Below are positions 1 to 57,063 of a stretch of DNA of 57,063 nt, in pieces. Position 1 is the first letter of the stretch, and each line of letters starts with the position of its first letter. The stretch is from an uncultured virus (IMG/VR IMGVR_UViG_3300042863_002514) (taxonomy: Duplodnaviria; Heunggongvirae; Uroviricota; Caudoviricetes). A model generated the notes under the pieces. That model had not been told where the DNA came from. It worked only from the letters and a program-made list of their open reading frames with translations, and did no database searches. Position numbers and translations under genes: made by a program. The stretch covers positions 62,001 through 119,063 of IMG/VR virus record IMGVR_UViG_3300042863_002514; one strand, written 5' to 3'.

Positions 1-545
1 CATTTGATTTTGAGTTCCAAGTGATCCCAGTTCACTACATTCCAAAACTCCGTGAAAAACTTTTCCCGATTGAAATCGTAATCAACTGTAGTGTGTTCCC
101 AAAGGTCTATTGCCATGGCAATTCCAGGTTTCAAAACATGGTTCTGGATGGTTTGTATTTGTAAATCTTCCATTATCAATACCCAACCATTGCCTTGGAT
201 AGTCAACGCTGCATCTACCACAGCTTTCTTGAACGCATCTAAGGTTCCGTGCGTTGATGAGATCTTTTTTTCCAATGCATTACCGGGTTGGTTGTTTTTT
301 GAATAAGGTTGCATTAGTGGCCAAAAGAAGTCATTGTGTAATAGGGCACCTGCTTTTTGAAACAAGTCACCAGTGGCTTTGTACTTCTTGAAGTAGTTTT
401 TTGTTAAAATATTGTAATGCACATCTACGCTGTGCTCACTCATTGCTGGTTCAAGATCTTTCAATCCATAAGGCAGCTTAGTGATCTTGATAGGCTCTAT
501 GAGAGATGCAGCCTCTACTAAACAAATATGATTTCGTAAGCTCAT
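1..545 (-). CDS. sod: Fe/Mn superoxide dismutase (stop codon at window edge)
   Basis: Manual translation MSLRNHICLVEAA...LPYGLKDLEPAMSEHSVDVHY...QGNGWV...DLWEH...FWNVVNW shows SOD motifs. It is absent from the ORF track because it runs off the edge. Confidence 0.9.
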   Translation of the reverse strand, partial: MSLRNHICLVEAASLIEPIKITKLPYGLKDLEPAMSEHSVDVHYNILTKNYFKKYKATGDLFQKAGALLHNDFFWPLMQPYSKNNQPGNALEKKISSTHGTLDAFKKAVVDAALTIQGNGWVLIMEDLQIQTIQNHVLKPGIAMAIDLWEHTTVDYDFNREKFFTEFWNVVNWDHLELKIK

Positions 546-565
546 GGGGTATCCTTTTCTTGTAT

Positions 566-877
566 TTAAATTGCAGAGCTCAGCAATTTGTGCCAAGTGA
601 ATCTTTCCAACATCATAGTGGGAAATTCAGGCCAGTCTTTGACAACTTCCTGGTAGTCAATTGTTTTGTAACCTTTTTTCAACTTAGTGTTTTTGGATCG
701 CTGTGAGCCAATCATACCTTCCCAGCCAACACCATGTGTTTTGAAACTGCTGCTGCCTTTCCAGGCACACCAGAATACATGCCAAGTATCATCGTCAAGT
801 TGAAAACGACCCCACAGTTTGTCACTTCGTTCCTCTCTGAACTGCAATACTTCCAAAAACGTTATTGATTCAAACAT
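566..877 (-). CDS. hypothetical protein, WGR-domain-like
   Basis: ORF with SDKLWG...W...KLKKGY pattern; start chosen at MFESITF. Confidence 0.5.
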   Translation of the reverse strand: MFESITFLEVLQFREERSDKLWGRFQLDDDTWHVFWCAWKGSSSFKTHGVGWEGMIGSQRSKNTKLKKGYKTIDYQEVVKDWPEFPTMMLERFTWHKLLSSAI

Positions 878-879
878 AA

Positions 880-1293
880 TTATGTATGAGGACAAAACTG
901 CTTTATGTCAACAGGCAGTTTATTTGGCTTCACAATGCCCCGCAATTCCATCTTGATTGAAGAATATGCTGGCTTGAACCATTTCTGTAGTATAGGTACT
1001 GCCTGATGCGGATCACAATTGCCGCACACAAAAATATCCAAGCTAACGAATTTTGATTCAGGCCAGGTATGGATGGATTCATGGGATTCAGCTAATATCA
1101 CAGCACCACTTACCCCTCCTCCATCAAAGGGGTGCAGATATGAAAACAGCACAGTTGCGCCTGTAGCCTTACAACTGTCTTCCATAACTTCTTGAATTTC
1201 GTTAAGGGTACCATGCTGTTGACAGTCATACAAGTCAATCAAAAGATGCTGTCCTGCATATGAAATACCATTGTTTGTTACAAACCCTACCAT
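880..1293 (-). CDS. speD: S-adenosylmethionine decarboxylase proenzyme
   Basis: G.HLL.DLY.C, GVSGAVILAESHESIHTWPE and DIFVCG motifs. Confidence 0.95.
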   Translation of the reverse strand: MVGFVTNNGISYAGQHLLIDLYDCQQHGTLNEIQEVMEDSCKATGATVLFSYLHPFDGGGVSGAVILAESHESIHTWPESKFVSLDIFVCGNCDPHQAVPILQKWFKPAYSSIKMELRGIVKPNKLPVDIKQFCPHT

Positions 1294-1339
1294 AATGCCT
1301 GCTTTCCCTAGGATAATTTACAGTTATTATTTAAGTAGA

Positions 1340-1831
1340 TTATTTGTTCAAAATGCTCAAGGCTTTTGCTAAGCTGGCTTTGTCAAAACCATGATCAGGA
1401 TGTGTTCTCACATAATTGGTTTTCAAATACAAGATGGCTGGGTTGTCATCTATTGCTACCCAAGTGTCAATCTCAGGATGATCAGCAATCCAGTTCAAAA
1501 CTTCTTGACCCCGATTTGACCCTTGCTGTCTAGGAGTCATGTAATTGCCTTCACTGGGATCATCGTATTCAAATATACAGGAAGGATCAATACCATTGCG
1601 CATGAGACAATTGCTGACTTCACTAACACTGTGTCCCTCAGCCCAACTTGTGCTGAGAACTATTTCAGCATGAGTTGCCTTGAGCAAGGCATTCAAATTT
1701 TTCACACAACTGGGATTGAATACAACTTTAGAGAGATAGTTATTGGTAGTCAGTCCCTGCTCTGCTTGCTCTCTAGCATCAGGATCAGGTAATAACACGC
1801 CGTCAAAGTCTAAAAACACTATCTTGGTCAT
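1340..1831 (-). CDS. HAD-family phosphatase (RNA-repair-associated HAD type)
   Basis: FLDFDGVL, LSTSW, RGQEV..W, VAIDD motifs. Confidence 0.8.
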   Translation of the reverse strand: MTKIVFLDFDGVLLPDPDAREQAEQGLTTNNYLSKVVFNPSCVKNLNALLKATHAEIVLSTSWAEGHSVSEVSNCLMRNGIDPSCIFEYDDPSEGNYMTPRQQGSNRGQEVLNWIADHPEIDTWVAIDDNPAILYLKTNYVRTHPDHGFDKASLAKALSILNK

Positions 1832-1896
1832 CTCAAAGGGCCTTGCACTAGGGACGTATTTAAGTTAAGCTCATATGATATAGGGATATTTGCGTT

Positions 1897-2370
1897 ATGT
1901 CACATAAATGGAATCAAAGATGGTTAAGGTTGGCACATGAGGTAGCCAGCTGGAGCAAAGATGAGATCAAAGTTGGCGCTGTAATTTTTGACAAGAATCG
2001 CAATCCTCGTGGCTTTGGTTACAATGGCCCACCACGCAACATTGATGACAGTGACCCCCATGTGTGGCAAAAACCTCAAAAGAACTGGCTGTTTGAGCAT
2101 GCGGAGAGGAATGTAGTTTATGCGTGTGCACGCAACGGCATCAGTTGTGACGATTGTACATTGGTTGTAACACACTGGCCCTGTTGTGATTGCACTCGAG
2201 CAATCATCCAAAGCGGCATAACACACTTGATTGTGGACCAAGCTTGTTTAGACTCCACAGGAATATTCTTTACCAAATGGAGTGAACAAATTCAAGTCAG
2301 TCAAAGCATGCTCAAGGCTGCGGGTGTGAACTATGAAACAACCCTTATAAATAGGGAAAACGATGACTGA
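1897..2370 (+). CDS. dCMP deaminase
   Basis: SKD, VGAVI, GYNG, HAE.N, PCCDC zinc motifs. Confidence 0.92.
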   Translation: MSHKWNQRWLRLAHEVASWSKDEIKVGAVIFDKNRNPRGFGYNGPPRNIDDSDPHVWQKPQKNWLFEHAERNVVYACARNGISCDDCTLVVTHWPCCDCTRAIIQSGITHLIVDQACLDSTGIFFTKWSEQIQVSQSMLKAAGVNYETTLINRENDD

Positions 2371-2827
2371 GGAAAACCAAATGAGCGATTTAGGCAACGC
2401 AATGAAAGTTGTATTGGCCGACACTTTCACCATGTATATGATAGCACACAAGTATCATTTCAATGTGGAAGGCAGAGATTTTTATGAATACCACAAGTTG
2501 TTTCAAAAAATCTACGAAGAGCTTTGGGCATCAGTGGATGATATTGCTGAAAAGATCCGTGCACTAGATGAATATGTGCCATTCAATTTTGGTCGTTTGG
2601 GAGAATTGGCTACAGTTGAAGATGACAGCAAGATTCCCACCAGCAGTGCTATGGTCAGCAAGTTGCTGGAAACCAACGATCGTGTAATTGACAGCCTGAA
2701 AAAAGCTGTTGAGCAAGCCAAAATCTCCAATGATGAAGGTCTTATCAACTTCCTAGGAGGACGTCTAGAGAGGCATGCCAAGCACGGTTGGATGTTACGT
2801 GCGACAACAAAACAAAACAGAGAATAA
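2363..2827 (+). CDS. dps: Dps ferritin-like DNA-protection protein
   Basis: H..H.NVEG..F...H..F...Y, D.IAE.IRAL, KH.WML. Confidence 0.95.
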   Translation: MTEENQMSDLGNAMKVVLADTFTMYMIAHKYHFNVEGRDFYEYHKLFQKIYEELWASVDDIAEKIRALDEYVPFNFGRLGELATVEDDSKIPTSSAMVSKLLETNDRVIDSLKKAVEQAKISNDEGLINFLGGRLERHAKHGWMLRATTKQNRE

Positions 2828-2855
2828 CCCAGCTAGGACTCAAGACCAGGATATG

Positions 2856-2892
2856 TTGGCTTGGAGAACTAGATTCCAAGCCAACTTTTTTT
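2856..2892 (+). terminator. intrinsic terminator after dps
   Basis: gttggcttgga...tccaagccaac followed by a T run. Confidence 0.8.
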
Positions 2893-2937
2893 GACTATTC
2901 CTACACTACCAGTTCACTATCCTTGCCTTTTGGATAG

Positions 2938-3141
2938 TTAACCCTTCAAATAAACTACTAGCCTTACAAAGTAGCCTACTACAACCATAGGCAACATCAA
3001 GACACTCATTGCTTGTAGAGAGATTTCTCCAAACAATGCAAGAATTGCCAAAACAAAACAAACAACAAGCCAACAATCATAGACCTTTTTGATCCAATTT
3101 TGTTGAGAGAAAGTCTCTTTGAGTTCGTGTAGTAAATGCAT
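2938..3141 (-). CDS. small membrane protein
   Basis: two hydrophobic segments. Confidence 0.5.
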   Translation of the reverse strand: MHLLHELKETFSQQNWIKKVYDCWLVVCFVLAILALFGEISLQAMSVLMLPMVVVGYFVRLVVYLKG

Positions 3142-3162
3142 TGTGGGCCCAAGTGGTTGTAG

Positions 3163-4830
<1,668 letters not shown>

Positions 4831-4834
4831 AGCG

Positions 4835-5257
4835 TCATGGACGACGCTTACCCAGCTCTGTCATCTTGAGATTGCCTGAATATTGAAGACCGCCTTTGTT
4901 GAAAAGGGGCATCACACGATTCTTCTTTTCTTGAGCAGCACGAAGTGCCGCCTTCTCGCGTTCAGCCATAGCAGGATCATTATCATAACGATTTTGCCAT
5001 TCGTTATCAAACACTGACCGCTTGGCGCCACCTGGGGCAAAACCATTGCTGCATTTAGCACTGCTCTTGTCCTTGACAAGATCTAGCTTCAGCTTGCGGC
5101 TTTTAGTTTGAGTCTTGCTGGCCAATTGTTCAGGGTGAACGCCATTCTTTTTCAGCCACTTTTCATGTTCCTGTTGAGCTTTCACCTGCTGCGGTGTTTT
5201 CTTCCGCTTGGTGTTGCCATTTGTGTTGATGAAGGCAGGGAGAAGATGCATTGTCAT
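4835..5257 (-). CDS. hypothetical phage protein
   Basis: ORF ending in a P.FNKGGLQY motif; TTGACG...TATAGT promoter-like site upstream. Confidence 0.7.
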   Translation of the reverse strand: MTMHLLPAFINTNGNTKRKKTPQQVKAQQEHEKWLKKNGVHPEQLASKTQTKSRKLKLDLVKDKSSAKCSNGFAPGGAKRSVFDNEWQNRYDNDPAMAEREKAALRAAQEKKNRVMPLFNKGGLQYSGNLKMTELGKRRP

Positions 5258-5292
5258 AAATCAACTATACACTATCCTTCCCACCCGTCAAA

Positions 5293-5327
5293 CAAAAAAG
5301 TGGGTTGAGAAAAACTCTCAACCCACC
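5293..5327 (-). terminator. intrinsic terminator
   Basis: gtgggttgag/ctcaacccac hairpin plus T run on the minus strand. Confidence 0.75.
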
Positions 5328-5417
5328 CAGTTATTTTTAAAAAACCAGTGTTCAGTGTAAGTGACACCAGCTGTAATTTAATTAGACAGTCTATTTGTGC
5401 AACTGCCTATTTAGCTA

Positions 5418-5645
5418 TCAAGCTCGAGAAACACGCTTTGTGGCGCGGGTAATGAGTTGATATTTTACTGCTCGCTGACCATTCTTTCGAATATAAGGAA
5501 CAGTGGTAATATTAGCCCCATCTTCACGCAGCTCATGTACTCGAGCACGAAGATTTTGAATACCAAAGCGAGCTCGAGCTTCTGGAGCAGTTAGCGTGCG
5601 ACCAGCCTCAAGATAGTTAAAAACCTTTTCAGTTTGCGTCAGCAT
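5418..5645 (-). CDS. small winged-HTH DNA-binding protein
   Basis: L..G..LT..EA...FGI..L.AR..ELR..G..I pattern. Confidence 0.8.
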   Translation of the reverse strand: MLTQTEKVFNYLEAGRTLTAPEARARFGIQNLRARVHELREDGANITTVPYIRKNGQRAVKYQLITRATKRVSRA

Positions 5646-5709
5646 AAGTGTCTCCCTGTGTATATGCTAGTTCAAAGTCTATACACAGGGAGACGTATGT
5701 CAAAGGCTT

Positions 5710-5973
5710 TTAAGCCTCAGTTTCCTCAGCCTCTTGACTCACAGGTGCCTTGGGCAAGGAAAAGTTATGGCGTTGAGCCATTTCCTGTGCCGCAATTGAA
5801 TTCTTGGCATCAGCTTTGGTCATGGGACCTGGAAGCCCCACAAACTCAATGTTTGTGAAACCCAGCCGCTGCATGCTCTTGACCCGCGCATCAATGCTGC
5901 CGTTGGCATATTTGAACTTGGTGCGATTTTTCATTGTGGCAATGCCCACATAGGTGAAAGTCTTTTCAGTCAT
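5710..5973 (-). CDS. hypothetical protein
   Basis: ORF with GGAG SD and a TTGACA...TATATT promoter upstream. Confidence 0.7.
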   Translation of the reverse strand: MTEKTFTYVGIATMKNRTKFKYANGSIDARVKSMQRLGFTNIEFVGLPGPMTKADAKNSIAAQEMAQRHNFSLPKAPVSQEAEETEA

Positions 5974-6212
5974 TTGAGAATAAACTCCCGTTTTCTGTTT
6001 CAGCTATGTGTGCAATATAGCACCAAAAAAATTGGTGTCAACAATTTTTTCTAGGGCTGCAACTGGGTAATTTACCTTGCGTCAATTCGGAAGGCATGCT
6101 ATATGTGAAGTATGAAAAACGATGAAGGCTACTCCTACGTGCTGATGTGAAACGTTTGCTGTCTCCAATTCTGGGAGACTTGCCTTGATGAGCAACATGT
6201 GTTGGAACAAAA

Positions 6213-6428
6213 GTGATGAGCACGCCAGCAGCTGATCCTCACAGGCCTCATTTAGTAAGAGTCACTAGAGACGTCTACGGAGCCTATTGGTGGTGCCTAC
6301 GCACGCTGGGCGATCCTGGCCCCACTAGGCATCTATGGAGAAGTGCTGGTGCCAACTTCTATTTCAAACATCAATCAGATGCTATAGCCTTTCGCCTAGT
6401 TTGGGTTGACAATGAGCAACACTATTGA
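6213..6428 (+). CDS. small protein, F-x7-F-x-L-x-W family
   Basis: C-terminal FKHQSDAIAFRLVW. Confidence 0.65.
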   Translation: MMSTPAADPHRPHLVRVTRDVYGAYWWCLRTLGDPGPTRHLWRSAGANFYFKHQSDAIAFRLVWVDNEQHY

Positions 6429-6585
6429 GATGAGCGAACAGCGTTGGTTGCAGATCTCAGGGAAGGTCTATACCTGGTTGATGAGCATACCACTTAATAG
6501 GTTCGAGTACACTAACGAGCGCACATTTTTGATTGAGTTTGAGAATAGTGAACACTACTCAGAATTTGTACTGACTTGGCTATGA
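6412..6585 (+). CDS. small protein (57 aa), F-x7-F-x-L-x-W family
   Basis: Manual translation MSNTIEMSEQRW...FENSEHYSEFVLTWL; below the ORF-track cutoff. Confidence 0.65.
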   Translation: MSNTIEMSEQRWLQISGKVYTWLMSIPLNRFEYTNERTFLIEFENSEHYSEFVLTWL

Positions 6586-6773
6586 ACTGCTCTATTTCCA
6601 TTCCATGGAGCAAATGGTATGAAATGTCACGTGATGCTAAAATTGTGCCATCAATGCTGCTTTTGAAATTGGAGAATGATCATGCAGCAGGAGTGTATTT
6701 TGGGAACGGGTCTATCACCATCTCATTCCCTTCTTTGGAAGAAAAAACCCAGTTTGTTTTGACTTATCTATAA
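6582..6773 (+). CDS. small protein, F-x7-F-x-L-x-W family
   Basis: C-terminal FPSLEEKTQFVLTYL; ATGA overlap with the previous gene. Confidence 0.65.
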   Translation: MNCSISIPWSKWYEMSRDAKIVPSMLLLKLENDHAAGVYFGNGSITISFPSLEEKTQFVLTYL

Positions 6774-6777
6774 CCAG

Positions 6778-7743
6778 CTAACTTTTCACAGCCACATTCC
6801 GCACAAGTTCAATTCTTGAACTGGGAATACGCCCGCGGTATGCAAAACTGCCCAACTGCCTCCCACTGCTGCGTAAGGCTTGTTGACTGCCTCCTCGCCG
6901 CAATTGAGCACTGGGGCTAGGCGGTATCACTCTTTGTTCTTTCTCGCTCCATTGGCCAGAAGGGATCCACTCATCATCGCTCAGTAACCTAGCAGGATCA
7001 GGCACTGTTACTTTAAGTATTACACCTGACGAACTGCCATCTTTCTTGGCCTGTCTTTTGGCATAAAACTCTGCTACTTTGGGATTAGTTGCCAAATAAA
7101 CATTGTGTTCACTATATCCAGGACGCAGATCCGCATAAGCTTCTCCAGTGTGTCCTGGCTGCAACCCCTTTTGTTGTATTTGTTCCCACCTGTCACTACT
7201 TGTGCCGTGATACATGACAGGAGAGTCTCCTCTGAGCACAATACTAGTGGGATCTGTTTGGGCCAATACTTTGCCTACAGTTTTAGCAACATGTGATGGA
7301 ACTCCAGCTACCTTGAAATCTTCACCTAAACCATAACGCATCAAAACTATGAATGCATCTTGTAATTCTTTAAGATTGCTGATGGCTCTTTGGCGTGACG
7401 TGTTATTTGTATATTCCTTGAGTATGGTAACTGTACGATTATTGAAATCCACCTTGCCATTTAAGGTGTTCCAAAGTTCTCCCAAAGGCTGCTTTGTTTC
7501 CGTTGAGTCGCGCAAGCCCAACAATTGGGTCATTTTCCAACTGTAGTGCTCATTTCTCTCACTGTGTAGCAAAAGTTTGCCTTCACTCCAGTGCCAAAAA
7601 TATCCATCTTGAGGATGAATATACTCTTTGGGCTCACTCCCCCAGTGCTTTAGCACTTTCTTGGGGTCAGCGGGTTCTTCATATCGAAGGTCAACTACGG
7701 TTAGAGGCCGCTTGACTTCACTCAAAAGTTCACGTATTAGCAT
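6778..7743 (-). CDS. protein with C-terminal ADP-ribosyltransferase-like (Tpt1/PARP-type H-Y) domain
   Basis: MYHGTS...I...GL.P...VYLAT...A..YA...IL.V...Y.G.IP motif; TAAATA just upstream of the ATG. Confidence 0.65.
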   Translation of the reverse strand: MLIRELLSEVKRPLTVVDLRYEEPADPKKVLKHWGSEPKEYIHPQDGYFWHWSEGKLLLHSERNEHYSWKMTQLLGLRDSTETKQPLGELWNTLNGKVDFNNRTVTILKEYTNNTSRQRAISNLKELQDAFIVLMRYGLGEDFKVAGVPSHVAKTVGKVLAQTDPTSIVLRGDSPVMYHGTSSDRWEQIQQKGLQPGHTGEAYADLRPGYSEHNVYLATNPKVAEFYAKRQAKKDGSSSGVILKVTVPDPARLLSDDEWIPSGQWSEKEQRVIPPSPSAQLRRGGSQQALRSSGRQLGSFAYRGRIPSSRIELVRNVAVKS

Positions 7744-7807
7744 ACTCTATTTAAGCAACAGAATGTGAATCTTTTGAACCCATCACTCTCCAAGAATCGC
7801 ACACTCT

Positions 7808-8038
7808 ATGAGTGCTAGCCTACCTATGACTCATGCGTGTTGTCTTTTTGTTGTGCCGCGCAGCAATTGGTGGCGAGACTTTATTGCCACTGTTGACGCC
7901 AGCACGTATGAAGGCTTGAGAAATTTTCTGCAGGAAAAATACGGTGTGGCTATGGTAGAGCATTCGGATGTGTTGATCTTGTGTTTTCCTGATGCTGATA
8001 CCAAAGTTCAATTTCAACTCTCGTGGGCAAGTGAATGA
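7808..8038 (+). CDS. small protein, F-x7-F-x-L-x-W family
   Basis: C-terminal FPDADTKVQFQLSW. Confidence 0.65.
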   Translation: MSASLPMTHACCLFVVPRSNWWRDFIATVDASTYEGLRNFLQEKYGVAMVEHSDVLILCFPDADTKVQFQLSWASE

Positions 8039-8241
8039 CAGACTCAGTATTAGTGACTCGCAACAGCCTTTGGTGGCCCCTTCTCTGGCGCTCGCAGGGA
8101 TTTGTCAGTTGGAACGACGCACACGATTGGTTGTTTGACCTCTATGAGGCTAAGGCTATCAAAACCCCCACTGGCAACTTTTTGATATACTTTCCTAACA
8201 ATGAGTTGAAAACAGCGTTCATGCTGGCTTGGATGAGTTAA
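8035..8241 (+). CDS. small protein, F-x7-F-x-L-x-W family
   Basis: C-terminal FPNNELKTAFMLAW. Confidence 0.65.
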   Translation: MTDSVLVTRNSLWWPLLWRSQGFVSWNDAHDWLFDLYEAKAIKTPTGNFLIYFPNNELKTAFMLAWMS

Positions 8242-8786
8242 CCGCCCTCGTCATCATCGTCAATCCATTCATTCCCTGCGCTATCATAACCTCTATACAA
8301 TGGCTCGTTGGGCTGTAGCCTTCTGAATTTTCCCCAAAGTGCCAATTCCATCTGCACTACATCACTATTGCTCAACACATCAGTTATCCAATAGCTGCTG
8401 CCACATCCTCCAAGGAGATTTTTCCATTCGGTGGTAGCAATTTCATTCTTCTGCAAAAACTCCTTCATCACATTGTGGTCCAATCCCAACCAGCCCACTC
8501 TAACCAGGCATTCTCCTTTCAAACGTGCCTTGTCCGCTGAGGTCGCTGGTCGCAAGGTTGCCTCATTGAAATCATTGATGATTAGTAGTGCGTTCTTAAC
8601 TTTTATTGATCCTTTAGTAGATTGGTTATCAGGTGTTTCCTTGGTGGTCCAAGGACACTCGCAACTAACGTGGCTCACATATAGTGACTGGCCCTTGGTT
8701 TTCAAGGTCCACATTGGTACAGCGGGATCTTCCAAGTTCTTTTTGTTAAAATGGAAGACAATTTCTTCGCAGAAAATCTCAGTCAT
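8238..8786 (-). CDS. hypothetical protein
   Basis: ORF with AAGGA SD before MTEIF. Confidence 0.65.
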   Translation of the reverse strand: MTEIFCEEIVFHFNKKNLEDPAVPMWTLKTKGQSLYVSHVSCECPWTTKETPDNQSTKGSIKVKNALLIINDFNEATLRPATSADKARLKGECLVRVGWLGLDHNVMKEFLQKNEIATTEWKNLLGGCGSSYWITDVLSNSDVVQMELALWGKFRRLQPNEPLYRGYDSAGNEWIDDDDEGG

Positions 8787-8920
8787 GTTTTTGTTCCTTC
8801 TTGTTGAGTTGATATGAAGAAACCCGCAAGGGCACAGAGGCCGCTTGCGGGTCAAAGAAAAGTTCAAACTTGTGTGAAACCTAGGTCATTATTTTGTTTG
8901 AAAACCTTTTTGTAAACTTT

Positions 8921-8994
8921 TGGTGGCACCAGTGAGATTTGAACTCACACCACTGGATTTAGAGTCCAGCTGACTACCTTTGTCTTATGGGGCC
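8921..8994 (-). tRNA. tRNA with CUA anticodon (amber suppressor)
   Basis: Cloverleaf GGCCCCA...CTGGA CT CTA AA TCCAG...GTGAG TTCAAAT CTCAC TGGTGCC A CCA; anticodon at 8960-8962. Confidence 0.85.
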
Positions 8995-9030
8995 GTACTA
9001 GACATTGTATAGCAGACTCGAAACACAACG

Positions 9031-9471
9031 TCAAGAGAGGGCGTATTCAAAATTCACAGTTGTGGAATTTACTTGCAATTCAAATGCCCCATTCCGGAGA
9101 TGAAACTTGCGTGCCATAGCTGTGGGCGGACTGAGTGTTACTGCACGCTGAATATGTGGATAAGCGTGTTTCAAACGTTTTTGCGCTTCCTGGATCATCT
9201 TTTGCCCGGCGCCTGGTGAGAGACTCCACACCGTGTAAAACACAGCCACACTTGGGCTCACTCCACTGCATTGGAACAACTCACTTTCACTCTCGGGCAC
9301 AAAATCCTGCCAACTTACACACAACACAGCCGCAACATCATCTTGCTCATTGCACAGCATCCAAACTTCGCCATTGGTGAATCGAGTTTCAATTGGAATA
9401 TGAGGTCGAACAGGATCTCCCAGGATGAGCTCGGCTAATGGACTGTGTGGCGTGTTGAGCACAACGATCAA
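9031..9471 (-). CDS. hypothetical protein (GNAT-like fold possible)
   Basis: DPVRPHI, FYTVWS...GAG, TLSP.T..A.KFHL.NGA. Confidence 0.65.
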   Translation of the reverse strand: MIVVLNTPHSPLAELILGDPVRPHIPIETRFTNGEVWMLCNEQDDVAAVLCVSWQDFVPESESELFQCSGVSPSVAVFYTVWSLSPGAGQKMIQEAQKRLKHAYPHIQRAVTLSPPTAMARKFHLRNGAFELQVNSTTVNFEYALS

Positions 9472-9541
9472 ACTCTGTCTCCCAAAATAAAGCAGCTAGT
9501 TTATTTAAACAGAATTTTCATCACAAATCAGTAAATATCAT

Positions 9542-10120
9542 ATGCAATTAGCTGAACTACAACTGAAGCGTGAGCTCAAAGCCATTGGCAAATTGAATTA
9601 TGGGTTTGGAACAGAACTGTCAAACCTGTTGCGAGAGCGTGGCTGGACTGTGTTGGGTAGAGGAAGTGAGGCGGCTGTGGCCGAGCATCCCAGCAAGCTT
9701 TATGTGCTGAAAATCTACCCCACAGGGAGCCTCTACACCAAGTTTGTGGATTTGGCGCAAAGAGTGCCTCAAAACCCACATTTTCCCAAATTCAGTAGAG
9801 AGCAGAGAAAGATTCCTGGCACGCTTTTCAGTTATGTGAGAATGGAAAAACTAGCCCGAGTGACTGAATTTGATATAAAAATTGAAATGCCTGAGGCATT
9901 TTGTGTGGCCAAACAACTGTATGCTAATCTTGGCCAAACATTATATTGGACAAACATAGACAAAGACGTTATTGAGTGTTCATCTCTCAGCAGAGATGCA
10001 GAGGAAGTGGTTCAGCTGATGACACGCCAATTGAAAAAGATTGGTCCTAGACTGGACCTGCATCCCCTCAACATCATGCGACGCGGAACGGTTTGGGTTA
10101 TAACAGATCCATATTTTTGA
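9542..10120 (+). CDS. minimal protein-kinase-like enzyme
   Basis: GRGSEAAV, VLKI, HFPKF, MEKL, DLHPLNIM, ITDP; TAAATA at 9532-9537. Confidence 0.75.
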   Translation: MQLAELQLKRELKAIGKLNYGFGTELSNLLRERGWTVLGRGSEAAVAEHPSKLYVLKIYPTGSLYTKFVDLAQRVPQNPHFPKFSREQRKIPGTLFSYVRMEKLARVTEFDIKIEMPEAFCVAKQLYANLGQTLYWTNIDKDVIECSSLSRDAEEVVQLMTRQLKKIGPRLDLHPLNIMRRGTVWVITDPYF

Positions 10121-10685
10121 TGCTCTTGCGCTGACTCATTTGAGAGTAATACTCTCGAGCATTGCGCTCAAGCTCAGCTGAGAAGTTTCGTGGCATGCGA
10201 TTCACCAGCCTTCCGTTTTGAGTCACACTCCAGCTCCGATAACTGTCCATCAAACCCAACTTCAATCCCAACAGGCTGTCAAAGTGAAATAGAATCAGTT
10301 CATTTGGATCTAACCCTGCGGTAGCTTGTTCAACCAACACAACTGCATCAGTTGGAGAGATTTGATGTTGGCATAATACCCCAATTGCTGTTGCAGTGCT
10401 TCTGCTTATTCCGGCGAAACAATGAAACAACACTCGATCAGTTGGCTCAAAACCTTTTGAGAATTTCAAAATAGTATCAACATGGAATGTTGAAGGTGTG
10501 TTCCAGCCAGGAGCAGGATAGGTGATGTCATCAACAGAGACAGTGAGATGATGACTTCCCTCGCTGGGCACACCATTGGGATATTCTTGCCCCAAGAGAG
10601 TGATGATTTTTGTTGGCCATTGGTTTTTAATAAGTGTTTGTGCGGTGACTACATCAGTCACCTTGAATTCAAATGGAGGCTGCAT
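10098..10685 (-). CDS. protein-tyrosine/dual-specificity phosphatase-like
   Basis: HCFAGISRS (CX5R) motif. Confidence 0.85.
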   Translation of the reverse strand: MQPPFEFKVTDVVTAQTLIKNQWPTKIITLLGQEYPNGVPSEGSHHLTVSVDDITYPAPGWNTPSTFHVDTILKFSKGFEPTDRVLFHCFAGISRSTATAIGVLCQHQISPTDAVVLVEQATAGLDPNELILFHFDSLLGLKLGLMDSYRSWSVTQNGRLVNRMPRNFSAELERNAREYYSQMSQRKSIKNMDLL

Positions 10686-10736
10686 AGGCTGATTATAATG
10701 GTGCAGGAGACGGAGGTCAAAATGTTAGGGGGTTAC

Positions 10737-10810
10737 TGGACACACCAGGGCTCGAACCTGGAACAAGACCGTTATGAGCGGCCGACTCTAACCAATTGAG
10801 CTATGCGTCC
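10737..10810 (-). tRNA. tRNA-Ile2 (CAU, lysidine substrate)
   Basis: GGCCG CT CAT AA CGGTC arm; lies directly downstream of tilS. Confidence 0.8.
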
Positions 10811-10850
10811 TTATCAACTGCTCATATAATATGCGCTAAATCGCAGTCTG

Positions 10851-11459
10851 TCAACTATTTTCTGTTTGCATGCTTTGAAGAACCAGCCGCTTGACCACCT
10901 TCCTCAAGCCTGGATTGACCTTGAGTGCCTCCGGTACAATCTTATGACGAATGTGATTCCGCATATACTTCAAATCTTTATTGCTCTCATCCTCAACCCA
11001 AGGCACCTCATGTCTCACACACCAACTTTCAAACACACTCTTGGGTGTGGTGAGAAAGGGTCGCACCACATTGTTCCGCCACATGGGAATGGTGTGTGTT
11101 TTCCCATGCAAACAGTTGAAGAGATAGGTCTCCACACAATCATCTAGATGATGCCCTGTTACCACAACTCCTTCGATGCTGTGCAAAAACTCATATCGAC
11201 TGTTGCGCCAATGTTCTTCCATTGAAACCCCTTTGGGGCACGCATCAACCAAAAAATCCACTCGCATGGGAATGGAGTTCTCATAACAGTATGTGCTGAG
11301 AAAGCTCAACGCTTTTGAACTTGTTTCGGTGTCATGATGAAAAAAACACACAGTGACGTTGTGCCGGAGGCGCAAAAAATCCAGCACCGCCATGCTGTCT
11401 ACACCACCGCTACACGCTACCCCCAGTTCTCGAGGCAACTTGGCCAGCAACTTGAACAC
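10851..11459 (-). CDS. tilS: tRNA(Ile)-lysidine synthetase (short form)
   Basis: SGGVDSM, R..RY.F, TGHHLDD..ET, RPFL, DESN...Y.RN.IR. Confidence 0.93.
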   Translation of the reverse strand: MFKLLAKLPRELGVACSGGVDSMAVLDFLRLRHNVTVCFFHHDTETSSKALSFLSTYCYENSIPMRVDFLVDACPKGVSMEEHWRNSRYEFLHSIEGVVVTGHHLDDCVETYLFNCLHGKTHTIPMWRNNVVRPFLTTPKSVFESWCVRHEVPWVEDESNKDLKYMRNHIRHKIVPEALKVNPGLRKVVKRLVLQSMQTENS

Positions 11460-12260
11460 CTAAAACTCCATGTTTTCAATGGCCATAATCCATTTCTGCA
11501 CATCAATCTCATAAAACCCTGCACAATTGCAGCAGTTGTATTCAATAATCTTGTTGTATCCATCATCAGCATCGTCAGTAAGAGCCAGGTCAATCACATA
11601 GGCTCGAGCTGGTCCCCACTTTCCAGCCATGCGTTGAGCATATTCCCACATTGTGGGTGGCACTTCTGCTGTTGGACAAACGCGGCTTCCAATCTTGTAG
11701 GTGCTGCCTGTGATGACTTCTCCATCTACTACAAAAAATCGGGCCTCCCGATATATCTGTTTGAGTTCACTCACCACAACTGGAGTGTTCTCATCAAGAG
11801 TAGTATAGGTCTCACGCAATCCAATCACCTTACGTTGCCAAGATAGGAACGCCTGCCAGTCTATTATCTGCCCGTTGAAGCTCTTGGTGTCTTCTGTGGG
11901 TCGGATAAAAAAGCGATCCCACAAATGGGGCACATCACCAAACTTGCACACCACTGCCTCCTCATTGAGGAGATGACCTTTCATGTGTTCACGCCACACT
12001 TGAAAGTCATGGTTCTCATTGTGAAAGCTGCCTGGGGTCCAACCACGATCAGTAGCCAGTGTAGCCAGGCTGATGCTCCCACTCACCATCACGTGTCCTT
12101 GAGGGTCTACCAGGGGAGTAATTCGCTCTTCCCATGGCAACCCACTTGTGAACGGAATCACCTTGACAATGTCATGAGGGATTTGAAGACGAACTAGAGC
12201 TTCCAGAAGGCTGCTATAGTTGCGCTCATTGAGCAGGTTGTCCTGAATAATCCAATGCAT
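11460..12260 (-). CDS. ATP-grasp protein (R2K/DUF4343-like)
   Basis: FFIRP..D.K.F.G, EARFFVV.G, VIDLA, KIIEYN. Confidence 0.75.
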   Translation of the reverse strand: MHWIIQDNLLNERNYSSLLEALVRLQIPHDIVKVIPFTSGLPWEERITPLVDPQGHVMVSGSISLATLATDRGWTPGSFHNENHDFQVWREHMKGHLLNEEAVVCKFGDVPHLWDRFFIRPTEDTKSFNGQIIDWQAFLSWQRKVIGLRETYTTLDENTPVVVSELKQIYREARFFVVDGEVITGSTYKIGSRVCPTAEVPPTMWEYAQRMAGKWGPARAYVIDLALTDDADDGYNKIIEYNCCNCAGFYEIDVQKWIMAIENMEF

Positions 12261-12305
12261 CTGCTACTCCTCTAATAATAGAGCATAACATGCATTGGCT
12301 GTCTG

Positions 12306-13685
12306 TCAACTGACTCTAAAGTTTAGGAACTGCCAAGGATCACTTGAGTCAACCTCTTCCGGAAACAAAAGTCCGCGATCCTCCAGTGGAGTCCAGTTTG
12401 TGTAGGCGCCAACCAAATTTCCCATATAGGGATCAGTGACCTTGGTAATCTCTTGGAAAGGCAGCTCATCAGCTTCCAGGATGCCCTCATTGGGATGCTC
12501 AATGGCCCACAAAATTCCTGCCAGCACTGGTGCCACCACTTGCAAGCTTGTGGCATTGTTGTGGGGAGCCAGTTTCCTTGCCTCTTGAATGCTGAGATGG
12601 CTGCCATACCAATAGGCCCCAAATGTTCCCATGAGCAACACCCCCAGCTCATCTACCCCACTTTCTACTTCATCCACAATGAGTCTTTGAGAGGTTTGTT
12701 GAGTGTAGTTTTTGCCAGCCAGCTCGTGCATGCTCATTACTGCTGAGTCACAGGGATGATATGCGTAATGCACTGTGGGACGATACTCACTGTTGCTGAA
12801 GTAGTCAGAGATGCTGATGCTTTCATTGTGTGTTACCAACCAACCTTGATACGCCCCTTCGCCAGGTGTCCAACTCCGTACCTTGGTAACACAACCTGGT
12901 CGGTTCAAGTAGATCGCAGACTGACAACCAAAGCTGAAACGTTGGGCATCCTGGGGTAAACTTTTCTCATGAGTTCCCCAGCCCAACTCACTGGGTTGCA
13001 AGCCCTCACTCACAAAGCCATCCACACTCCAGGTGTTCACAAACTCGCCGCGAGCTTTTGGACTCTTGGGAGTTTGAGTATCGCGTTCAGCAATGTGGAT
13101 CACTTTCAAGCCCAGTGTTTGGGAGAGAGTGGTCCAATCAGCTCGTGTTTTTGGGTTTAGGTTGCTTCCCAGTTTGTATGCAATGTTCAAAAGCGCACGC
13201 TTCACAAAATGATTCACTAGGCCTGGATTGGCACCGTGTGCCATAATGGCTGTAGGGCCTTTGTTTCCGTTGGGCAGGTTGGCTCTGTAGTCCAACATCT
13301 CTTGGCGTAGTGCATAATTGCTCCTACGCTCTACTGGAAGGCTTGTGTCAGTATAAAAACCTTCCCAGGGCTCAATACAAGTGTCTTGGTAGAGAACTTG
13401 GTTCAGTTGGCACCACTCAACTAGGGCCTTGCTACTCACATTTACACTGAGATTGACCAAAAAATCACCCGGTTGAGTATAGCGAGCCAGCACACTTTGA
13501 TAATTACCAGGAAGCACTGGCTCAATAATGTGAGCCACACTGTATTTGGCGGAGATGTTGATGTTTCGGTCATCAGCACCAATAACTAAAATCTTTTCCG
13601 GCTGAAAATGTTTGAGCAACAATGGTAAAAGTCCACTGCCAATGCTGCCAAATCCCAAAATAACAATTTTACCTTTGTAACTCAA
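12306..13685 (-). CDS. hss: homospermidine synthase
   Basis: GFGSIG, HGANPGLV, IHIAERDTQ, NTWSVDGF.SEG.QP.ELGWG, NATSLQV, DPWQF.NF. Confidence 0.97.
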   Translation of the reverse strand: MSYKGKIVILGFGSIGSGLLPLLLKHFQPEKILVIGADDRNINISAKYSVAHIIEPVLPGNYQSVLARYTQPGDFLVNLSVNVSSKALVEWCQLNQVLYQDTCIEPWEGFYTDTSLPVERRSNYALRQEMLDYRANLPNGNKGPTAIMAHGANPGLVNHFVKRALLNIAYKLGSNLNPKTRADWTTLSQTLGLKVIHIAERDTQTPKSPKARGEFVNTWSVDGFVSEGLQPSELGWGTHEKSLPQDAQRFSFGCQSAIYLNRPGCVTKVRSWTPGEGAYQGWLVTHNESISISDYFSNSEYRPTVHYAYHPCDSAVMSMHELAGKNYTQQTSQRLIVDEVESGVDELGVLLMGTFGAYWYGSHLSIQEARKLAPHNNATSLQVVAPVLAGILWAIEHPNEGILEADELPFQEITKVTDPYMGNLVGAYTNWTPLEDRGLLFPEEVDSSDPWQFLNFRVS

Positions 13686-13722
13686 CTCTAGTTCTCCAAA
13701 TTTTTAGTTGGAGTATACAATA

Positions 13723-14679
13723 CTAGTGATTTTTATCCAAATCTGTCCACTGTCTGCCCCGGATCATGCCTTGAACTTGGCGTACATAATCCTTGCCCTT
13801 GGTGCTGTATTTTTCCAACCCAGTAGCCAATACATCGCCTGTCAAGGGCTTGTTGGCTTTCCTAAGCTGTGCTCGAGTTTGTCGCAAACTTTGATAAGCA
13901 GGATGACTGTTCAAATTTTGAATGTAACTTCGTATGCTTTGGGCGGGATTGTCAAAGGTTTGATAGCGTTCACCACCAGGTGCAATAACAGCATTTTTGT
14001 CTCCCCAAGTTTTTTGACCAAAAAAGGCATTGAATTGGCGGGCAATGTCTGATGTTCCCCAGCCGCTTTCCAAGCCTGCTTGGCTCAATACCAAGCTGGG
14101 AGGAATCACATCCATCTTTTGCAACAGCTCACGAACATTACTAGCTCTGTAACGGGTCATCTTGTCTTCCAGCCATGTTTGTTGTGCTGGTGTGAGACTT
14201 TGCCTCTGCATAATAGATTTCAACGTCGTCCTGTCACGTAATATTTCTTGATTTATCTCACGAATACTAGGCAACAAGTTTTGTACAAAGCTGTTGATTT
14301 TGTCGCCAGGAGCTGCTGTAGGCTGAGATTGTAGGGCTGGCGGAAAATTGGGATGCACATCTTTGCCACTGGGTTTCACTGTTGGCACAACTTTTGGCGG
14401 AATTGGGGGTAGGGGAAGGTCGGTTGCGGGCTTGGGCGCAACGGTTTGTGGTGTGGATGCTGTTGGTGGCACAGCCAGTGGAGGAATTGATGGAGAAACC
14501 ACTCGCTCTTGGCCAGGTGCACTTTTGCCCAAAAGGCTTTTGGCTAATGCACTTCCTTGAGCAGAGCCACCATAGGCACCCAAAGCTGCACTCAAGCCCA
14601 GTGCCCCCAGCGTGCCCCACTTGCCCAATGCCTCTGTAAGGTTTTGATTTTCTTGTGCTAATACTTGATCCAGTTGCAT
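13723..14679 (-). CDS. glucosaminidase (GH73/Bax-like) peptidoglycan hydrolase
   Basis: QAGLESGWGTS, N.FFGQ, NLN.HPAY, YS....Y; Pro-rich linker. Confidence 0.88.
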   Translation of the reverse strand: MQLDQVLAQENQNLTEALGKWGTLGALGLSAALGAYGGSAQGSALAKSLLGKSAPGQERVVSPSIPPLAVPPTASTPQTVAPKPATDLPLPPIPPKVVPTVKPSGKDVHPNFPPALQSQPTAAPGDKINSFVQNLLPSIREINQEILRDRTTLKSIMQRQSLTPAQQTWLEDKMTRYRASNVRELLQKMDVIPPSLVLSQAGLESGWGTSDIARQFNAFFGQKTWGDKNAVIAPGGERYQTFDNPAQSIRSYIQNLNSHPAYQSLRQTRAQLRKANKPLTGDVLATGLEKYSTKGKDYVRQVQGMIRGRQWTDLDKNH

Positions 14680-14712
14680 TCTCTACGTCTCCTAGGTCGA
14701 GTATTTAACCAA

Positions 14713-14748
14713 AGAAAGTCCTGACCCAGAGTTTCCAGGTCAGGACTA
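14713..14748 (-). terminator. intrinsic terminator
   Basis: agtcctgacc/ggtcaggact hairpin. Confidence 0.65.
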
Positions 14749-14774
14749 AATTATTGACTATAATCAGTTGTGTT

Positions 14775-15020
14775 TCACACAGACTTTTTGAGACCAGCCT
14801 TCATTTCCTGCAACACACGCACAGCAGCAGAACTAGAGCGAATGCGAGGATTGTTGATTAGCGCGCCAAACAATTGGTCCTTGCTGACCTTTTGTCCTTG
14901 TAGGCTCTCTAGAATCATTTGTGCTGTTGATTGGGTATTTTCTGTCAACCTCTTTTTGCCTGATACATTAGCGTGTGATTGTTCCACAATGGCTCTGTAT
15001 TTTTTGATGTCGTCGCTCAT
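14775..15020 (-). CDS. hypothetical, putative virion internal protein
   Basis: TATAAATA and AAGGA upstream; repeated L/I-x-E sites. Confidence 0.6.
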   Translation of the reverse strand: MSDDIKKYRAIVEQSHANVSGKKRLTENTQSTAQMILESLQGQKVSKDQLFGALINNPRIRSSSAAVRVLQEMKAGLKKSV

Positions 15021-15114
15021 AGAGTATTCCTTAAGATTTTAAATTATTTATATCTCTAGGAGATTCTTTAAATAACCATATGCAACATCAGCAAGAGATA
15101 GCGAGGGCGTAAGG

Positions 15115-15906
15115 CTAGCCCACAGCCCTCTCTAGGGCCCGTATCCCTTCTAACCCACCGGCAGAGATTCCTAAATCACTTGTACGTGAAGTTTCAAACT
15201 CATGTGGATTGATGCGAATCAAGTTAGTGGTGCGTTCTTGACCAAAGATCCTAATGCTGGGGATTCCAGTTCCTGCACCAATTTCAATACCCAAAACCTC
15301 CATCTTTGATGCTGCCCAATTCCGAAAATTTTCTTGACCTTGATCAATTTGTGTCCAAACAATCCCTGGGTCGTTGAACATCAGCACATTTGGTCGAGCA
15401 TTCTTGTTGCAGTAGGGGCATTTGGGGATTTCCTGTTCTGAGGTGAGCAGGGAAGAAAATTTTGGCATAGAGGGTAAGTTTCGGCAACAGGGTTGAGTGC
15501 ACTGAATTTTTCGCAGATTGCCATGTATCTCATAGAGATATTGTGGGTCATAACCAGCTTTCAAAAAATGGCCATCAACATTACTGGTTACTACAAAACT
15601 TTTTTTGTTGTGTGATTGTAGGAGATCCAGGAGGATCTTGTAACCCTCATGTGGGACAGTGTCTTGATATTTAATCATGCGGCCAACGTAAAAGTTCCAA
15701 GCCTCAAGGGGATTGGTGTCAAAACTTTTGGCTGTAGCTTTCTTGAGAAAGTTTTCTTTGGCCTCGGTCCACAAGCCTGTGGCGCCTCGAAAATCTGGCA
15801 AGCCACTGTCTACACTCATGCCGGCACCAGCCAAGATCACAATTCCTTCGGCTTGATGCCATAATTCTTTTATGCGTTGGGTTTGATCGGGGGTGAGTGG
15901 TTGCAT
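15115..15906 (-). CDS. Sir2/CobB-family NAD-dependent deacylase
   Basis: GAGMSVDSGLPDFRG, TSNVDGH, EIHG, CxxC/CPxC, RPNVLMF. Confidence 0.93.
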   Translation of the reverse strand: MQPLTPDQTQRIKELWHQAEGIVILAGAGMSVDSGLPDFRGATGLWTEAKENFLKKATAKSFDTNPLEAWNFYVGRMIKYQDTVPHEGYKILLDLLQSHNKKSFVVTSNVDGHFLKAGYDPQYLYEIHGNLRKIQCTQPCCRNLPSMPKFSSLLTSEQEIPKCPYCNKNARPNVLMFNDPGIVWTQIDQGQENFRNWAASKMEVLGIEIGAGTGIPSIRIFGQERTTNLIRINPHEFETSRTSDLGISAGGLEGIRALERAVG

Positions 15907-15938
15907 TAGGTTGGGTTCTTTTATAAGAGTGTAGTAAG

Positions 15939-16062
15939 TGGCGGACCCGGAGGGATTCGAACCCCCATCGAAGAGCTTAGGAGCGGTCCCCAAGGATTCG
16001 AACCTTGAATGCTACCTGCGGGACCGGAAGGCTCTTGCCTTATCCAATTAGACCACGGATCC
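15939..16062 (-). tRNA. tRNA-Arg (UCU or CCU) interrupted by a 47-nt tRNA-like insert in the anticodon loop
   Basis: GGATCCG/CGGGTCC G CCA acceptor, GGATA D-loop, AGAGC/GCTCT anticodon stem. Removing ~15982-16028 gives a 77-nt cloverleaf. Confidence 0.85.
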
Positions 16063-16192
16063 TTAACTTGTAGTTTTACTATATTGATCTTTTCTGCAAC
16101 GTCAACTACGAATGTTTGTAGTAATTTTAAGTTTAACACAATCAAAAACAAACACGATAGTATGCGTCTCAAAAACTGTTAGTAAGTTTAAA

Positions 16193-16278
16193 TGGAGCGG
16201 CGTATCGGATTCGAACCGATGGAACCTATTCGCCTCAAGTTTGGAAGACTTGTGCTCTAACCCCTGAGCTAACGCCGC
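16193..16278 (-). tRNA. tRNA-Gly (UCC) with long variable region
   Basis: CAAGT CT TCC AA ACTTG; U73, CCA; 15-nt variable region. Confidence 0.85.
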
Positions 16279-16313
16279 TTACACATCTATATTACACTAT
16301 CATATCAACACTG

Positions 16314-17003
16314 TCAAGCTTTCTTGGAAACCGCAGCAAGAAAATACCCATTGTGCCAATCACTGTTTTCACTATGATTGTTGGGATGACTGCCATCTGG
16401 TGTGGTCATAATTGTGATATAGCTGACCTCAGCCCCCAATTCTCTCAAGGCTCGATGTGTTCCTTCTCTAGCAGGCGGCCAGTTCCAATCATCTACCACA
16501 AGAAGATAATCAGGATCTAGAGCGGGTTGGGCCATCATCAAGCCATCATATTGATCTTGTGCAGTGTGTGGACCATCAAACAAATACATGTTGAACTTGC
16601 CTAGAGTGCTATAGTCAATTGAACGAAAATCCTTTTCCAACACTGTGAGTTGGGTTCCCAGCTGGATTGTCTTGTCTACATTGGCAAAAAATTCATCCCT
16701 GGGGCCATCAAACTGACTCCAATTGTCAATGGCTGTGGCTTGCACCCTATTGTTGCTCAACACGCTGCAAAGTGTGCTGCCTTTCCAACTGCCTATTTCC
16801 AAGTAGCGAGCTTCCTCCAAGCTGCTGGAAATTTTGTTCATGAGATAGCGATACTTTTTTCCACTCATGCCTGGGATTTGGAGATAATATTCCTTAGCTG
16901 TGAGCTCCCGGGAGTAGACTTCATTGAACCAGGTGAACAGCAGATTCTTGAAAGGATGTTTATGATTTGGCTTGTGATGTTGTTGTATATCTAGGTATGT
17001 CAT
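16314..17003 (-). CDS. class I SAM-dependent methyltransferase
   Basis: YLEIGSWKGST, IDNW, FDGPH, VDDWNW. Confidence 0.85.
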   Translation of the reverse strand: MTYLDIQQHHKPNHKHPFKNLLFTWFNEVYSRELTAKEYYLQIPGMSGKKYRYLMNKISSSLEEARYLEIGSWKGSTLCSVLSNNRVQATAIDNWSQFDGPRDEFFANVDKTIQLGTQLTVLEKDFRSIDYSTLGKFNMYLFDGPHTAQDQYDGLMMAQPALDPDYLLVVDDWNWPPAREGTHRALRELGAEVSYITIMTTPDGSHPNNHSENSDWHNGYFLAAVSKKA

Positions 17004-17102
17004 ATAGGAATTATAGCTGGTGTTCCAAGACATACACAATAACAGGGAAAATAATTGAAAAATATAATCTCCGAACCGGAGAACCTATCCTATAAGGGAA
17101 TA

Positions 17103-17176
17103 TGGCCCCAGAGGGATTCGAACCCTCAACTAACAGATTTTAAGTCTGTCTCCTCTGCCAATTGGGATACAGGGCC
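17103..17176 (-). tRNA. tRNA-Leu (UAA), short variable loop
   Basis: ACAGA CT TAA AA TCTGT; 5-nt variable loop. Confidence 0.85.
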
Positions 17177-17198
17177 ACATGGTACAAGTCTTAAAAGT

Positions 17199-17274
17199 TG
17201 GTAGGGGAGGTGGGGTACGATCCCACGGCCTTCCGATTCAAAGTCGGATGCTCCACCAATTGAGCTACTCCCCA
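17199..17274 (-). tRNA. tRNA-Gln (UUG)
   Basis: TCCGA CT TTG AA TCGGA; CCA. Confidence 0.85.
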
Positions 17275-17295
17275 TCAAAGTCACTTCCAAAATTT

Positions 17296-17381
17296 TGGTG
17301 CCCTAGGGGAGATTCGAACTCCCAACCTCGTAAGAGGAGATGATTTTGAGTCATCCGCGTAGACCGTTCCGCCACCAGGGC
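17296..17381 (-). tRNA. tRNA-Leu (CAA)
   Basis: GATGA CT CAA AA TCATC; long variable arm; CCA. Confidence 0.92.
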
Positions 17382-17508
17382 ATCCAGTAGTATATAGTCT
17401 CCTTTTGTTTGCCACACACCGTGTAGTGCGCTTCAACATCATTGTTATACGCGGTTTTTTCGCCACCGTCAACCTTTGATAAATAGGAAAAACCTCAAGG
17501 ACTTTCTG

Positions 17509-17829
17509 ATGCGTCTCCCCATTTTGTCTCTAGCTTTTTCTCTGCTAACCATATCATGTGCCCAAGCTTGGACCCCTGTTGACAGCAAAAAACTTTGCAC
17601 AACCACAAGCCAAGCTTTTGCTATGTTTAAGAAGGAAAATTACCAGCCTGTTATTGTAAGTCAGTTTCAAACCCAGATGGTGTCAGTATGGATCAACCCT
17701 CAAAAAGAAATCTTAGTAACAAATACTCTCAGCGTGCCTGGACAAAGTGAGAGCCTCACTTGTATAATGACCTCAGGCACAGACAAAACTTTTGTGGATG
17801 TGGACACCTTGAATGAGTTGGGCAAATAA
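17509..17829 (+). CDS. exported hypothetical protein
   Basis: signal peptide MRLPILSLAFSLLTISCAQA. Confidence 0.7.
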   Translation: MRLPILSLAFSLLTISCAQAWTPVDSKKLCTTTSQAFAMFKKENYQPVIVSQFQTQMVSVWINPQKEILVTNTLSVPGQSESLTCIMTSGTDKTFVDVDTLNELGK

Positions 17830-17972
17830 TGCCTCAGCCCATTGAAGATTTTGAGAGCTGGTTCAATGTTTTTGGCACCTACAATGTTGATTCAGAGAGT
17901 GGCAAACGTGCTTTGTTTGCCTGCCAAAAAGAGTTGGAAGACTCTGGCGTAGGACTGCATGCAAGATGGTAA
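17829..17972 (+). pseudogene. internally deleted LRR-array member (47 aa)
   Basis: MPQPIEDFESWFNVFGTYNVDSES fused directly to GKRALFACQKELEDSGVGLHARW. Confidence 0.75.
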
Positions 17973-18622
17973 GTGATGTGGAATATGAACAAACCAAAAC
18001 CATCTTGAGCCAGAACTTCAAGATAGAGAGCAATGCCTTATATCCAGCTGGTTGGATGTTTGATCAAGATGGTAAGATTGTTGTGGCTGGTGACTTACAC
18101 CTAACGCGGCCTCAATCTCAGTTACCTTTGCGTTTCAGTAAGGTGCATGGTACCTTCACCTGCAACAACAAGAATCTAAGAACCTTGGAAGGATGCCCAT
18201 TTGAGATTGAAGGAGATTTCGACGCCAGCTTCAACTTGCTATCAAAGTTAACCAGTTTTCCGCATTGGGTCAGTGGCAGTATCCTTCTCAATAGCAACAA
18301 GTTGACTTCTCTACAAGGTTTGCCGGACACAGTATCTGACAATCTGGAGATTCAAGACAACCCACTGGAGTCACTTGACCACTTGCCCAAGAGCATTGCT
18401 TGGGTAACATTGACGTATAGTCCCACAATACCACTGTTGAGAACATTAGGAGCCTTGCATGTGGACCTTATTGTGCCTATGCAATATAAGCGAGGAAACG
18501 AAGGAAAATTCCAGCAGTTACATAAAATTTTGAACAGTTATGCAGGCAAAGGCAAACGTGCTTTGTTTGACTGCCAAAAAGAATTGGAAGATGCGGGTTT
18601 TGAGGAAAATGCACGATGGTAA
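17966..18622 (+). CDS. variable LRR protein, array A member 1
   Basis: 21-aa N.L..L.G.P..V.G.F.C repeats; C-terminal cap GKRALFDCQKELEDAGFEENARW. Confidence 0.85.
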   Translation: MVSDVEYEQTKTILSQNFKIESNALYPAGWMFDQDGKIVVAGDLHLTRPQSQLPLRFSKVHGTFTCNNKNLRTLEGCPFEIEGDFDASFNLLSKLTSFPHWVSGSILLNSNKLTSLQGLPDTVSDNLEIQDNPLESLDHLPKSIAWVTLTYSPTIPLLRTLGALHVDLIVPMQYKRGNEGKFQQLHKILNSYAGKGKRALFDCQKELEDAGFEENARW

Positions 18623-19437
18623 ACCAGGAATTCCCACAAGACAAAACAACTGTTCGTCAGTTACTGAATGAATACTTTGGTTGGGAAAGTACCCTTTTCA
18701 CTATACATGATACAGGTGTTGTAGATGCTCATGGATCAATTTTGTTGAGCAAAGAGACCTCTCGATTGCCTGTGAGATTTGGAGTGGTGGAAGGCAATTT
18801 TCTCTGTCACAGGAACAAGTTGGAAACACTTGAAGGCTGTCCTCACACTGTCTTGGACACATTTGATTGCAGTGAAAACCAGTTGATCAGCTTGGTTGGT
18901 GGCCCAAAAACAGTAAAAGGACAATATTCTTGCCAGAATAATAAACTCTCAGATTTGTTGGGAAGTCCACGAGACTTTACACAAGAATACATTGCATACA
19001 ACAACAATTTAGTGAGTTTGCGAGGTGCTCCCCTGCAAATAGGTGGTATGTTTGATGTCAGTAAAAATCTCTTGACTGATCTTCAAGACGCACCACAGAC
19101 CGTGGAATATTTTTGGGCAACCAACAACAAGCTCACAACACTCAAAGGTGCCTCTTTGAATATTTCCAAGCAGTTTATTTTTGATCACAATCCCTTGGAA
19201 AATCTTGAGGGGTTAGGCTCCCAAACTCCTGATTTGATTGAAGTCAGTTACAAATCCGATTTGCCCTTGTTACGGCTTTTGGTAGCCCAGAAGGTCAATT
19301 TTTGGCCTGTGCTGTGGGGCAAGTATATTCAAGTGGAAACCATCTTGAAAAAATACGCAGGCCAGGGCAAACGAGCCCTGTTTGACTGTCAAAAAGAATT
19401 GGAAGACGCAGGATTTGAAAGGAACGCCAAATGGTAG
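18616..19437 (+). CDS. variable LRR protein, array A member 2
   Basis: same repeat and cap; ATGGTAA overlap. Confidence 0.85.
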   Translation: MVNQEFPQDKTTVRQLLNEYFGWESTLFTIHDTGVVDAHGSILLSKETSRLPVRFGVVEGNFLCHRNKLETLEGCPHTVLDTFDCSENQLISLVGGPKTVKGQYSCQNNKLSDLLGSPRDFTQEYIAYNNNLVSLRGAPLQIGGMFDVSKNLLTDLQDAPQTVEYFWATNNKLTTLKGASLNISKQFIFDHNPLENLEGLGSQTPDLIEVSYKSDLPLLRLLVAQKVNFWPVLWGKYIQVETILKKYAGQGKRALFDCQKELEDAGFERNAKW

Positions 19438-20030
19438 ACAAAAGGGAAATTTTGGAACTGTTGGCAGAGTATTTTTTCTTTGAGCCAAATGACGCTGTGA
19501 AATTTGACATAGGTCCTGAGGGCTTGGTTAATGTGCTTGAGCTGACTCCTGGTCGCGGCCATCTCCGCACTATTAAGGACAAACCCTTCCCTGGAGGTCA
19601 GTTGCCTGTGAGATTTGGCTTGTTCAAAGCCAGCTTAAAATTGGACCGGAATCAAATCGTGGACTTGGTTGGTTGTCCCCCTGTAATCCAAGGCAATTTT
19701 GTTGCACTTGGCAATCAATTGAAAAATTTCAAGGGTGGGCCCAAAGAAGTCACAGGTAGGTTTTGGCTTGGGATGCAGAAAAACCTATTAGAGAGTTTGG
19801 ATGGTTTTCCTGATAGGGTGGGTGACTATGCTAAACTGCCTTACCATGACAAGTTGCCGCTGCTGCGCACGTTAGCTTGCCAAGATGGTGTAATATTGAG
19901 CTCATCATCCTTTAACACTAATCCCATTGAAGAAATAATTGAAAAATACAAAGGACAGGGCAAGCGTGCCCTGTTTGAATGTCAAAAAGATCTAGAGGAT
20001 GCTGGATTTGAAGGAAATGCAAGATGGTAG
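19431..20030 (+). CDS. variable LRR protein, array A member 3
   Basis: same repeat and cap. Confidence 0.85.
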   Translation: MVDKREILELLAEYFFFEPNDAVKFDIGPEGLVNVLELTPGRGHLRTIKDKPFPGGQLPVRFGLFKASLKLDRNQIVDLVGCPPVIQGNFVALGNQLKNFKGGPKEVTGRFWLGMQKNLLESLDGFPDRVGDYAKLPYHDKLPLLRTLACQDGVILSSSSFNTNPIEEIIEKYKGQGKRALFECQKDLEDAGFEGNARW

Positions 20031-20629
20031 ACAAACAAGAAGTTCAGCACATGTTGAACACTTATTTTCGTAATGGTGAGGCAGACAACCGGGTGCGCTT
20101 TCAAATTGAAGATAGTGGTATAGTAAATGTGCAGGAGATCACACCAGGATATGGTGTGCTCTTGGCCATACAAGGACCGTTTCCCAATGGAAAACTGCCT
20201 GTAAAATTTGGCGTTTGCCATGCCAGTTTGATTTTAGACAGATGTGGACTCTCCAGTCTTGAAGGTTGTCCGCAGATTGTGGGAGGCAGATTCACTGCCA
20301 ACAAAAATCCTTTGAAAGACATGACAGGTGGGCCCCTTGAGGTTTCAGGTCGTGTGGGATTTAGACAAGAGGTTCCAGTGTTGAGTCTTGCTGGGTTTCC
20401 CCAACGAGTAGGCCAACACTTGAGCATAAATTATCACAATAAATTGCCCTTGCTTCGAGCTTTGAACTGCCAACAGGGCCTAATGCTGTATGCCCACAAT
20501 GTTATGCAAAGCAAACTTCTAACAATTGAAGGAATATTTTACAAATACGCAGGACAAGGCAAACGTGCCCTGTTTGATTGCCAAAAAGAACTGGAAGATG
20601 CGGGCTTTGAAGGAAATGCAAGATGGTAG
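20024..20629 (+). CDS. variable LRR protein, array A member 4
   Basis: same repeat and cap; closest to member 3. Confidence 0.85.
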   Translation: MVDKQEVQHMLNTYFRNGEADNRVRFQIEDSGIVNVQEITPGYGVLLAIQGPFPNGKLPVKFGVCHASLILDRCGLSSLEGCPQIVGGRFTANKNPLKDMTGGPLEVSGRVGFRQEVPVLSLAGFPQRVGQHLSINYHNKLPLLRALNCQQGLMLYAHNVMQSKLLTIEGIFYKYAGQGKRALFDCQKELEDAGFEGNARW

Positions 20630-21282
20630 ACGTCAAACAGCATGTGTTGAACACGCTAACTCAACATTTCATGGTAGATGGGGACCCCATTGTTGATCCA
20701 GCTGGCAAAGTCAGTGTCATGGGAGACGTTGTGTTATACAACAAATTTCACAGTTCTTTTCAAGAACTACCGGTGAAATTTTCTCACATTGAAGGCAGTA
20801 TGATGCTCAGCATCAACCAACTCAAGACACTAGAGGGTTGTCCAGAAACTGTTGGTAAGAATTTTGAGTGTGACAATAATGAACTCAAAAGTTTGAAGTT
20901 TGGACCCAAAACAATAGGCACGACACAAACACCCACATTTGGCGGCAGTTATAATTGCAGTAAAAATCAATTGAAGGATTTGGAAGGGGCACCTAGAGAA
21001 ATCCCCAGTGTGTTCAATTGTTCAGCCAATCCTCTAGAGAGCTTGCAGGGCTTTCCTCAAAAAATTGGAGATAGTTTGTATATCACTTATGATACTCAGC
21101 TGCCTTTGTTGCGCACATTGGTGGCACCAGAGATTATTTTTTGGCCGTATCAAAGCGAGGGCAGCGATGCCTGGAAGGTGTTATACATTTTGGAAAAATA
21201 TTTGGGGCAAGGAAAACGTGTTATGTTTGATTGTCAAAAAGAATTGGAAGATGCCGGATTTGAGGACAACGCCAGATGGTAA
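20623..21282 (+). CDS. variable LRR protein, array A member 5
   Basis: same repeat and cap. Confidence 0.85.
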   Translation: MVDVKQHVLNTLTQHFMVDGDPIVDPAGKVSVMGDVVLYNKFHSSFQELPVKFSHIEGSMMLSINQLKTLEGCPETVGKNFECDNNELKSLKFGPKTIGTTQTPTFGGSYNCSKNQLKDLEGAPREIPSVFNCSANPLESLQGFPQKIGDSLYITYDTQLPLLRTLVAPEIIFWPYQSEGSDAWKVLYILEKYLGQGKRVMFDCQKELEDAGFEDNARW

Positions 21283-21914
21283 ACAAACGAGAAATCTTGC
21301 AGTTATTGAAAGACCATTTCAGCTTTGACTACAACAGTGCAAAAGTTTCATCAGATGGACTGGTAACAGTAAATGGCGATATTCAATTGTTGAATCTCCA
21401 CTATACACGTTTTGAAAAACTGCCAGTTGCCTTCAAAGCTGTAACTGAAAATCTATCGTTAGATGAGAACGCACTAGTAACCTTGGAAGGCTGTCCCCCT
21501 GAAGTGGGCGTGAGTTTTGACTGTTCACGTAACATGCTCAAAAGCCTTAGTGGGGGGCCAGAAATTGTAGGTTGGAACTACTACTGTGACCATAATCAAC
21601 TTGTTGATTTGAAGGGGGCACCTGTCCAGATACCCAATAATTTCAATTGCATTGGTAATCCGTTGAAAAGCTTGGATGGATTTCCGTTGAAAGTGGAAAA
21701 TGCAGCTTGGTTACCGTATCTACCACATTTGCCTCTCTTACGTACCTTGGCAGCAAGGCATATATTTTTAGAGCCTGCTGACGACACTCACACTGTGGAG
21801 AAGGGAAAAGTGCAGACAATTTTGAACAAATATGCTGGCCAAGGCAAACGTGCCATGTTTGATTGCCAAAAAGATTTGGAAGACGCTGGATTTGAGGATC
21901 ATGCAAAATGGTAG
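21276..21914 (+). CDS. variable LRR protein, array A member 6
   Basis: same repeat and cap. Confidence 0.85.
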   Translation: MVNKREILQLLKDHFSFDYNSAKVSSDGLVTVNGDIQLLNLHYTRFEKLPVAFKAVTENLSLDENALVTLEGCPPEVGVSFDCSRNMLKSLSGGPEIVGWNYYCDHNQLVDLKGAPVQIPNNFNCIGNPLKSLDGFPLKVENAAWLPYLPHLPLLRTLAARHIFLEPADDTHTVEKGKVQTILNKYAGQGKRAMFDCQKDLEDAGFEDHAKW

Positions 21915-22525
21915 ACGTTGATAACATCAAAAAAACTTTTGATGATTATTTTCAATGTAATGAAAGCATTGTAATCAATTCTGATGGAACAATAAGCACA
22001 AAAGGTTACGTAACGCTTATGTTGCATGTTAAGAAGTTGCCAGTTGGCTTTTATGAAGTGGAAGGATTTGATGTGGGGGGCATGGGGCTCACAAGCCTTC
22101 AAGGATCTCCCAAATATGTCTACAATGAATTTCGTTGTACTGAGAACAATTTACAAACTCTTGAAGGCGGTCCTGATGCTGTTGGCGAACACTACTTATG
22201 TGGGTTCAACCAGCTCAAGAGCTTGCAAGGTGCACCCAAAAAAGTTCTTGGATCTTTGAGTTGTGTGGGCAATCCACTTGAAAGTCTTGAAGGCATACCG
22301 CAAGAAGGTTTAGGGCGACTAGTGTTACAATATTCGCCCACTTTGCCTTTGCTACGTGCATTGGTTGCCAAAAAAATTGTATTCATGCATAGGGTTGATG
22401 AATCGGAGCCACCCCAGAAGGTTCAAGAAATCATGAACAAATATGCAGGTCAAGGCAAAGCTGCCATGTTTGACTGCCAAAAAGATTTGGAAGACTCTGG
22501 ATTTGAAGGAAATGCACGATGGTAG
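21908..22525 (+). CDS. variable LRR protein, array A member 7
   Basis: same repeat and cap. Confidence 0.85.
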   Translation: MVDVDNIKKTFDDYFQCNESIVINSDGTISTKGYVTLMLHVKKLPVGFYEVEGFDVGGMGLTSLQGSPKYVYNEFRCTENNLQTLEGGPDAVGEHYLCGFNQLKSLQGAPKKVLGSLSCVGNPLESLEGIPQEGLGRLVLQYSPTLPLLRALVAKKIVFMHRVDESEPPQKVQEIMNKYAGQGKAAMFDCQKDLEDSGFEGNARW

Positions 22526-23271
22526 ATCTAGCCGGGATCAAAAAAACTTTTGACAAATATTACTCTCACACAGGTAAACTCTCTGTTGATCCCAACACAG
22601 GATTGATATCCTGCACAGGCAGTGTCAAGAGCAAGGAGAAATCTTACCTTGATGGTAAGCCAGGTATAAAAACCTTGCGGGTAAGGTTTGGAAAAATACG
22701 CTACGATTTTGCTGTACAGCATACCGATCTGGTGAGTCTAGAAGGCGCACCCTCTTGGGTAGGTAGAGATTTCAAGTGTGGCCACAACCAACTCACCAGT
22801 TTGTTGGGTTCGCCTCAACATGTGGGCGGAGATTTCAAATGCGATAATAACAACATAGAAAGCCTTGAACACTGTCCCAAATCAGTTGGTGCCAATTTCT
22901 CTTGTATGACAAATCAACTCTCATCACTGGAACATGTTCCTGAGAAAGTGCATGATTTGTTTTGCATGGAAAACAAACTAGTCTCACTACACGGTGCACC
23001 AAAAACCATCACTGGCGAGTTGAGAGCATGGGGTAATCAGCTAGAGTCACTTGAAGGAATGCCTACTGAAGTAAGGGTTTTATGGATTGACTACAGCCCC
23101 ACTCTGCCGCTCTTGCGTTGTTTAAATGCTAAAAAACTGTGGTCGGGTATGGGATGGCCACACGAGGTGCGGGCTATTCTGCAAAAGTATATGGGTCAAG
23201 GCAAACGTGCCATGTTTGACTGCCAAAAAGAACTGGAAGATGCTGGATTTGAAGGGAATGCAAGATGGTAG
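22519..23271 (+). CDS. variable LRR protein, array A member 8
   Basis: same repeat and cap. Confidence 0.85.
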   Translation: MVDLAGIKKTFDKYYSHTGKLSVDPNTGLISCTGSVKSKEKSYLDGKPGIKTLRVRFGKIRYDFAVQHTDLVSLEGAPSWVGRDFKCGHNQLTSLLGSPQHVGGDFKCDNNNIESLEHCPKSVGANFSCMTNQLSSLEHVPEKVHDLFCMENKLVSLHGAPKTITGELRAWGNQLESLEGMPTEVRVLWIDYSPTLPLLRCLNAKKLWSGMGWPHEVRAILQKYMGQGKRAMFDCQKELEDAGFEGNARW

Positions 23272-23870
23272 ACAAAAAAGAAGTAATGGCTTTGTTGAAA
23301 GCTAATTTCAAAACAACAGGCCAAGTCACAATAGATCCTGAGGGGTTGATCACTTGCCAGGGTAATGTTATACTTAAAAGACAATTACCCCAGTTCCCTG
23401 TGCGTTTCAAGAGTGTTCTTGGACACTTCCAGTGCGATTACAACCAACTAACCACACTGGACGGGGCGCCAGAGAGTGTTGGTGGAAGTTTCTTAGGCTC
23501 AAGTAACCAACTTATTTCACTTAAAGCTGCACCCAAGAATGTGGTTGGAAGTTTCGTATGCTTCAACAACCAACTGACTTCACTGGAAGGTGCTCCCAGC
23601 AGTGTTGGTGATCTTTTTAGTTGTCACCTCAACCCATTAACCTCACTCCAAGGTATGCCTTCAGAGCTCAATTACTTGGCTATACCTTACACGCCTACTC
23701 TTCCACTGCTCCGTTGTTTGGCAGCCAAAAGTATCTCGTTGCGGTCAGCAATGAATCACACGACTGTTGAAACAATCTTGAACAAATACGCAGGACAAGG
23801 CAAACGTGCCATGTTTGATTGTCAAAAAGAACTAGAAGATGCTGGATTTGAGGATAATGCAAGATGGTAA
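23265..23870 (+). CDS. variable LRR protein, array A member 9
   Basis: same repeat and cap. Confidence 0.85.
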   Translation: MVDKKEVMALLKANFKTTGQVTIDPEGLITCQGNVILKRQLPQFPVRFKSVLGHFQCDYNQLTTLDGAPESVGGSFLGSSNQLISLKAAPKNVVGSFVCFNNQLTSLEGAPSSVGDLFSCHLNPLTSLQGMPSELNYLAIPYTPTLPLLRCLAAKSISLRSAMNHTTVETILNKYAGQGKRAMFDCQKELEDAGFEDNARW

Positions 23871-23885
23871 GACCAGTAGCGTTGC

Positions 23886-24434
23886 TTACGGCAACGTTAC
23901 TGGCCGAGCCTCAGCAACTTCTTCCAGTCGAATAAAAACATGTGCACCAATGGCTGTTTTTTCCCGAGCTCGTGAAGCCCAAACAGGACGTATGGTTTTT
24001 TCGTGAAAATACGTTGCACCTTTTGTGATGTCGTGAGTTTTGGTGTAGAGAACGCTGTAGGCAATTTCTTGTGCCCGGTCCCAACTTTCAATCTCAAGAC
24101 GCTTTTGTTTGGCACCTGGTTTGTTGCTCCAGGAAAATTGAGCTGACGCCCCTTTTCTTTCAAACACTACGTCACAAATGCTCATTTTCTTTTGTTTGTG
24201 CCGGTTTCTGGTTACATGTGCAACGCCAATTTGATTGGCAAGGCTTGTGCCCCGGGCCTCATGGTAAATGTTGAGGCTCATGCAAATGATTTCCTTGACA
24301 CTATTGGGATCAGCTGTCAAAGGCTGAACACTTGTAAGTTGTGCTGTATAACTGTTGAAACCGTATGTTTGTGCGGTTACTGGCTTGATGATCAACAGCA
24401 GCCCTGCAAAGGCTAGCCATAAGATAGTTTTCAA
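23886..24434 (-). CDS. SleB-like cell wall hydrolase (Hydrolase_2)
   Basis: C...NIYHEARG, VA.V..NR, QFSW, T.GATYFH, P.W, IG.H.F. Confidence 0.92.
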   Translation of the reverse strand: MKTILWLAFAGLLLIIKPVTAQTYGFNSYTAQLTSVQPLTADPNSVKEIICMSLNIYHEARGTSLANQIGVAHVTRNRHKQKKMSICDVVFERKGASAQFSWSNKPGAKQKRLEIESWDRAQEIAYSVLYTKTHDITKGATYFHEKTIRPVWASRAREKTAIGAHVFIRLEEVAEARPVTLP

Positions 24435-24714
24435 AGCAATGCTCCTTCTTTTCTTGGATTGCCGCAGTCAAAATGACAGAGACAACTTTTGCATGAAAGC
24501 ACAAGACTTTCACGCCAAAATACGAAGTTGACATTTTTGTCAATCTCGATTTTGATTTTGGAGAGAGAACAATTTGATCACTCTCACAGGACAAGCTCAA
24601 AATCCCAGCTTGCCCTCACAAACGCAGGTTACTGGCGTCTGTGCATCAAAGGTATTTAAATTCCTTCCTGCAATGGATATCTATACTATTATTACACAGT
24701 TTCCGTTTGTGTCA

Positions 24715-24788
24715 ACGTCCTGGCGAGATTCAAACTCGCAACCTTTTGACTAGGATTCAAATGCTCTATTCAGTTGAGCTACAGGACG
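24715..24788 (-). tRNA. tRNA-Arg (CCU), possibly degenerate
   Basis: TTTGA AT CCT AG TCAAA; A at position 32, T-loop TTTGAAT, no encoded CCA. Confidence 0.7.
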
Positions 24789-24796
24789 AAAACCTT

Positions 24797-25423
24797 TTAT
24801 GAGCCTGTTGGCCCCATAATGTCTCGTTCAACTCGGGTTTGCAACCAAGCCAACAGCACACCATAAATGGGCAGAATCACTGCTGCTGATACCAGCACCT
24901 TGGCTCCAGTTTGATTCAATGCAAGAATGTGCCAGTTGGCTGCCATATAGGCGTTAGCACTGTTGTAAAAGGCTACAGCAAAGAACACAAAGGTGTCTAC
25001 AATGTTGGCAAACACAGCTGAGATGGCAGGTGCCCAAAACCACATTTGAAGTCGCTCTCTCACCTTTTGAAACACAAACACGTCCATAAGGTTACTGAAG
25101 AGGTAAGCAACACCAGATGCAAGGCCAATACGCCAAGCCACACTTGAGGGAGCACCGCTGAGATACACAACAGCAATGCTGGCAATAATTGCTGGCACAA
25201 AAGCTGCACTAACAATAGCTCGTGCATTTTCTTTGTTAACCAACCGCACAGTTAAGTCAGTTGCCACCACAATAAGTGGGAAAGTAAATGCAGCCCAGGT
25301 TAGCGGCAATCCAAACATTGAAAATTTGATTGTCACTAGATAATTGCTGAGAGCAATTACAAATGTGTGGAAACACACCAGCTTCCACAACAAACTTCGA
25401 TCAATAGCTTGTAAATTGAACAA
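24797..25423 (-). CDS. yhhQ: queuosine precursor (preQ0/preQ1) transporter, VUT family
   Basis: SNYLV, TW.AFTFP.I..ATDLTVR, RI..AS, DTF.FF..AF. Confidence 0.9.
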   Translation of the reverse strand: MFNLQAIDRSLLWKLVCFHTFVIALSNYLVTIKFSMFGLPLTWAAFTFPLIVVATDLTVRLVNKENARAIVSAAFVPAIIASIAVVYLSGAPSSVAWRIGLASGVAYLFSNLMDVFVFQKVRERLQMWFWAPAISAVFANIVDTFVFFAVAFYNSANAYMAANWHILALNQTGAKVLVSAAVILPIYGVLLAWLQTRVERDIMGPTGS

Positions 25424-25488
25424 AAAACTTCTCCTTTTGTAAGTTCAGAGTTGAAGTCTAAACAAACAAAAGGAGTCGTGCAACCAAC

Positions 25489-25881
25489 TTATTTTACAGT
25501 GAGCCAAATTTCTCCCTTGTGGGCCTGCAATCGTGAAAACAACTTGTCAAAAGCCACTCGGCTTGATCCAATGCTGTTGCTAGTTTTGGTTTGACCCACC
25601 AATATGCATCCATCAGTGTCAGCTGCTGTGTTGCCTGGATGTATTCTCACACCCTCAAAGTTTGGTACGTTTTCCAACAGTGGCAACACAATCTTGAATC
25701 TGTTGCTCATGGTCAGCTTGATTTGATAGCGACCCTCAGGGATAGCAGTTTGGCCATAGACTTTTTCTCCGTTGGGACGAACCACATCCTCTAGAGTGTA
25801 GCATTCAAATGCTCCGTCAATGTTCATGGTGCCAATTGTGCAGCCATTGGCTGAGGGTTGACGCGTTACAACTATTTCCAT
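25489..25881 (-). CDS. DUF5675-like protein (candidate endolysin)
   Basis: T.G, CYTLED, AIP.G.Y, VP.F.G.RIH.GN...DT.GCILVG. Confidence 0.8.
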   Translation of the reverse strand: MEIVVTRQPSANGCTIGTMNIDGAFECYTLEDVVRPNGEKVYGQTAIPEGRYQIKLTMSNRFKIVLPLLENVPNFEGVRIHPGNTAADTDGCILVGQTKTSNSIGSSRVAFDKLFSRLQAHKGEIWLTVK

Positions 25882-25929
25882 TTTTTTGTCCTTTCTGTAA
25901 ACAGTTTGGGATATTTACAGAAGGAAGTT

Positions 25930-26003
25930 TGGAGCAGGTAGCCGGTAACGCTCCGGCGACTGTGCGTTGGCAACGCACTGAGTTCCTATTACACCATACC
26001 TGC
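25930..26003 (-). tRNA. tRNA-Gly (GCC), atypical T-loop
   Basis: GTGCG TT GCC AA CGCAC; T-loop AGCGTTA; TCCA end. Confidence 0.85.
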
Positions 26004-26354
26004 TTATTTTTTCTTGAGATACACCCGGAAGGCCCCACCACCTGGCAAACTTTCCACACGCTGCACAGCTGGATTCTTCTCCAACCAATGTGAAAATTCC
26101 TGTTGCATCAATCCACTTTTGCCAGTGATGAAGGTTAGACTGGGAAAATGTTTGTTTGACACTTGTTCAATAGTTCTTTGATAGGCTTCGCTCAAGGTCA
26201 TGCCATGTAAATCCCAAGTGTGAAGGGGATTATGGTATGACGAACTTGTTTTTGGGAGAGACTGAGGCAAGGGGACTTGAGTTGCAGTGGTTAATGGCTT
26301 AACCCCTTGCATCACCTGTTGCCACAGCTTCTTGTCCTCGTCTCGTAGTGGCAT
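26004..26354 (-). CDS. Smr-domain protein
   Basis: DLHGMT..EA, ITGKSG, WL, GGGAF.V. Confidence 0.9.
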   Translation of the reverse strand: MPLRDEDKKLWQQVMQGVKPLTTATQVPLPQSLPKTSSSYHNPLHTWDLHGMTLSEAYQRTIEQVSNKHFPSLTFITGKSGLMQQEFSHWLEKNPAVQRVESLPGGGAFRVYLKKK

Positions 26355-26363
26355 GAGTTGAAG

Positions 26364-26945
26364 TCAAGTGCGCTCAAGAGCGTAGGGATCAGTTGCGAAC
26401 CAAATACTTAACGTAAATCTGTTCCCACCCTCAACAGGTGTGACACCATGCGTGCAACGGTCATCACTGGCAAAAATCACTATCCGCCCCTTACGAGGTG
26501 CTGAGCTATAGTATTCACCACGTTCATTTTTTATAAACGTCACTCCGCCTTGATAGTCGTCGTTGAGATAGGTAACAGATGACCAAACTCGAGGACGGAG
26601 ATTGCTGTCGTCAGTGTAACCATTGTCTTTGTGTTCATGCATTTGTCGTCCAGGCCGCCACAGCACTAAGTCAGTGTAGTTGGGGTAGGCAAATTGCCTT
26701 GTGACTTGATATACCAACTGACTACAGGTGAAGCGATACGCCTCTATAGCACGTTTGACTGTGATGTCTTGTATTTGGTTATAAGGCAAGTCGTCTTGGT
26801 CTTCCCAAGGCATGCGACCATCAATACTGGGTTGATTACTGAATTTTAAAAGGCTCATGTGGTCCTGTAACAGACTGCAAAGACTGTCGCTCATAGCCCC
26901 ATCAAAACTCCAAATGAGATTGCTGTAGGTTTGAAGCTGTTGCAT
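26364..26945 (-). CDS. 2OG-Fe(II) oxygenase (prolyl-hydroxylase-like)
   Basis: HKD, YLNDDYQGG, HGVTPV..G.R. Confidence 0.9.
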   Translation of the reverse strand: MQQLQTYSNLIWSFDGAMSDSLCSLLQDHMSLLKFSNQPSIDGRMPWEDQDDLPYNQIQDITVKRAIEAYRFTCSQLVYQVTRQFAYPNYTDLVLWRPGRQMHEHKDNGYTDDSNLRPRVWSSVTYLNDDYQGGVTFIKNERGEYYSSAPRKGRIVIFASDDRCTHGVTPVEGGNRFTLSIWFATDPYALERT

Positions 26946-26964
26946 TGTTGCTGCCTTTCAATTA

Positions 26965-27127
26965 TGGTGCCGGATGTCAGTTTCGAACTGACCACCTATT
27001 GATTACCATTTGGCGTACTGGCTTTAGGCCAGTGTTGCCCACAAACAACTGGTAAATTTATTCACCAGTTGGTGGCATTATCCCGCCACGGAAAAATCAA
27101 TTGCTCTACCAAATGAGCTAATCCGGC
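26965..27127 (-). tRNA. tRNA-Thr (UGU or GGU) interrupted by an 87-nt structured insert in the anticodon loop
   Basis: GCCGGAT/ATCCGGC A CCA acceptor, ATTGA/TCAAT anticodon stem. Removing ~27008-27094 gives a 76-nt cloverleaf. Confidence 0.85.
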
Positions 27128-27179
27128 ACAGTACATAGTATATAGCAGCATCTTGCTAGCTGCAAATGATCCATGCAGG

Positions 27180-27440
27180 CTATTCGTCCCATTTTCCCCA
27201 GCTGAGTAAAAATGCTGCTCGATCTTCTTCTGTTTTAAACAACACTTCTGGCTCAAGATAGGTCCAGCAGACGTCACAAGGACCAAAAGTTTCTTCCATG
27301 AACCTGAACATCAAATGGCCTTGTCCTGGACTATACGATGGCGCAAGTGCATAGGGAAACTGTTTTCGAACCCATTTTCTTGCAGCAGTGATTTCCTCAC
27401 TTGTGGGAGCCACTCTAGTAGAAGTGATATTCATTCTCAA
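27180..27440 (-). CDS. small protein, F-x7-F-x-L-x-W family
   Basis: C-terminal FKTEEDRAAFLLSW. Confidence 0.65.
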   Translation of the reverse strand: MRMNITSTRVAPTSEEITAARKWVRKQFPYALAPSYSPGQGHLMFRFMEETFGPCDVCWTYLEPEVLFKTEEDRAAFLLSWGKWDE

Positions 27441-27473
27441 TTATATGGGCGTCCACTAGGCTGTGTCAACGAA

Positions 27474-27563
27474 CGGAAGTGGTGGGATTCGAACCCACGG
27501 AAGACATTCCTGCCTTCGCTGGTTTTCAAGACCAGTGCATTAGAGCCGCTCTGCCACACTTCC
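27474..27563 (-). tRNA. tRNA-Ser (UGA)
   Basis: CTGGT CT TGA AA ACCAG; long variable arm. Confidence 0.92.
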
Positions 27564-27881
27564 TTAAACTTTGGTGTGAACCATTGCACGTATCTCCGTC
27601 AGCAATTGATTGTTTTGCCGCTCCAGACTTTTGATACGCTCGTCCATTTCTTTGATGCCTCTATTGCCAGTGTTCTGCAATAGGAACACCATCAAAAACG
27701 TAACAATGGTTGTGCTGGTATTGATTACCAGCTGCCATGTGTCACTGAATCCAAACACTGGCCCCAGCAAGGCCCATAATACAACTGAACCTGCTGCGCT
27801 CAAAAACGCATATGGGTGACCCAAATTGGCGCTGATCCACTCAGCCAAAATCTCAAACCTATTCTTGATAAATTTACGCAT
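27564..27881 (-). CDS. low-affinity iron permease family protein
   Basis: W...GP.F.FSDTWQLVINT.TTIVTFLMVFL.QN. Confidence 0.88.
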   Translation of the reverse strand: MRKFIKNRFEILAEWISANLGHPYAFLSAAGSVVLWALLGPVFGFSDTWQLVINTSTTIVTFLMVFLLQNTGNRGIKEMDERIKSLERQNNQLLTEIRAMVHTKV

Positions 27882-28022
27882 AGCTGTCTCCTACTATTGC
27901 CGTCAACTTAGGAGACTTGAGAACCCTAAATTGACGGCTGTATACTGCCACTTGGCATTTTAGGTTTCCTTTGATTTTTCAAATGTTTGTAGATACCTTA
28001 TCTACAAGGCTATTTAGAGTTT

Positions 28023-28112
28023 TGAGCAACCAGGGTAACTCTCCCCTCGCCTCAATTCCCCACTGTTTTGAAAGGCGTCGGTTTTACAGACCGGTGTGGG
28101 GGAAGCTGCTCA
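28023..28112 (-). ncRNA. tRNA-Tyr-like RNA lacking a D-arm, predicted pseudoknot
   Basis: GAGCAGC/GTTGCTC closing stem; CGGT CT GTA AA ACCG arm; TTCCCC(C)AC complementary to GTGGGGAA in the variable loop. Confidence 0.6.
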
Positions 28113-28123
28113 TAGGTAAAAAG

Positions 28124-28198
28124 TGGTCCGGGTGAGGAATTTCGCAATCCTGGCCTCTGGTTCCCAAAACCAGCGCTCTGCTTCTGAGCTACACCCAG
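28124..28198 (-). tRNA. tRNA-Pro (UGG)
   Basis: CTGGT TT TGG GA ACCAG; ACCA; atypical T-loop. Confidence 0.85.
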
Positions 28199-28220
28199 TA
28201 ACTCGTAAATGAAAACTTAG

Positions 28221-28287
28221 TGGACCACCTGGGAGATGATCCCAGACCCCGTCATCGTCCACTGTGGGTTTTCCAGTGGGGTGTCCA
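28221..28287 (-). ncRNA. tRNA-like mini RNA (closing stem, hairpin, T-like arm)
   Basis: GGACACC/GGTGGTCC A, CCACTG/CAGTGG, CTGGG-7nt-CCCAG. Confidence 0.45.
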
Positions 28288-28301
28288 ACATGGCCCTAAA
28301 T

Positions 28302-28496
28302 CTAGTGACAGCGTCGGACAGTGACGTGGCGACGCTGATATCTGTCATAATAGCTAGTGTAATGACACACTGGTGTTGGAGGACCATAGTGTCGCGGGTA
28401 TGTGCTGTAGCCAGATCGGTGATCGGAATAGTAGGGTGCGGGTGCACAGCCAATCAATAGGCCCAACAAAGCAACAATTGGTAACAGTCGTGTCAT
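28302..28496 (-). CDS. small lipoprotein
   Basis: lipobox LIGC after a hydrophobic segment. Confidence 0.65.
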   Translation of the reverse strand: MTRLLPIVALLGLLIGCAPAPYYSDHRSGYSTYPRHYGPPTPVCHYTSYYDRYQRRHVTVRRCH

Positions 28497-28697
28497 TTTG
28501 AGTTCCTTCCACTCAAACAAAAATCTCTCAGGGAGGTTGCACACTCCCCTTCCTGCCCAAAACCCACAAATTCATTTGAATTTGTGTACGGTGCAACGCT
28601 TTTGGGCAGAGCACTCAATACCTGCTGTAGGACTGCATATAAAGCAGGCCAAATATCTATCTATTTTCAATTATATATGAGAGAAGGAAACTGTCAA

Positions 28698-29060
28698 CTA
28701 CACACGCAGTTCTGGACTGGGATTTTTAACGTTATACAAATTGGGGTCAATAGTAGCCAGCACATAATCACCGTGTGTGTTTTTGACTACCACCAAGCCA
28801 GTTTTATCTGTTTTCCGCAATATGATTCTGTTGTTTGTTCCCAGTTCAGCCAACGGGCGATTGTGGAATCGAAAAGCTTTTTTTACCATAGCTGCAACAT
28901 TACTGGCACGAATATTGTATTGTAACATTTTATCTAGAAGATGTTTGGTTAACTTGACCCGGCTGTTTTCTGGACCACGCACAGCATCTAAAATACTTTG
29001 TAGTTGTTTTCCCAATTCCAGTCTTGTGTTCGCTGGCGCCAAAACTTCAAATATCAACAT
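28698..29060 (-). CDS. hypothetical, putative virion internal protein
   Basis: TATAAATA just upstream of the MLIFEVL start. Confidence 0.65.
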   Translation of the reverse strand: MLIFEVLAPANTRLELGKQLQSILDAVRGPENSRVKLTKHLLDKMLQYNIRASNVAAMVKKAFRFHNRPLAELGTNNRIILRKTDKTGLVVVKNTHGDYVLATIDPNLYNVKNPSPELRV

Positions 29061-29125
29061 AAGGATATTTATAGTTTGACGCTGGCTGCACACGTCTCTA
29101 GACTTGAATGACACCCCAGTAAAGA

Positions 29126-29289
29126 GTAGGTAACAACAAATACTCCGGCTTTTCGTCTTAACCGGCTGACTATCTACGAGTTACACGTAGCACCAGAGAC
29201 CTCTGTAAATTTCAAACATTGTTACTACCTAGGCGATAAACTCCAGGCATGTTCTCAAACCTTTTCAGGAGGACCATGGGCAGTCCTAT
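29126..29289 (-). ncRNA. structured ncRNA, copy 1
   Basis: aligns with copy 2, with compensatory base changes in several stems. Confidence 0.7.
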
Positions 29290-29381
29290 TTGCTGGTGCG
29301 GAAACGGTTCACGTCTCATAAGTTGGCCAACCCTGGGCGTCGCGCTTGTCTATCCCTACACACCATTCTCTCAAAATGTTC

Positions 29382-29564
29382 CTTGTAGCAACCATGCAGC
29401 GCCGTGTCTGCGTATGATATACCGGCTTGTTCGGCTTAACCGGCTGCCTATCTGGGCATTACACCCAGCTCCAGAGGACGCTGTGATTTCGCACATTGCT
29501 GCAAGTTGGACGCTAACCCAACCATGTACTCGAACCCTTGAGGGAGGACCATCGTCAGTCCTAT
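29382..29564 (-). ncRNA. structured ncRNA, copy 2
   Basis: begins ~9 nt after the tRNA-Asn CCA; covaries with copy 1. Confidence 0.7.
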
Positions 29565-29572
29565 CTTGTTTT

Positions 29573-29649
29573 TGGCTCCCGGAGAAAGAATCGAACTTTC
29601 CTGATGAACAGATTAACAATCTGCTGGCACACCTTGCGCCCGTCCGGGA
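29573..29649 (-). tRNA. tRNA-Asn (GUU)
   Basis: GCAGA TT GTT AA TCTGT; GCCA. Confidence 0.85.
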
Positions 29650-29736
29650 TAATCTCTATTTTTGTCTCTACCTCACCGCTCTCTATCAATACACAGATTA
29701 TAAGTGCGTTGAGGGGTCAGTCAACTTATATTTTTA

Positions 29737-29808
29737 GTCCCAGGCAAAGGAGTTGCACCTTTTCACTCAGCCGTATGAAGGCCGGTGGAACGCTGGTTCA
29801 ACCTGGGA
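29737..29808 (-). tRNA. atypical tRNA with CAU anticodon (Met-like)
   Basis: TCCCAGG/CCTGGGA; CGGCC TT CAT AC GGCTG; 4-nt D-loop; T-loop TGCAACT. Confidence 0.6.
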
Positions 29809-29831
29809 TATTATCTCTTGGCGTCTGCTTT

Positions 29832-30317
29832 TTATTCTTTGCCCCAAACTGGGTCAATAAACACAAGGGTATTTCCTCTCTGCATAATATTATCATTCTT
29901 GATATCGAGATTGTATTTTCCCAGCAAAGTCGTGATCAAATCGCATGCTTCTGCTAATTCTGGCCGATGCATGATTTCTTCTGTCTCGTCTTCTCCAAAC
30001 AAGATGTAATCTCGGATATACCTGGAGTTTCCTTTATATGGTGAGAGTTTTTCCATTCTTATACCATAAAAATCAGGAAAGCGAATCAATTTACCAAAAA
30101 ACTTTGGAAAATGTTTGTTTGGATGTTTTCTTGCTAGATCAATAAATGCACGATATGCACTGTCTTCACTACCGAACAACTTTATAACATATGGGCGGCC
30201 AGGTTTTTCATAAACAGAAGCAAATGCTCCGCTGCCCAATCTCTTATATCCAGCTTTTACAAGAATACCATGTGCATCCCATCGCGTTTTTGGTAAGGTG
30301 ATTTCACTTATTTTCAT
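29832..30317 (-). CDS. minimal protein-kinase-like enzyme, paralog of 9542..10120
   Basis: LGSGAFASVY, VIKLF, HFPKF, MEKL, DIKNDNIM, FIDP; TAAATA upstream. Confidence 0.8.
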   Translation of the reverse strand: MKISEITLPKTRWDAHGILVKAGYKRLGSGAFASVYEKPGRPYVIKLFGSEDSAYRAFIDLARKHPNKHFPKFFGKLIRFPDFYGIRMEKLSPYKGNSRYIRDYILFGEDETEEIMHRPELAEACDLITTLLGKYNLDIKNDNIMQRGNTLVFIDPVWGKE

Positions 30318-30331
30318 AGTAATATTTAATG

Positions 30332-30404
30332 GGTGTCTATCGGGTACTGCCCCCGACTGGCGGGTTCCACAGACCCGCGTCCACACTTGCTGACTCTAGA
30401 CACC
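30332..30404 (-). tRNA. tRNA-His (GUG)
   Basis: G-1:C73; CGGGT CT GTG GA ACCCG; T-loop GGCAGTA. Confidence 0.85.
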
Positions 30405-30489
30405 ATAAACTTGGTACACGTCGCAGGCGTTACTTGTCTTGCCAAGACAGTTGAAAAGCTGCTATACGATTTACCCAAAATGATTTATA

Positions 30490-30858
30490 TTAGGTAGTTG
30501 GAATATCTTCCACTGAATGGTGGCCATCGCCTTTCAACATGTTGATTTCTTGGATGAATCCTTTGGCATTCCTTATAAATTCATCATAGTCATCTACTGA
30601 ACTAGAGTCCATAGTCTTAGTATATCTTCTACCGTTAAGATCATACTCTACAGTTGTTTCGTTGCCTCCTGGAAACACACGTACTATACCTGCATATTTT
30701 ACGCCTCGGAGGACAAAACGAAATTTAGCTTCCATATATTCTTCTTCGCCATCTCCGTCGCCATCATCTCTGTCATCTTCAAATTCTAACAGAGCGTTAG
30801 GCTTTTGGCTATTTTCTTGCAAGATATTGATGTATTTTCTAAGGTCATGCGTTCCCAT
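30490..30858 (-). CDS. hypothetical acidic protein, putative virion internal protein
   Basis: GGAG SD; MGTHDLRKYINILQE N-terminus; TAAATA upstream. Confidence 0.65.
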   Translation of the reverse strand: MGTHDLRKYINILQENSQKPNALLEFEDDRDDGDGDGEEEYMEAKFRFVLRGVKYAGIVRVFPGGNETTVEYDLNGRRYTKTMDSSSVDDYDEFIRNAKGFIQEINMLKGDGHHSVEDIPTT

Positions 30859-30982
30859 ATAACCCTGCTCCTGTCTTATTGTCTGCATTTATTTACATGG
30901 CTTTAAGAGGGTGTGGAGTCAACCTGACATTGATCCGTAGGATCTGCGTACAATTTCCCCAGGTATGACAGGAGTAAACCAT

Positions 30983-31034
30983 CTCAACCTTGAGATCCAA
31001 AGTCTCACGCTCTATTCAGTTGAGCTACAGGCCC
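30983..31034 (-). pseudogene. tRNA 5' fragment (Arg-like D-arm, UUG loop), no T-arm or 3' acceptor strand
   Basis: GGGCCTG TA GCTC AACTGAATA GAGC G TGAGA CTTTGGA TCTCA, then unrelated sequence. Confidence 0.6.
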
Positions 31035-31055
31035 TTATTGTCTTGACGTTAAATC

Positions 31056-31160
31056 GCCATCGCCGGATGCCACTTCCGGATTTCTTCACCAGCTAGGTGA
31101 TTGCTGCCGGCTAGTTACCATTCTCATGGTGTGTTGGGAGGCTGTTCCAACCTCGATGGC
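31056..31160 (-). ncRNA. multibranch structured RNA inside the tRNA cluster
   Basis: GCCATCG/CGATGGC closing stem enclosing four hairpins. Confidence 0.5.
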
Positions 31161-31182
31161 AATTGTTGGTTGAGAGAATAGT

Positions 31183-31256
31183 TGGCAGGCCACCCAGGTA
31201 CCGCCCCCGGCACTTTGAGGTTGGAGCTCAACGTGATACTAATTCACCAGCGACCT
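31183..31256 (-). tRNA. tRNA-Trp (CCA)
   Basis: TTGAG CT CCA AC CTCAA; GCCA; T-loop GGCGGTA. Confidence 0.85.
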
Positions 31257-31261
31257 ACAAT

Positions 31262-31336
31262 TGGTGGAGCATATCGGTATCGCGCCGATCAGGCTAGGAT
31301 CTTGCAAAGATCCTCCGGGTACCTTGCCCATGCCCC
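31262..31336 (-). tRNA. tRNA-Ala (UGC), atypical D and T arms
   Basis: G3:U70; GGATC TT TGC AA GATCC. Confidence 0.8.
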
Positions 31337-31351
31337 ATTATATTCTTAACT

Positions 31352-31426
31352 TGGTGCGCACCGCAGGTACTGCCCCTGCCTCTCCACCCTTATCAAGGGT
31401 GTGCTTCCCTTCTCAGCCAGATGCGC
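31352..31426 (-). tRNA. tRNA-Ile (GAU)
   Basis: CACCC TT GAT AA GGGTG; T-loop GGCAGTA. Confidence 0.85.
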
Positions 31427-31432
31427 AAAATT

Positions 31433-31508
31433 TGGAGGACCGTCTGGGATTTGAACCCAGGACTTCCAACTTAAGAGGATGGCACTCTTACCACTGAGTT
31501 AACGGTCC
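31433..31508 (-). tRNA. tRNA-Lys (CUU)
   Basis: CCATC CT CTT AA GTTGG; CCA. Confidence 0.88.
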
Positions 31509-31516
31509 AAAAGTAT

Positions 31517-31595
31517 TGGAGGATCACCGGGGAATCGAACCCCGCAGAGGACGGTTTAAAAGACCGTTGTACACACCAGTGAGTACATGTGATCC
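31517..31595 (-). tRNA. tRNA-Lys (UUU)
   Basis: ACGGT CT TTT AA ACCGT; CCA. Confidence 0.88.
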
Positions 31596-31680
31596 ATAGT
31601 TTTTGTTGAGGACCAATTACTACCGGTCCTCAACATCGTAAATTTACAGTGCAAACTTACACTGTCAACTCCAAAAAGCG

Positions 31681-32142
31681 TTATTTCCGTTTCCGCTTTT
31701 TGCTATAGTAACTGCTCGCCTTTTTGAAATAACCTTCAGGGTCTTCAATCCGGTCCGCCACAGCACGATCTATTTCTCCACTTTTGGTGGTAGCACTCAC
31801 AATAGTTGGCGCATTTTCCTTGAAGTTACTTTTCTTACCGCCTGTGAAAAAAGCCAAATGCCCATAATGAGTATCTAAAACCAGTCTCATGTTTTGTGCC
31901 AATTGAGGTTTGGCTTCAACTTTGGCACACACATTTTTGATTTTGTCAACAGTGATTTTTTCAAGCTCATCCAAGCCGTCAGTGTTTAAGTGCAGCACAA
32001 ATTCTGTTAACTCTTTCCACGAATCTAAGTCAGGTTGCTTCATGACTCTCTCAACCTTTTCTCGAAGAGTCAACAGTCTAGTATCATACCCACTGTTCTC
32101 TATCAAAAGAGAAAGCTTTCTCAAAAATTCAGATGAGCTCAT
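31681..32142 (-). CDS. hypothetical, putative virion internal protein
   Basis: GAGG SD, TAAATA upstream, MSSSEFLRKLSLLIE N-terminus. Confidence 0.7.
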   Translation of the reverse strand: MSSSEFLRKLSLLIENSGYDTRLLTLREKVERVMKQPDLDSWKELTEFVLHLNTDGLDELEKITVDKIKNVCAKVEAKPQLAQNMRLVLDTHYGHLAFFTGGKKSNFKENAPTIVSATTKSGEIDRAVADRIEDPEGYFKKASSYYSKKRKRK

Positions 32143-32304
32143 TCTAGTCCTCTGTATTAGACTTTTGACTTATTTATTCCCATGGTTGGGGGAGGAGGAT
32201 TTACCCCAACACGTTGCGTGGCGAGATGCAATTGTGTTGCCAACATGTCCCTACGACTAAGCATATGATGAAATTAGGGTTTTAGGCATGGTATATCTTT
32301 GAAA

Positions 32305-32380
32305 TGGTGCCAACCCCTGGGATTGAACCAGGCTCTTACCGTCTTCAGCGGTTTGTGTCGACCACGATCACTAGGTTGGC
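32305..32380 (-). tRNA. tRNA-Phe (GAA)
   Basis: ACCG CT GAA GA CGGT; ACCA. Confidence 0.85.
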
Positions 32381-32384
32381 ATAA

Positions 32385-32460
32385 TGGTACCAGCAGAGAG
32401 ATTTGAACTCCCGACATCCTGCGTGTAAAGCAGATGCAACTACCGCTGTGCTATGCTGGC
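32385..32460 (-). tRNA. tRNA-Val (UAC)
   Basis: TCTGC TT TAC AC GCAGG; ACCA. Confidence 0.9.
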
Positions 32461-32474
32461 ACATTTATTTAAAT

Positions 32475-32550
32475 TGGTGGACCTACCTGGGTTCGAACCA
32501 GGCGCCTCTTGAATGCAAATCAAGCGCTCTCCCAAATGAGCTATAGGCCC
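32475..32550 (-). tRNA. tRNA-Ala (UGC)
   Basis: canonical cloverleaf, G3:U70, CTTGA TT TGC AT TCAAG. Confidence 0.93.
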
Positions 32551-32561
32551 ATAGTGTAGTG

Positions 32562-33368
32562 TTAAGGCTCTAAAAAGTATTTTTGATACTTATCTGGATT
32601 TTGCCTCACGTAAGCGGGTAAATCCACAGAGTCAAAAGGCAAAAGCTGCCATCGACAATGTTCTCTACCCAAAATATCTTCCCCAGCCCTAGCTCGTTTG
32701 ATGGGATCAATCTTGCTCAAAACGCCAGGAGTGTTGAACTCTTGATGAGCAAAGTTCTGGACTTTTTCAATTATTTGTTCCTTTGTCATCATATAGCTGA
32801 GATGCCATCCAGCATCGTGCCACCACCACATGTGAGAGAAATGTCCATCTCTAATGCCCATTCGATATTCTGTAGGAGTGGCATTTTTGAGTTCTTCAAA
32901 ATATACCCCCACACTCCAAACTTGAGGACCACTGCCTGCTTCATTTTTGTTATTTAAAAACGTGAAATAACTCAACTGTTGAAATCCAAAAAGCTTGTAT
33001 TCTTGGTTTTCAAGACAGGCTTGTATACAGTCAGGTCTAATGATTTCATCACAATCTGATATCAAGATCAAGCTGTTGGGCTCTGCATCCCACAATCCTC
33101 GGGTAATGGCATCTCTTTGAAAGACTTCGTTACCCCAAACGCTTTCATTGGGAAAATCCGTTACTAAAATATATCGTATTTTGTGGGCAAAATCTGCAAC
33201 TCTTGGGTCAGAGATATCAAATTTCAATTCCTTGGGGCGACCCACATGTGTGAAAATGCTTTCAACAATCACAAAATAGTCCACAACAGGGGTGTGTGTG
33301 TTCAAACGTAGCTCGAGTATGCTCCATTCACCATTGAAACAAAAACAGTCATAAACTTTCTTTTTCAT
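32562..33368 (-). CDS. GT17-like glycosyltransferase
   Basis: YDCF.FN.E...LELRL, VD.FVI.E, E..QR, ISDCDEI, GWHLSY, F.HQE. Confidence 0.88.
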   Translation of the reverse strand: MKKKVYDCFCFNGEWSILELRLNTHTPVVDYFVIVESIFTHVGRPKELKFDISDPRVADFAHKIRYILVTDFPNESVWGNEVFQRDAITRGLWDAEPNSLILISDCDEIIRPDCIQACLENQEYKLFGFQQLSYFTFLNNKNEAGSGPQVWSVGVYFEELKNATPTEYRMGIRDGHFSHMWWWHDAGWHLSYMMTKEQIIEKVQNFAHQEFNTPGVLSKIDPIKRARAGEDILGREHCRWQLLPFDSVDLPAYVRQNPDKYQKYFLEP

Positions 33369-34174
33369 TCTAATCCTGGTGACAAAAAGTGTTTTTCAAA
33401 TTTGGTCCAATTTTTCCAAATATATGCTGGTAGGTCCAATTGATTTTTTTCCATCAATTTCCAACTCATCCAGTCTCTGCCCAAAAGGTCGCGTCCTGCC
33501 AATGCAGCTTCAACTGGATCAATTGTGCTCAAAACTTTTGGGTTGTTGAACTCTTGATGAGTAAAATTCTGCACTTTCTCAATTATTTTTTCTTTGTCCA
33601 TAAGATAACTGAAATGCCAACCACTGTTGGTGAAAATCCAAATGCCCTGATACTTGGCTCCGCGGATACCCCATCGGTAATCATCTGGCGTATGGTTTTT
33701 GAGTTCTTGGAAACGAACCCCAACCGATGCTATTTCTGGAGGATGCCCGTGAACATTCACATTGTTAATGTAACAGTAATACCAAGCTAGTTCAAAACCA
33801 AACAAGTTATAGCTGTGATCTCTAGCAACCCCTACTGCCTCTCGCCTTGGTAGTTCGTCACAGTCGCTTATAATGACCAAATCTTGTGGCTGTGCGTCCC
33901 ACAAGCCTCTCATAGCGGCATTCCGCTGAAATCTATCATTGCCCCACGCATCTTGATTGGGCATATCTGAAACCAGGATATAACGTATCTTGCGTGTGAA
34001 TTTACTTAATCTGCTGTCACGAATATTGAACTGTAATTTTTTGGGTATGCCCATATGTGTGTGATTGCTTTCAGCAATTACGAAATAATCAACCACAGGA
34101 TCAAGAGTATTGAGCCTTAACTCCAGTAAATCCCATTCTCCGTTGAAACTGAAACAATCATATACTTTGTTCAT
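33365..34174 (-). CDS. GT17-like glycosyltransferase (tandem paralog)
   Basis: same motifs; clearly paralogous to its neighbour. Confidence 0.88.
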   Translation of the reverse strand: MNKVYDCFSFNGEWDLLELRLNTLDPVVDYFVIAESNHTHMGIPKKLQFNIRDSRLSKFTRKIRYILVSDMPNQDAWGNDRFQRNAAMRGLWDAQPQDLVIISDCDELPRREAVGVARDHSYNLFGFELAWYYCYINNVNVHGHPPEIASVGVRFQELKNHTPDDYRWGIRGAKYQGIWIFTNSGWHFSYLMDKEKIIEKVQNFTHQEFNNPKVLSTIDPVEAALAGRDLLGRDWMSWKLMEKNQLDLPAYIWKNWTKFEKHFLSPGLE

Positions 34175-34192
34175 TTGATTCTCAAAAATTTC

Positions 34193-34282
34193 CGGAGCCG
34201 GAGGGATTCGAACCCTCGGTACACCTTTACAATGTACAACGGTTTAGCAAACCGTCGCCTTAAGCCTCTCGGCCACAGCTCC
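34193..34282 (-). tRNA. tRNA-Ser (GCU)
   Basis: ACGGT TT GCT AA ACCGT; long variable arm. Confidence 0.92.
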
Positions 34283-34329
34283 ATCAGTTGTATCTACAGG
34301 ATATGTATCTTGGTGTCAATATAGGTGAA

Positions 34330-34402
34330 TAGCGCCAGGGATAATTGAAATCCCGTCTCTCCGGTGAAAACGGAGTGTTCTCGACCACTAAACTATGGCG
34401 CC
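34330..34402 (-). tRNA. tRNA-Glu (UUC)
   Basis: CTCCG TT TTC AC CGGAG. Confidence 0.8.
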
Positions 34403-34411
34403 ACAAATATT

Positions 34412-34486
34412 TGGAGGTCAGTGAGGGATTTAAACCCCCGTGTAACGGATTTGCAGTCCGTTGCATAATCGCTCTGCCAACTGACC
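34412..34486 (-). tRNA. tRNA-Cys (GCA)
   Basis: ACGGA CT GCA AA TCCGT; U73, CCA. Confidence 0.88.
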
Positions 34487-34511
34487 AAATTCTATCCTTT
34501 TGTCTTAAAAC

Positions 34512-34631
34512 AATCGTAGATGAATAATATTACTGGCTGCATGGATTTGTCTACCATTATCAGCTCTAGACCGGGGACTTTCACCCAGTTGACCTTTGGG
34601 AGCGTTTAGCTCAATTGTTTCATCTACGATT
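34512..34631 (-). ncRNA. structured RNA closed by a long stem, first element after the attenuator
   Basis: AATCGTAGATGAA...TTCATCTACGATT 13-bp inverted repeat enclosing smaller hairpins. Confidence 0.5.
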
Positions 34632-34695
34632 ATCTGTTTGTGCTTTCATATTTGTTTCTCGTTTTCCTCTCTCCTTGCATAAATGTCCAACCAAC

Positions 34696-34730
34696 AAAAA
34701 ACCCTCCGAGACTTGTGATCTCTGGAGGGT
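34696..34730 (-). terminator. intrinsic terminator (attenuator) upstream of the tRNA array
   Basis: ACCCTCC A GAGAT CACAA GTCTC GGAGGG TTTTTT. Confidence 0.85.
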
Positions 34731-34776
34731 CCTGAAAAGTCTATATCAAAGTTGATCTAGATCTTTTCACCTCCAG
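34722..34776 (-). promoter_or_regulatory. antiterminator hairpin mutually exclusive with the terminator
   Basis: CTGGAGG-TGAAAAG-A-TCTA pairs with TAGA-CTTTTCA-GGAC-CCTCCAG, sequestering the terminator 5' strand. Confidence 0.75.
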
Positions 34777-34873
34777 GTGCTGGGACTGGCTTGCGCACAA
34801 TACCGGCGGGCTGATACTCATTGCTAAATGAGCAATCCCTTTCCCAAATATTATGCATCAGTTTTGAAAACAT
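34757..34873 (-). CDS. putative attenuator leader peptide (38 aa)
   Basis: MFSKLMHNIWERDCSFSNEYQPAGIVRKPVPAPGGEKI*; AAGGA/GGA upstream; its TAG lies inside the antiterminator 5' strand. Confidence 0.7.
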   Translation of the reverse strand: MFSKLMHNIWERDCSFSNEYQPAGIVRKPVPAPGGEKI

Positions 34874-34931
34874 TTTTATAGTTCCAGTCCTTTTGTGTTT
34901 GGGCAACATACTGTTGTTTGCTACCTTAAGT

Positions 34932-34962
34932 TATTTATAGGAGAAGGTTCAAAAAATGTCAA
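34932..34962 (-). promoter_or_regulatory. sigma70-type promoter overlapping a T4-like late promoter
   Basis: TTGACA-17 nt-TATAAA, extended to TATAAATA. Confidence 0.8.
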
Positions 34963-34978
34963 CGGAAAAAAATTATTT

Positions 34979-35707
34979 TTAGATTTCAACCCCATAAAAT
35001 TCATGTACCCCATGTTTGCCATGAAACCCCAAGCTTTTGCCCAGCCAAGGGCTTTCAAAGTTTCTTTCGATACTGAATTGATCAGCCAGCGCAAGGGGTG
35101 CAAATTTTATACCAAACTCTTTTTCCAATTTTTGTCGATACCATCTACAGATGATGTTGTCTTCTGGAATATAACGAAGTTGTTTGGCATAGCCTTGTGA
35201 GGCCAGCCAGTCTTTTTCCAATACTGTGCCAGGATAATCATCAACATCTGTAGGTAAATTCAAAGCGTCTAGAGCGGATAACAATTTTTTACTGCGAAGG
35301 CAAAAACCGCCATTGCCTACTAAATTTTCACACCACCAGGTCCATTTTTTCCAAACCGCGCCAGTGTAATCATAGTTCCAGAACTCATCTGTCCAGGCAT
35401 CTTTGTTCACCGCATAGCCATCAGCGTGAATTATGAGGTTGAAATCTTCTTCCACCAGTTTTGGACACTGGCGCAACATTACTTCAGAGTAGACTTTCTG
35501 AAAACAAACCTCTTCAAGAGTGTTATCAATCTGAGGAATTTGTATATGTTGTATTGTTACACTAGTGTCTATCTGCAATGGCTGATCACTGAACCAATAG
35601 ATTTTTTTGATATCAAGATGATTTAAGGTTTCCAAGGTTCGCTCTAGTGCAACCTTTGTTTTTGAATAAAATTTAGTGTCAACACATGTGATGCCTAGTG
35701 TGGGCAT
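34979..35707 (-). CDS. DUF5672-like putative glycosyltransferase
   Basis: LII..DG, W.DEF..YDY.GA.W, VGNGGF.LRS.KL, ED, A.QFS.E, GFHG. Confidence 0.8.
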   Translation of the reverse strand: MPTLGITCVDTKFYSKTKVALERTLETLNHLDIKKIYWFSDQPLQIDTSVTIQHIQIPQIDNTLEEVCFQKVYSEVMLRQCPKLVEEDFNLIIHADGYAVNKDAWTDEFWNYDYTGAVWKKWTWWCENLVGNGGFCLRSKKLLSALDALNLPTDVDDYPGTVLEKDWLASQGYAKQLRYIPEDNIICRWYRQKLEKEFGIKFAPLALADQFSIERNFESPWLGKSLGFHGKHGVHEFYGVEI

Positions 35708-35796
35708 GGAGATTTTTCCTTGTTCAACAAAACATTATAGCATCATTGCCCAGATATATAAATAATGCACAATTTGCACCCCTTTTGGAGACACCA

Positions 35797-36342
35797 ATGA
35801 ACGACGAGTTCGCTACACCAACCCCAGCTATGCACATGCCAGATATGGGCTCCATGTCTTCCCCAACTTCCTCTATGCCAGAACCAGAGCATGTGGATGA
35901 TGAAGTGCGTATGAGCCAATCTCAGCTCTACCGCGCAGCTAAGAACAGCATCGAACTGCACAAGATGTTGAAGTTTGTTAGCGAACTTGAAGGATGGGTG
36001 CAAGCTAAGATTACAATTGCTGCTGAAAATCTTGAGGCTGTGAAAAACTACATCGAGTATGAGATGGTCAGCCAAACACTTGCTGAGAGCAATGCTACTA
36101 ACGAGGGAATAGGCGATGTATTACAGGGTTTGAAAAAAGGCGCTAAGGAATTTTGGCGTGGCAGTCCTGAAGAACATGCAGCTGAGCATAAGGAACTTAT
36201 GACCCGTTGGCTAACGGCATTATCAAAAGCAGGGGTAACTGGCAGGCAAGCCCGTGATATGGCTGAGAAGATGATAGCTCAAGGATTTGAGCCCAACCAA
36301 CGCCATTTGAAAGAAGGTCGCAAGCTCAAGAAGAGAGCCTAA
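35797..36342 (+). CDS. hypothetical phage protein
   Basis: GGAG SD and TATAAATA upstream; LE.WVQ.KIT.A motif. Confidence 0.7.
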   Translation: MNDEFATPTPAMHMPDMGSMSSPTSSMPEPEHVDDEVRMSQSQLYRAAKNSIELHKMLKFVSELEGWVQAKITIAAENLEAVKNYIEYEMVSQTLAESNATNEGIGDVLQGLKKGAKEFWRGSPEEHAAEHKELMTRWLTALSKAGVTGRQARDMAEKMIAQGFEPNQRHLKEGRKLKKRA

Positions 36343-37138
36343 CCTCCAAAATCTTTCTTACACTTTCTGCCAAATCAAAGTCATAACCAGGGTCATTCTC
36401 GCGCAGAATACCCTGGTTTTCCATGCTCCATAGATAATATTCTGTTGGAATACTCTCAAGAACTTGGCCTTTGTGCTTGCCTGTAGGCCAGGTTTTCACT
36501 GGAACAGCTTTTTGTGTCAACTCCACAAGTTGAGGTCCAATTTCTCTATTGGGATCCAACACTCCTTGCTTGATTCCATCTTCAATCAATCGCTCAATCA
36601 AAGCCCCACACACTTCTACATCAGCGCCAGCTCGGTGCACACCAATGGTATCAGGCACTGGTAGATCCAAGCGATATCTGAGATAGTTTTGAGCATAACT
36701 TTTGTCTTGAAAGGTGGGGGAATAAATGTGCCTAGCCACACGCCAGGTGCAGATCCACAAATCCTGATTGGCAAACATGGCTGCCACATCACCTTGGTTC
36801 ATTCTTTCAAAACTGCTGACCAAAACTGATCTATCATATTCTGCATAATGAGCTACAAAATATTTTGGTGCACCCAGCATGTCTAAAACATCAAACAAGA
36901 CACTTTGGTCAAAATAGGGAGACCCTTGCACCATCCTATTGCTGATTTGATTTTTGGCGCTGCTTTCAGGAGGAATGCCATTGGGTGTATTGAACAATTT
37001 TGTTGAGATCTTCCACTGACTGTCTTGGTATAAGGCAGTGGCAAATTCAATAATTTCTGCTGTCGTGGGATCAAGTCCTGTTGTCTCGGTGTCAAGAACA
37101 AGGGCTTGCTCTAGGAATCTTGTCTTCAAATTGCTCAT
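36326..37138 (-). CDS. DEDDh 3'-5' exonuclease (ExoX/DnaQ-like)
   Basis: LDTETTG, VAH.A.YD, WICT, HRA..D, GKHKG...IP..Y..W. Confidence 0.9.
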   Translation of the reverse strand: MSNLKTRFLEQALVLDTETTGLDPTTAEIIEFATALYQDSQWKISTKLFNTPNGIPPESSAKNQISNRMVQGSPYFDQSVLFDVLDMLGAPKYFVAHYAEYDRSVLVSSFERMNQGDVAAMFANQDLWICTWRVARHIYSPTFQDKSYAQNYLRYRLDLPVPDTIGVHRAGADVEVCGALIERLIEDGIKQGVLDPNREIGPQLVELTQKAVPVKTWPTGKHKGQVLESIPTEYYLWSMENQGILRENDPGYDFDLAESVRKILEVRLSS

Positions 37139-37152
37139 GCGCAACTGTAACT

Positions 37153-37563
37153 TTAAAATTCGCCAAAGTCTATCTTGAGATAAAAGCCGTTTTTCCTGTT
37201 TTCAACGTTGTCAATGTTGATGTAATAGGTGGTATCAGGTGCTAATCCATAGGCAAACAACAGGGTGTTGTCTTTGAAAATTCCGTTGGTTACATCATAA
37301 AATCCAAATTTTTGGGGCAGTTTCAACGGACTGACAAATCTTTGAGTTGACAGCGGGCTTCCTGTGAGACTGATACCAGATGGCTTTTCACTTGCCCACA
37401 ATCTAATAGTCCAATTTTGGTTATTGTAAAATTTTGTGTGAGCAGATGTGAACGTCACAAAGCCTTTGGGGCTGATTTGAAATGGATGCCAAAGTGTTTC
37501 GCTGGCTTCAATTTCATAGTAGTCTGTTGGAGATAGTGTGAGTTGTCTTCTTTTGTCAAACAT
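37153..37563 (-). CDS. hypothetical protein
   Basis: ORF with TAAATA and AGGA upstream. Confidence 0.65.
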   Translation of the reverse strand: MFDKRRQLTLSPTDYYEIEASETLWHPFQISPKGFVTFTSAHTKFYNNQNWTIRLWASEKPSGISLTGSPLSTQRFVSPLKLPQKFGFYDVTNGIFKDNTLLFAYGLAPDTTYYINIDNVENRKNGFYLKIDFGEF

Positions 37564-37622
37564 TATAAATCCTATTTAACAATAGTCGTAGCTTGCATAA
37601 ATATCCAAAACGTTGGTTATAA

Positions 37623-41714
<4,092 letters not shown>

Positions 41715-41729
41715 TGATTGGAAATATAA

Positions 41730-42056
41730 ATGGTAACATACAATTGGACGTCTTTAAATTTACAAGTGAAACGACAGGACAGTAGCCTACACAATGTGAT
41801 TGTGGCAGTGTTATGGGGATACAGTTGTTCAGATGCTGGTTACACTGTGTCAGAAACAGGACGGTGCATTTTACCTTTACCTGATCCTCTCAACTACATA
41901 CCTTTTGATGAAATAACAGAAAGCGTATTGATTGGTTGGCTGGAAGCCAATTTGGACGTTGAATTACTTAACGCATCTATGCAATCACGACTTTTGGCCA
42001 AAATACAACAAGACACCTATATGGTAACTTTCCCCGTTACATCAAATGTGCAGTGA
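41730..42056 (+). CDS. hypothetical, tail-fibre-associated
   Basis: immediately downstream of the fibre gene; YIPF..IT....IGW motif. Confidence 0.65.
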   Translation: MVTYNWTSLNLQVKRQDSSLHNVIVAVLWGYSCSDAGYTVSETGRCILPLPDPLNYIPFDEITESVLIGWLEANLDVELLNASMQSRLLAKIQQDTYMVTFPVTSNVQ

Positions 42057-42390
42057 AACCGTTTACGATCCAGCATTGTTGGGAGGTGGTCAACCACTTC
42101 CAGGACAAAATCTAGTCATTGTAGTTGCTAGGCCTGAATATGGATATTATGTAAATGTAATTGTTACAAATGTAACGAGTACAACTATTGATTTTGCTAG
42201 AGTAGCAGTTTTGCCTGCAGGCCGTACGCTGGGTGATGAACATTGGGTCGCTTATGACACTGAACTGCTGCCTAACCAATTCTTTATATTGCCAAATGTG
42301 GGGTTGGGCCCACAGGATCAAATTATTGGCAGTAGTCAACTTGGATTTGTCAGCATCAATGTCACAGGCAATAAATTTTACGAAGTCTAG
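42046..42390 (+). CDS. hypothetical beta-rich structural protein
   Basis: overlaps the previous gene; beta-strand pattern. Confidence 0.6.
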   Translation: MCSETVYDPALLGGGQPLPGQNLVIVVARPEYGYYVNVIVTNVTSTTIDFARVAVLPAGRTLGDEHWVAYDTELLPNQFFILPNVGLGPQDQIIGSSQLGFVSINVTGNKFYEV

Positions 42391-42611
42391 CTGACTTCCC
42401 AGCCATCGCTAGTAAACTCCAGCATACCAACATGATGGATATATAATTTTCTTTTTGGCTTTCGAACCATGTGCATCTGATACCCACTGGGCAAGTCAAG
42501 GACCAATTGTTGTTCATCTTTTTGAACAATTAGGCCCTTGACTCGTTGATTTGTATCAGTACATACCACATACGTTTTGTTTTTTGGCTTAAGCTTTTTT
42601 TCTTTTGTCAT
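42387..42611 (-). CDS. hypothetical protein
   Basis: short ORF with AGGA SD before MTKEKK. Confidence 0.55.
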   Translation of the reverse strand: MTKEKKLKPKNKTYVVCTDTNQRVKGLIVQKDEQQLVLDLPSGYQMHMVRKPKRKLYIHHVGMLEFTSDGWEVS

Positions 42612-42673
42612 GATCCTGTACAAAAATCTTGGTGTGCAGTTGTATTATTGCACACTTAGATTTACAATGCAAC

Positions 42674-43348
42674 TCACAACCAAAGCTTGTAAATTTCGCC
42701 TTTGAGATAACTTTCCGCAGTGCAACGTTTGCCTGTGCGATGGTCCACAGCTGAGTCATGTTGAATTTGGATAGTGCGTATTTTATCTCCGCGCTGGCCG
42801 CTACCAACCTGATGTTTTCTTTCTTGGCTGGTTTGAGAGGCTGCTTGGCTCTTGAACCTGTTTTGAAGTCGTGTCTCCAATTCCTGCCTAGCTTGTGCAA
42901 AGCTAGTGGTTCTGCTTCTTGTTTGGGCGGTAACGACTACCCCAGTTGGTGTGTGTCGCAATCTACAACTGGCCATTACCTTATTTCGATTTTGACCACC
43001 GGGACCAGTGCCAGAAAACCACTCTATTACTAGATCTTTGTCAAGTATTTCAATGGCTTGTTCTGAAGGATACTCTAGCACTGCTACTGTGACTGTACTG
43101 GTATGGACTCTTCCACGTCTTTCAGTTGGTGGAACCCTCTGTATCCTATGCCCACCTGCTTCTTGTGCCCACTGTGAAAGATCTTGTCCCTCTAGTTTGA
43201 TAACACAGAAGCCTGGGACCGTTTTAACTACAGTAGTGAGTCAACCCAGCTTGCTGGCCATGCGAATATAGGCACGTGCCAAATCATCAACAAACAGTTG
43301 ACTGTCTTCTCCGCCCTCAGCTTGGCGTATTTCAATGTATTGAATCAT
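42674..43348 (-). CDS. RF1-like peptide chain release factor lacking domain 1, with an in-frame UGA at codon 36 (43241-43243)
   Basis: IEIRQAEGGEDSQLF...RMASKLG*LT...EAGGHRIQRVPPTERRGRVHTS...GPGGQNRNK...RGDKIRT, all in one frame. Confidence 0.85.
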
Positions 43349-43595
43349 TTGATTTCCCATTCCTAAAAATTATAGCGCCTGTATGCAACAGGCGTAAGCT
43401 TAACAACTCTATATTTTGAAGGAAATATCGTCAGCTTTCTGCAAGAAGCAGTGGACCAATACCAAAGGTGGGGGATCCCACGAGTGCGAAAAACACCGGA
43501 CCCAAAACCAAGACTCTACTGAGCCTGCAAGCTGACAGCTTTGTCTTGGTTTTGGGTTTCAGTGCTGTTTTGTTCATAAGATTATTTATAGTGGA

Positions 43596-45005
43596 TTAGG
43601 TAAAAGCTTCTTGCAGCTTCTGAGCTAGTTCCGTACTCTTGAGCTTTTCCAGTGCTTTGCTTTCAATCTGGCGCACACGCTCACGAGTGACACCAAATTT
43701 GTTGCCAATGTCTTCCAGTGTGCTTTGTTCGTTTACACCAATACCAAAGCGCATCCTGATCACACGCTCTTCCTTGGGACTGAGATGTTTCAAGACCTCT
43801 GACACTGCATATGCGCTGTCAGCCTCAGCCAAGAGGTTAAACGCATTCACCCCTTCAGTGTCTTCAATAAGATGTGCAATGGTTTGATCTTCTTCACCGC
43901 CAATTGGCGTTTCCAGAGAGATTGTGCCCTGCGCAACACTGTAGACTTTGTCTACGTTTTCCACATCAATTTCCAGCATCTCTGCAATTTCTTGCACACT
44001 GGGCTCAAAACCATTGTGATTTACAAACTCAGCTCGTGCTCGCGTTACCTTCTTGGCAAGGTCGCTCATGTGAGCTGGGATACGAATGATACGATGATGC
44101 TCATTCAAGGCTTTCAGCACACACTGCTTGATCCACCAAGTGGCGTAGGTGCTGAAACGAAATCCCATCTTCCAATCAAACTTCTCAATAGCTTTCAAGA
44201 GACCAATGTTGCCTTCTTGAATGAGATCAAGAATGGGAGTTTGACTGATGTTGGTGTATTTCTTTGCCACACTCACCACGAGTCGAAGATTGCTCTTGAG
44301 CATAATCTCCACTGCCTCGTCCTTGTTTTTTTGCTCTTGCCGAATCTGGCGGCATTTTTCAAGGAGTGTGTCAAGTGGCATACCCGTGTTGGCAACAAAA
44401 CTTGCTAGTTGCGACTCATGCTTTTCCACTTCGGCTTGGTGAACTGTTTTGAACCGCAGCCAATTTTTGTCTTGTGACATGCTTTGGTATGCGGCTAGGA
44501 ACAACTCACGAGAGACTCCTTTGCTTTGTGCAAAGCGCAGGTAAGCTCCTTGTGCGCTAATAATGTCTTTCACCATGTCGTTGAAGGGCTGAACCATGCT
44601 GTCGTAAAAGCTGAGTTTGAAACTCAGCGAAGAACAGGTTTCAGCCACTCGTTGACAGAGTTCACTATTGGGGCTGGTGCTTAACAGCATAATATCCTGT
44701 TGAATGTTTGCTAGATTTGTGAGCAGAGGGGCTAGTTCTGTTTCTTCAATGTCAAAAATGCTGTGGCTGTCAATTTCCCCTTTTACTACACCTTGAATCT
44801 TGGTATCAAACTGCCATACTGCCATAGGAATAGAGAACAGATTCAAGAGCAGGTTTTTCTTGCTGTTTTCAATTTGTTGACTAAATTGAATTTCCTGCTG
44901 ATGTGTAAGCAACTTGTTTTTGGCAACCTGCTTGAGATACAGTTTGGTTGCATCCATATCACTGGATTTTTCAATAGTTTTGGCTGTCGTTGTAGCGGGT
45001 GTCAT
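43596..45005 (-). CDS. RpoD-like sigma70 factor
   Basis: NLRLVVSVAKKY, DLIQEGNIGL.KA.EKF, FSTYATWWI, IRIP.H, TRERVRQIE.KAL. Confidence 0.95.
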   Translation of the reverse strand: MTPATTTAKTIEKSSDMDATKLYLKQVAKNKLLTHQQEIQFSQQIENSKKNLLLNLFSIPMAVWQFDTKIQGVVKGEIDSHSIFDIEETELAPLLTNLANIQQDIMLLSTSPNSELCQRVAETCSSLSFKLSFYDSMVQPFNDMVKDIISAQGAYLRFAQSKGVSRELFLAAYQSMSQDKNWLRFKTVHQAEVEKHESQLASFVANTGMPLDTLLEKCRQIRQEQKNKDEAVEIMLKSNLRLVVSVAKKYTNISQTPILDLIQEGNIGLLKAIEKFDWKMGFRFSTYATWWIKQCVLKALNEHHRIIRIPAHMSDLAKKVTRARAEFVNHNGFEPSVQEIAEMLEIDVENVDKVYSVAQGTISLETPIGGEEDQTIAHLIEDTEGVNAFNLLAEADSAYAVSEVLKHLSPKEERVIRMRFGIGVNEQSTLEDIGNKFGVTRERVRQIESKALEKLKSTELAQKLQEAFT

Positions 45006-45061
45006 ACTCTACTCCATGCTTCAGTCTGAAAGATACTACAAGTATAGGGTGTGTCAATTCT

Positions 45062-45688
45062 TCATATGGTTGGGAATAAAATATTTTCCACAAAATACTG
45101 GCCACGCTCTTCTCCCAGTATCTTCATGAGAACTCTAGTAGTATGAGTGTTTTGTCTTTGGTTCAAACTGTATTGATTTTGCTTCTTTATGACCATAGGT
45201 ACATCTGTTGTGGTTTTTGTTCCCAACTGAGATAGATATTGTTCCAACAGTGTGCATGCCAATGTGCTGATGGTTTCAGCTTCCGTATATGTGGGTCTGC
45301 AAGCGATCCAATGCTCGCTGAAAATTGTTCCCCATTCAGGTCTTTCACGTGGCTCACTCCATAGATGACTAGATATGATTCCATAACTTTCAACAGTGGG
45401 ACTGAAATCAAAAAACAAACCTGTGGCCTTGGTGTCACTGGCAATGATATCAAACCCAAAAATAGGGCTGGGATCAGTCAGGTGAGGAAAGATCACAGTG
45501 TGCAACACACTGAATTTTGGTTGCTGAAATCTTTCCACATGAGCAAGCCGAAACTGTTGGCTATACCATCGGTTATTGGTCCAACCAAAATCCTCTGTTG
45601 GTATCTCCGTCAAGAGAGTGGTGTTGTTTTGGATCAGCTGCTCAAATTTATCAGCCGTTTGGTTGATGAGATTGATGAAGTTCGTCAT
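45062..45688 (-). CDS. ferredoxin-dependent bilin reductase (PcyA/PcyX-like)
   Basis: FR.AHVE, VLH..IFP, PIFGFDI, DFSP, PEWG.IFS, Q.QN..T..V. Confidence 0.85.
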   Translation of the reverse strand: MTNFINLINQTADKFEQLIQNNTTLLTEIPTEDFGWTNNRWYSQQFRLAHVERFQQPKFSVLHTVIFPHLTDPSPIFGFDIIASDTKATGLFFDFSPTVESYGIISSHLWSEPRERPEWGTIFSEHWIACRPTYTEAETISTLACTLLEQYLSQLGTKTTTDVPMVIKKQNQYSLNQRQNTHTTRVLMKILGEERGQYFVENILFPTI

Positions 45689-46178
45689 AGTACCTTGTTG
45701 TCATCTCAAAGCTGAGATTGGCCTCTTCAGCCAAACCAGCATGTGTTTTGTAGCGAATCTCAGCAATAGCTGCTTTGGGTGTTTCAAAACTCAGCATGTT
45801 TACCGGAAAACGAGGGCTCAAAATCTTCTTCAAGATTTGACCACCATAGAGCGGGGCAAGGTAGTGCACATACACATGCGCCCACAATTGGCTTTCAGAC
45901 ACAGTTTCCAGTCTCTCGTGAAATTCAAAAAAACTGGCAGGTAAAGTGGGACTGTGGGACCCCATCTCTTTCCAGTCCTGGAACGCACAGCCTGCTCGAG
46001 GCAAGTCAGCACACTCAAAAGCAAGTCTGCTTTCAATAACAGAATACAACAAGTGTTTGCTGTACACTAGATCAGAGTAGCATTCAGGTGTTATATCTCC
46101 AGAAAGCATAGCAGCCATCAAAGGAGTACTTTCGGCAAGCTTGTGATTTGCCCAAGTAAGTGTTTTTAAATCGCTCAT
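45651..46178 (-). CDS. heme oxygenase (HemO/Ho1-like)
   Basis: LK..T...H..AE, AHVYV.YL..L.GGQI, EA...F. Confidence 0.88.
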   Translation of the reverse strand: MSDLKTLTWANHKLAESTPLMAAMLSGDITPECYSDLVYSKHLLYSVIESRLAFECADLPRAGCAFQDWKEMGSHSPTLPASFFEFHERLETVSESQLWAHVYVHYLAPLYGGQILKKILSPRFPVNMLSFETPKAAIAEIRYKTHAGLAEEANLSFEMTTRYYDELHQSHQPNG

Positions 46179-46259
46179 ATAACTATATAGTTGTAGTTTA
46201 TGTGGGTTTCAACATAGTTTGCACTTTTTTGACAAATCTTTTGGTGTTAAGCAGAACAG

Positions 46260-46286
46260 AAAAGAGGGGCAAAAATGCCCCTCTTT
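46260..46286 (-). terminator. intrinsic terminator
   Basis: aaagaggggc/gcccctcttt hairpin. Confidence 0.7.
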
Positions 46287-46302
46287 GTCCCAATCGTTCG
46301 GC

Positions 46303-46575
46303 TTAATCTAGTGCAGCCTTGTCACTGTTGGCTCGAACCTCCTGGAAGGTCCAGTCCCGCAGCAGCTCTCCATTTCGATAGACTGGCAGGAGCATGTTGG
46401 CCCAATCAAATCCACTGTTGACAGGCAGTGTTTCCCACTTGCCACGTTCCCGAGTGAGGATCAGTCGGCCACGCTTGCTGGTCTTGCCCTTGTCGGTCAC
46501 AGGGTCTTTGTAGACATCCTGCCACTCACCATTGATCTTGGCAGCAGAGGCTTTCATTGCAAACTTCTGTGTGTC
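46303..46575 (-). pseudogene. orphaned duplicate 3' end of NAMPT
   Basis: DTQKFAMKASAAKINGEWQDVYKDPVTDKGKTSKRGR... parallels the C-terminus of the NAMPT ORF. Confidence 0.85.
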
Positions 46576-46676
46576 TATACTGATGGTAGGTCATGCAGAA
46601 AAGACGGACACTTATATAGCAGTAAGAATAGGTGAAGCCCTTCAAGTGTATAAATAAACCAAAAGGAGAATAAAAT

Positions 46677-47711
46677 ATGAATTGCCACCGATGCGGGGGG
46701 CCTGCTACATATACAACTAAGGATGGCAAACACCTATGTCATCAAAATCCAGCAAAATGTCCCGCTTGTTCTACAAAAGGAAAGCCTCAAAAAAAGAAAA
46801 TTCAACCCATTGAGTATGATGGTGATCATTTATGTGATTACGGGTGCAACAAAACAGCCAAATGGAAATTCCGTAACAGCAAATATTGTTGTAATCGCAA
46901 CAGTGCCAATTGTGAACATATAAGGATACAAGCCGGACAGAAAATCAGAAAGTCAAAATTTATTGAGGTAGCTCCAGGAGTTACTTTGGGGACTCTTGCA
47001 TCACAGAAAGCAGCCAAAACAAAAGCATCTGATATTGATGTCTATGGCAATAACGCTCACCAAAGAAATGCTGAAAAAGTAGCCAACATCAAAAGAAATA
47101 AAATTGACAACGATACTGGATTAAATGTCCATAAGCTAACAGCTAAAAAATACCAACAATGGCTTAAATCAGAAGAAGGACAAAAATGGATCACAAAGAT
47201 AAGCGAAAAAAATCAGAAATCTATGAATACTGTAATTAATCCAGCCACCGGTGAAACAGAGGCTATGCGACGTGCCAGTATTATGGTAGAAACCAAATCC
47301 CAGAACATTGATGAACTTGGCTTAAATGGGTTTGAGCGAGCACACTGGAAATCCAACTCTAAAAATTCAGGCTTCATAGAAGGCATATTTTGGCAATACT
47401 CAAATGAACGGCGTTTTTTGGAACGGGCAAAAGCTGTAGGAATCATAGAGAATGTCACAAGAGGACCAATGATCAAATACACGTTTCACGGTAAGGAAAA
47501 AACCTTTTTTGCAGATTTCCGGATTGAACACAAAATCTTTGAGGTCAAGTCAAAATACACATTGTTTGGTCCCAAAAATTCATTCTTAGAACAAAATATA
47601 GCCAAGCTCTTTGCTGCGCAAAGAGCTGGCTACGACGTGTATCTTGTTATCGATGACGAGACAGTCTTATTAAAAGACTTTCTCAGATCGATCTCTAATG
47701 TCCTGGAATGA
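46677..47711 (+). mobile_element. free-standing putative homing endonuclease (Cys-rich N-terminus, PD-(D/E)xK-like C-terminus)
   Basis: AT-rich, opposite strand, CDYGC...CC motif, NE..F...ADF...EVKS; sits between the two NAMPT 3' ends; own TATAAATA and GGAG. Confidence 0.7.
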
Positions 47712-49079
47712 TTGATCAATGAGAAGGCGTCCATTCCGGTAGACTGTCTGCAGAACGTCGGTCCACACCACACCATTCTCAAGACCGCGTAGAGGAGTGT
47801 TAACGCTTGTTTGAAATTGGTTACCTGACTGCCAAAGGGTAACTTTACCTTTCTTGGATGTTTTTCCTTTGTCTGTAATAGGATCCTTATATACCTCGCG
47901 CCATTCCCCATCAATACAGGCAGCTGAAGCTTTCATCGCAAATCGATTGGTGTCGCGAGTAATACCTTGCAAGAGTTGGCCGCCCATGCCCACAGCCACG
48001 TTTTCTGCACTCCAGCCGCGTGCTGTGAGGTTGTCATACAGGGTTTTGATGCTGTCAATGTTCATGCCATCGCCCTGGATCACACGCACACTCTTGTTCA
48101 GCACCTTGTAGCCCTTGCTGTTGACGGTGTAGCCAAACCGCTCACCAAGTGCCTCAACCACATCAACTGGCACCACAACTGGATCACCGCTGTCGGGACG
48201 AATCACAAGGGTGGCCCCACTGTCTAGCACACGGTCTCGCAGTGTTTCGCCCCAGATGTGGTTGACCGCGTTCATGATGTCGTAGCTGTCGCTCACCACT
48301 GCAAGGATGCTGCCTGGCCGGGCAAACTGCTTGAGCATGTTGCCATAGGCCTCAGCTTCGCCATCGCGACCCCAACTGGTGATGGTGCTGTGCTCTGCTG
48401 CCGGAATGCTAAACCCTGCCATGGCCTCGGTGTAGTAGCGTCGGGCTGCAAGGAGGGCTGCAACAGTGTCGGTGCCTCGGAAGTTCACTAGGTGAGCACT
48501 GCCACCCAGCTGAGCGCTTTCATCGCTGCTGACGCCACGAGCGCCAAAGTCGTGCAGTCGAAACAGAAGCTCGCCTTCGGGGTTGTCGCTGCTCTTCCCC
48601 AGTGCAGCTCGAATGGTCTGCTTGGCATGCCAGCTGAGTGTGGCCACTGTGGTGGGGTACCAAACAGCACGGAGTAGAGCTGTCTCTAGGAAGCTAGTGA
48701 GCCAGGGCACATTGGGATCGGTGTTCACCACAGTGGCTAGCACGTTGTGAGTGGGGATCACCATGCCTTCGGGCACTGCTCGAATCTCTACTGGCAACCG
48801 GCCCTGGTGCTCACGCACAATGTATTCCCAGCCTTCCCGATGGAAAGGCACCATGTGTGCGGCTGCCAATCCAGCAGCCTCGTCCACGTCGCTCATGGTC
48901 ACTGGAGTCACCAGCCGACGCTTGAGCCACATTTGGAGCCCGTAAAACAGTGTGCGAGGGAAGCGTCCGCCGCGACTTTCTACGTAGCTGTGAATGTGTG
49001 TGGTGTTTGGGGGAAGTTGCCACGGATGGCTGAATTTGTAGCTGTCGACGTCAAGAATGACGCTATCGTAATTGAACAT
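47670..49079 (-). CDS. nadV: nicotinamide phosphoribosyltransferase
   Basis: DSYK.SH, WYPTTVAT, LHDFGARG, SIPAAEHS, VSDSYD, IRPDSGDP, IQGDG. Confidence 0.96.
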   Translation of the reverse strand: MFNYDSVILDVDSYKFSHPWQLPPNTTHIHSYVESRGGRFPRTLFYGLQMWLKRRLVTPVTMSDVDEAAGLAAAHMVPFHREGWEYIVREHQGRLPVEIRAVPEGMVIPTHNVLATVVNTDPNVPWLTSFLETALLRAVWYPTTVATLSWHAKQTIRAALGKSSDNPEGELLFRLHDFGARGVSSDESAQLGGSAHLVNFRGTDTVAALLAARRYYTEAMAGFSIPAAEHSTITSWGRDGEAEAYGNMLKQFARPGSILAVVSDSYDIMNAVNHIWGETLRDRVLDSGATLVIRPDSGDPVVVPVDVVEALGERFGYTVNSKGYKVLNKSVRVIQGDGMNIDSIKTLYDNLTARGWSAENVAVGMGGQLLQGITRDTNRFAMKASAACIDGEWREVYKDPITDKGKTSKKGKVTLWQSGNQFQTSVNTPLRGLENGVVWTDVLQTVYRNGRLLIDQSFQDIRDRSEKVF

Positions 49080-49106
49080 AACAAGTCTCCCTTGTTCAGT
49101 ATGTGA

Positions 49107-49129
49107 AGGAAAAGGTCTATCCTTTTCCT
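49107..49129 (-). promoter_or_regulatory. 5' UTR hairpin GGAAAAGG-ATAGA-CCTTTTCC upstream of NAMPT
   Basis: same AAAAGGATAGACCTT sequence found upstream of the NadM-Nudix gene. Confidence 0.6.
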
Positions 49130-49169
49130 GTGTCATATTTATAGGCTAGATGCCCAATTACGTCAACTT

Positions 49170-49901
49170 TTAAATTTTTGAAAACAGCTCATCGTATGAG
49201 TTTTTCCTGCCCGCTATATGCCATTTTTCCATCAAATTGTTTCGTACTCGAAACTGGTAAAATGCTGAGAACCAGCTTTTTTTGCTGTTCTTCCTTGAAG
49301 TTCTTTCAAGATAAATTCCGCCAGCAGTCGAAGTGAATTTCAAAGGCACTGTAATATTGGGCCTAGAATAGTATGCAATCAGCTCATCCCTAGCATTATC
49401 AAAAGCTTTTTGTAACGCCTCTTGTCTCCAAGGATGTCGGAAATCCACGATTTGATCGTCACAAACAACCATGTGTTGCGCATCCCACATCACTTGATAG
49501 TGGAGTTGACACTTTGTTTTGATATCAGATGTAAGCCATGAGTTTTGAATTATATCTGATAGTTTGAGAGACCCAAAAGTTTGTGGAGCTGTAGCGTGTT
49601 TTCTGCGAGTTCTGATCTCGATACTGTAGGGCGGTACGTCAATCCCTCTGCTGTGATTTATAGGATACCCTAAACTTCCAAGTTCTCCTTCAACCCACTG
49701 AGTCACTGCCCCAGTAAAGCCGGACGAATCAATTGGTTTTGCCCCAGAAAACATTGTTTCAAAGGAGGAGTCATCATCGTCAATAACTTGTTCACTTGCG
49801 AGTATTTTCTCCACCACATAATCTGGTAAAGGAGTTCCTGGGAGAATAATAGGCCTTTTTAGATGTGTAACTGCAATGGGAGAGTCAGGAATTATAATCA
49901 T
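49170..49901 (-). CDS. hypothetical (possible restriction-endonuclease-like fold)
   Basis: ORF with a G.D...IEIRTR pattern. Confidence 0.5.
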   Translation of the reverse strand: MIIIPDSPIAVTHLKRPIILPGTPLPDYVVEKILASEQVIDDDDSSFETMFSGAKPIDSSGFTGAVTQWVEGELGSLGYPINHSRGIDVPPYSIEIRTRRKHATAPQTFGSLKLSDIIQNSWLTSDIKTKCQLHYQVMWDAQHMVVCDDQIVDFRHPWRQEALQKAFDNARDELIAYYSRPNITVPLKFTSTAGGIYLERTSRKNSKKSWFSAFYQFRVRNNLMEKWHIAGRKNSYDELFSKI

Positions 49902-49904
49902 AAT

Positions 49905-50462
49905 TTATGAATCCTCAAAATCAACTCGTGTGTAGAGGGGGATCAAGCGAATCTTTTCTGCTGATAGATTCTCTCGCGCACCTTCCAGTCGGTCAACGAC
50001 TGTGAGCACTGTGTCCACTTGGCAACCAATCTCCCGCACAGCCTCAACAGCCCGCATGATGCTGCCTCCAGTAGTAGTCACATCTTCCACCAGCACCACT
50101 CGGCTACCCGGAGTGCAGTGGCCATCAATCTTTGTTTGCACGCCGTGATCTTTCACTTCTTTTCGCACAAAGAAAGCTGGATAATGGCGACTGCGTAGGT
50201 AGCTTTTGGTGGCAATGCTGGTAACCAACGGAACGCTGCCCACAGCCATCCCTCCTACGCTGTCAAAATCCAATGTATCGAGAATATCCAGCATAGCATC
50301 AGCAATGAGATTGCTGCCCATGGGATCCAACATGGAGATCTTCATGTTGAAGAAGTAGTTGCTGGCTGCTCCACTGCTGAGAGTGAAGTTTTGATCTTGA
50401 ATCAAACTTTTTTCCGAGATGAGATCGCGTAAATGCCGGTAGGCTCGTGCAGTCATAACCAT
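49905..50462 (-). CDS. pyrE: orotate phosphoribosyltransferase
   Basis: FTLSSG..S.Y, VRKE.K.HG, VEDVTTTGGS, VVDR.EG. Confidence 0.93.
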   Translation of the reverse strand: MVMTARAYRHLRDLISEKSLIQDQNFTLSSGAASNYFFNMKISMLDPMGSNLIADAMLDILDTLDFDSVGGMAVGSVPLVTSIATKSYLRSRHYPAFFVRKEVKDHGVQTKIDGHCTPGSRVVLVEDVTTTGGSIMRAVEAVREIGCQVDTVLTVVDRLEGARENLSAEKIRLIPLYTRVDFEDS

Positions 50463-50472
50463 TGAAATTTCC

Positions 50473-50700
50473 TTATCGTTCCCAGGGGTATGTGTAGGTT
50501 TTCGGGTCAAGTCGTGAGATGATGCTGATCATGCGTGCAAATGTGCCACAGTTCACCATCACTGTATTGCTGTTGGCAATGTCAGCAGCATGCAAGAGCA
50601 CCCCAAATTTGCCACTTTTCACATCTTCAATCAACTGTTTATCTCGCCGTAGACTTTGCTGATAGTCGTCAAAATCACGTTGTTCGTCGTAGTGTCCCAT
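50473..50700 (-). CDS. hypothetical protein
   Basis: ORF within an overlapping operon. Confidence 0.55.
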   Translation of the reverse strand: MGHYDEQRDFDDYQQSLRRDKQLIEDVKSGKFGVLLHAADIANSNTVMVNCGTFARMISIISRLDPKTYTYPWER

Positions 50701-50995
50701 TAGGTGTGCCTTTCAACAATGCATCAACAACTGATTCAGTTTGTTTGATGAGTTCTGCATTGTCAAACCGCCACACCCGCTGCCAACGGCTAGAGTTAGT
50801 GCCCGGTGGATCGTATTGCAAGCCGCAGCCATGCCAACCATTGAAGTTCAAGCCAAACCATACCTTGCCGAATGTGCCTATGAAATAGCTGCCGTGAATC
50901 AAGCAGATATAGGTTGGTCCCACTGTTAGCTCATCACTGCCATGCCGTGTGGTTTTGCTGAGATCAACTTCTGTGAACTGGGGAGTGTCACTCAC
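50675..50995 (-). CDS. hypothetical protein
   Basis: AAGGA SD before a GTG start. Confidence 0.6.
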   Translation of the reverse strand: MSDTPQFTEVDLSKTTRHGSDELTVGPTYICLIHGSYFIGTFGKVWFGLNFNGWHGCGLQYDPPGTNSSRWQRVWRFDNAELIKQTESVVDALLKGTPNGTLRRTT

Positions 50996-51099
50996 TGTCT
51001 GTCCTTTCGCGGTAACGGAGCAGTTGTTCCAACAGGCTTGGCTCAGCAGGTTGCCACAGCTCGCCAGCCTGTTGCACCAAACATTCCGCTAGAGCGGCT

Positions 51100-51297
51100 T
51101 CAATTGTTGGGATCTTCTTTTTTGTTTTCTTTGTCATTTTCTTGTTCCGTGATGGGCGCATCAATACTGGGATCACCTGTGGGCCTAATCAACCCCTGCT
51201 TCTGTGAGATACGGAGAGTTTGTTTCAACTGCTCGAGACTGCTGGGGTCCACATTACTGATGGTGGTGCAAGTTTCAATCTTGATGCGCGTCATCAT
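51100..51297 (-). CDS. hypothetical protein
   Basis: AAGG SD; follows nadM. Confidence 0.45.
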   Translation of the reverse strand: MMTRIKIETCTTISNVDPSSLEQLKQTLRISQKQGLIRPTGDPSIDAPITEQENDKENKKEDPNN

Positions 51298-51307
51298 TAC
51301 CTTTTTC

Positions 51308-52378
51308 CTAAATTGCCCCGACTAGTACAGAGATTAAATGATAGTGGTCCTCAAAACAGATTTCTGGCCGAAGATCTTTAAGGGCTACCCATTTGGCTGA
51401 GGCCGCATCATCTCCGCCCTTGACTGTGTCAAGTGGACCTGTGCCAAGATCAATGAGATAAGCTACTGTGAGCACTCGACCTCGGCTGCTGCGATTAGGA
51501 TCGTCAAAAACTTCCTTCTTGACAATGCTGCCTTTAAGCACCGGAGCTGGGACTTTCAACCGAGTTTCCTCACGCAGCTCACGGATCATCCCGTCAACTA
51601 CTCGCTCAGTTACATCTAGGTATCCACCAGGAAGTGCAAGCTGGCCTTTCCCTGGCATTGCTCCACGTTCCACCATTAGCACATGTCCGCTTTTGATCAC
51701 CACAGCGTCTACGCACACTAGATTCACAGGGTAAGGCGCAGCCGCCCAACTGCTTTTGTACTTCAGCACAAACTCATACTCGTCACGGATCAGCTTGTGG
51801 TTGGGAGTATCAAGGAAACTGCTGAGAAACTTCTGCACATAGGGTGTCACCACTGCATCCTGAGGCAGGTCACCTGCTTGGTGGCCATCTGCATCTCTCA
51901 CCCACATGTGGCCCATGTTGCTGAAGTAGCTGTTGCGAATGTTGGTACCGCTGATGTCGCGGAAGCTGCTGACCTCCACATTGCTCCATTGAGGAAACAG
52001 TTTCAGGTAATAGCTGGTGTTGTCTCGGCTGTGGCCCACTAGTGTGATCTTGGCTTTGGCTGGGTCAAGCCCAAAAAGCGTCGCCCCTTGGGCAGCCAGC
52101 GTCTGCACATTGTGGATCCACTTGCTGTCGTTGTAGGTGGCGTCCTCTAGAGGCAGAACTCGCACTCTGTTTTTCAGCTCGGCAGGCAGGCTGCCTTCAA
52201 TCATGTCCCGCCGTTCTTGAAAGGTAAACGGCACACGATAACTGCGCGGACTGCGGGCACTGCCCACCAAAATCACCAAATTGTCTGCGTGCTTGAGTGC
52301 TTCAGTTACCACATGGTGGTGACCTGAATGGTAAGGAGAAAACCTTCCGATAAAGATTCCTAGGTCAGCTTTGTTCAT
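51308..52378 (-). CDS. nadM: bifunctional NMN adenylyltransferase / ADP-ribose pyrophosphatase (NadM-Nudix)
   Basis: FIGRFSPYHSGH, PFT..ER, SGT.IR, LPGG......E......RELREET Nudix box, FEDH. Confidence 0.95.
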   Translation of the reverse strand: MNKADLGIFIGRFSPYHSGHHHVVTEALKHADNLVILVGSARSPRSYRVPFTFQERRDMIEGSLPAELKNRVRVLPLEDATYNDSKWIHNVQTLAAQGATLFGLDPAKAKITLVGHSRDNTSYYLKLFPQWSNVEVSSFRDISGTNIRNSYFSNMGHMWVRDADGHQAGDLPQDAVVTPYVQKFLSSFLDTPNHKLIRDEYEFVLKYKSSWAAAPYPVNLVCVDAVVIKSGHVLMVERGAMPGKGQLALPGGYLDVTERVVDGMIRELREETRLKVPAPVLKGSIVKKEVFDDPNRSSRGRVLTVAYLIDLGTGPLDTVKGGDDAASAKWVALKDLRPEICFEDHYHLISVLVGAI

Positions 52379-52401
52379 CGCAAAAATCCTTTGCTCAATC
52401 T

Positions 52402-52424
52402 GCCGCAAGGTCTATCCTTTTGGC
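52402..52424 (-). promoter_or_regulatory. 5' UTR hairpin AAGG-ATAGA-CCTT upstream of nadM
   Basis: shared with the NAMPT leader. Confidence 0.6.
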
Positions 52425-52457
52425 TATTCTCTTATATAGCAAGACATGGGGATTATG

Positions 52458-52721
52458 TCAACTTTTTTGTACAAGGCGTATAATACACCCCGACACATCA
52501 ATTTCCCACCAGCGTTCACCAAAATTCCATTTTTTAGGATTGGCATGATGATTGTTGTGCCACCCTTCTCCCCAGTAGACCACAGCAAAAATCCAGTTGT
52601 TGGTGCTGTTGTCAGTTGTGATGTGGTATGCCACCAGGGGTTTCATCGTCACCAAAGCGTAATGTTTGGGTGCCTTCTTGGAACCAAACTTCCCCAGTGG
52701 ATCCAACATAAACATCAGCAT
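52458..52721 (-). pseudogene. C-terminal fragment of a delta-9 fatty acid desaturase
   Basis: S.NNW......WGEGWHNNHHA.P...G.RWWEID; the N-terminal His boxes are absent. Confidence 0.75.
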
Positions 52722-52796
52722 CCTGTTGGATTTCCTTGCTGATGAGTTTGCGTGTGCCTGTAATCATGCTTGATCTTCGTTATATAGACGTATTTA

Positions 52797-53924
52797 CTAT
52801 ATGCCCAATCTGCTTAACAGGCGCACCATCTCATCCTTGTAATGCTCAATGGCCTGCCTTTTCTCTTTTGGATCTTGTATTTTGTTGATGTCCTGAACTT
52901 TTTGATTCAATTGGGCTACTGCTGGCTTAATGGCTTTTCTTATAGCATCAATCACTCGGTTGTCCTGACTAATCCTACTCACCAGACCCAACTGTGCTGG
53001 GTTGAAATAAGTGGCATCAACTATAACACTCTCTATTACAGGCAGTGCTTGACTAATGATTTTTTTACCCAACAATCTGATCTTATTTGTTACTTCAGGA
53101 GTGAAAATTCCTTTTTCTGCCAACTCAAACAGCCGTATGTTTGGTATGTGATAGTCAAACGTCACCTCAGGTTTTTTGGTAAAGTAATTTGTATGCTGAT
53201 CAACAGAACTCTTGAACAAAGGTATACCAGTTTGAGGACCAAACAATTTCAACAAATGCTGCTGTGCTTTTGGACTCAATTCCTGGCCATGATGATGTAT
53301 CACATAGTCAAAGAAGCTGTGCTCTGTAGATCGGCTGCGTAAGCTCTCTGCTGTTGTTTTCAAAATCACATCATCAACTGAGGTGTCGCCATCCTCAAGA
53401 CTGTGTTTGTATTGTTTTACTTCTTGGTAAATCTCTGTTTGATAAGTGCCAGGAGGTAACACAATTTCACTCTCATGTCCAACCCCAGTGGCGTCAACAT
53501 CAATGCCCACTCCAGCAGAGACAGTGGTTTTCAAAATTACTCCTCTGTAACCACTAAGCCTTTCTCGACGTTTCATTTGTTGGTCATGAGCGGCTAACAC
53601 AGCAGGATTCAATTGATAAGTGGGTTGAGTCAATGCAAATTGGTTAGCAGTGCTGGGATCACCACTCCAGCTTGTGACCACATTGAACGTTAACTTGCCA
53701 TTTGACTTGTTGAACAGTTCCATGAACTCTGTATAGGATTCTTCCCGAGTGAAATTCATTCCTCGATATATGACTCCAGCTTTGTTGGGATATTTCTTGA
53801 TGAGAGTATCTAATACGTGCTTTTCGGGATTCTTTCCTTGATTCATATATGTGAATCTTCCAAGCCATCTTTTTGCTGGATCTTTTATCTGTTCCCAATC
53901 TTGGGCTTCATTAGTTTGCATCAT
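52797..53924 (-). CDS. putative R-S-E ADP-ribosyltransferase (Alt/Mod-like)
   Basis: IYRGM, TSWS...A..FA, G.ILK, ESEIVLPPG; TAAATA just upstream of the ATG. Confidence 0.7.
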   Translation of the reverse strand: MMQTNEAQDWEQIKDPAKRWLGRFTYMNQGKNPEKHVLDTLIKKYPNKAGVIYRGMNFTREESYTEFMELFNKSNGKLTFNVVTSWSGDPSTANQFALTQPTYQLNPAVLAAHDQQMKRRERLSGYRGVILKTTVSAGVGIDVDATGVGHESEIVLPPGTYQTEIYQEVKQYKHSLEDGDTSVDDVILKTTAESLRSRSTEHSFFDYVIHHHGQELSPKAQQHLLKLFGPQTGIPLFKSSVDQHTNYFTKKPEVTFDYHIPNIRLFELAEKGIFTPEVTNKIRLLGKKIISQALPVIESVIVDATYFNPAQLGLVSRISQDNRVIDAIRKAIKPAVAQLNQKVQDINKIQDPKEKRQAIEHYKDEMVRLLSRLGI

Positions 53925-53937
53925 TCAGTATTTACAG

Positions 53938-54300
53938 GAAGACGCATCTCATTCTGGAGGATCGGTCATATTTCTCCCCTTGCGGGGAGAATGGTTGGAA
54001 AAAACCTCATTCCGGTTTCACAGTCTCAGTTCAGACCCTCTAGCACTGGCGGGGCACCTATTTCCAGCGCAGGATCTACCACTCAAGGCACATCATGCCT
54101 TTGCCCGGTTATGTTGGATATACCTATCCAACAAGCCCAACCTCCACCAGAACTGATGGCAGAAGTTGGTGAAAAACTCAAGGTTTTTCATCCTTTTTGT
54201 TCAATTTTGTGGCCAAGGCTTTTTGAACTAGAGACCTTGATACGCAGGTTCCCACCCTTCGCGGTGAGCGTTTGCGGATGGACACAACACCATCATTTGT
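53938..54300 (-). ncRNA. candidate large structured ncRNA
   Basis: ~370-nt intergenic stretch with many hairpins (TTCTCCCC-GCAA-GGGGAGAA, TGTTGGATA/TATCCAACA, AAGGCA/TGCCTT, TGAAAAAC/GTTTTTCA). Confidence 0.5.
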
Positions 54301-54318
54301 TGCCACTATGTTGAGTGA

Positions 54319-54687
54319 TTATGATGGAGAGTAATTGGGATTGTCAACGCTCTGGCGTGTGCTTTGTTGATTTACTTGAGCCTCTTGTACTCTGCCCCTA
54401 GTATAGGCAGCTACTCCAAGTATTGCGCCGAAACTCAGGTGGAACATTCCGGATTCCATAACAGTCAAGGGTTCCCAAGTGTTCTTTTTCATTAAGAGTG
54501 TTAGTGCGCCCAGTTTTTCACTGCCTTCAAATGTTGAGGAAACTTTGACTACGTCTTCCAATTTCAAATTAGTTTTAGCAACATATACAGGCATGATTAC
54601 AAAATCAAATACACATATGGCCAAATAAATCCATGCAGCAGCAGGGCGCCAATACTTCACAAACCACTTTTCTTGCGTATTACTCAT
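54319..54687 (-). CDS. holin-like membrane protein
   Basis: WRPA..W.Y..IC.FDF...P and W.PLT....MFH..FGAILG; next to the spanins. Confidence 0.7.
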   Translation of the reverse strand: MSNTQEKWFVKYWRPAAAWIYLAICVFDFVIMPVYVAKTNLKLEDVVKVSSTFEGSEKLGALTLLMKKNTWEPLTVMESGMFHLSFGAILGVAAYTRGRVQEAQVNQQSTRQSVDNPNYSPS

Positions 54688-55070
54688 TTTGTCTTTTCTG
54701 GAGTGGGTGTGTCTTGTGTAATGGTTTTTACCATATCGCGATAGTATTGCACAATGGCGCCCTGTTGCAGCATATAACGACGCATCTCTGCAATATTTGA
54801 TGCTAGGTTTTCATAATCAGATGGGGTCATTACCAAGAACACACTCTTGGGATCTGCTTTTAACTGAGCCTCAAGTTCTTTGAAATTTTCTGCTGTAACT
54901 ACATTCACATTTAAGTTGCTGATAACCAACTCTCGCGGTGATGGAGGTTCACTCACTGTTATTTTTGTGTTGCTGGTTTTGATCTCCAGTTCTTTTACAT
55001 TTGGTCCACAAGACACTAGAGACAAACAAAGTAAGCTAGCAGTAATAAATTTAAGGGGTAGTTGGCGCAT
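54684..55070 (-). CDS. o-spanin-like lipoprotein
   Basis: lipobox LVSC; overlaps the i-spanin gene end. Confidence 0.75.
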   Translation of the reverse strand: MRQLPLKFITASLLCLSLVSCGPNVKELEIKTSNTKITVSEPPSPRELVISNLNVNVVTAENFKELEAQLKADPKSVFLVMTPSDYENLASNIAEMRRYMLQQGAIVQYYRDMVKTITQDTPTPEKTK

Positions 55071-55452
55071 TTTTTGTCCCTTCAACAGCTGAGTTGAACA
55101 ACTCATTCAATTGATTGTTCAAGTTGATTTGAAGTTGTTTCCTATCAACCTGGGCATTGCCTACAATATTCAAGTCTTTGATAGCTTTAGCTAGTTTGGC
55201 TCTATCAGCTTCAGCTTTGCTCATTCGTCCTTGCATCATCTCCATGGAGATCTTTTGATCTTGTGCAAAGTTCTCTAGTTGAGTGATAGCTTGTTTCTGT
55301 AAGTCAATAGCTATCTCAGCTTTGGCCACATTAGCAGCCATGATTTGCAGTTGTGTTTGTGTGTGTTTGAAATAAATGTAAAAAGTGCCAGACAACAGCA
55401 CAAAGGCACCTACTCCAACCAGCAGCAACTTATTTGACAAAAATCCGAACAT
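55051..55452 (-). CDS. i-spanin-like protein
   Basis: N-terminal TM segment plus coiled coil. Confidence 0.75.
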   Translation of the reverse strand: MFGFLSNKLLLVGVGAFVLLSGTFYIYFKHTQTQLQIMAANVAKAEIAIDLQKQAITQLENFAQDQKISMEMMQGRMSKAEADRAKLAKAIKDLNIVGNAQVDRKQLQINLNNQLNELFNSAVEGTKNAPTTP

Positions 55453-55499
55453 GTGATTTCTCCTAAATATTATTTAGGTTTTTAGAGATTGAGAACATT

Positions 55500-56144
55500 A
55501 TGGCCTTAACCACTGAACAAAAAGAGATTTGGAACACATTCAAACTCTATTATGATTCCTCGCGTATTAGGCAAATACGCTTTGACGATGAAAACAAGCT
55601 GAATCTCACTGGAGATATACAATTCCTTATGGGATCATCAGGATTCAATGTAAGGTTTGGCGAGGTCAAAGGCATGTTCAATGTCAGCAGTATGGGATTG
55701 AAAAGTCTTGAAGGGGCGCCCACAAGCGTTACTGGGGTGTTTTCTGTGGCACGCAACAGTAACCTTGAAAGTCTCAAGGGAGGACCAATTGAGGTGGGAG
55801 AAGACTACACTGCCTATAGTTGTAAGCTGACCAATCTCATTGGTGCGCCAAAAAAAGTTGGCGGTGCATTTATGGTGTTCAAAAATCCCCTCACTAGCCT
55901 TGAAGGCTGTCCTGACCACATTGCTGGTACCATGAGTTTGGATTACGAACCAGACTTGCCTCTGCTACGAACATTAGTAGCACTTCATGTTGATTTCACA
56001 CCAGGCCAAGCCAAGGTAAGTTGGGACAAAGTAATTCAATGCCATGATATTTTGAACAAATACGCAGGGCAAGGCAAACGAGCAATGTTTGACTGCCAAA
56101 AAGACTTGGAAGATGCAGGCTTTGAAGGAAATGCCAGATGGTAG
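55500..56144 (+). CDS. variable LRR protein, array B member 1
   Basis: same repeat and C-terminal cap as array A. Confidence 0.85.
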   Translation: MALTTEQKEIWNTFKLYYDSSRIRQIRFDDENKLNLTGDIQFLMGSSGFNVRFGEVKGMFNVSSMGLKSLEGAPTSVTGVFSVARNSNLESLKGGPIEVGEDYTAYSCKLTNLIGAPKKVGGAFMVFKNPLTSLEGCPDHIAGTMSLDYEPDLPLLRTLVALHVDFTPGQAKVSWDKVIQCHDILNKYAGQGKRAMFDCQKDLEDAGFEGNARW

Positions 56145-56935
56145 ACAAAAAAGAAGTAATGGCTTTGTTGGAAAAATATTTCAAAACAACTGGTTCAATA
56201 ACCATTGATGATAAGGGATTGGTTAGTTGTACAGGTATGGTAACTCCTAAAAAGAAGTTGAAGAGATTGCCTGTTGCTTTTGATAAGGTTGGTGGTAGTT
56301 TCAAGTGCGGCAACAACCAGCTCACCACACTTGAAGGTGGGCCCATTTCAGTTGGTGGTGATTTCTGGTGCTACAACAACCAGCTCACCACACTCCAAGG
56401 TGCACCCACTTCAGTTGGTGGTAGTTTCTCGTGCAGCGACCAGCAGCTCACCACACTTGAAGGTGCACCCACTTCAGTTGGTGGTGATTTCTTGTGCCAC
56501 AACAACCAGCTCACCACACTTGAAGGTGGGCCCATTTCAGTTGGTGGTAGTTTATTGTGCTATAACAACCAGCTCACCACACTTGAAGGTGGGCCCACTT
56601 CAGTTGGTCGTCATTACGATTGCTCCAACAACCAGCTCACTACACTTGAAGGTGCGCCCACTTCAATTGGTGGTAGTTTCGACTGCCACAACAACCAGCT
56701 CACCACACTTGAAGGAATGCCAACCATACCTGGAATCTTACATCTCTCCTATAGCTCCACTTTGCCACTGCTTCGTTGTTTGCTCGCAAAAGAGATTCAA
56801 CTGTATCCTGAGAATGGGAAGCACAAAACAGCTGAAAAAATTCTCAATCGATACGCAGGAAACGGCATACGATACTTGTTTGAATGCCAAAAAGACTTAG
56901 AAGATGCTGGATTTGAAGGAAATGCCAGATGGTAG
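56138..56935 (+). CDS. variable LRR protein, array B member 2
   Basis: seven near-identical 21-aa repeats plus the cap. Confidence 0.88.
   Translation: MVDKKEVMALLEKYFKTTGSITIDDKGLVSCTGMVTPKKKLKRLPVAFDKVGGSFKCGNNQLTTLEGGPISVGGDFWCYNNQLTTLQGAPTSVGGSFSCSDQQLTTLEGAPTSVGGDFLCHNNQLTTLEGGPISVGGSLLCYNNQLTTLEGGPTSVGRHYDCSNNQLTTLEGAPTSIGGSFDCHNNQLTTLEGMPTIPGILHLSYSSTLPLLRCLLAKEIQLYPENGKHKTAEKILNRYAGNGIRYLFECQKDLEDAGFEGNARW
56288..56716 (+). repeat. 63-bp tandem repeat, ~7 copies, inside the LRR gene
   Basis: unit aacaaccagctcaccacacttgaaggt(gca/ggg)ccca(c/t)ttcagttggtggt + variable NNN tt. NNN tgc NNN. Confidence 0.92.
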
Positions 56936-57063
56936 ACAAAAAAGAAGTAATGGCTTTGTTGAAAGCTAATTTCAAAACAACTGGTTCAATAACCATTGAC
57001 GATAAGGGATTGGTTAGTTGTACAGGTATGGTAACTCCTAAAAAGAAGTTGAAGAGATTGCCT
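56929..57063 (+). CDS. variable LRR protein, array B member 3 (partial, runs off the window)
   Basis: MVDKKEVMALLKANFKTTGSITIDDKGLVSCTGMVTPKKKLKRLP. Confidence 0.85.
   Translation, partial: MVDKKEVMALLKANFKTTGSITIDDKGLVSCTGMVTPKKKLKRLP

Follow-up and report, generated by a model that had tools for sequence, protein, structure and literature searches.

To our knowledge, group I self-splicing is regarded as the only way in which tRNA introns are excised in bacteria and their viruses. Group I introns are longer than 200 nt, fold around a catalytic core (P1–P9), and have their classic home in the anticodon loops of bacterial tRNAs. Archaeal and eukaryal tRNA introns are short, lie in or near the anticodon loop and also at non-canonical positions, and are excised from a motif termed bulge-helix-bulge (BHB) by an endonuclease (EndA or TSEN) followed by a ligase (RtcB or Trl1), which is the only established protein-dependent route of tRNA splicing. 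A tRNA-like RNA can also be released from a longer transcript by tRNA-end processing, as in the case of eukaryotic mascRNA, which is freed from MALAT1 by RNase P and RNase Z with no re-ligation of its flanks (Rfam RF01684).

The closest known case, judged from the available part of its report, is that of the Lak megaphages, which infect Prevotella and have genomes of ~540 kb that use code 15 (Devoto et al., 2019; PMC6784885). Their tRNA genes carry "enigmatic" short introns, one of which "itself may encode a tRNA"; relatives that possess the introns carry them in identical form, some relatives lack them, and their mechanism is given as not known (Devoto et al., 2019). The Tyr entry of Table S6 in that report has a 93-nt intron whose 3′ end carries a T-arm (AATTGG-TTCGAAT-CCAATT) together with a closing stem. 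No published explanation for short phage tRNA introns was found in the literature.

The locus described here belongs to an uncultured T4-like phage from lake water with a genome of at least 400 kb. As far as the same part of the Lak report allows comparison, it shares with the Lak introns an insertion into a phage tRNA's anticodon loop that is too short for group I and unclassified by Rfam, a tRNA-like fold within the insert, and conservation where present with absence from the orthologs of relatives. It differs in that this phage has a coding density of 92% under the standard code, in that the 15 listed Lak introns measure 23–141 nt whereas the class-1 inserts here measure 47–62 nt and consist of the mini-tRNA alone, and seemingly also in the tail after the stem, which reads as ~2 nt in one Lak entry and is 4–5 nt here. 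An earlier reading of this DNA from its sequence only had suggested a new class of intron, which was an overstatement given that short unexplained tRNA introns were published for Lak megaphages in 2019 (PMC6784885).

The interrupted tRNA-Arg gene

The tRNA-Arg gene lies on the minus strand of the window, the whole 57,063-nt stretch of DNA that was analysed, from 16062 to 15939 (124 nt including CCA). The Rfam tRNA model (RF00005) spans it end to end (model positions 1–71; 43.8 bits against a cut-off of 29), with an insertion of ~50 nt located within the anticodon loop. ARAGORN called the gene only when introns were allowed, as a 77-nt tRNA with a 47-nt intron, and in its default mode it missed both interrupted tRNA genes of the window. 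The features of the locus are as follows.

15939..16062, minus strand: whole interrupted tRNA-Arg(UCU) gene (RF00005 and intron-allowing ARAGORN); A20 and G73 present, CCA encoded
16027..16062, minus strand: 5′ exon, 36 nt, with acceptor, D-arm, anticodon stem 5′ strand AGAGC and loop CUUC (from the intron-less ortholog L115:3117-3194, loop CTTCTAA)
15980..16026, minus strand: 47-nt insert, putative class-1 mini-tRNA intron (ARAGORN and folding; a covariance model also finds the L114 insert at its predicted ends)
16020..16026, minus strand: acceptor-like 5′ strand of the insert, CGGUCCC, pairing with 15984-15990; identical in relative G002
16011..16019, minus strand: D-like mini hairpin of the insert, GC-AGGUA-GC, with a GG loop (from sequence)
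15991..16007, minus strand: T-arm of the insert, CAAGG-UUCGAAU-CCUUG, perfectly paired (folding)
15984..15990, minus strand: acceptor-like 3′ strand of the insert, GGGACCG, directly after the T-stem
15980..15983, minus strand: single-stranded tail of the insert, CUCC, 4 nt corresponding to mini-tRNA positions 73–76; tail length constant in 8/8 inserts
15939..15979, minus strand: 3′ exon, 41 nt, with loop UAA, anticodon stem 3′ strand, variable loop, T-arm, acceptor, G73 and CCA (Rfam alignment)

The 7-bp closing stem (CGGUCCC/GGGACCG), the mini hairpin, the T-arm and the lack of an anticodon arm, all named in the sequence-only reading, are present in the sequence. The insert is 47 nt long, as stated there; its position was given there as ~15982-16028, and the exact register is 15980-16026 or 15981-16027, both of which give UCU and the same product. 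Its T-arm abuts the 3′ strand of the closing stem with no gap, forming 12 stacked pairs (7 + 5) as in a tRNA. The GC-AGGUA-GC hairpin is weak by itself because it has only 2 bp.

Folded in isolation, the insert adopts the mini-tRNA structure at a minimum free energy (MFE) of -18.5 kcal/mol (z -2.3), and 6 of 200 shuffled sequences folded equally well; its fold energy by itself is thus not beyond chance. For the entire gene, the MFE fold (-45.6 kcal/mol; z -0.66) differs from the cloverleaf, and the full "tRNA within tRNA" structure lies at -43.4 to -44.2 kcal/mol, a gap of 1.4–2.2 kcal/mol. The case for the insert structure rests on recurrence, namely on the build common to eight inserts from four phage lineages.

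The insert is not an artefact. Three independent IMG/VR contigs carry its sequence, as do contigs of all four lake-water DNA runs examined, where no insert-less joint was seen, so the assembly error considered at the outset does not account for it. Exact pattern searches for the Arg and Leu(UAA) inserts matched only already-known contigs (4/4 and 2/2 stretches, respectively). In the phage GenBank collection, only T-arm-sized matches to the tRNA-Arg gene were obtained (13 records, none covering 80%). Searches with the neighbouring 2OG oxygenase and GT17 genes yielded no further close relative, and relatives found through the portal gene were fragments without the tRNA region. The zero counts of an RF00005 profile search of genomes are uninformative on inserts, because this search overlooked three interrupted tRNAs within the record of L115 itself.

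A family of tRNA-like inserts

Seven more inserts of like build were identified in three related phage contigs (G002, L115, and L114). They are thus neither unique nor unconserved, as recombination debris would have been according to the earlier reading. The inserts of this class-1 family (n = 8; 47–62 nt) sit in Arg, Leu(UAA), Leu(CAA), and CAU tRNAs, and insert-free orthologous genes exist elsewhere. When introns were allowed, ARAGORN reported inserts for 2 of this phage's 20 tRNAs and for 3 of 7, 3 of 5, and 1 of 2 tRNAs in G002, L115, and L114, respectively. Four T4-like phages at a greater distance, with 66 tRNAs between them, yielded none.

In the MFE folds of all eight class-1 inserts, the closing stem starts at nucleotide 1 or 2 and ends 4–5 nt before the 3′ end, and in six of them a hairpin with a 7-nt loop adjoins this stem. 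By sequence, the T-loop consensus UUCRANN and a GG in the loop of the small hairpin are each present in 7/8. The stem of the D-like hairpin is AU/AU in G002 and has 3 bp in two CAU inserts. The unpaired nucleotides flanking the closing stem total 13 in every case (5 + 8 six times, 4 + 9 twice), which equals a 7-nt anticodon loop plus 1 plus 5. The piece to be excised accordingly consists of one nucleotide, the stem, and five nucleotides in 8/8 inserts, and its ends match tRNA positions 1 and 76. Counted from the T-loop to position 1, the stack is 12 layers deep in the two Arg inserts and in CAU_L115. CAU_L114 reaches 12 as well, with one T-stem pair mismatched and an additional A left unpaired. 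In the four Leu inserts, N1 is unpaired and the layers number 11 instead of 12. Insert positions 74–76 are never CCA (UCC, CCC, CAG, CAG, ACA, ACA, ACU, and UGA).

Fold is common to the groups of inserts and sequence little so (48–59% identity between groups). A covariance model built from the Arg insert and two relatives recovered the Arg/CAU group only, with the L114 insert at E 0.7 and no Leu inserts. Since a MAFFT alignment of the eight inserts was out of register at the 3′ strands, stem support was argued by hand. A pairing is possible between the insert tail GCUC and GAGC of the anticodon stem; it was rejected as a feature because G002 does not conserve it.

Within two groups, the inserts are better conserved than the tRNAs around them: identities are 79% for the insert versus 61% for the exons in the Arg pair, and 94% versus 63% in the Leu(UAA) pair. 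The same insert was found within dissimilar Leu(UAA) tRNA bodies, and unrelated inserts (48%) occupy the same site in Leu(CAA). The insert and exon identities, together with the unrelated inserts at the Leu(CAA) site, suggest a mobility like that of introns.

Such conservation would also be expected if the mini-tRNA were the wanted product, released by tRNA-end processing with the outer tRNA mainly as its carrier, a possibility that could coexist with exon re-sealing. The exact tRNA-like ends of the released piece, its T-loop, and its GG loop fit this idea as well. We consider it quite unlikely, as inserts of different tRNAs share so little sequence, the same genes occur in related phages without inserts, and a descriptor scan of 310 kb detected no free-standing copy with a 7-bp stem abutting a T-arm. 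When 4-bp stems were allowed, the scan returned many chance matches in ordinary tRNAs and genes, and only the gapless 7-bp match is meaningful.

Mature tRNAs and selection on the exons

The Arg anticodon is fixed as UCU, as the sequence-only reading had preferred, by the intron-less ortholog in L115, which is 86% identical to the G002 exons. The alternative CCU register offered in that reading fails in G002, as C33 would result there. The Leu(UAA) splice site is fixed uniquely by the intron-less ortholog of contig G001, with CUUA before and AAA after the insert. Applied to the ARAGORN calls Arg(ccg) and Pro(cgg), the same cut rule converts them to CUCAUAA, the loop of the CAU tRNAs of relatives. 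In all, removal of the insert restores a 7-nt loop with U33 and A37 A38 in 8/8 class-1 genes and in 3/3 genes with the longer class-2 inserts described below.

Leu(UAA) of G002 was compared with the intron-less G001 gene over 21 cloverleaf pairs (hand count), which revealed six double compensatory changes, three single changes, and no broken pair. By this comparative evidence, the exons of the interrupted tRNAs are under selection, with the cloverleaf kept by compensatory changes. The search of related phages thus yielded the compensatory exon changes as well as the further inserts, and the intron-like character first proposed for the insert agrees with its conservation, its presence or absence between orthologs, and its location in tRNAs under selection.

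A selfish DNA element or recombination debris might instead have knocked out accessory tRNA genes that are now decaying pseudogenes. Relatives carry the inserts only patchily, one and the same insert sits in dissimilar Leu(UAA) tRNAs, and the phage has many HNH and NUMOD3 homing-type endonucleases, all of which would suit such an origin. The intact and compensated pairs of the interrupted gene, the geometry constant in 8/8 inserts, and the retention of insert folds across very different sequences make it improbable in our view, and no target-site duplication was seen in the eight class-1 pre-tRNAs.

It is also conceivable that the insert is never removed. A tRNA-shaped RNA with two elbows, unable to decode, would then occupy host anticodon nucleases or tRNA-processing enzymes as a decoy or sponge, or be a stored, masked tRNA; a decoy and a masked anticodon had both been raised in the sequence-only reading. 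Selection for tRNA mimicry would likewise keep the cloverleaf, in two pairs the exons are less conserved than the insert, and no splicing enzyme was identified in the phage scans. This explanation appears unlikely to us, given that removal yields a canonical loop in every class-1 and class-2 case and that insert-free orthologs are ordinary tRNAs with the same anticodon. Moreover, ARAGORN found no other gene for Arg-UCU or Thr-UGU in the phage, although AGA (21% of Arg codons, joint top) and ACA (37% of Thr codons) are top codons.

Proposed excision, candidate enzymes, and class-2 inserts

Inserts of this family probably have to be excised and the broken tRNA sealed again, a path with no demonstrated precedent in bacteria or their viruses. 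We read the Arg insert as a short, non-self-splicing tRNA intron that a protein or RNase P would cut out, with the tRNA shape of the intron as the guide, before the exons are ligated, and assign this reading a probability of roughly 0.55. The analysis establishes the structure, the family with its constant geometry, the mature anticodon, selection on the exons, and the ligase and healing genes of the phage; that splicing happens, and through which nucleases and ligase, is what we infer.

The cut sites would be set by the tRNA-like fold of the intron and not by the outer tRNA. The predicted 5′ cut falls between 16027 and 16026, directly ahead of the base that opens the mini acceptor stem, a position that had been anticipated in the sequence-only reading and that fits 8/8 family members; the predicted 3′ cut falls between 15980 and 15979, four nucleotides beyond the end of the closing stem. 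Cuts at these two sites would therefore release a piece with full-length tRNA ends (positions 1 to 76). Host RNase P would be the most economical candidate for the 5′ cut, and the 3′ cut may be made by a tRNA-end endonuclease acting after position 76, such as an RNase Z variant or RNase E. RNase Z is usually described as cutting after position 73, and some RNase Z enzymes, in organisms with CCA-encoding tRNA genes, cut after position 76. A cut after position 73 was rejected for the insert: with three nucleotides left over, the anticodon would become CCU here and the loop of G002 would not be canonical, and the intron-less ortholog contradicts such a cut. Of the 20 tRNA calls in the window, 15 terminate in CCA, and 3′ processing here must therefore respect position 76.

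RNase P and a 3′ endonuclease would leave a 3′-OH and a 5′-phosphate, which a phage ligase of the T4 Rnl1 type could join in the anticodon loop; if the ends were a cyclic phosphate and a 5′-OH, the phage kinase-phosphatase would heal them first. The predicted products are a 77-nt tRNA-Arg(UCU), with CUUC joined to UAA at the junction (...AGAGCCUUC joined to UAAGCUCU...), and a free 47-mer. Like mascRNA, the insert is an elbow of acceptor and T-arm that lacks a decoding anticodon arm, lies inside a longer transcript, and would be delimited by tRNA-end processing, whereas mascRNA is eukaryotic and its flanks are not re-ligated as the exons are in this proposal. RF01684 gave a single match in 15800-16400, below threshold (E 0.16) and on another segment than the insert.

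An RNA ligase elsewhere in the genome, which the sequence-only reading had suggested looking for, was indeed present. The same phage encodes an Rnl1 homolog at L020:1457-2671 (PF09511, 6.7e-26; T4_Rnl1_C, PF20819, 1.3e-7) that aligns to T4 Rnl1 (2C5U) at 4e-26, with EKLDGS, which holds the KxDG motif, opposite TKEDGS; the lysine of EKLDGS is presumably the adenylylation site. A second ligase (PF09414) and a kinase and metallophosphoesterase protein at L020:13181-14410 that matches both C. thermocellum Pnkp domains were also identified, as were RlaP and HAD_SAK_2. Many HNH and NUMOD3 homing-type endonucleases were observed in the same scans.

In T4, damage by the anticodon nuclease PrrC is countered by Pnkp and Rnl1, and T4 is not known to have tRNA introns. 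Both systems have a phage Rnl1 with a tRNA-specific C-terminal domain, which seals, or in this phage would seal, an anticodon-loop break, and both have healing enzymes; they differ in that the T4 break is host-inflicted damage and not intron removal, and in that this phage's kinase-phosphatase belongs to the type of C. thermocellum Pnkp. Because Rnl1 and the kinase-phosphatase also serve tRNA repair in T4, their presence is permissive and not specific. The contigs of the relatives (14–35 kb) are too short for a ligase co-occurrence test. Pfam scans of 473 ORFs (~400 kb) gave no match to EndA, to RtcB, to an RNase P protein, or to RNase Z, and RNase P RNA had no Rfam match in the phage; the nucleases would therefore be host enzymes or unrecognised phage proteins.

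Archaeal/eukaryal-type splicing, in which an EndA-like enzyme of the phage or host would cut a BHB before ligation, would have the merit of an established route, and the healing and sealing enzymes of the phage suit cyclic-phosphate and 5′-OH ends. The short intron in the anticodon loop and the pairing of endonuclease with ligase are further points of likeness. A BHB places the cut sites in two bulges of 3 nt on either side of a 4-bp helix. Nevertheless, by inspection, this central helix is impossible in 8/8 pre-tRNAs, as the 5′ loop nucleotides (CUUC, CUUA, CUCA, CUC) have no complement at the insert 3′ end. The splicing endonuclease family PF01974 was found in 0/5 phage records, with four archaeal controls positive, and RtcB in 0/5. 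Here the predicted cut sites follow the fold of the intron itself, no BHB motif is present, and BHB splicing is very improbable.

Self-splicing or self-cleavage of the RNA is extremely improbable. The location is that of group I introns in bacterial tRNAs, and tRNA-Leu(UAA), interrupted in cyanobacteria, is also interrupted in the relatives here, but inserts of 47–62 nt are far below any group I core. The 47-nt insert was rightly judged too short for group I, and Rfam returned no group I match, nor any other intron or ribozyme match with E up to 1 in 15800-16400 or at gathering score in ~310 kb.

The second interrupted gene of the window carries an insert of another build.

26965..27127, minus strand: interrupted tRNA-Thr(UGU) gene (ARAGORN), with an 87-nt class-2 insert at 27007-27093

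Class-2 inserts consist of hairpins and a 3′ mini-helix, and as far as the available part of the Lak report shows, this build is closer to that of the Lak introns. Homologs in L126 and in L217/L231 all give the loop UUUGUAA. The first came from a metagenome search with saccharopine dehydrogenase, which returned 80 loci, most of them bacterial-looking (55–62% identity), with eight tRNA calls, three of them intron-flagged, L126 being the class-2 relative. L159 (253 nt) and L193 (103 nt; GC-rich, gene-like sequence) were dropped as family candidates. A class-2 pattern search returned 21 stretches, of which three were this phage and two (L217 and L231) were real; the other 16 contained no tRNA and look like chance matches. 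Class-2 inserts follow the class-1 cut-site rule only partly. Their predicted 5′ cut is not adjacent to the mini-helix, and RNase P therefore cannot be the general 5′ nuclease.

For the class-1 inserts, we tentatively put forward, as a possibility only, a third way of tRNA splicing, in which an intron that mimics tRNA positions 1–76 would be excised by RNase P and a position-76 endonuclease and an Rnl1-type ligase would join the exons. If this were true, splicing would be a housekeeping task of the Rnl1-type "repair" ligases found in large phages, and the mini-tRNAs would be mobile introns that can be excised with no enzyme of their own.

This locus adds to the known short phage tRNA introns a minimal form, the mini-tRNA alone, and a second phage lineage that carries them. 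It also adds an exact rule that predicts both cut sites and is obeyed by 8/8 class-1 inserts and in part by class 2, and a concrete candidate enzyme set in the phage Rnl1 and kinase-phosphatase. If excision is confirmed, phage tRNA annotation must allow introns, the default search having missed both genes here; RNase P-type processing would gain a role in intron removal, and phage RNA ligases would gain a role beyond repair.

The interrupted tRNA-Arg gene

window 16062..15939, minus strand: interrupted tRNA-Arg gene, 124 nt

The Rfam tRNA model matched this gene from end to end (43.8 bits; cut-off 29), with about 50 additional nt inside the anticodon loop. ARAGORN missed the gene by default and, when introns were allowed, called a 77-nt tRNA-Arg with a 47-nt intron. 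Inspection of the tRNA body showed A20 and G73, identity elements that suit arginine. From 5' to 3', the insert reads C-GGUCCC, GC-AGGUA-GC, AUU, CAAGG-UUCGAAU-CCUUG, GGGACC-G and CUCC. These segments form a closing stem of 7 bp, a 2-bp hairpin whose loop contains GG, a perfect T-arm adjoining the closing stem's 3' strand and a tail of 4 nt. All three mini-tRNA elements claimed in the sequence-only reading (closing stem, D-like hairpin and T-arm) were present. The folding energy of the isolated insert was only moderately unusual (z −2.3). For the whole gene, the energy of the "tRNA within tRNA" structure lay between −43.4 and −44.2 kcal/mol; the MFE fold, which mispairs the two near-identical T-arms, had −45.6 kcal/mol. 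In the 310 kb scanned of G001, an IMG/VR contig of the same phage, a 7-bp stem directly abutting a T-arm at mini-tRNA spacing occurred in the Arg insert alone.

The insert was unchanged in three IMG/VR contigs and present in contigs of all four lake-water DNA runs examined, in which no insert-less joint of the tRNA-Arg was seen. An assembly artefact or a unique piece of debris, both named among the refuting conditions, does not apply given these occurrences and the similar inserts of relatives described below.

Over 118,186 bases, the window's parent record (119 kb) shared 99.993% identity with one end of G001 (309,756 nt). A further contig of the phage, G003, adds about 91 kb to G001, which brings the genome to at least about 400 kb. 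Its predicted genes mark the phage as T4-like (gp20 portal, gp23, gp25, terminase, sheath and UvsX-type RecA), and bilin reductase, heme oxygenase, PhoH and speD-type genes (Pfam) suggest a cyanobacterial host. Under the standard code, coding density was 92%, and TAG terminates 65 of 301 long ORFs. Other features of the genome are as follows.

window 8921-8994, minus strand: suppressor-type tRNA, anticodon CUA (reads TAG); also one in the related phage G002
window 10854-11459: TilS-like PP-loop gene, adjoining tRNA-Met(CAU)
window 11463-12260, minus strand: R2K ATP-grasp gene
window 16193-16278, minus strand: tRNA-Gly(UCC) with 13 additional nt in the variable region, unusual for Gly
window 17966-23867, plus strand: nine head-to-tail ORFs of about 200-270 aa without a Pfam match
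window 31055-31161, minus strand: skipping-rope RNA match (RF02924, 44.5 bits; cut-off 36.7) amid tRNA genes
L001:4633-13414, in the part of the record before the window: six RCC1-repeat proteins in a run

A fibre or adhesion function is probable for the RCC1-repeat proteins and for large collagen-repeat proteins encoded at other places in the genome. The extra piece of the tRNA-Gly contains a second copy of GGCG from the 5' strand of the acceptor, and about 93-95 nt matched, at 83-85%, the tRNA-Gly genes of Serratia phage BF and of Erwinia and Yersinia jumbo phages.

A family of inserts and their splice sites

Relatives were reached via a neighbouring SIR2 gene and a saccharopine-dehydrogenase gene (protein identity 68-77%). 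Looking for such inserts in related phages, as had been proposed, yielded more of them in G002, L115 and L114, whereas none of the 66 tRNAs of four more distant T4-like phages was interrupted (ARAGORN, introns allowed).

Interrupted tRNAs by phage (ARAGORN, introns allowed)
This phage (G001): 2/20
G002: 3/7
L115: 3/5
L114: 1/2
L116: 0/1

Class-1 inserts (n = 8, 47-62 nt, built like the Arg insert)
Arg: window, G002
Leu(UAA): G002, L115
Leu(CAA): G002, L115
CAU tRNAs: L115, L114

In independent MFE folds, all eight class-1 inserts had a closing stem starting at nt 1 or 2 and ending 4-5 nt short of the 3' end, and six had an adjoining hairpin with a 7-nt loop. The exceptions were the G002 Arg insert, which has the T-arm in sequence while the MFE chooses a different inner fold, and the L115 Leu(CAA) insert, with a 5-nt loop. 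A UUCRANN loop and GG in the small hairpin loop were each found in seven of the eight sequences. The closing stems share no common sequence (GGUCCC, GGGGAU, GAGGAU, GGAC, CGCC and AGGC), with the complement kept each time, and the small hairpin stem is GC/GC in the window Arg insert and AU/AU in that of G002. The stems were compared by hand, as the MAFFT alignment of the eight inserts left the 3' strands misaligned. A covariance model built from the window Arg insert and two relatives located the L114 insert at its exact predicted ends, although weakly (E 0.7); it also matched the 3' part of the extra piece of tRNA-Gly(UCC) weakly (E 0.5).

Uninterrupted orthologs fixed the splice sites. The intact Leu(UAA) gene of G001 (loop CUUAAAA) defines a unique site for the inserts of G002 and L115, with 51 nt between CUUA and AAA. 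The uninterrupted tRNA-Arg of L115, 86% identical to the G002 Arg exons, has the loop CUUCUAA, so the mature anticodon is UCU, as first claimed; the alternative CCU register, called by ARAGORN, was rejected since it would put C33 in G002. The unpaired nt between the anticodon stem and the closing stem totalled 13 in all eight inserts (5 + 8 in six, 4 + 9 in two), which is accounted for, on the predicted folds, as seven loop nt together with one nt preceding the stem and five following it. This rule turns the ARAGORN calls Arg(ccg) and Pro(cgg) into CUC joined to AUAA, the CUCAUAA loop of the relatives' CAU tRNAs. The site in the outer tRNA varies (between 35 and 36 or between 34 and 35) but is constant relative to the insert, and the predicted excised piece spans the equivalents of tRNA position 1 to position 76. 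N1-N72 was paired in three inserts and mismatched in five. Two other CAU tRNAs of relatives (L026:10034-10121 and L127:1731-1816) have a long variable arm and a class-II-like D-arm; the window tRNA-Met is ordinary.

The interrupted genes are still under selection. Between interrupted G002 and intact G001, the Leu(UAA) exons are only 71% identical, with six double compensatory and three single changes and none of 21 cloverleaf pairs broken (hand count). No second gene for Arg-UCU or Thr-UGU was found in the phage (ARAGORN, introns allowed), where AGA makes up 21% of Arg codons (joint most-used) and ACA 37% of Thr codons (most-used).

Identity of inserts and exons
Arg, window and G002: insert 79%, exons 61%
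Leu(UAA), G002 and L115: insert 94%, exons 63%
Leu(CAA), G002 and L115: insert 48%, exons 66%

The two Leu(UAA) bodies differ in that only one has a long variable arm, and the one Leu(CAA) site holds two unrelated inserts (62 and 51 nt). These comparisons indicate that the inserts are mobile.

window 27127..26965, minus strand: tRNA-Thr(UGU) with an 87-nt class-2 insert (27093..27007)

This longer insert starts with UUCCGUG and contains two hairpins; a mini-helix around the GGCCUAAAGCC hairpin and a tail of 5 nt close it at the 3' end. Homologs in contig stretches L126 (261-345) and L217/L231 show five compensatory pairs in the central hairpin and lie two nt further along the loop (between 36 and 37, versus between 34 and 35 in the window). 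All three cases yield the loop UUUGUAA of Thr-UGU; therefore, the rule of five nt after the stem and the insert-defined boundaries are valid here too. A tRNA-Thr on a bacterial-looking metagenome contig (L159:19708-20052, minus strand) has a 253-nt intron (ARAGORN), which may be a group I intron.

RNA-repair enzymes and a proposed mechanism

Pfam scans of 473 ORFs from about 400 kb of the phage identified a set of RNA-repair genes.

L020:1457-2671, in this phage: T4 Rnl1-type ligase (PF09511, 6.7e-26, plus Rnl1 C-terminal domain)
this phage: second ligase (PF09414)
this phage: kinase and metallophosphoesterase, matching both C. thermocellum Pnkp domains
this phage: RlaP
window 1343-1831, minus strand: HAD_SAK_2 gene, "Swiss Army Knife" RNA-repair protein domain (1.9e-27)

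The RNA ligase that the sequence-only reading advised looking for elsewhere in the genome is therefore represented twice. An alignment of the Rnl1-type protein to structures of T4 Rnl1 (about 4e-26) placed EKLDGS opposite TKEDGS. EndA and RtcB were each found in none of five phage records, the Pfam scans found neither RNase P protein nor RNase Z, and Rfam found no RNase P RNA, group I intron or ribozyme in the phage.

We consider it somewhat better than an even chance (about 0.55) that the insert is an intron removed by cutting and rejoining, with both cuts positioned by its own tRNA shape. The 5' site is exactly where a bacterial RNase P would be expected to cleave. Counted from the T-loop, both Arg inserts stack 12 layers cleanly, as does the CAU insert of L115; that of L114 attains 12 solely with one mismatched pair plus an additional unpaired A, and the Leu inserts have 11, a weak point for an RNase P cut. 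The class-2 5' cut lies away from the mini-helix, which means that RNase P cannot account for every 5' cut. The 3' site is where a full-length tRNA would end. CCA is encoded in 15 of 20 window tRNA calls, and 3' processing in this phage system must therefore respect position 76. RNase Z cutting after CCA is known from organisms with CCA-encoding tRNA genes, and an RNase Z of this type, or RNase E, would be a candidate for the 3' cut. CCA occupies positions 74-76 in none of the eight class-1 inserts, which is a weak point of the mechanism. Cuts by these enzymes would leave 3'-OH and 5'-phosphate ends that Rnl1 could seal with no prior healing step; ends of a different chemistry would call for the kinase-phosphatase. 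In T4, both Rnl1 and Pnkp also act simply in repair, a weak point for a role in splicing.

Comparison with Lak megaphage introns

[quoted passage not shown] The comparison covers the Tyr entry and 15 intron coordinates of its Table S6. In the 93-nt Lak Tyr intron listed there, a hairpin and then a spacer precede a 3' mini-tRNA, whose tail is shorter than in the present inserts. Inserts of this kind were thus already known, though unexplained, and what the present phages add is a new lineage, the minimal form, the exact geometry and a testable enzyme set.

Follow-up and report, generated by a model that had tools for sequence, protein, structure and literature searches.

What is the 87-nt insert that splits the anticodon loop of a phage tRNA-Thr gene, and could a tRNA still be made from a gene so divided? 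The locus that raises this question lies in the window, the 57,063-nt stretch of DNA analysed here, which is part of a 119-kb IMG/VR record that is itself contained in a longer, 309,756-bp contig from this phage (G001; 99.99% identity), estimated by CheckV to be 76% complete. The contig encodes proteins with a T4-like jumbo-phage signature (gp20 portal, gp23-like, gp25 and baseplate proteins) along with cyanophage-type auxiliary genes (heme oxygenase, bilin reductase, speD and NAD salvage). The phage comes from lake water and has a G+C content of 45%, and its 20 tRNA genes occupy one region on one strand. Among the 24 sequencing runs listed for this stretch, 20 are lake-water DNA runs that contain it, and none is an RNA run with the phage. 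Relatives of its portal protein form a large clade of freshwater jumbo phages, two complete members of which were examined. One (G002) is a 518,643-bp genome with terminal repeats and 56 tRNA genes, and the other (G004) is a 452,799-bp genome, rated 100% complete by CheckV, with 45 tRNA calls and a portal protein 64% identical to that of G001. Several related jumbo-phage portal proteins of 740-1000 aa (relatives of L153:172-1926) additionally contain an intein domain (PF14890).

The interrupted tRNA-Thr gene and its folded 87-nt insert are confirmed as real, and the parts of the locus are as follows.

26965..27127, minus strand: interrupted tRNA-Thr(UGU) gene, 163 nt, with encoded CCA (ARAGORN with introns, and sequence; excision in silico gives a 76-nt tRNA-Thr(tgt))
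27094..27127, minus strand: 5′ exon, tRNA positions 1-34, last base U34 (comparison with at least 120 uninterrupted genes having the same anticodon arm)
27007..27093, minus strand: 87-nt insert (putative mini-intron), first letters UUCCGUG, last letters CCAAAUG (sequence, fold and the G004 homologue)
26965..27006, minus strand: 3′ exon, tRNA positions 35-76, first bases G35 U36 (sequence, comparison and in-silico excision)
27072..27089, minus strand: hairpin 1, GUGGC/GCCAC, with a G-rich loop (fold; 2 of 6 pairs doubly changed in G004)
27046..27071, minus strand: hairpin 2, CAACTGGT../..ACCAGTTG, 11 pairs, with an A/U-rich top (fold; 4 of 11 pairs doubly changed in G004)
27012..27039, minus strand: hairpin 3, with an outer 3-bp stem, an inner 6-bp stem and a CUAAA loop, followed by a 5-nt tail to the 3′ junction (fold)

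The acceptor stem has 7 bp and the anticodon stem 5 bp (ATTGA/TCAAT); a D arm, a T arm and a discriminator A complete the tRNA body, and 94 nt separate the anticodon-stem strands instead of the normal 7. An earlier note on this DNA had described a tRNA-Thr with intact exons and an 87-nt insert of three hairpins in the anticodon loop, and both the gene call and all three hairpins bear it out. ARAGORN run with introns reports 20 tRNA genes in the 119-kb record, two of them interrupted (Thr by an 87-nt and Arg by a 47-nt intron); run without the intron option, it reports 18 and misses the interrupted tRNA-Thr. The Rfam tRNA model scores the Arg gene at 43.8 bits and leaves the Thr gene below threshold. 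The fold of the whole tRNA-Thr gene has a minimum free energy of -65.8 kcal/mol (z -5.47) and that of the 87-nt insert alone -35.9 kcal/mol (z -4.06), values equalled in neither case by any of 200 shuffled sequences. Antisense folds are nearly as stable as sense folds, at -34.1 against -35.9 kcal/mol for the window insert and -24.0 against -28.6 kcal/mol for its homologue in G004. The inner stem of hairpin 3, ACTGGC/GCCAGT, spans 27017-27033.

This gene is the sole tRNA-Thr in the 309-kb contig. Three more IMG/VR contigs of the same phage carry it, all four sequences being identical over 291 common columns, and contigs from three of four lake-water DNA runs span it with 0 to 7 differences over 26898-27600. 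The only in-gene variant among the differences listed is a G>T change (plus strand) at window position 27015, present in two of the four runs, at an unpaired 2-nt bulge of hairpin 3.

The exact position of the insert follows from comparison with uninterrupted genes. A query consisting of both anticodon-stem flanks separated by a gap of 3-33 nt matches at least 120 loci in IMG/VR, and the gap is exactly 3 in all 120 of those listed, which are therefore all uninterrupted genes. The loop reads TTTGTAA in 109 of the 120 listed; the loop starts are TTT in 109, TTC in 5, CTT in 4 and TTA and CCT in 1 each, with GTAA following in every case. The stem and loops shared by these loci identify the arm as a common phage tRNA-Thr(UGU) anticodon arm. 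Since only a cut at U34/G35 restores the TTTGTAA loop, the insert corresponds to 27007-27093, and its excision by script leaves 76 nt that ARAGORN calls tRNA-Thr(tgt). On this comparison the insert lies between U34 and G35, and the anticodon of a mature product would be UGU. The choice between 33/34 and 34/35 that the initial reading of the locus had left ambiguous is thus settled, on the basis of at least 120 uninterrupted loci, in favour of 34/35, the register in which the insert ends in G and the anticodon is UGU.

Several candidates for an excised or intron-less form of the gene were rejected. No intron-less allele of the window locus appeared in four DNA runs. At the joints 26997>27102, and at a single joint 26995>27103, 17-20 other letters are present; these are tRNA-Thr(UGU) genes of other organisms. 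A further joint, 27006>27097, occurs in one run at depth 6, with 24 letters on its shorter side. It represents an uninterrupted tRNA-Thr whose stem is the same but whose loop reads CTTGTAA, which assigns it to a relative and rules out excision.

A homologue of the insert is found in G004, where 95 nt interrupt a 170-nt gene that is the only tRNA-Thr(UGU) of that genome. ARAGORN misnames this gene as Tyr; its acceptor stem and 3′ exon are of the tRNA-Thr type, and its best matches among GenBank phages, at 95% identity, are annotated as tRNA-Thr. The G004 insert begins with UUCCGUG, contains GGCCUAAAGCC and finishes with the letters CCAAGAA, of which the last 5 nt are its tail. Its independently computed minimum-free-energy fold contains three hairpins in the same order as in the window, with a CUAAA loop on the third, and the 11 nt GGCCUAAAGCC in the top of hairpin 3 do not differ between the two inserts. 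A covariance model built from the window insert alone aligns the G004 insert over its full length, with a score of 15.3 bits and an E of 0.17 in 151 kb. On this alignment 93.4% of pairing cells are satisfied, against 28-38% with partners slid by 1-3 columns, and 8 of 26 pairs are changed on both sides between the window and G004, a number reached in 4 of 500 shuffles; these pair counts come from an alignment that was fitted to the model and so leans towards structure, and that contains one extra antisense row of hairpin 2. Sequence identity is 60/95 in the insert and 54/76 in the exons, and the junction strands between hairpins total 6 nt in the window insert versus 1 nt in G004. Within the limits of that model-fitted alignment, the G004 insert is homologous to the Thr insert of the window and carries compensatory changes, in a family known from only two distinct sequences. 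That a distant relative has a homologous insert in its tRNA-Thr points to constraint on the insert, and it disposes of the absence of homologous inserts, which the earlier note had named as grounds for abandoning its proposal. The other complete relative, G002, has five intact tRNA-Thr genes and no insert of the Thr type.

The two inserts occupy different positions in the same loop. The window copy sits at 34/35 and splits the loop 3+4, while the G004 copy sits at 36/37 and splits it 5+2; in both phages the insert runs from UUCCGUG to 5 nt past the closing pair of hairpin 3, and its excision yields the same 7-nt loop and a tRNA-Thr(tgt). One possible account of the shifted site is that an enzyme measures from the insert structure and selection keeps the loop pieces. 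It is also possible that the element entered the loop twice, and hence is mobile and targeted to this loop. Random junk fits neither account. Entry on two occasions would weaken the case that intact exons prove selection: homologous inserts at different loop positions may represent separate, possibly recent, insertions, and a separate insertion leaves the loop intact by construction and is silent on selection. The proposal that undegraded exons suggest selection for removal is accordingly not compelling by itself.

Searches for further members of the family lead back to these two phages. An exact-stem pattern has no match in bacterial genomes or metagenome contigs, and in IMG/VR it matches this phage alone; exon patterns run against IMG/VR find no loci with gaps of 4-34 nt and only the same phage with gaps of 66-96 nt. 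The exact anticodon arm has no other insert of 1-31 or 63-93 nt in IMG/VR. A motif pattern returns 21 loci from IMG/VR, five of them real; the other 16 are chance matches with no tRNA, as are all 120 loci of a motif scan of bacterial genomes. Sixteen metagenome-contig loci considered as members proved to be 15 chance matches and one tandem tRNA pair. An acceptor-stem pattern gives five loci, all within the two lineages already found. A covariance model (R2) applied to 50 portal-related records, most of them fragments without the tRNA cluster and drawn from more than 400 relatives in IMG/VR, recovers G004 alone, its two weak matches being coding sequence. GenBank phages match only the exons, and a search with the neighbouring oxygenase protein returns only the same phage. 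Of two further ARAGORN calls, an interrupted tRNA-Lys in G004 is spurious and an 83-nt 'Gly(acc)' in G002 was judged false. The insert is a conserved structured element specific to tRNA anticodon loops, and so far the family is known only from such loops in a clade of freshwater T4-like jumbo phages.

Each of the two phages carries a second, shorter insert in an anticodon loop.

15939..16062, minus strand: second interrupted tRNA (Arg), with a 47-nt insert (Rfam, ARAGORN with introns, and sequence)
L251:7389-7506 in G004, minus strand: tRNA-Asn(GUU) with 43 nt inserted in its anticodon loop; the insert ends in GGUCCAAGA, as does the Thr insert of G004

The Arg insert contains a tRNA-like minihelix, in which an acceptor-like stem (GGTCCC/GGGACC) surrounds a hairpin with a TTCGAAT loop. 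Its boundaries are ambiguous between 32/33 and 35/36, leaving the anticodon as CCU or UCU, and for this reason the suggestion that the Thr insert occupies the same site as the Arg insert cannot be fixed. That the two are unrelated, as was also suggested, holds in that they have no alignable similarity and fails in that they have a 5′ UUCCG in common, as well as a terminal bulged hairpin with a 4-5-nt tail. Indeed all four inserts (two Thr, Arg and Asn), as read from their sequences, end in an outer stem, a bulged inner hairpin, a return strand and a tail of 4-5 nt. Each phage has a SIR2-family gene immediately downstream of one of its interrupted tRNAs: at 15115-15906 (minus strand) in the window, after the Arg gene, and at 399890-400630 (within L250/L251) in G004, after the Thr gene; the two proteins are 59% identical.

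Other features of these phages were noted as well. A tRNA of amber-suppressor type (anticodon CUA, labelled Pyl by ARAGORN) is encoded at window 8921-8994 (minus strand) and twice in tandem in G004 (L404:152-307, plus strand); ORF statistics give no sign of TAG recoding in the window phage. A PP-loop (TilS-like) ATPase gene at window 10737-11393 (minus strand) adjoins a tRNA with a CAU anticodon and is possibly part of a phage lysidine system for AUA codons. Long variable arms, unusual for their isotypes, are present in an 86-nt tRNA-Gly(UCC) at window 16193-16278 (minus strand) and in an 87-nt tRNA-Lys(UUU) of G004 (L405:229-315, minus strand), upstream of which lies a hairpin resembling the 5′ half of a tRNA folded on itself. 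Within the tRNA region there is also a match to skipping-rope RNA (RF02924) at window 31055-31161 (minus strand; score 44.5 bits, gathering score 36.7). Window 17966-23870 (plus strand) contains nine consecutive ORFs with overlapping stop and start codons, each about 200-270 aa long and lacking a Pfam match; lake-run contigs show many skips and back-joints there, as expected of a strain-variable array of tandem paralogues. A 100-aa RF-1-domain protein of ArfB or peptidyl-tRNA-hydrolase type is encoded at window 42677-42976 (minus strand; 34.6 bits against a Pfam cut-off of 35), and the phage further encodes IF-1 and shows a weak match to PTH2 (28.9 bits, with no stretch passing alone).

Comparison of the Thr insert with group I introns, bulge-helix-bulge introns, known ribozymes and multi-copy repeats points away from each of them. 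The insert had been judged too small for a group I core, and a search of Rfam intron and ribozyme models had been proposed. No core is present: the group I model RF00028 has no match at gathering score in the whole 309-kb contig and none at E up to 10 around either copy, and the intron and ribozyme families, including hammerhead, twister, pistol, hatchet and HDV-like, have none at E up to 10 in either copy. A group I ribozyme acting in trans was considered and dropped, there being none in the 309-kb contig. The junction bases are of group I type in the window (U34 and a last base G), but the likeness to a group I junction that had been remarked upon is no family rule, since the homologue sits at 36/37 with U36 before the insert and A as its last base. 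A bulge-helix-bulge (BHB) motif, sought by hand as two 3-nt bulges 4 bp apart, could form 1 of 4 central pairs in the window and 3 of 4 in G004, in the latter with no outer helix. No Pfam domain of an EndA/Sen splicing endonuclease occurs in 335 ORFs (76 + 150 + 109) of the 76%-complete 309-kb contig, in a scan that left out twelve ORFs crossing piece borders. No further copy of the insert is found in 309 kb, where short-word BLAST returns itself and chance words of up to 13 nt, and it is single copy in G004 as well. No Y1 or other transposase lies beside it, domain scans showing only one distant resolvase; the Thr insert does not have the multiple copies, transposase and non-tRNA sites of MITE or IS200/IS605-type elements. 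Excision by RNase P and RNase Z was considered for the Arg minihelix and rejected, as the predicted cuts need further trimming to give a 7-nt loop; a minihelix is, besides, lacking from the Thr insert. Complementarity over 7 nt between the D loop and the 3′ end of the insert was likewise set aside because it is not conserved in G004.

The phage encodes several proteins that could act on a cut tRNA, and a promoter-like box precedes the gene.

27137..27166, minus strand: sigma-70-like promoter match, TTTGCA, 18 nt, TATACT (consensus match; ends 10 nt upstream of the tRNA 5′ end)
1343..1831, minus strand: HAD phosphatase (HAD_SAK_2, 'Swiss Army Knife' RNA-repair type)
26007..26354, minus strand: 116-aa protein with an Smr domain (DLHG and GKxG motifs intact), encoded two genes downstream of the tRNA-Thr

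Similar promoter-like boxes are present at similar distances from the intact single tRNA genes of the window. The 309-kb contig encodes an Rnl1-like RNA ligase with the tRNA-specific T4_Rnl1_C domain (E 4e-26 to PDB 2c5u) and a kinase + metallophosphoesterase protein of the end-healing (Pnkp-like) type, along with a second RNA ligase and RlaP; RtcB is absent from it. These phage healing and sealing enzymes could reseal a cut anticodon loop. RNA-repair genes of this sort are common in T4-like phages for other reasons, and the Rnl1 family is present in G002 too, a phage without the Thr insert, which makes the ligase evidence circumstantial. For the cutting step the Smr-domain protein is, by inference, a candidate endoribonuclease. 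Smr cuts leave 5′-OH ends. The protein is encoded in G001 and G004 and not in G002, a pattern of presence common to 38 ORFs across the three genomes. Known Smr nucleases are described as RNA endonucleases that act on mRNA at collided ribosomes (bioRxiv 10.1101/2021.08.16.456513).

The best explanation for the interrupted gene, to which we assign a probability of roughly 0.45, is protein-dependent cutting followed by sealing by Pnkp-like and Rnl1-like phage enzymes. Transcription from the gene's own promoter would produce a 163-nt precursor, in which the insert would fold as three hairpins atop the anticodon stem. A protein endonuclease may recognise the shape of the insert and cut 5′ of UUCCGUG and 5 nt past hairpin 3, after which a kinase/phosphoesterase and a T4 Rnl1-like ligase would reseal the anticodon loop to give tRNA-Thr(UGU). 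Counting for splicing are the outcome of U34/G35 excision, namely the loop of 109 of the 120 listed genes in a canonical 76-nt tRNA; the common cut rule by which the ends of the insert give the same loop in both phages; the status of the gene as sole tRNA-Thr in the 309-kb contig and in the complete G004 genome; and the second anticodon-loop insert in each phage, which looks like a habit of the lineage. Insert conservation, base pairing, single copy number, the presence of the enzymes and the promoter-like box count in the same direction. Against splicing, we know of no bacterial or phage enzyme that excises a tRNA intron other than group I, and the lack of a BHB, the family of two sequences, the shifted loop site, the Rnl1 of G002 and the near-equal antisense fold weigh on the same side, as do the sharing of the Smr pattern by 38 ORFs and the action of Smr on mRNA. 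A bolder and rather doubtful extension is that this clade of jumbo phages has a full tRNA splicing pathway of its own, based on proteins and working inside a bacterial cell, that serves small mobile introns at varying loop positions, with an endonuclease (the Smr-domain protein being one candidate) using the terminal hairpin as a ruler and Pnkp-like and Rnl1-like enzymes rejoining the exons. If this were true, the genes that large phages carry for 'RNA repair' would also serve in splicing, and the same explanation would apply to the enigmatic introns of Lak phages.

The conserved structure and loops, which fit any RNA-level function, would also suit an RNA that is never spliced. The 163-nt transcript would then be final, a tRNA-Thr scaffold that displays a three-hairpin domain, for example to a binding partner or as a decoy, and never decodes. 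A tRNA frame, an encoded CCA and a promoter-like box are appropriate to a stable tRNA-like RNA, no removal machinery is known, and species 1 RNA of phage T4 provides a precedent. We nonetheless regard this outcome as unlikely, because a mimic has no need of anticodon-loop pieces, yet both homologues keep 7 of 7 loop letters, differently split, between exons that are only 54/76 identical, and in both phages the gene is the sole tRNA-Thr within an otherwise coherent tRNA set. A different way to dispense with removal, and one we consider improbable, is that selfish or stray DNA inactivated an accessory tRNA so recently that the exons still look intact. No target duplication accompanies the insertion, which is clean; more than 120 phage genes that share the anticodon arm are free of the insert, which was found in two lineages only, at different positions suggestive of separate events; phage tRNAs are dispensable; and the near-equality of sense and antisense folds means that the hairpins may be recognised at the DNA level. 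Stray DNA is harder to reconcile with a single copy in 309 kb and in 453 kb, with no copy found outside tRNA (the 16 IMG/VR and 120 bacterial motif matches being chance) and no adjoining Y1 or other transposase. Nor would it be expected to keep its structure through 8 double changes over approximately 37% sequence divergence, or, if untargeted, to enter the same 7-nt loop of the same tRNA species twice.

Least probable of the readings spelled out here is a new small self-splicing or self-cleaving RNA, in which UUCCGUG, the loop motifs and the top of hairpin 3 would together be the catalytic core, cleaving at both junctions, and joining would come about by reversal of the cut or by a ligase. 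Conserved single-stranded motifs at the 5′ end and in the loops would be in keeping with such a core, as would the U at -1 and the final G of the window copy, and an RNA that reverse-splices into exposed loops would be expected at two loop positions. At 87-95 nt, however, the insert is far below the size of any group I core, and no Rfam intron or ribozyme family matches (E up to 10 for either copy, gathering score in 309 kb). The junction strands between hairpins, moreover, are not conserved (6 nt vs 1 nt), and the last base of the homologue is A rather than G. The remainder of the probability, beyond splicing by proteins, an unspliced final RNA, an inert insertion and self-splicing, belongs to something else.

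The general view is that self-splicing group I introns are the only tRNA introns of bacteria and their viruses, and it is with systems on either side of this boundary that the Thr insert has to be compared. Archaeal BHB tRNA introns are short, spliced by protein and defined by local RNA shape rather than sequence, and they have spread to non-canonical positions, with intron transposition reported in the Thermoproteales. The occurrence of homologous introns at different tRNA positions is a likeness to the inserts described here, which differ in having no BHB at either junction pair and no splicing-endonuclease domain in 335 ORFs, and in belonging to a bacterial-type phage with an encoded CCA. 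With group I introns the insert shares its insertion point, 34(U)/35, as well as the U before the 5′ junction and the final G of the window copy; unlike them it has no catalytic core, and its homologue ends in A and follows U36. Its length is less than half that of the smallest group I introns. The 34/35 site is used by the group I introns of bacterial tRNA-Leu(UAA) ('Leu.3Ug', cyanobacterial) (Williams 2020, bioRxiv 10.1101/2020.01.27.920355).

The closest known counterparts are the unexplained tRNA introns of the Lak megaphages, termed 'enigmatic' by Devoto et al. (2019, PMC6784885), whose Supplementary Table 6 gives inserts of 79-141 nt with 'no hit in rfam'. A full-text literature search found no paper that explains them. 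In the Lak phages, as here, small inserts (79-141 nt vs 87-95 nt) interrupt the anticodon loops of tRNA genes in very large phages, match no Rfam family, are conserved in sequence among related phages and affect several tRNAs per genome, including tRNA-Thr(TGT). By eye, the inserts of that table show a hairpin at the 5′ end, then an A/U linker, then a tRNA-like minihelix whose loop is T-arm-like, a layout that the Arg insert of the window matches; the Thr insert, in contrast, has no T-arm-like minihelix and consists of three plain hairpins, the one by the 3′ junction having a 5-nt CUAAA loop. The sites differ as well, being at about 37/38 in the Lak examples and at 34/35 (36/37 in G004) here. 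The phages are unrelated, with 26% G+C and a gut habitat in the Lak source against 45% G+C and lake water for the T4-like phage, and comparison by eye reveals no sequence similarity between these Lak inserts and the Thr insert.

The nearest enzymatic parallel is the repair system of T4, to which the Rnl1-like ligase of this phage, bearing the tRNA-specific C-terminal domain, and its end-healing enzyme correspond. In T4, Pnkp and Rnl1 repair host tRNA after anticodon-nuclease attack and are not known to remove an intervening sequence. The two Thr inserts are, to our knowledge, the first known pair of diverged homologues of such inserts with compensatory changes; they add an unrelated phage clade and a second structural type to the small tRNA inserts of phages, and place the same element at two loop positions of one tRNA species. 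The removal or other role of such inserts is now open to experiment, the 163-nt substrate being defined and the candidate phage enzymes few. If splicing is shown, these phages would provide a third natural route to tRNA splicing, and phage RNA-repair genes would gain a new role; if the RNA stays unspliced, they would provide a conserved tRNA-scaffolded RNA.

Follow-up and report, generated by a model that had tools for sequence, protein, structure and literature searches.

The window analysed here, 57,063 nt in length, comprises bases 62001-119063 of a 119-kb IMG/VR record with an estimated completeness of 34%. Three further IMG/VR contigs are identical over this region, the longest being a sister contig of 310 kb (76% complete). 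GC content is 45%, ORFs of at least 120 codons cover 88% of the window under the standard genetic code, and the genes found include those for a sigma factor, NAD-salvage enzymes, Sir2 and collagen-like tail proteins. The runs that hold this DNA are lake-water metagenomes, and the element hosting the leader is a giant lake phage. Matches of its sigma factor in a cultured-phage search were all below 60% identity, so that the phage has no cultured relative; positions 34400-35100 gave no blastn 'distant' match in 50,697 records of cultured phages.

On the minus strand, a promoter, a 38-codon ORF and an intrinsic terminator precede a structured RNA and a block of tRNA genes. The features of this region are as follows (L093 denotes a contig of a related phage):

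34934..34962, minus strand: sigma-70-type promoter, read directly (TTGACA 34962-34957, 17-nt spacer, TATAAA 34939-34934)
34900..34926, minus strand: hairpin at the 5' terminus of the transcript (predicted fold; shifted register in L093)
34757..34873, minus strand: 38-codon leader ORF MFSKLMHNIWERDCSFSNEYQPAGIVRKPVPAPGGEKI (ATG 34873, TAG 34759-34757)
34783..34890, minus strand: predicted enclosing helix GGACUGG/CCAGUCC (strands 34890-34884 and 34789-34783)
~34857-34793, minus strand: predicted long imperfect hairpin inside the enclosing helix, spanning codons 6-27
34722..34776, minus strand: antiterminator (from nascent-length prefix folding and a shuffle test)
34768-34734, minus strand: GAAAAG..CUUUUC hairpin, the inner part of the antiterminator, common to both conformers
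34696..34732, minus strand: intrinsic terminator (stem 34732-34702, T6 34701-34696)
34637..34695, minus strand: linker from terminator to structured RNA (from alignment with L093 and RNA contigs)
34507..34636, minus strand: structured RNA of ~130 nt (fold −40.5 kcal/mol; 16-17-bp closing stem and three small hairpins)
34192..34486, minus strand: first tRNA block, with Cys(GCA) at 34412-34486, Glu(UUC) at 34329-34403 and Ser(GCU) at 34192-34283

Anatomy of the leader

On direct reading, the minus-strand TTGACA-17-TATAAA promoter, the 38-codon ORF and the intrinsic terminator reported by a first-pass annotation of this DNA are all present. The promoter is absent from our genome consensus-promoter scan because that scan demands a T at position 6 of the −10 element; judging from its position, transcription is expected to start at ~34928-34926. 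An upstream in-frame ATG at 34909 falls within the 5'-terminal hairpin and is lost in the relative L093.

With 38 codons, a length shared by three variants, the leader ORF is short in the manner of leader-peptide attenuators. Its first 26 codons specify 19 amino acids, Thr being the absent one, and the count thus agrees with the first-pass annotation, whose listed synonymous-codon pairs are likewise all present. The ORF contains no codon runs, and hence no cluster of regulatory codons; alanine contributes 2 of the 38 residues. The amino-acid diversity stands out against random stretches of the same length, with at least 19 amino acids found in 12 of the 41,875 stop-free 26-codon frames of the window (all six frames). 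These 12 fall at six places, five of the 12 lying inside the leader ORF, and the same diversity is reached by 162 of 43,929 stop-free dinucleotide shuffles of the leader's 78 nt (P ~0.004), figures that are to be read as those of a post hoc observation.

The terminator, with an energy of −19.5 kcal/mol, lies between the ORF and the downstream genes and ranks 6th strongest of the 79 terminator-like hairpins returned by a script search of the 119-kb record. The 5' strand of the antiterminator, CUGGAGGUGAAAAG (34776-34763, codons 33-37), pairs with CUUUUCA (34739-34733) and, beyond a GGAC bulge, also with CCUCCAG (34728-34722). Both of the mutually exclusive conformers that had been proposed were recovered in the computed folds: the antiterminator is the minimum-energy structure at transcript ends of nt 210-228, and the terminator wins from nt 234. 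The TAG follows the 5' strand of the antiterminator at a distance of 3 nt, and a terminating ribosome would hence mask that strand. The predicted folds therefore contain an antiterminator that is exclusive of the terminator and maskable by a terminating ribosome, which is the trp/his-type geometry claimed initially, and the promoter, ORF and terminator on which this geometry depends are conserved in L093. A ribosome stalled anywhere in codons 1 to ~28 would, in the same model, leave the antiterminator strand free. No element that sequesters this strand without ribosomes was found in the folds, and the long hairpin (codons 6-27) does not pair there; the default state would therefore be read-through, with the antiterminator predicted as the favoured nascent fold when ribosomes are absent.

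The energy by which the terminator arm is sequestered, −12.1 kcal/mol, compares with −4.6 +/- 2.3 kcal/mol in shuffled sequences and was reached by 2 of 400 shuffles, or by 3 of 400 when just the sequence 5' of the hairpin was shuffled. The fold of the 111-nt switch region beat all of its shuffles (z = −3.9), as did that of the whole 449-nt leader (z = −4.6, 0/100). The switch anatomy is real, statistically unusual and conserved.

Conservation and RNA evidence

A metagenome scan returned three contigs of a single relative (L093-L095). The DUF5672 protein of L093 is 85% identical to that of the window, the aligned stretch as a whole is 80.8% identical (BLAST), and identity in the flanking DNA ranges from 0.40 to 0.93 per 60-column window, with about one base in five differing in the neighbouring genes. 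Both promoter hexamers (−35 and −10) are unaltered in L093, the spacer between them having two changes. The ORF starts at the same AUG and stops at the same position after 38 codons, and the terminator is retained together with the two strands of the antiterminator. The stop codon itself is TAG in the window and TAA in L093; recoding of TAG was rejected on the grounds that L093 uses TAA and that the standard code gives the 88% ORF cover. Identity amounts to 0.73-0.83 in the 5' UTR and to 0.62-0.72 in the adjacent tRNA-Cys, and to 0.93-1.0 per 60-nt window between codon 6 (34858) and the far boundary of the structured RNA (~34490). Codons 2, 3 and 5 are altered (F to A, S to A and L to Q, respectively), and the nucleotides of codons 6-38 show no synonymous change at all. 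Of the four differences between 34858 and 34690, one is at the stop codon's unpaired G and two are in a hairpin loop; the fourth, at a bulge base, converts a G-U to an A-U pair at the foot of the terminator. The antiterminator is thus invariant outside its hairpin loop, the G of the stop codon and the bulge, and the linker (34637..34695) carries one change.

The same architecture, a long hairpin within the enclosing helix, appears in the folds of the window and L093. Counted over these two distinct sequences, 102 of 111 pairs never vary, two have a change in one partner and no pair has changes in both, so that covariation speaks neither for nor against either conformer; the invariant pairs include 7/7 in the enclosing helix, 24/26 in the long hairpin and 13/13 in the terminator, and the 5'-terminal hairpin has one one-sided and no two-sided change. 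A third variant of the peptide, P0121 from Logan assemblies, is again 38 aa long and differs by S17C and Q21M, at codons that the folds place in loops, namely a hairpin loop and an internal one. Five amino-acid differences separate the three variants, and all five are non-synonymous. A further lineage, known from RNA contigs alone, equals L093 over 34689-34855; seven substitutions and the loss of 3 nt follow within the ~45 nt of linker past 34689.

Selection acts on the nucleotides and not on the peptide, given the absence of synonymous change in codons 6-38, and this rules out the peptide as the main object of selection. The module that begins within the ORF and includes the terminator is, by the same comparison, under strong constraint at the nucleotide level, which fits selection on RNA structure, on codon identity, or on both. 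L093 keeps the ORF, the antiterminator and the terminator, as the first-pass annotation would have it, but not the amino-acid coverage: in both L093 and P0121 the first 26 codons specify 18 of 20 amino acids, Leu having been lost. With both variants at 18/20, the diversity stems largely from the invariant codons 6-26 and is not visibly held against drift, so that the near-completeness of the set does not appear to be maintained.

All comparison material consists of close relatives. An exhaustive search of 1.84 billion representatives with the leader peptide gave five matches, of which just P0121 was genuine, and a word-based peptide search found one relative. Two exact DNA patterns had no occurrence in 185,579 prokaryote genomes, and the 310-kb sister contig contains no paralogue. 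Among 80 IMG/VR loci anchored on the upstream DUF5672 gene, tRNAs were present at one, the identical contig; the RNase T-like gene as an anchor yielded three contigs, all identical to the window. Anchoring on GT17 revealed tRNAs at 6 of 75 non-identical loci, and in the nearest of these (L122, 48%) promoters abut tRNA-Ser with no leader, the head of the array lying off the contig.

The leader AUG is located inside a 27-nt unpaired A/U-rich stretch in the predicted folds of both the window and L093, and the length of this stretch is conserved while nine of its bases vary. The sole AGGA core ends 15 nt before the AUG. As 35 of the 91 long ORFs carry a Shine-Dalgarno core, placed 5-11 nt upstream, the leader ORF lacks the canonical spacing. 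Translation of the leader ORF, the role of the ribosome and the physiological signal are inferred.

RNA contigs assembled in Logan from four freshwater metatranscriptome runs span 34855-34689, 34855-34569 and 34855-34472; they bridge the terminator on both sides and carry L093-type variants. Contigs of all four runs break off, without loose ends, with the opening base of codon 7 (34855). This weakly hints at an abundant RNA that has its 5' end inside the ORF and no start codon, the alternative being strain branching in the assembly graph. The interval 34856-35750, which RNA contigs leave uncovered, is uninformative in this respect, since L093-type flanks are too diverged for the 88% threshold. 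DNA carry-over is possible in metatranscriptome libraries, and contig depth is no measure of termination efficiency and does not rank the parts of the locus.

The putative transcription unit behind the terminator

The first product 3' of the terminator is the structured RNA, whose sequence variants sit in loops or preserve pairing (A-U to G-U, G-U to A-U, U-G to C-G). A comparison of the leader and structured RNA (34150-35050) with 4227 Rfam models returned just the tRNAs and chance-level matches at E up to 10. Including the structured RNA, ~205 nt separate the terminator from the first tRNA.

The first-pass annotation had placed ~26 tRNAs downstream of the leader, all on the same strand. The strand holds for every one of them, and the number is lower: ARAGORN detects 18, to which Rfam adds one extra match, and the 19 tRNA-model matches in the 310-kb sister contig are all in the tRNA region of the window. 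Control of this whole array by the leader, which had also been proposed, is not tenable. Consensus promoters lie directly before tRNA-Lys (31668) and tRNA-Asn (29724), with others at 28697 and 27469, and a plus-strand block, formed by nine back-to-back ORFs (17966-23870) and one more at 17476, splits the region and sets apart the last six tRNAs.

Between 34696 and the promoter at 31668 there is no predicted strong minus-strand terminator or strong promoter, and read-through would therefore reach six tRNAs. The transcription unit plausibly consists of the structured RNA, tRNA-Cys/Glu/Ser, two GT17 glycosyltransferase genes and tRNA-Ala/Val/Phe, which leaves at most ~6 of the 18 tRNAs behind the leader terminator. 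In L093 the leader precedes the structured RNA and then divergent Cys- and Glu-like tRNAs (34.3 and 40.2 bits), followed by two ORFs on the opposite strand; the cargo common to both phages thus comprises the structured RNA and a pair of tRNAs.

The phage anticodons span 15 amino acids and include a CUA suppressor; tRNAs for Thr, Asp, His, Ile, Trp and Tyr were not found in the 310-kb sister contig. Five of these six amino acids occur in the first 26 codons of the leader. Under strict wobble rules the phage tRNAs read 16 of these 26 codons, the background fraction for phage genes being 0.48 (P = 0.12), and under liberal rules 19 of 26, versus 0.66 (P = 0.31). The enrichment is not significant, and a match of the leader codons to the phage tRNAs was rejected; the suggestion that a stall at any tRNA would turn on replacement tRNAs is not supported.

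The phage has a tRNA with a CUA anticodon, and the leader frame is open for 36 codons past its TAG.

Proposed attenuation by ribosomes and alternative readings

We tentatively favour a reading in which the leader is a translation-coupled transcription attenuator that senses general decoding speed and heads the first tRNA/small-RNA unit. Transcription would begin at the sigma-70-type promoter, and while the polymerase is still 5' of the terminator's 3' arm the RNA would fold into the antiterminator, in which the 5' arm of the terminator is held. A ribosome that reaches the stop of the ORF would occupy the antiterminator 5' strand, allowing the terminator to form and transcription to end. A ribosome delayed within about codons 1-28, or no ribosome at all, would leave the antiterminator intact, and the resulting read-through would reach the structured RNA, tRNA-Cys/Glu/Ser, the two GT17 genes and probably tRNA-Ala/Val/Phe. 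With nearly every amino acid present in the ORF and no codon repeated in a run, the signal would be the general speed of decoding. It is doubtful, in our estimate, that the codon set itself, and not the RNA structure alone, was selected to sample nearly all amino acids, such that shortage or cleavage of host tRNAs during infection would open the first tRNA block and the small RNA.

This arrangement is akin to that of the enterobacterial attenuators (trpL, hisL, leuL, thrL, ilvL and pheL), in which a short ORF is likewise followed by a terminator with an exclusive antiterminator; as in trpL-type attenuators, the stop is placed such that a ribosome residing there would favour the terminator and an upstream stall would favour read-through. 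It differs from the trpL type in having no run of regulatory codons (19 amino acids are represented instead) and no clear anti-antiterminator (1:2) pairing, and it has no match to Rfam leader families. In addition, trpL-type cargo consists of biosynthetic enzymes, whereas here the element is phage-encoded and the cargo consists of tRNAs, a structured RNA and glycosyltransferases. T-box riboswitches are also leaders with a terminator and an antiterminator that report on the tRNA pool; unlike the mechanism proposed here, they bind a single uncharged tRNA directly and need no translation. The T-box covariance model had no match at E up to 10 in 34150-35050, and the bulge of the leader antiterminator is GGAC/AGAC, unlike the UGGN of T-box antiterminators. 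In the tRNA cluster of phage T4, the tRNA genes are co-transcribed with the stable 'species 1 and 2' RNAs, which are structured and of unknown function, and early promoters lie 5' of the cluster. The unit described here resembles it in the predicted co-transcription of tRNA genes with a structured RNA; we know of no leader-ORF attenuator described for the T4 cluster.

The closest likeness in logic is to the whiB7 (wblC) uORF of mycobacteria and other Actinobacteria, which reportedly causes antitermination upon translational stalling of many causes and is specifically enriched in alanine (PMC10274678). The two are alike in logic alone, namely in the general sensing of decoding stress by a uORF: the whiB7 attenuator drives a transcription factor of the WhiB family in a bacterial chromosome, whereas the leader described here precedes tRNA genes and bears no sequence relation to it. 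The cargo here is a structured RNA and tRNAs, and alanine, at two of 38 residues, is not enriched as in whiB7-type leaders.

The nucleotide-level conservation would suit an RNA-level function at least as well as a translated ORF, and the module at 34858-34689 may be a small RNA that is stable, possibly processed at its 5' end, and closed by a leaky terminator. Alternatively, it may come first among the stable RNAs released from a polycistronic small-RNA/tRNA precursor; in either case the ORF would be accidental and the antiterminator pairing non-regulatory. Several observations point this way: there is no synonymous change in codons 6-38, the S17C and Q21M changes of P0121 sit in predicted loops, the conserved block (34858) and the RNA contigs (34855) both start at codon 6/7, the RNA-contig lineage is identical over 34689-34855 and diverges directly 3' of it, the terminator is bridged by RNA contigs, the Shine-Dalgarno spacing is non-canonical, and all homologues of the peptide are near-identical. 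We nevertheless consider this explanation, the most serious rival, somewhat unlikely, as arm sequestration of such strength is rare (2-3 of 400 shuffles) and would work against an sRNA that simply terminates, as the AUG, frame, length and stop position are retained in three variants, and as the promoter and 5' hairpin, which lie 5' of 34858, are conserved as well; the shared contig ends, for their part, may be assembly branch points. Translation would also be irrelevant if the domain enclosed by GGACUGG/CCAGUCC bound a protein, an RNA (a tRNA, for example) or a small molecule and thereby biased the choice between antiterminator and terminator. Enclosing helix, structured domain and expression platform follow one another in a conserved arrangement, unpaired positions are conserved at the nucleotide level too, and the 449-nt leader folds far better than its shuffles. 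However, the 3' strand of the enclosing helix ends 6 nt before the antiterminator strand and does not overlap it, so that there is no obvious coupling of domain and switch; the domain is essentially a single long imperfect hairpin, and no Rfam family, T-box included, matches it at E up to 10. We regard such a factor- or ligand-driven switch as unlikely.

It is improbable, in addition, that chance alone placed an ordinary early promoter next to an unremarkable short ORF and a terminator that serves a small transcription unit, with a recent recombination tract accounting for the near-identity. Phage genomes are mosaic, a 370-nt tract of 97% identity within flanks of 80% could reflect a recent exchange, and the amino-acid diversity was noticed post hoc and is reached at five other places in the window; yet the same module boundaries emerge from two separate lineage comparisons, the differences avoid paired positions, and the antiterminator is rare among shuffles. 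The idea from which this analysis started, a purpose-built sensor that switches on the entire phage tRNA array upon depletion or cleavage of any host tRNA, draws on a 26-codon stretch that specifies 19 amino acids, several of them by more than one codon, and on the attenuator geometry, and the strict conservation of synonymous positions would also suit selection on codon identity. We consider it very improbable, since other tRNAs have consensus promoters of their own and a plus-strand block divides the region, no more than 6 of 18 tRNAs lie behind the terminator, six amino acids (five of them used in the first 26 codons) have no phage tRNA, the codon match is not enriched (16 of 26 versus 0.48, P = 0.12), and the relatives stand at 18/20 with Leu gone.

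With ribosome-mediated attenuation as the preferred reading, the element is an attenuator-like switch of a known kind with an unusual cargo. The regulation of phage tRNA genes is, to our knowledge, hardly known, and a full-text literature search found no leader-ORF attenuator described before such genes. Phage tRNA genes have been linked to escape from host defences that cleave tRNAs (PMC10264068, PMC11555353). If the codons of the leader were selected for sensing, the phage would counter tRNA-targeting defence with a device that gauges the very damage it repairs. If the switch works as we read it, it would offer a simple and portable means of sensing translation speed, with feedback on tRNA supply. 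Even without translation, the module and the 130-nt RNA behind it are unusually constrained, are present in contigs from RNA libraries, belong to no family, and merit naming.

A structured RNA between the leader and tRNA-Cys

The interval separating the leader's intrinsic terminator from tRNA-Cys is occupied by a conserved element:

34507-34636, minus strand: structured RNA of about 130 nt

This RNA, which matches no Rfam family, is predicted to form three hairpins enclosed by a closing stem of 16-17 bp. Between the window and L093 (a metagenome contig of a related phage that carries the same leader), it is 95-98% identical and the adjoining tRNA 62-72%. RNA-library contigs contain it as well, and the bases that change among its variants fall in loops or preserve pairing. 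The tRNAs downstream of the leader in this relative occupy a diverged stretch:

L093 6220-7770: diverged tRNA stretch

The relative's Cys- and Glu-like tRNAs have diverged strongly, scoring 34 and 40 bits, and ARAGORN calls neither. Ahead of tRNA-Ser the relative carries an insertion of two ORFs (231 and 166 aa) on the opposite strand.

Further RNAs and a possible second leader

Additional elements of the tRNA region, and a second transcription unit, are as follows:

8921-8994, minus strand: amber-suppressor tRNA (anticodon CUA), which ARAGORN labels Pyl
15942-16062, minus strand: 121-nt Rfam tRNA match (43.8 bits), not called by ARAGORN
28198-28697, minus strand: second transcription unit, starting at a perfect TTGACA-16-TATAAT promoter
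31055-31161, minus strand: skipping-rope RNA (RF02924; Rfam, 44.5 bits, gathering score 36.7)

Despite the CUA-anticodon tRNA, the ORF cover of the window gave no sign of TAG recoding; the leader ORF stops at TAG in the window and at TAA in the relative. The 121-nt match possibly represents a tRNA carrying an insert, and the skipping-rope RNA directly follows both tRNA-Lys genes. The second unit begins with a structured 5' region bearing a terminator-like hairpin (GGGAG..CUCCC) and a T run, followed by a lipoprotein-like ORF of 64 codons with a high content of Tyr, Pro, Arg and His, a further hairpin and then tRNA-Pro. This unit may represent an additional regulated leader.

Protein-coding genes of the window

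A DUF5672 gene lies immediately upstream of the leader, and the GT17 pair listed here has tRNA blocks on either side:

15115-15993: Sir2-like gene
17966-23870, plus strand: nine back-to-back ORFs of 199-273 codons
32562-34174, minus strand: two tandem GT17-family glycosyltransferase genes
43596-53924: sigma-70-family sigma factor, nicotinamide phosphoribosyltransferase and NMN adenylyltransferase/Nudix protein

The nine ORFs are encoded on the strand opposite all tRNAs of the window, with a 7-nt overlap between each ORF and its successor; no PHROG matches the first of them. Together with the Sir2-like gene, the sigma factor, nicotinamide phosphoribosyltransferase and NMN adenylyltransferase/Nudix protein suggest a host-takeover and NAD-salvage set.
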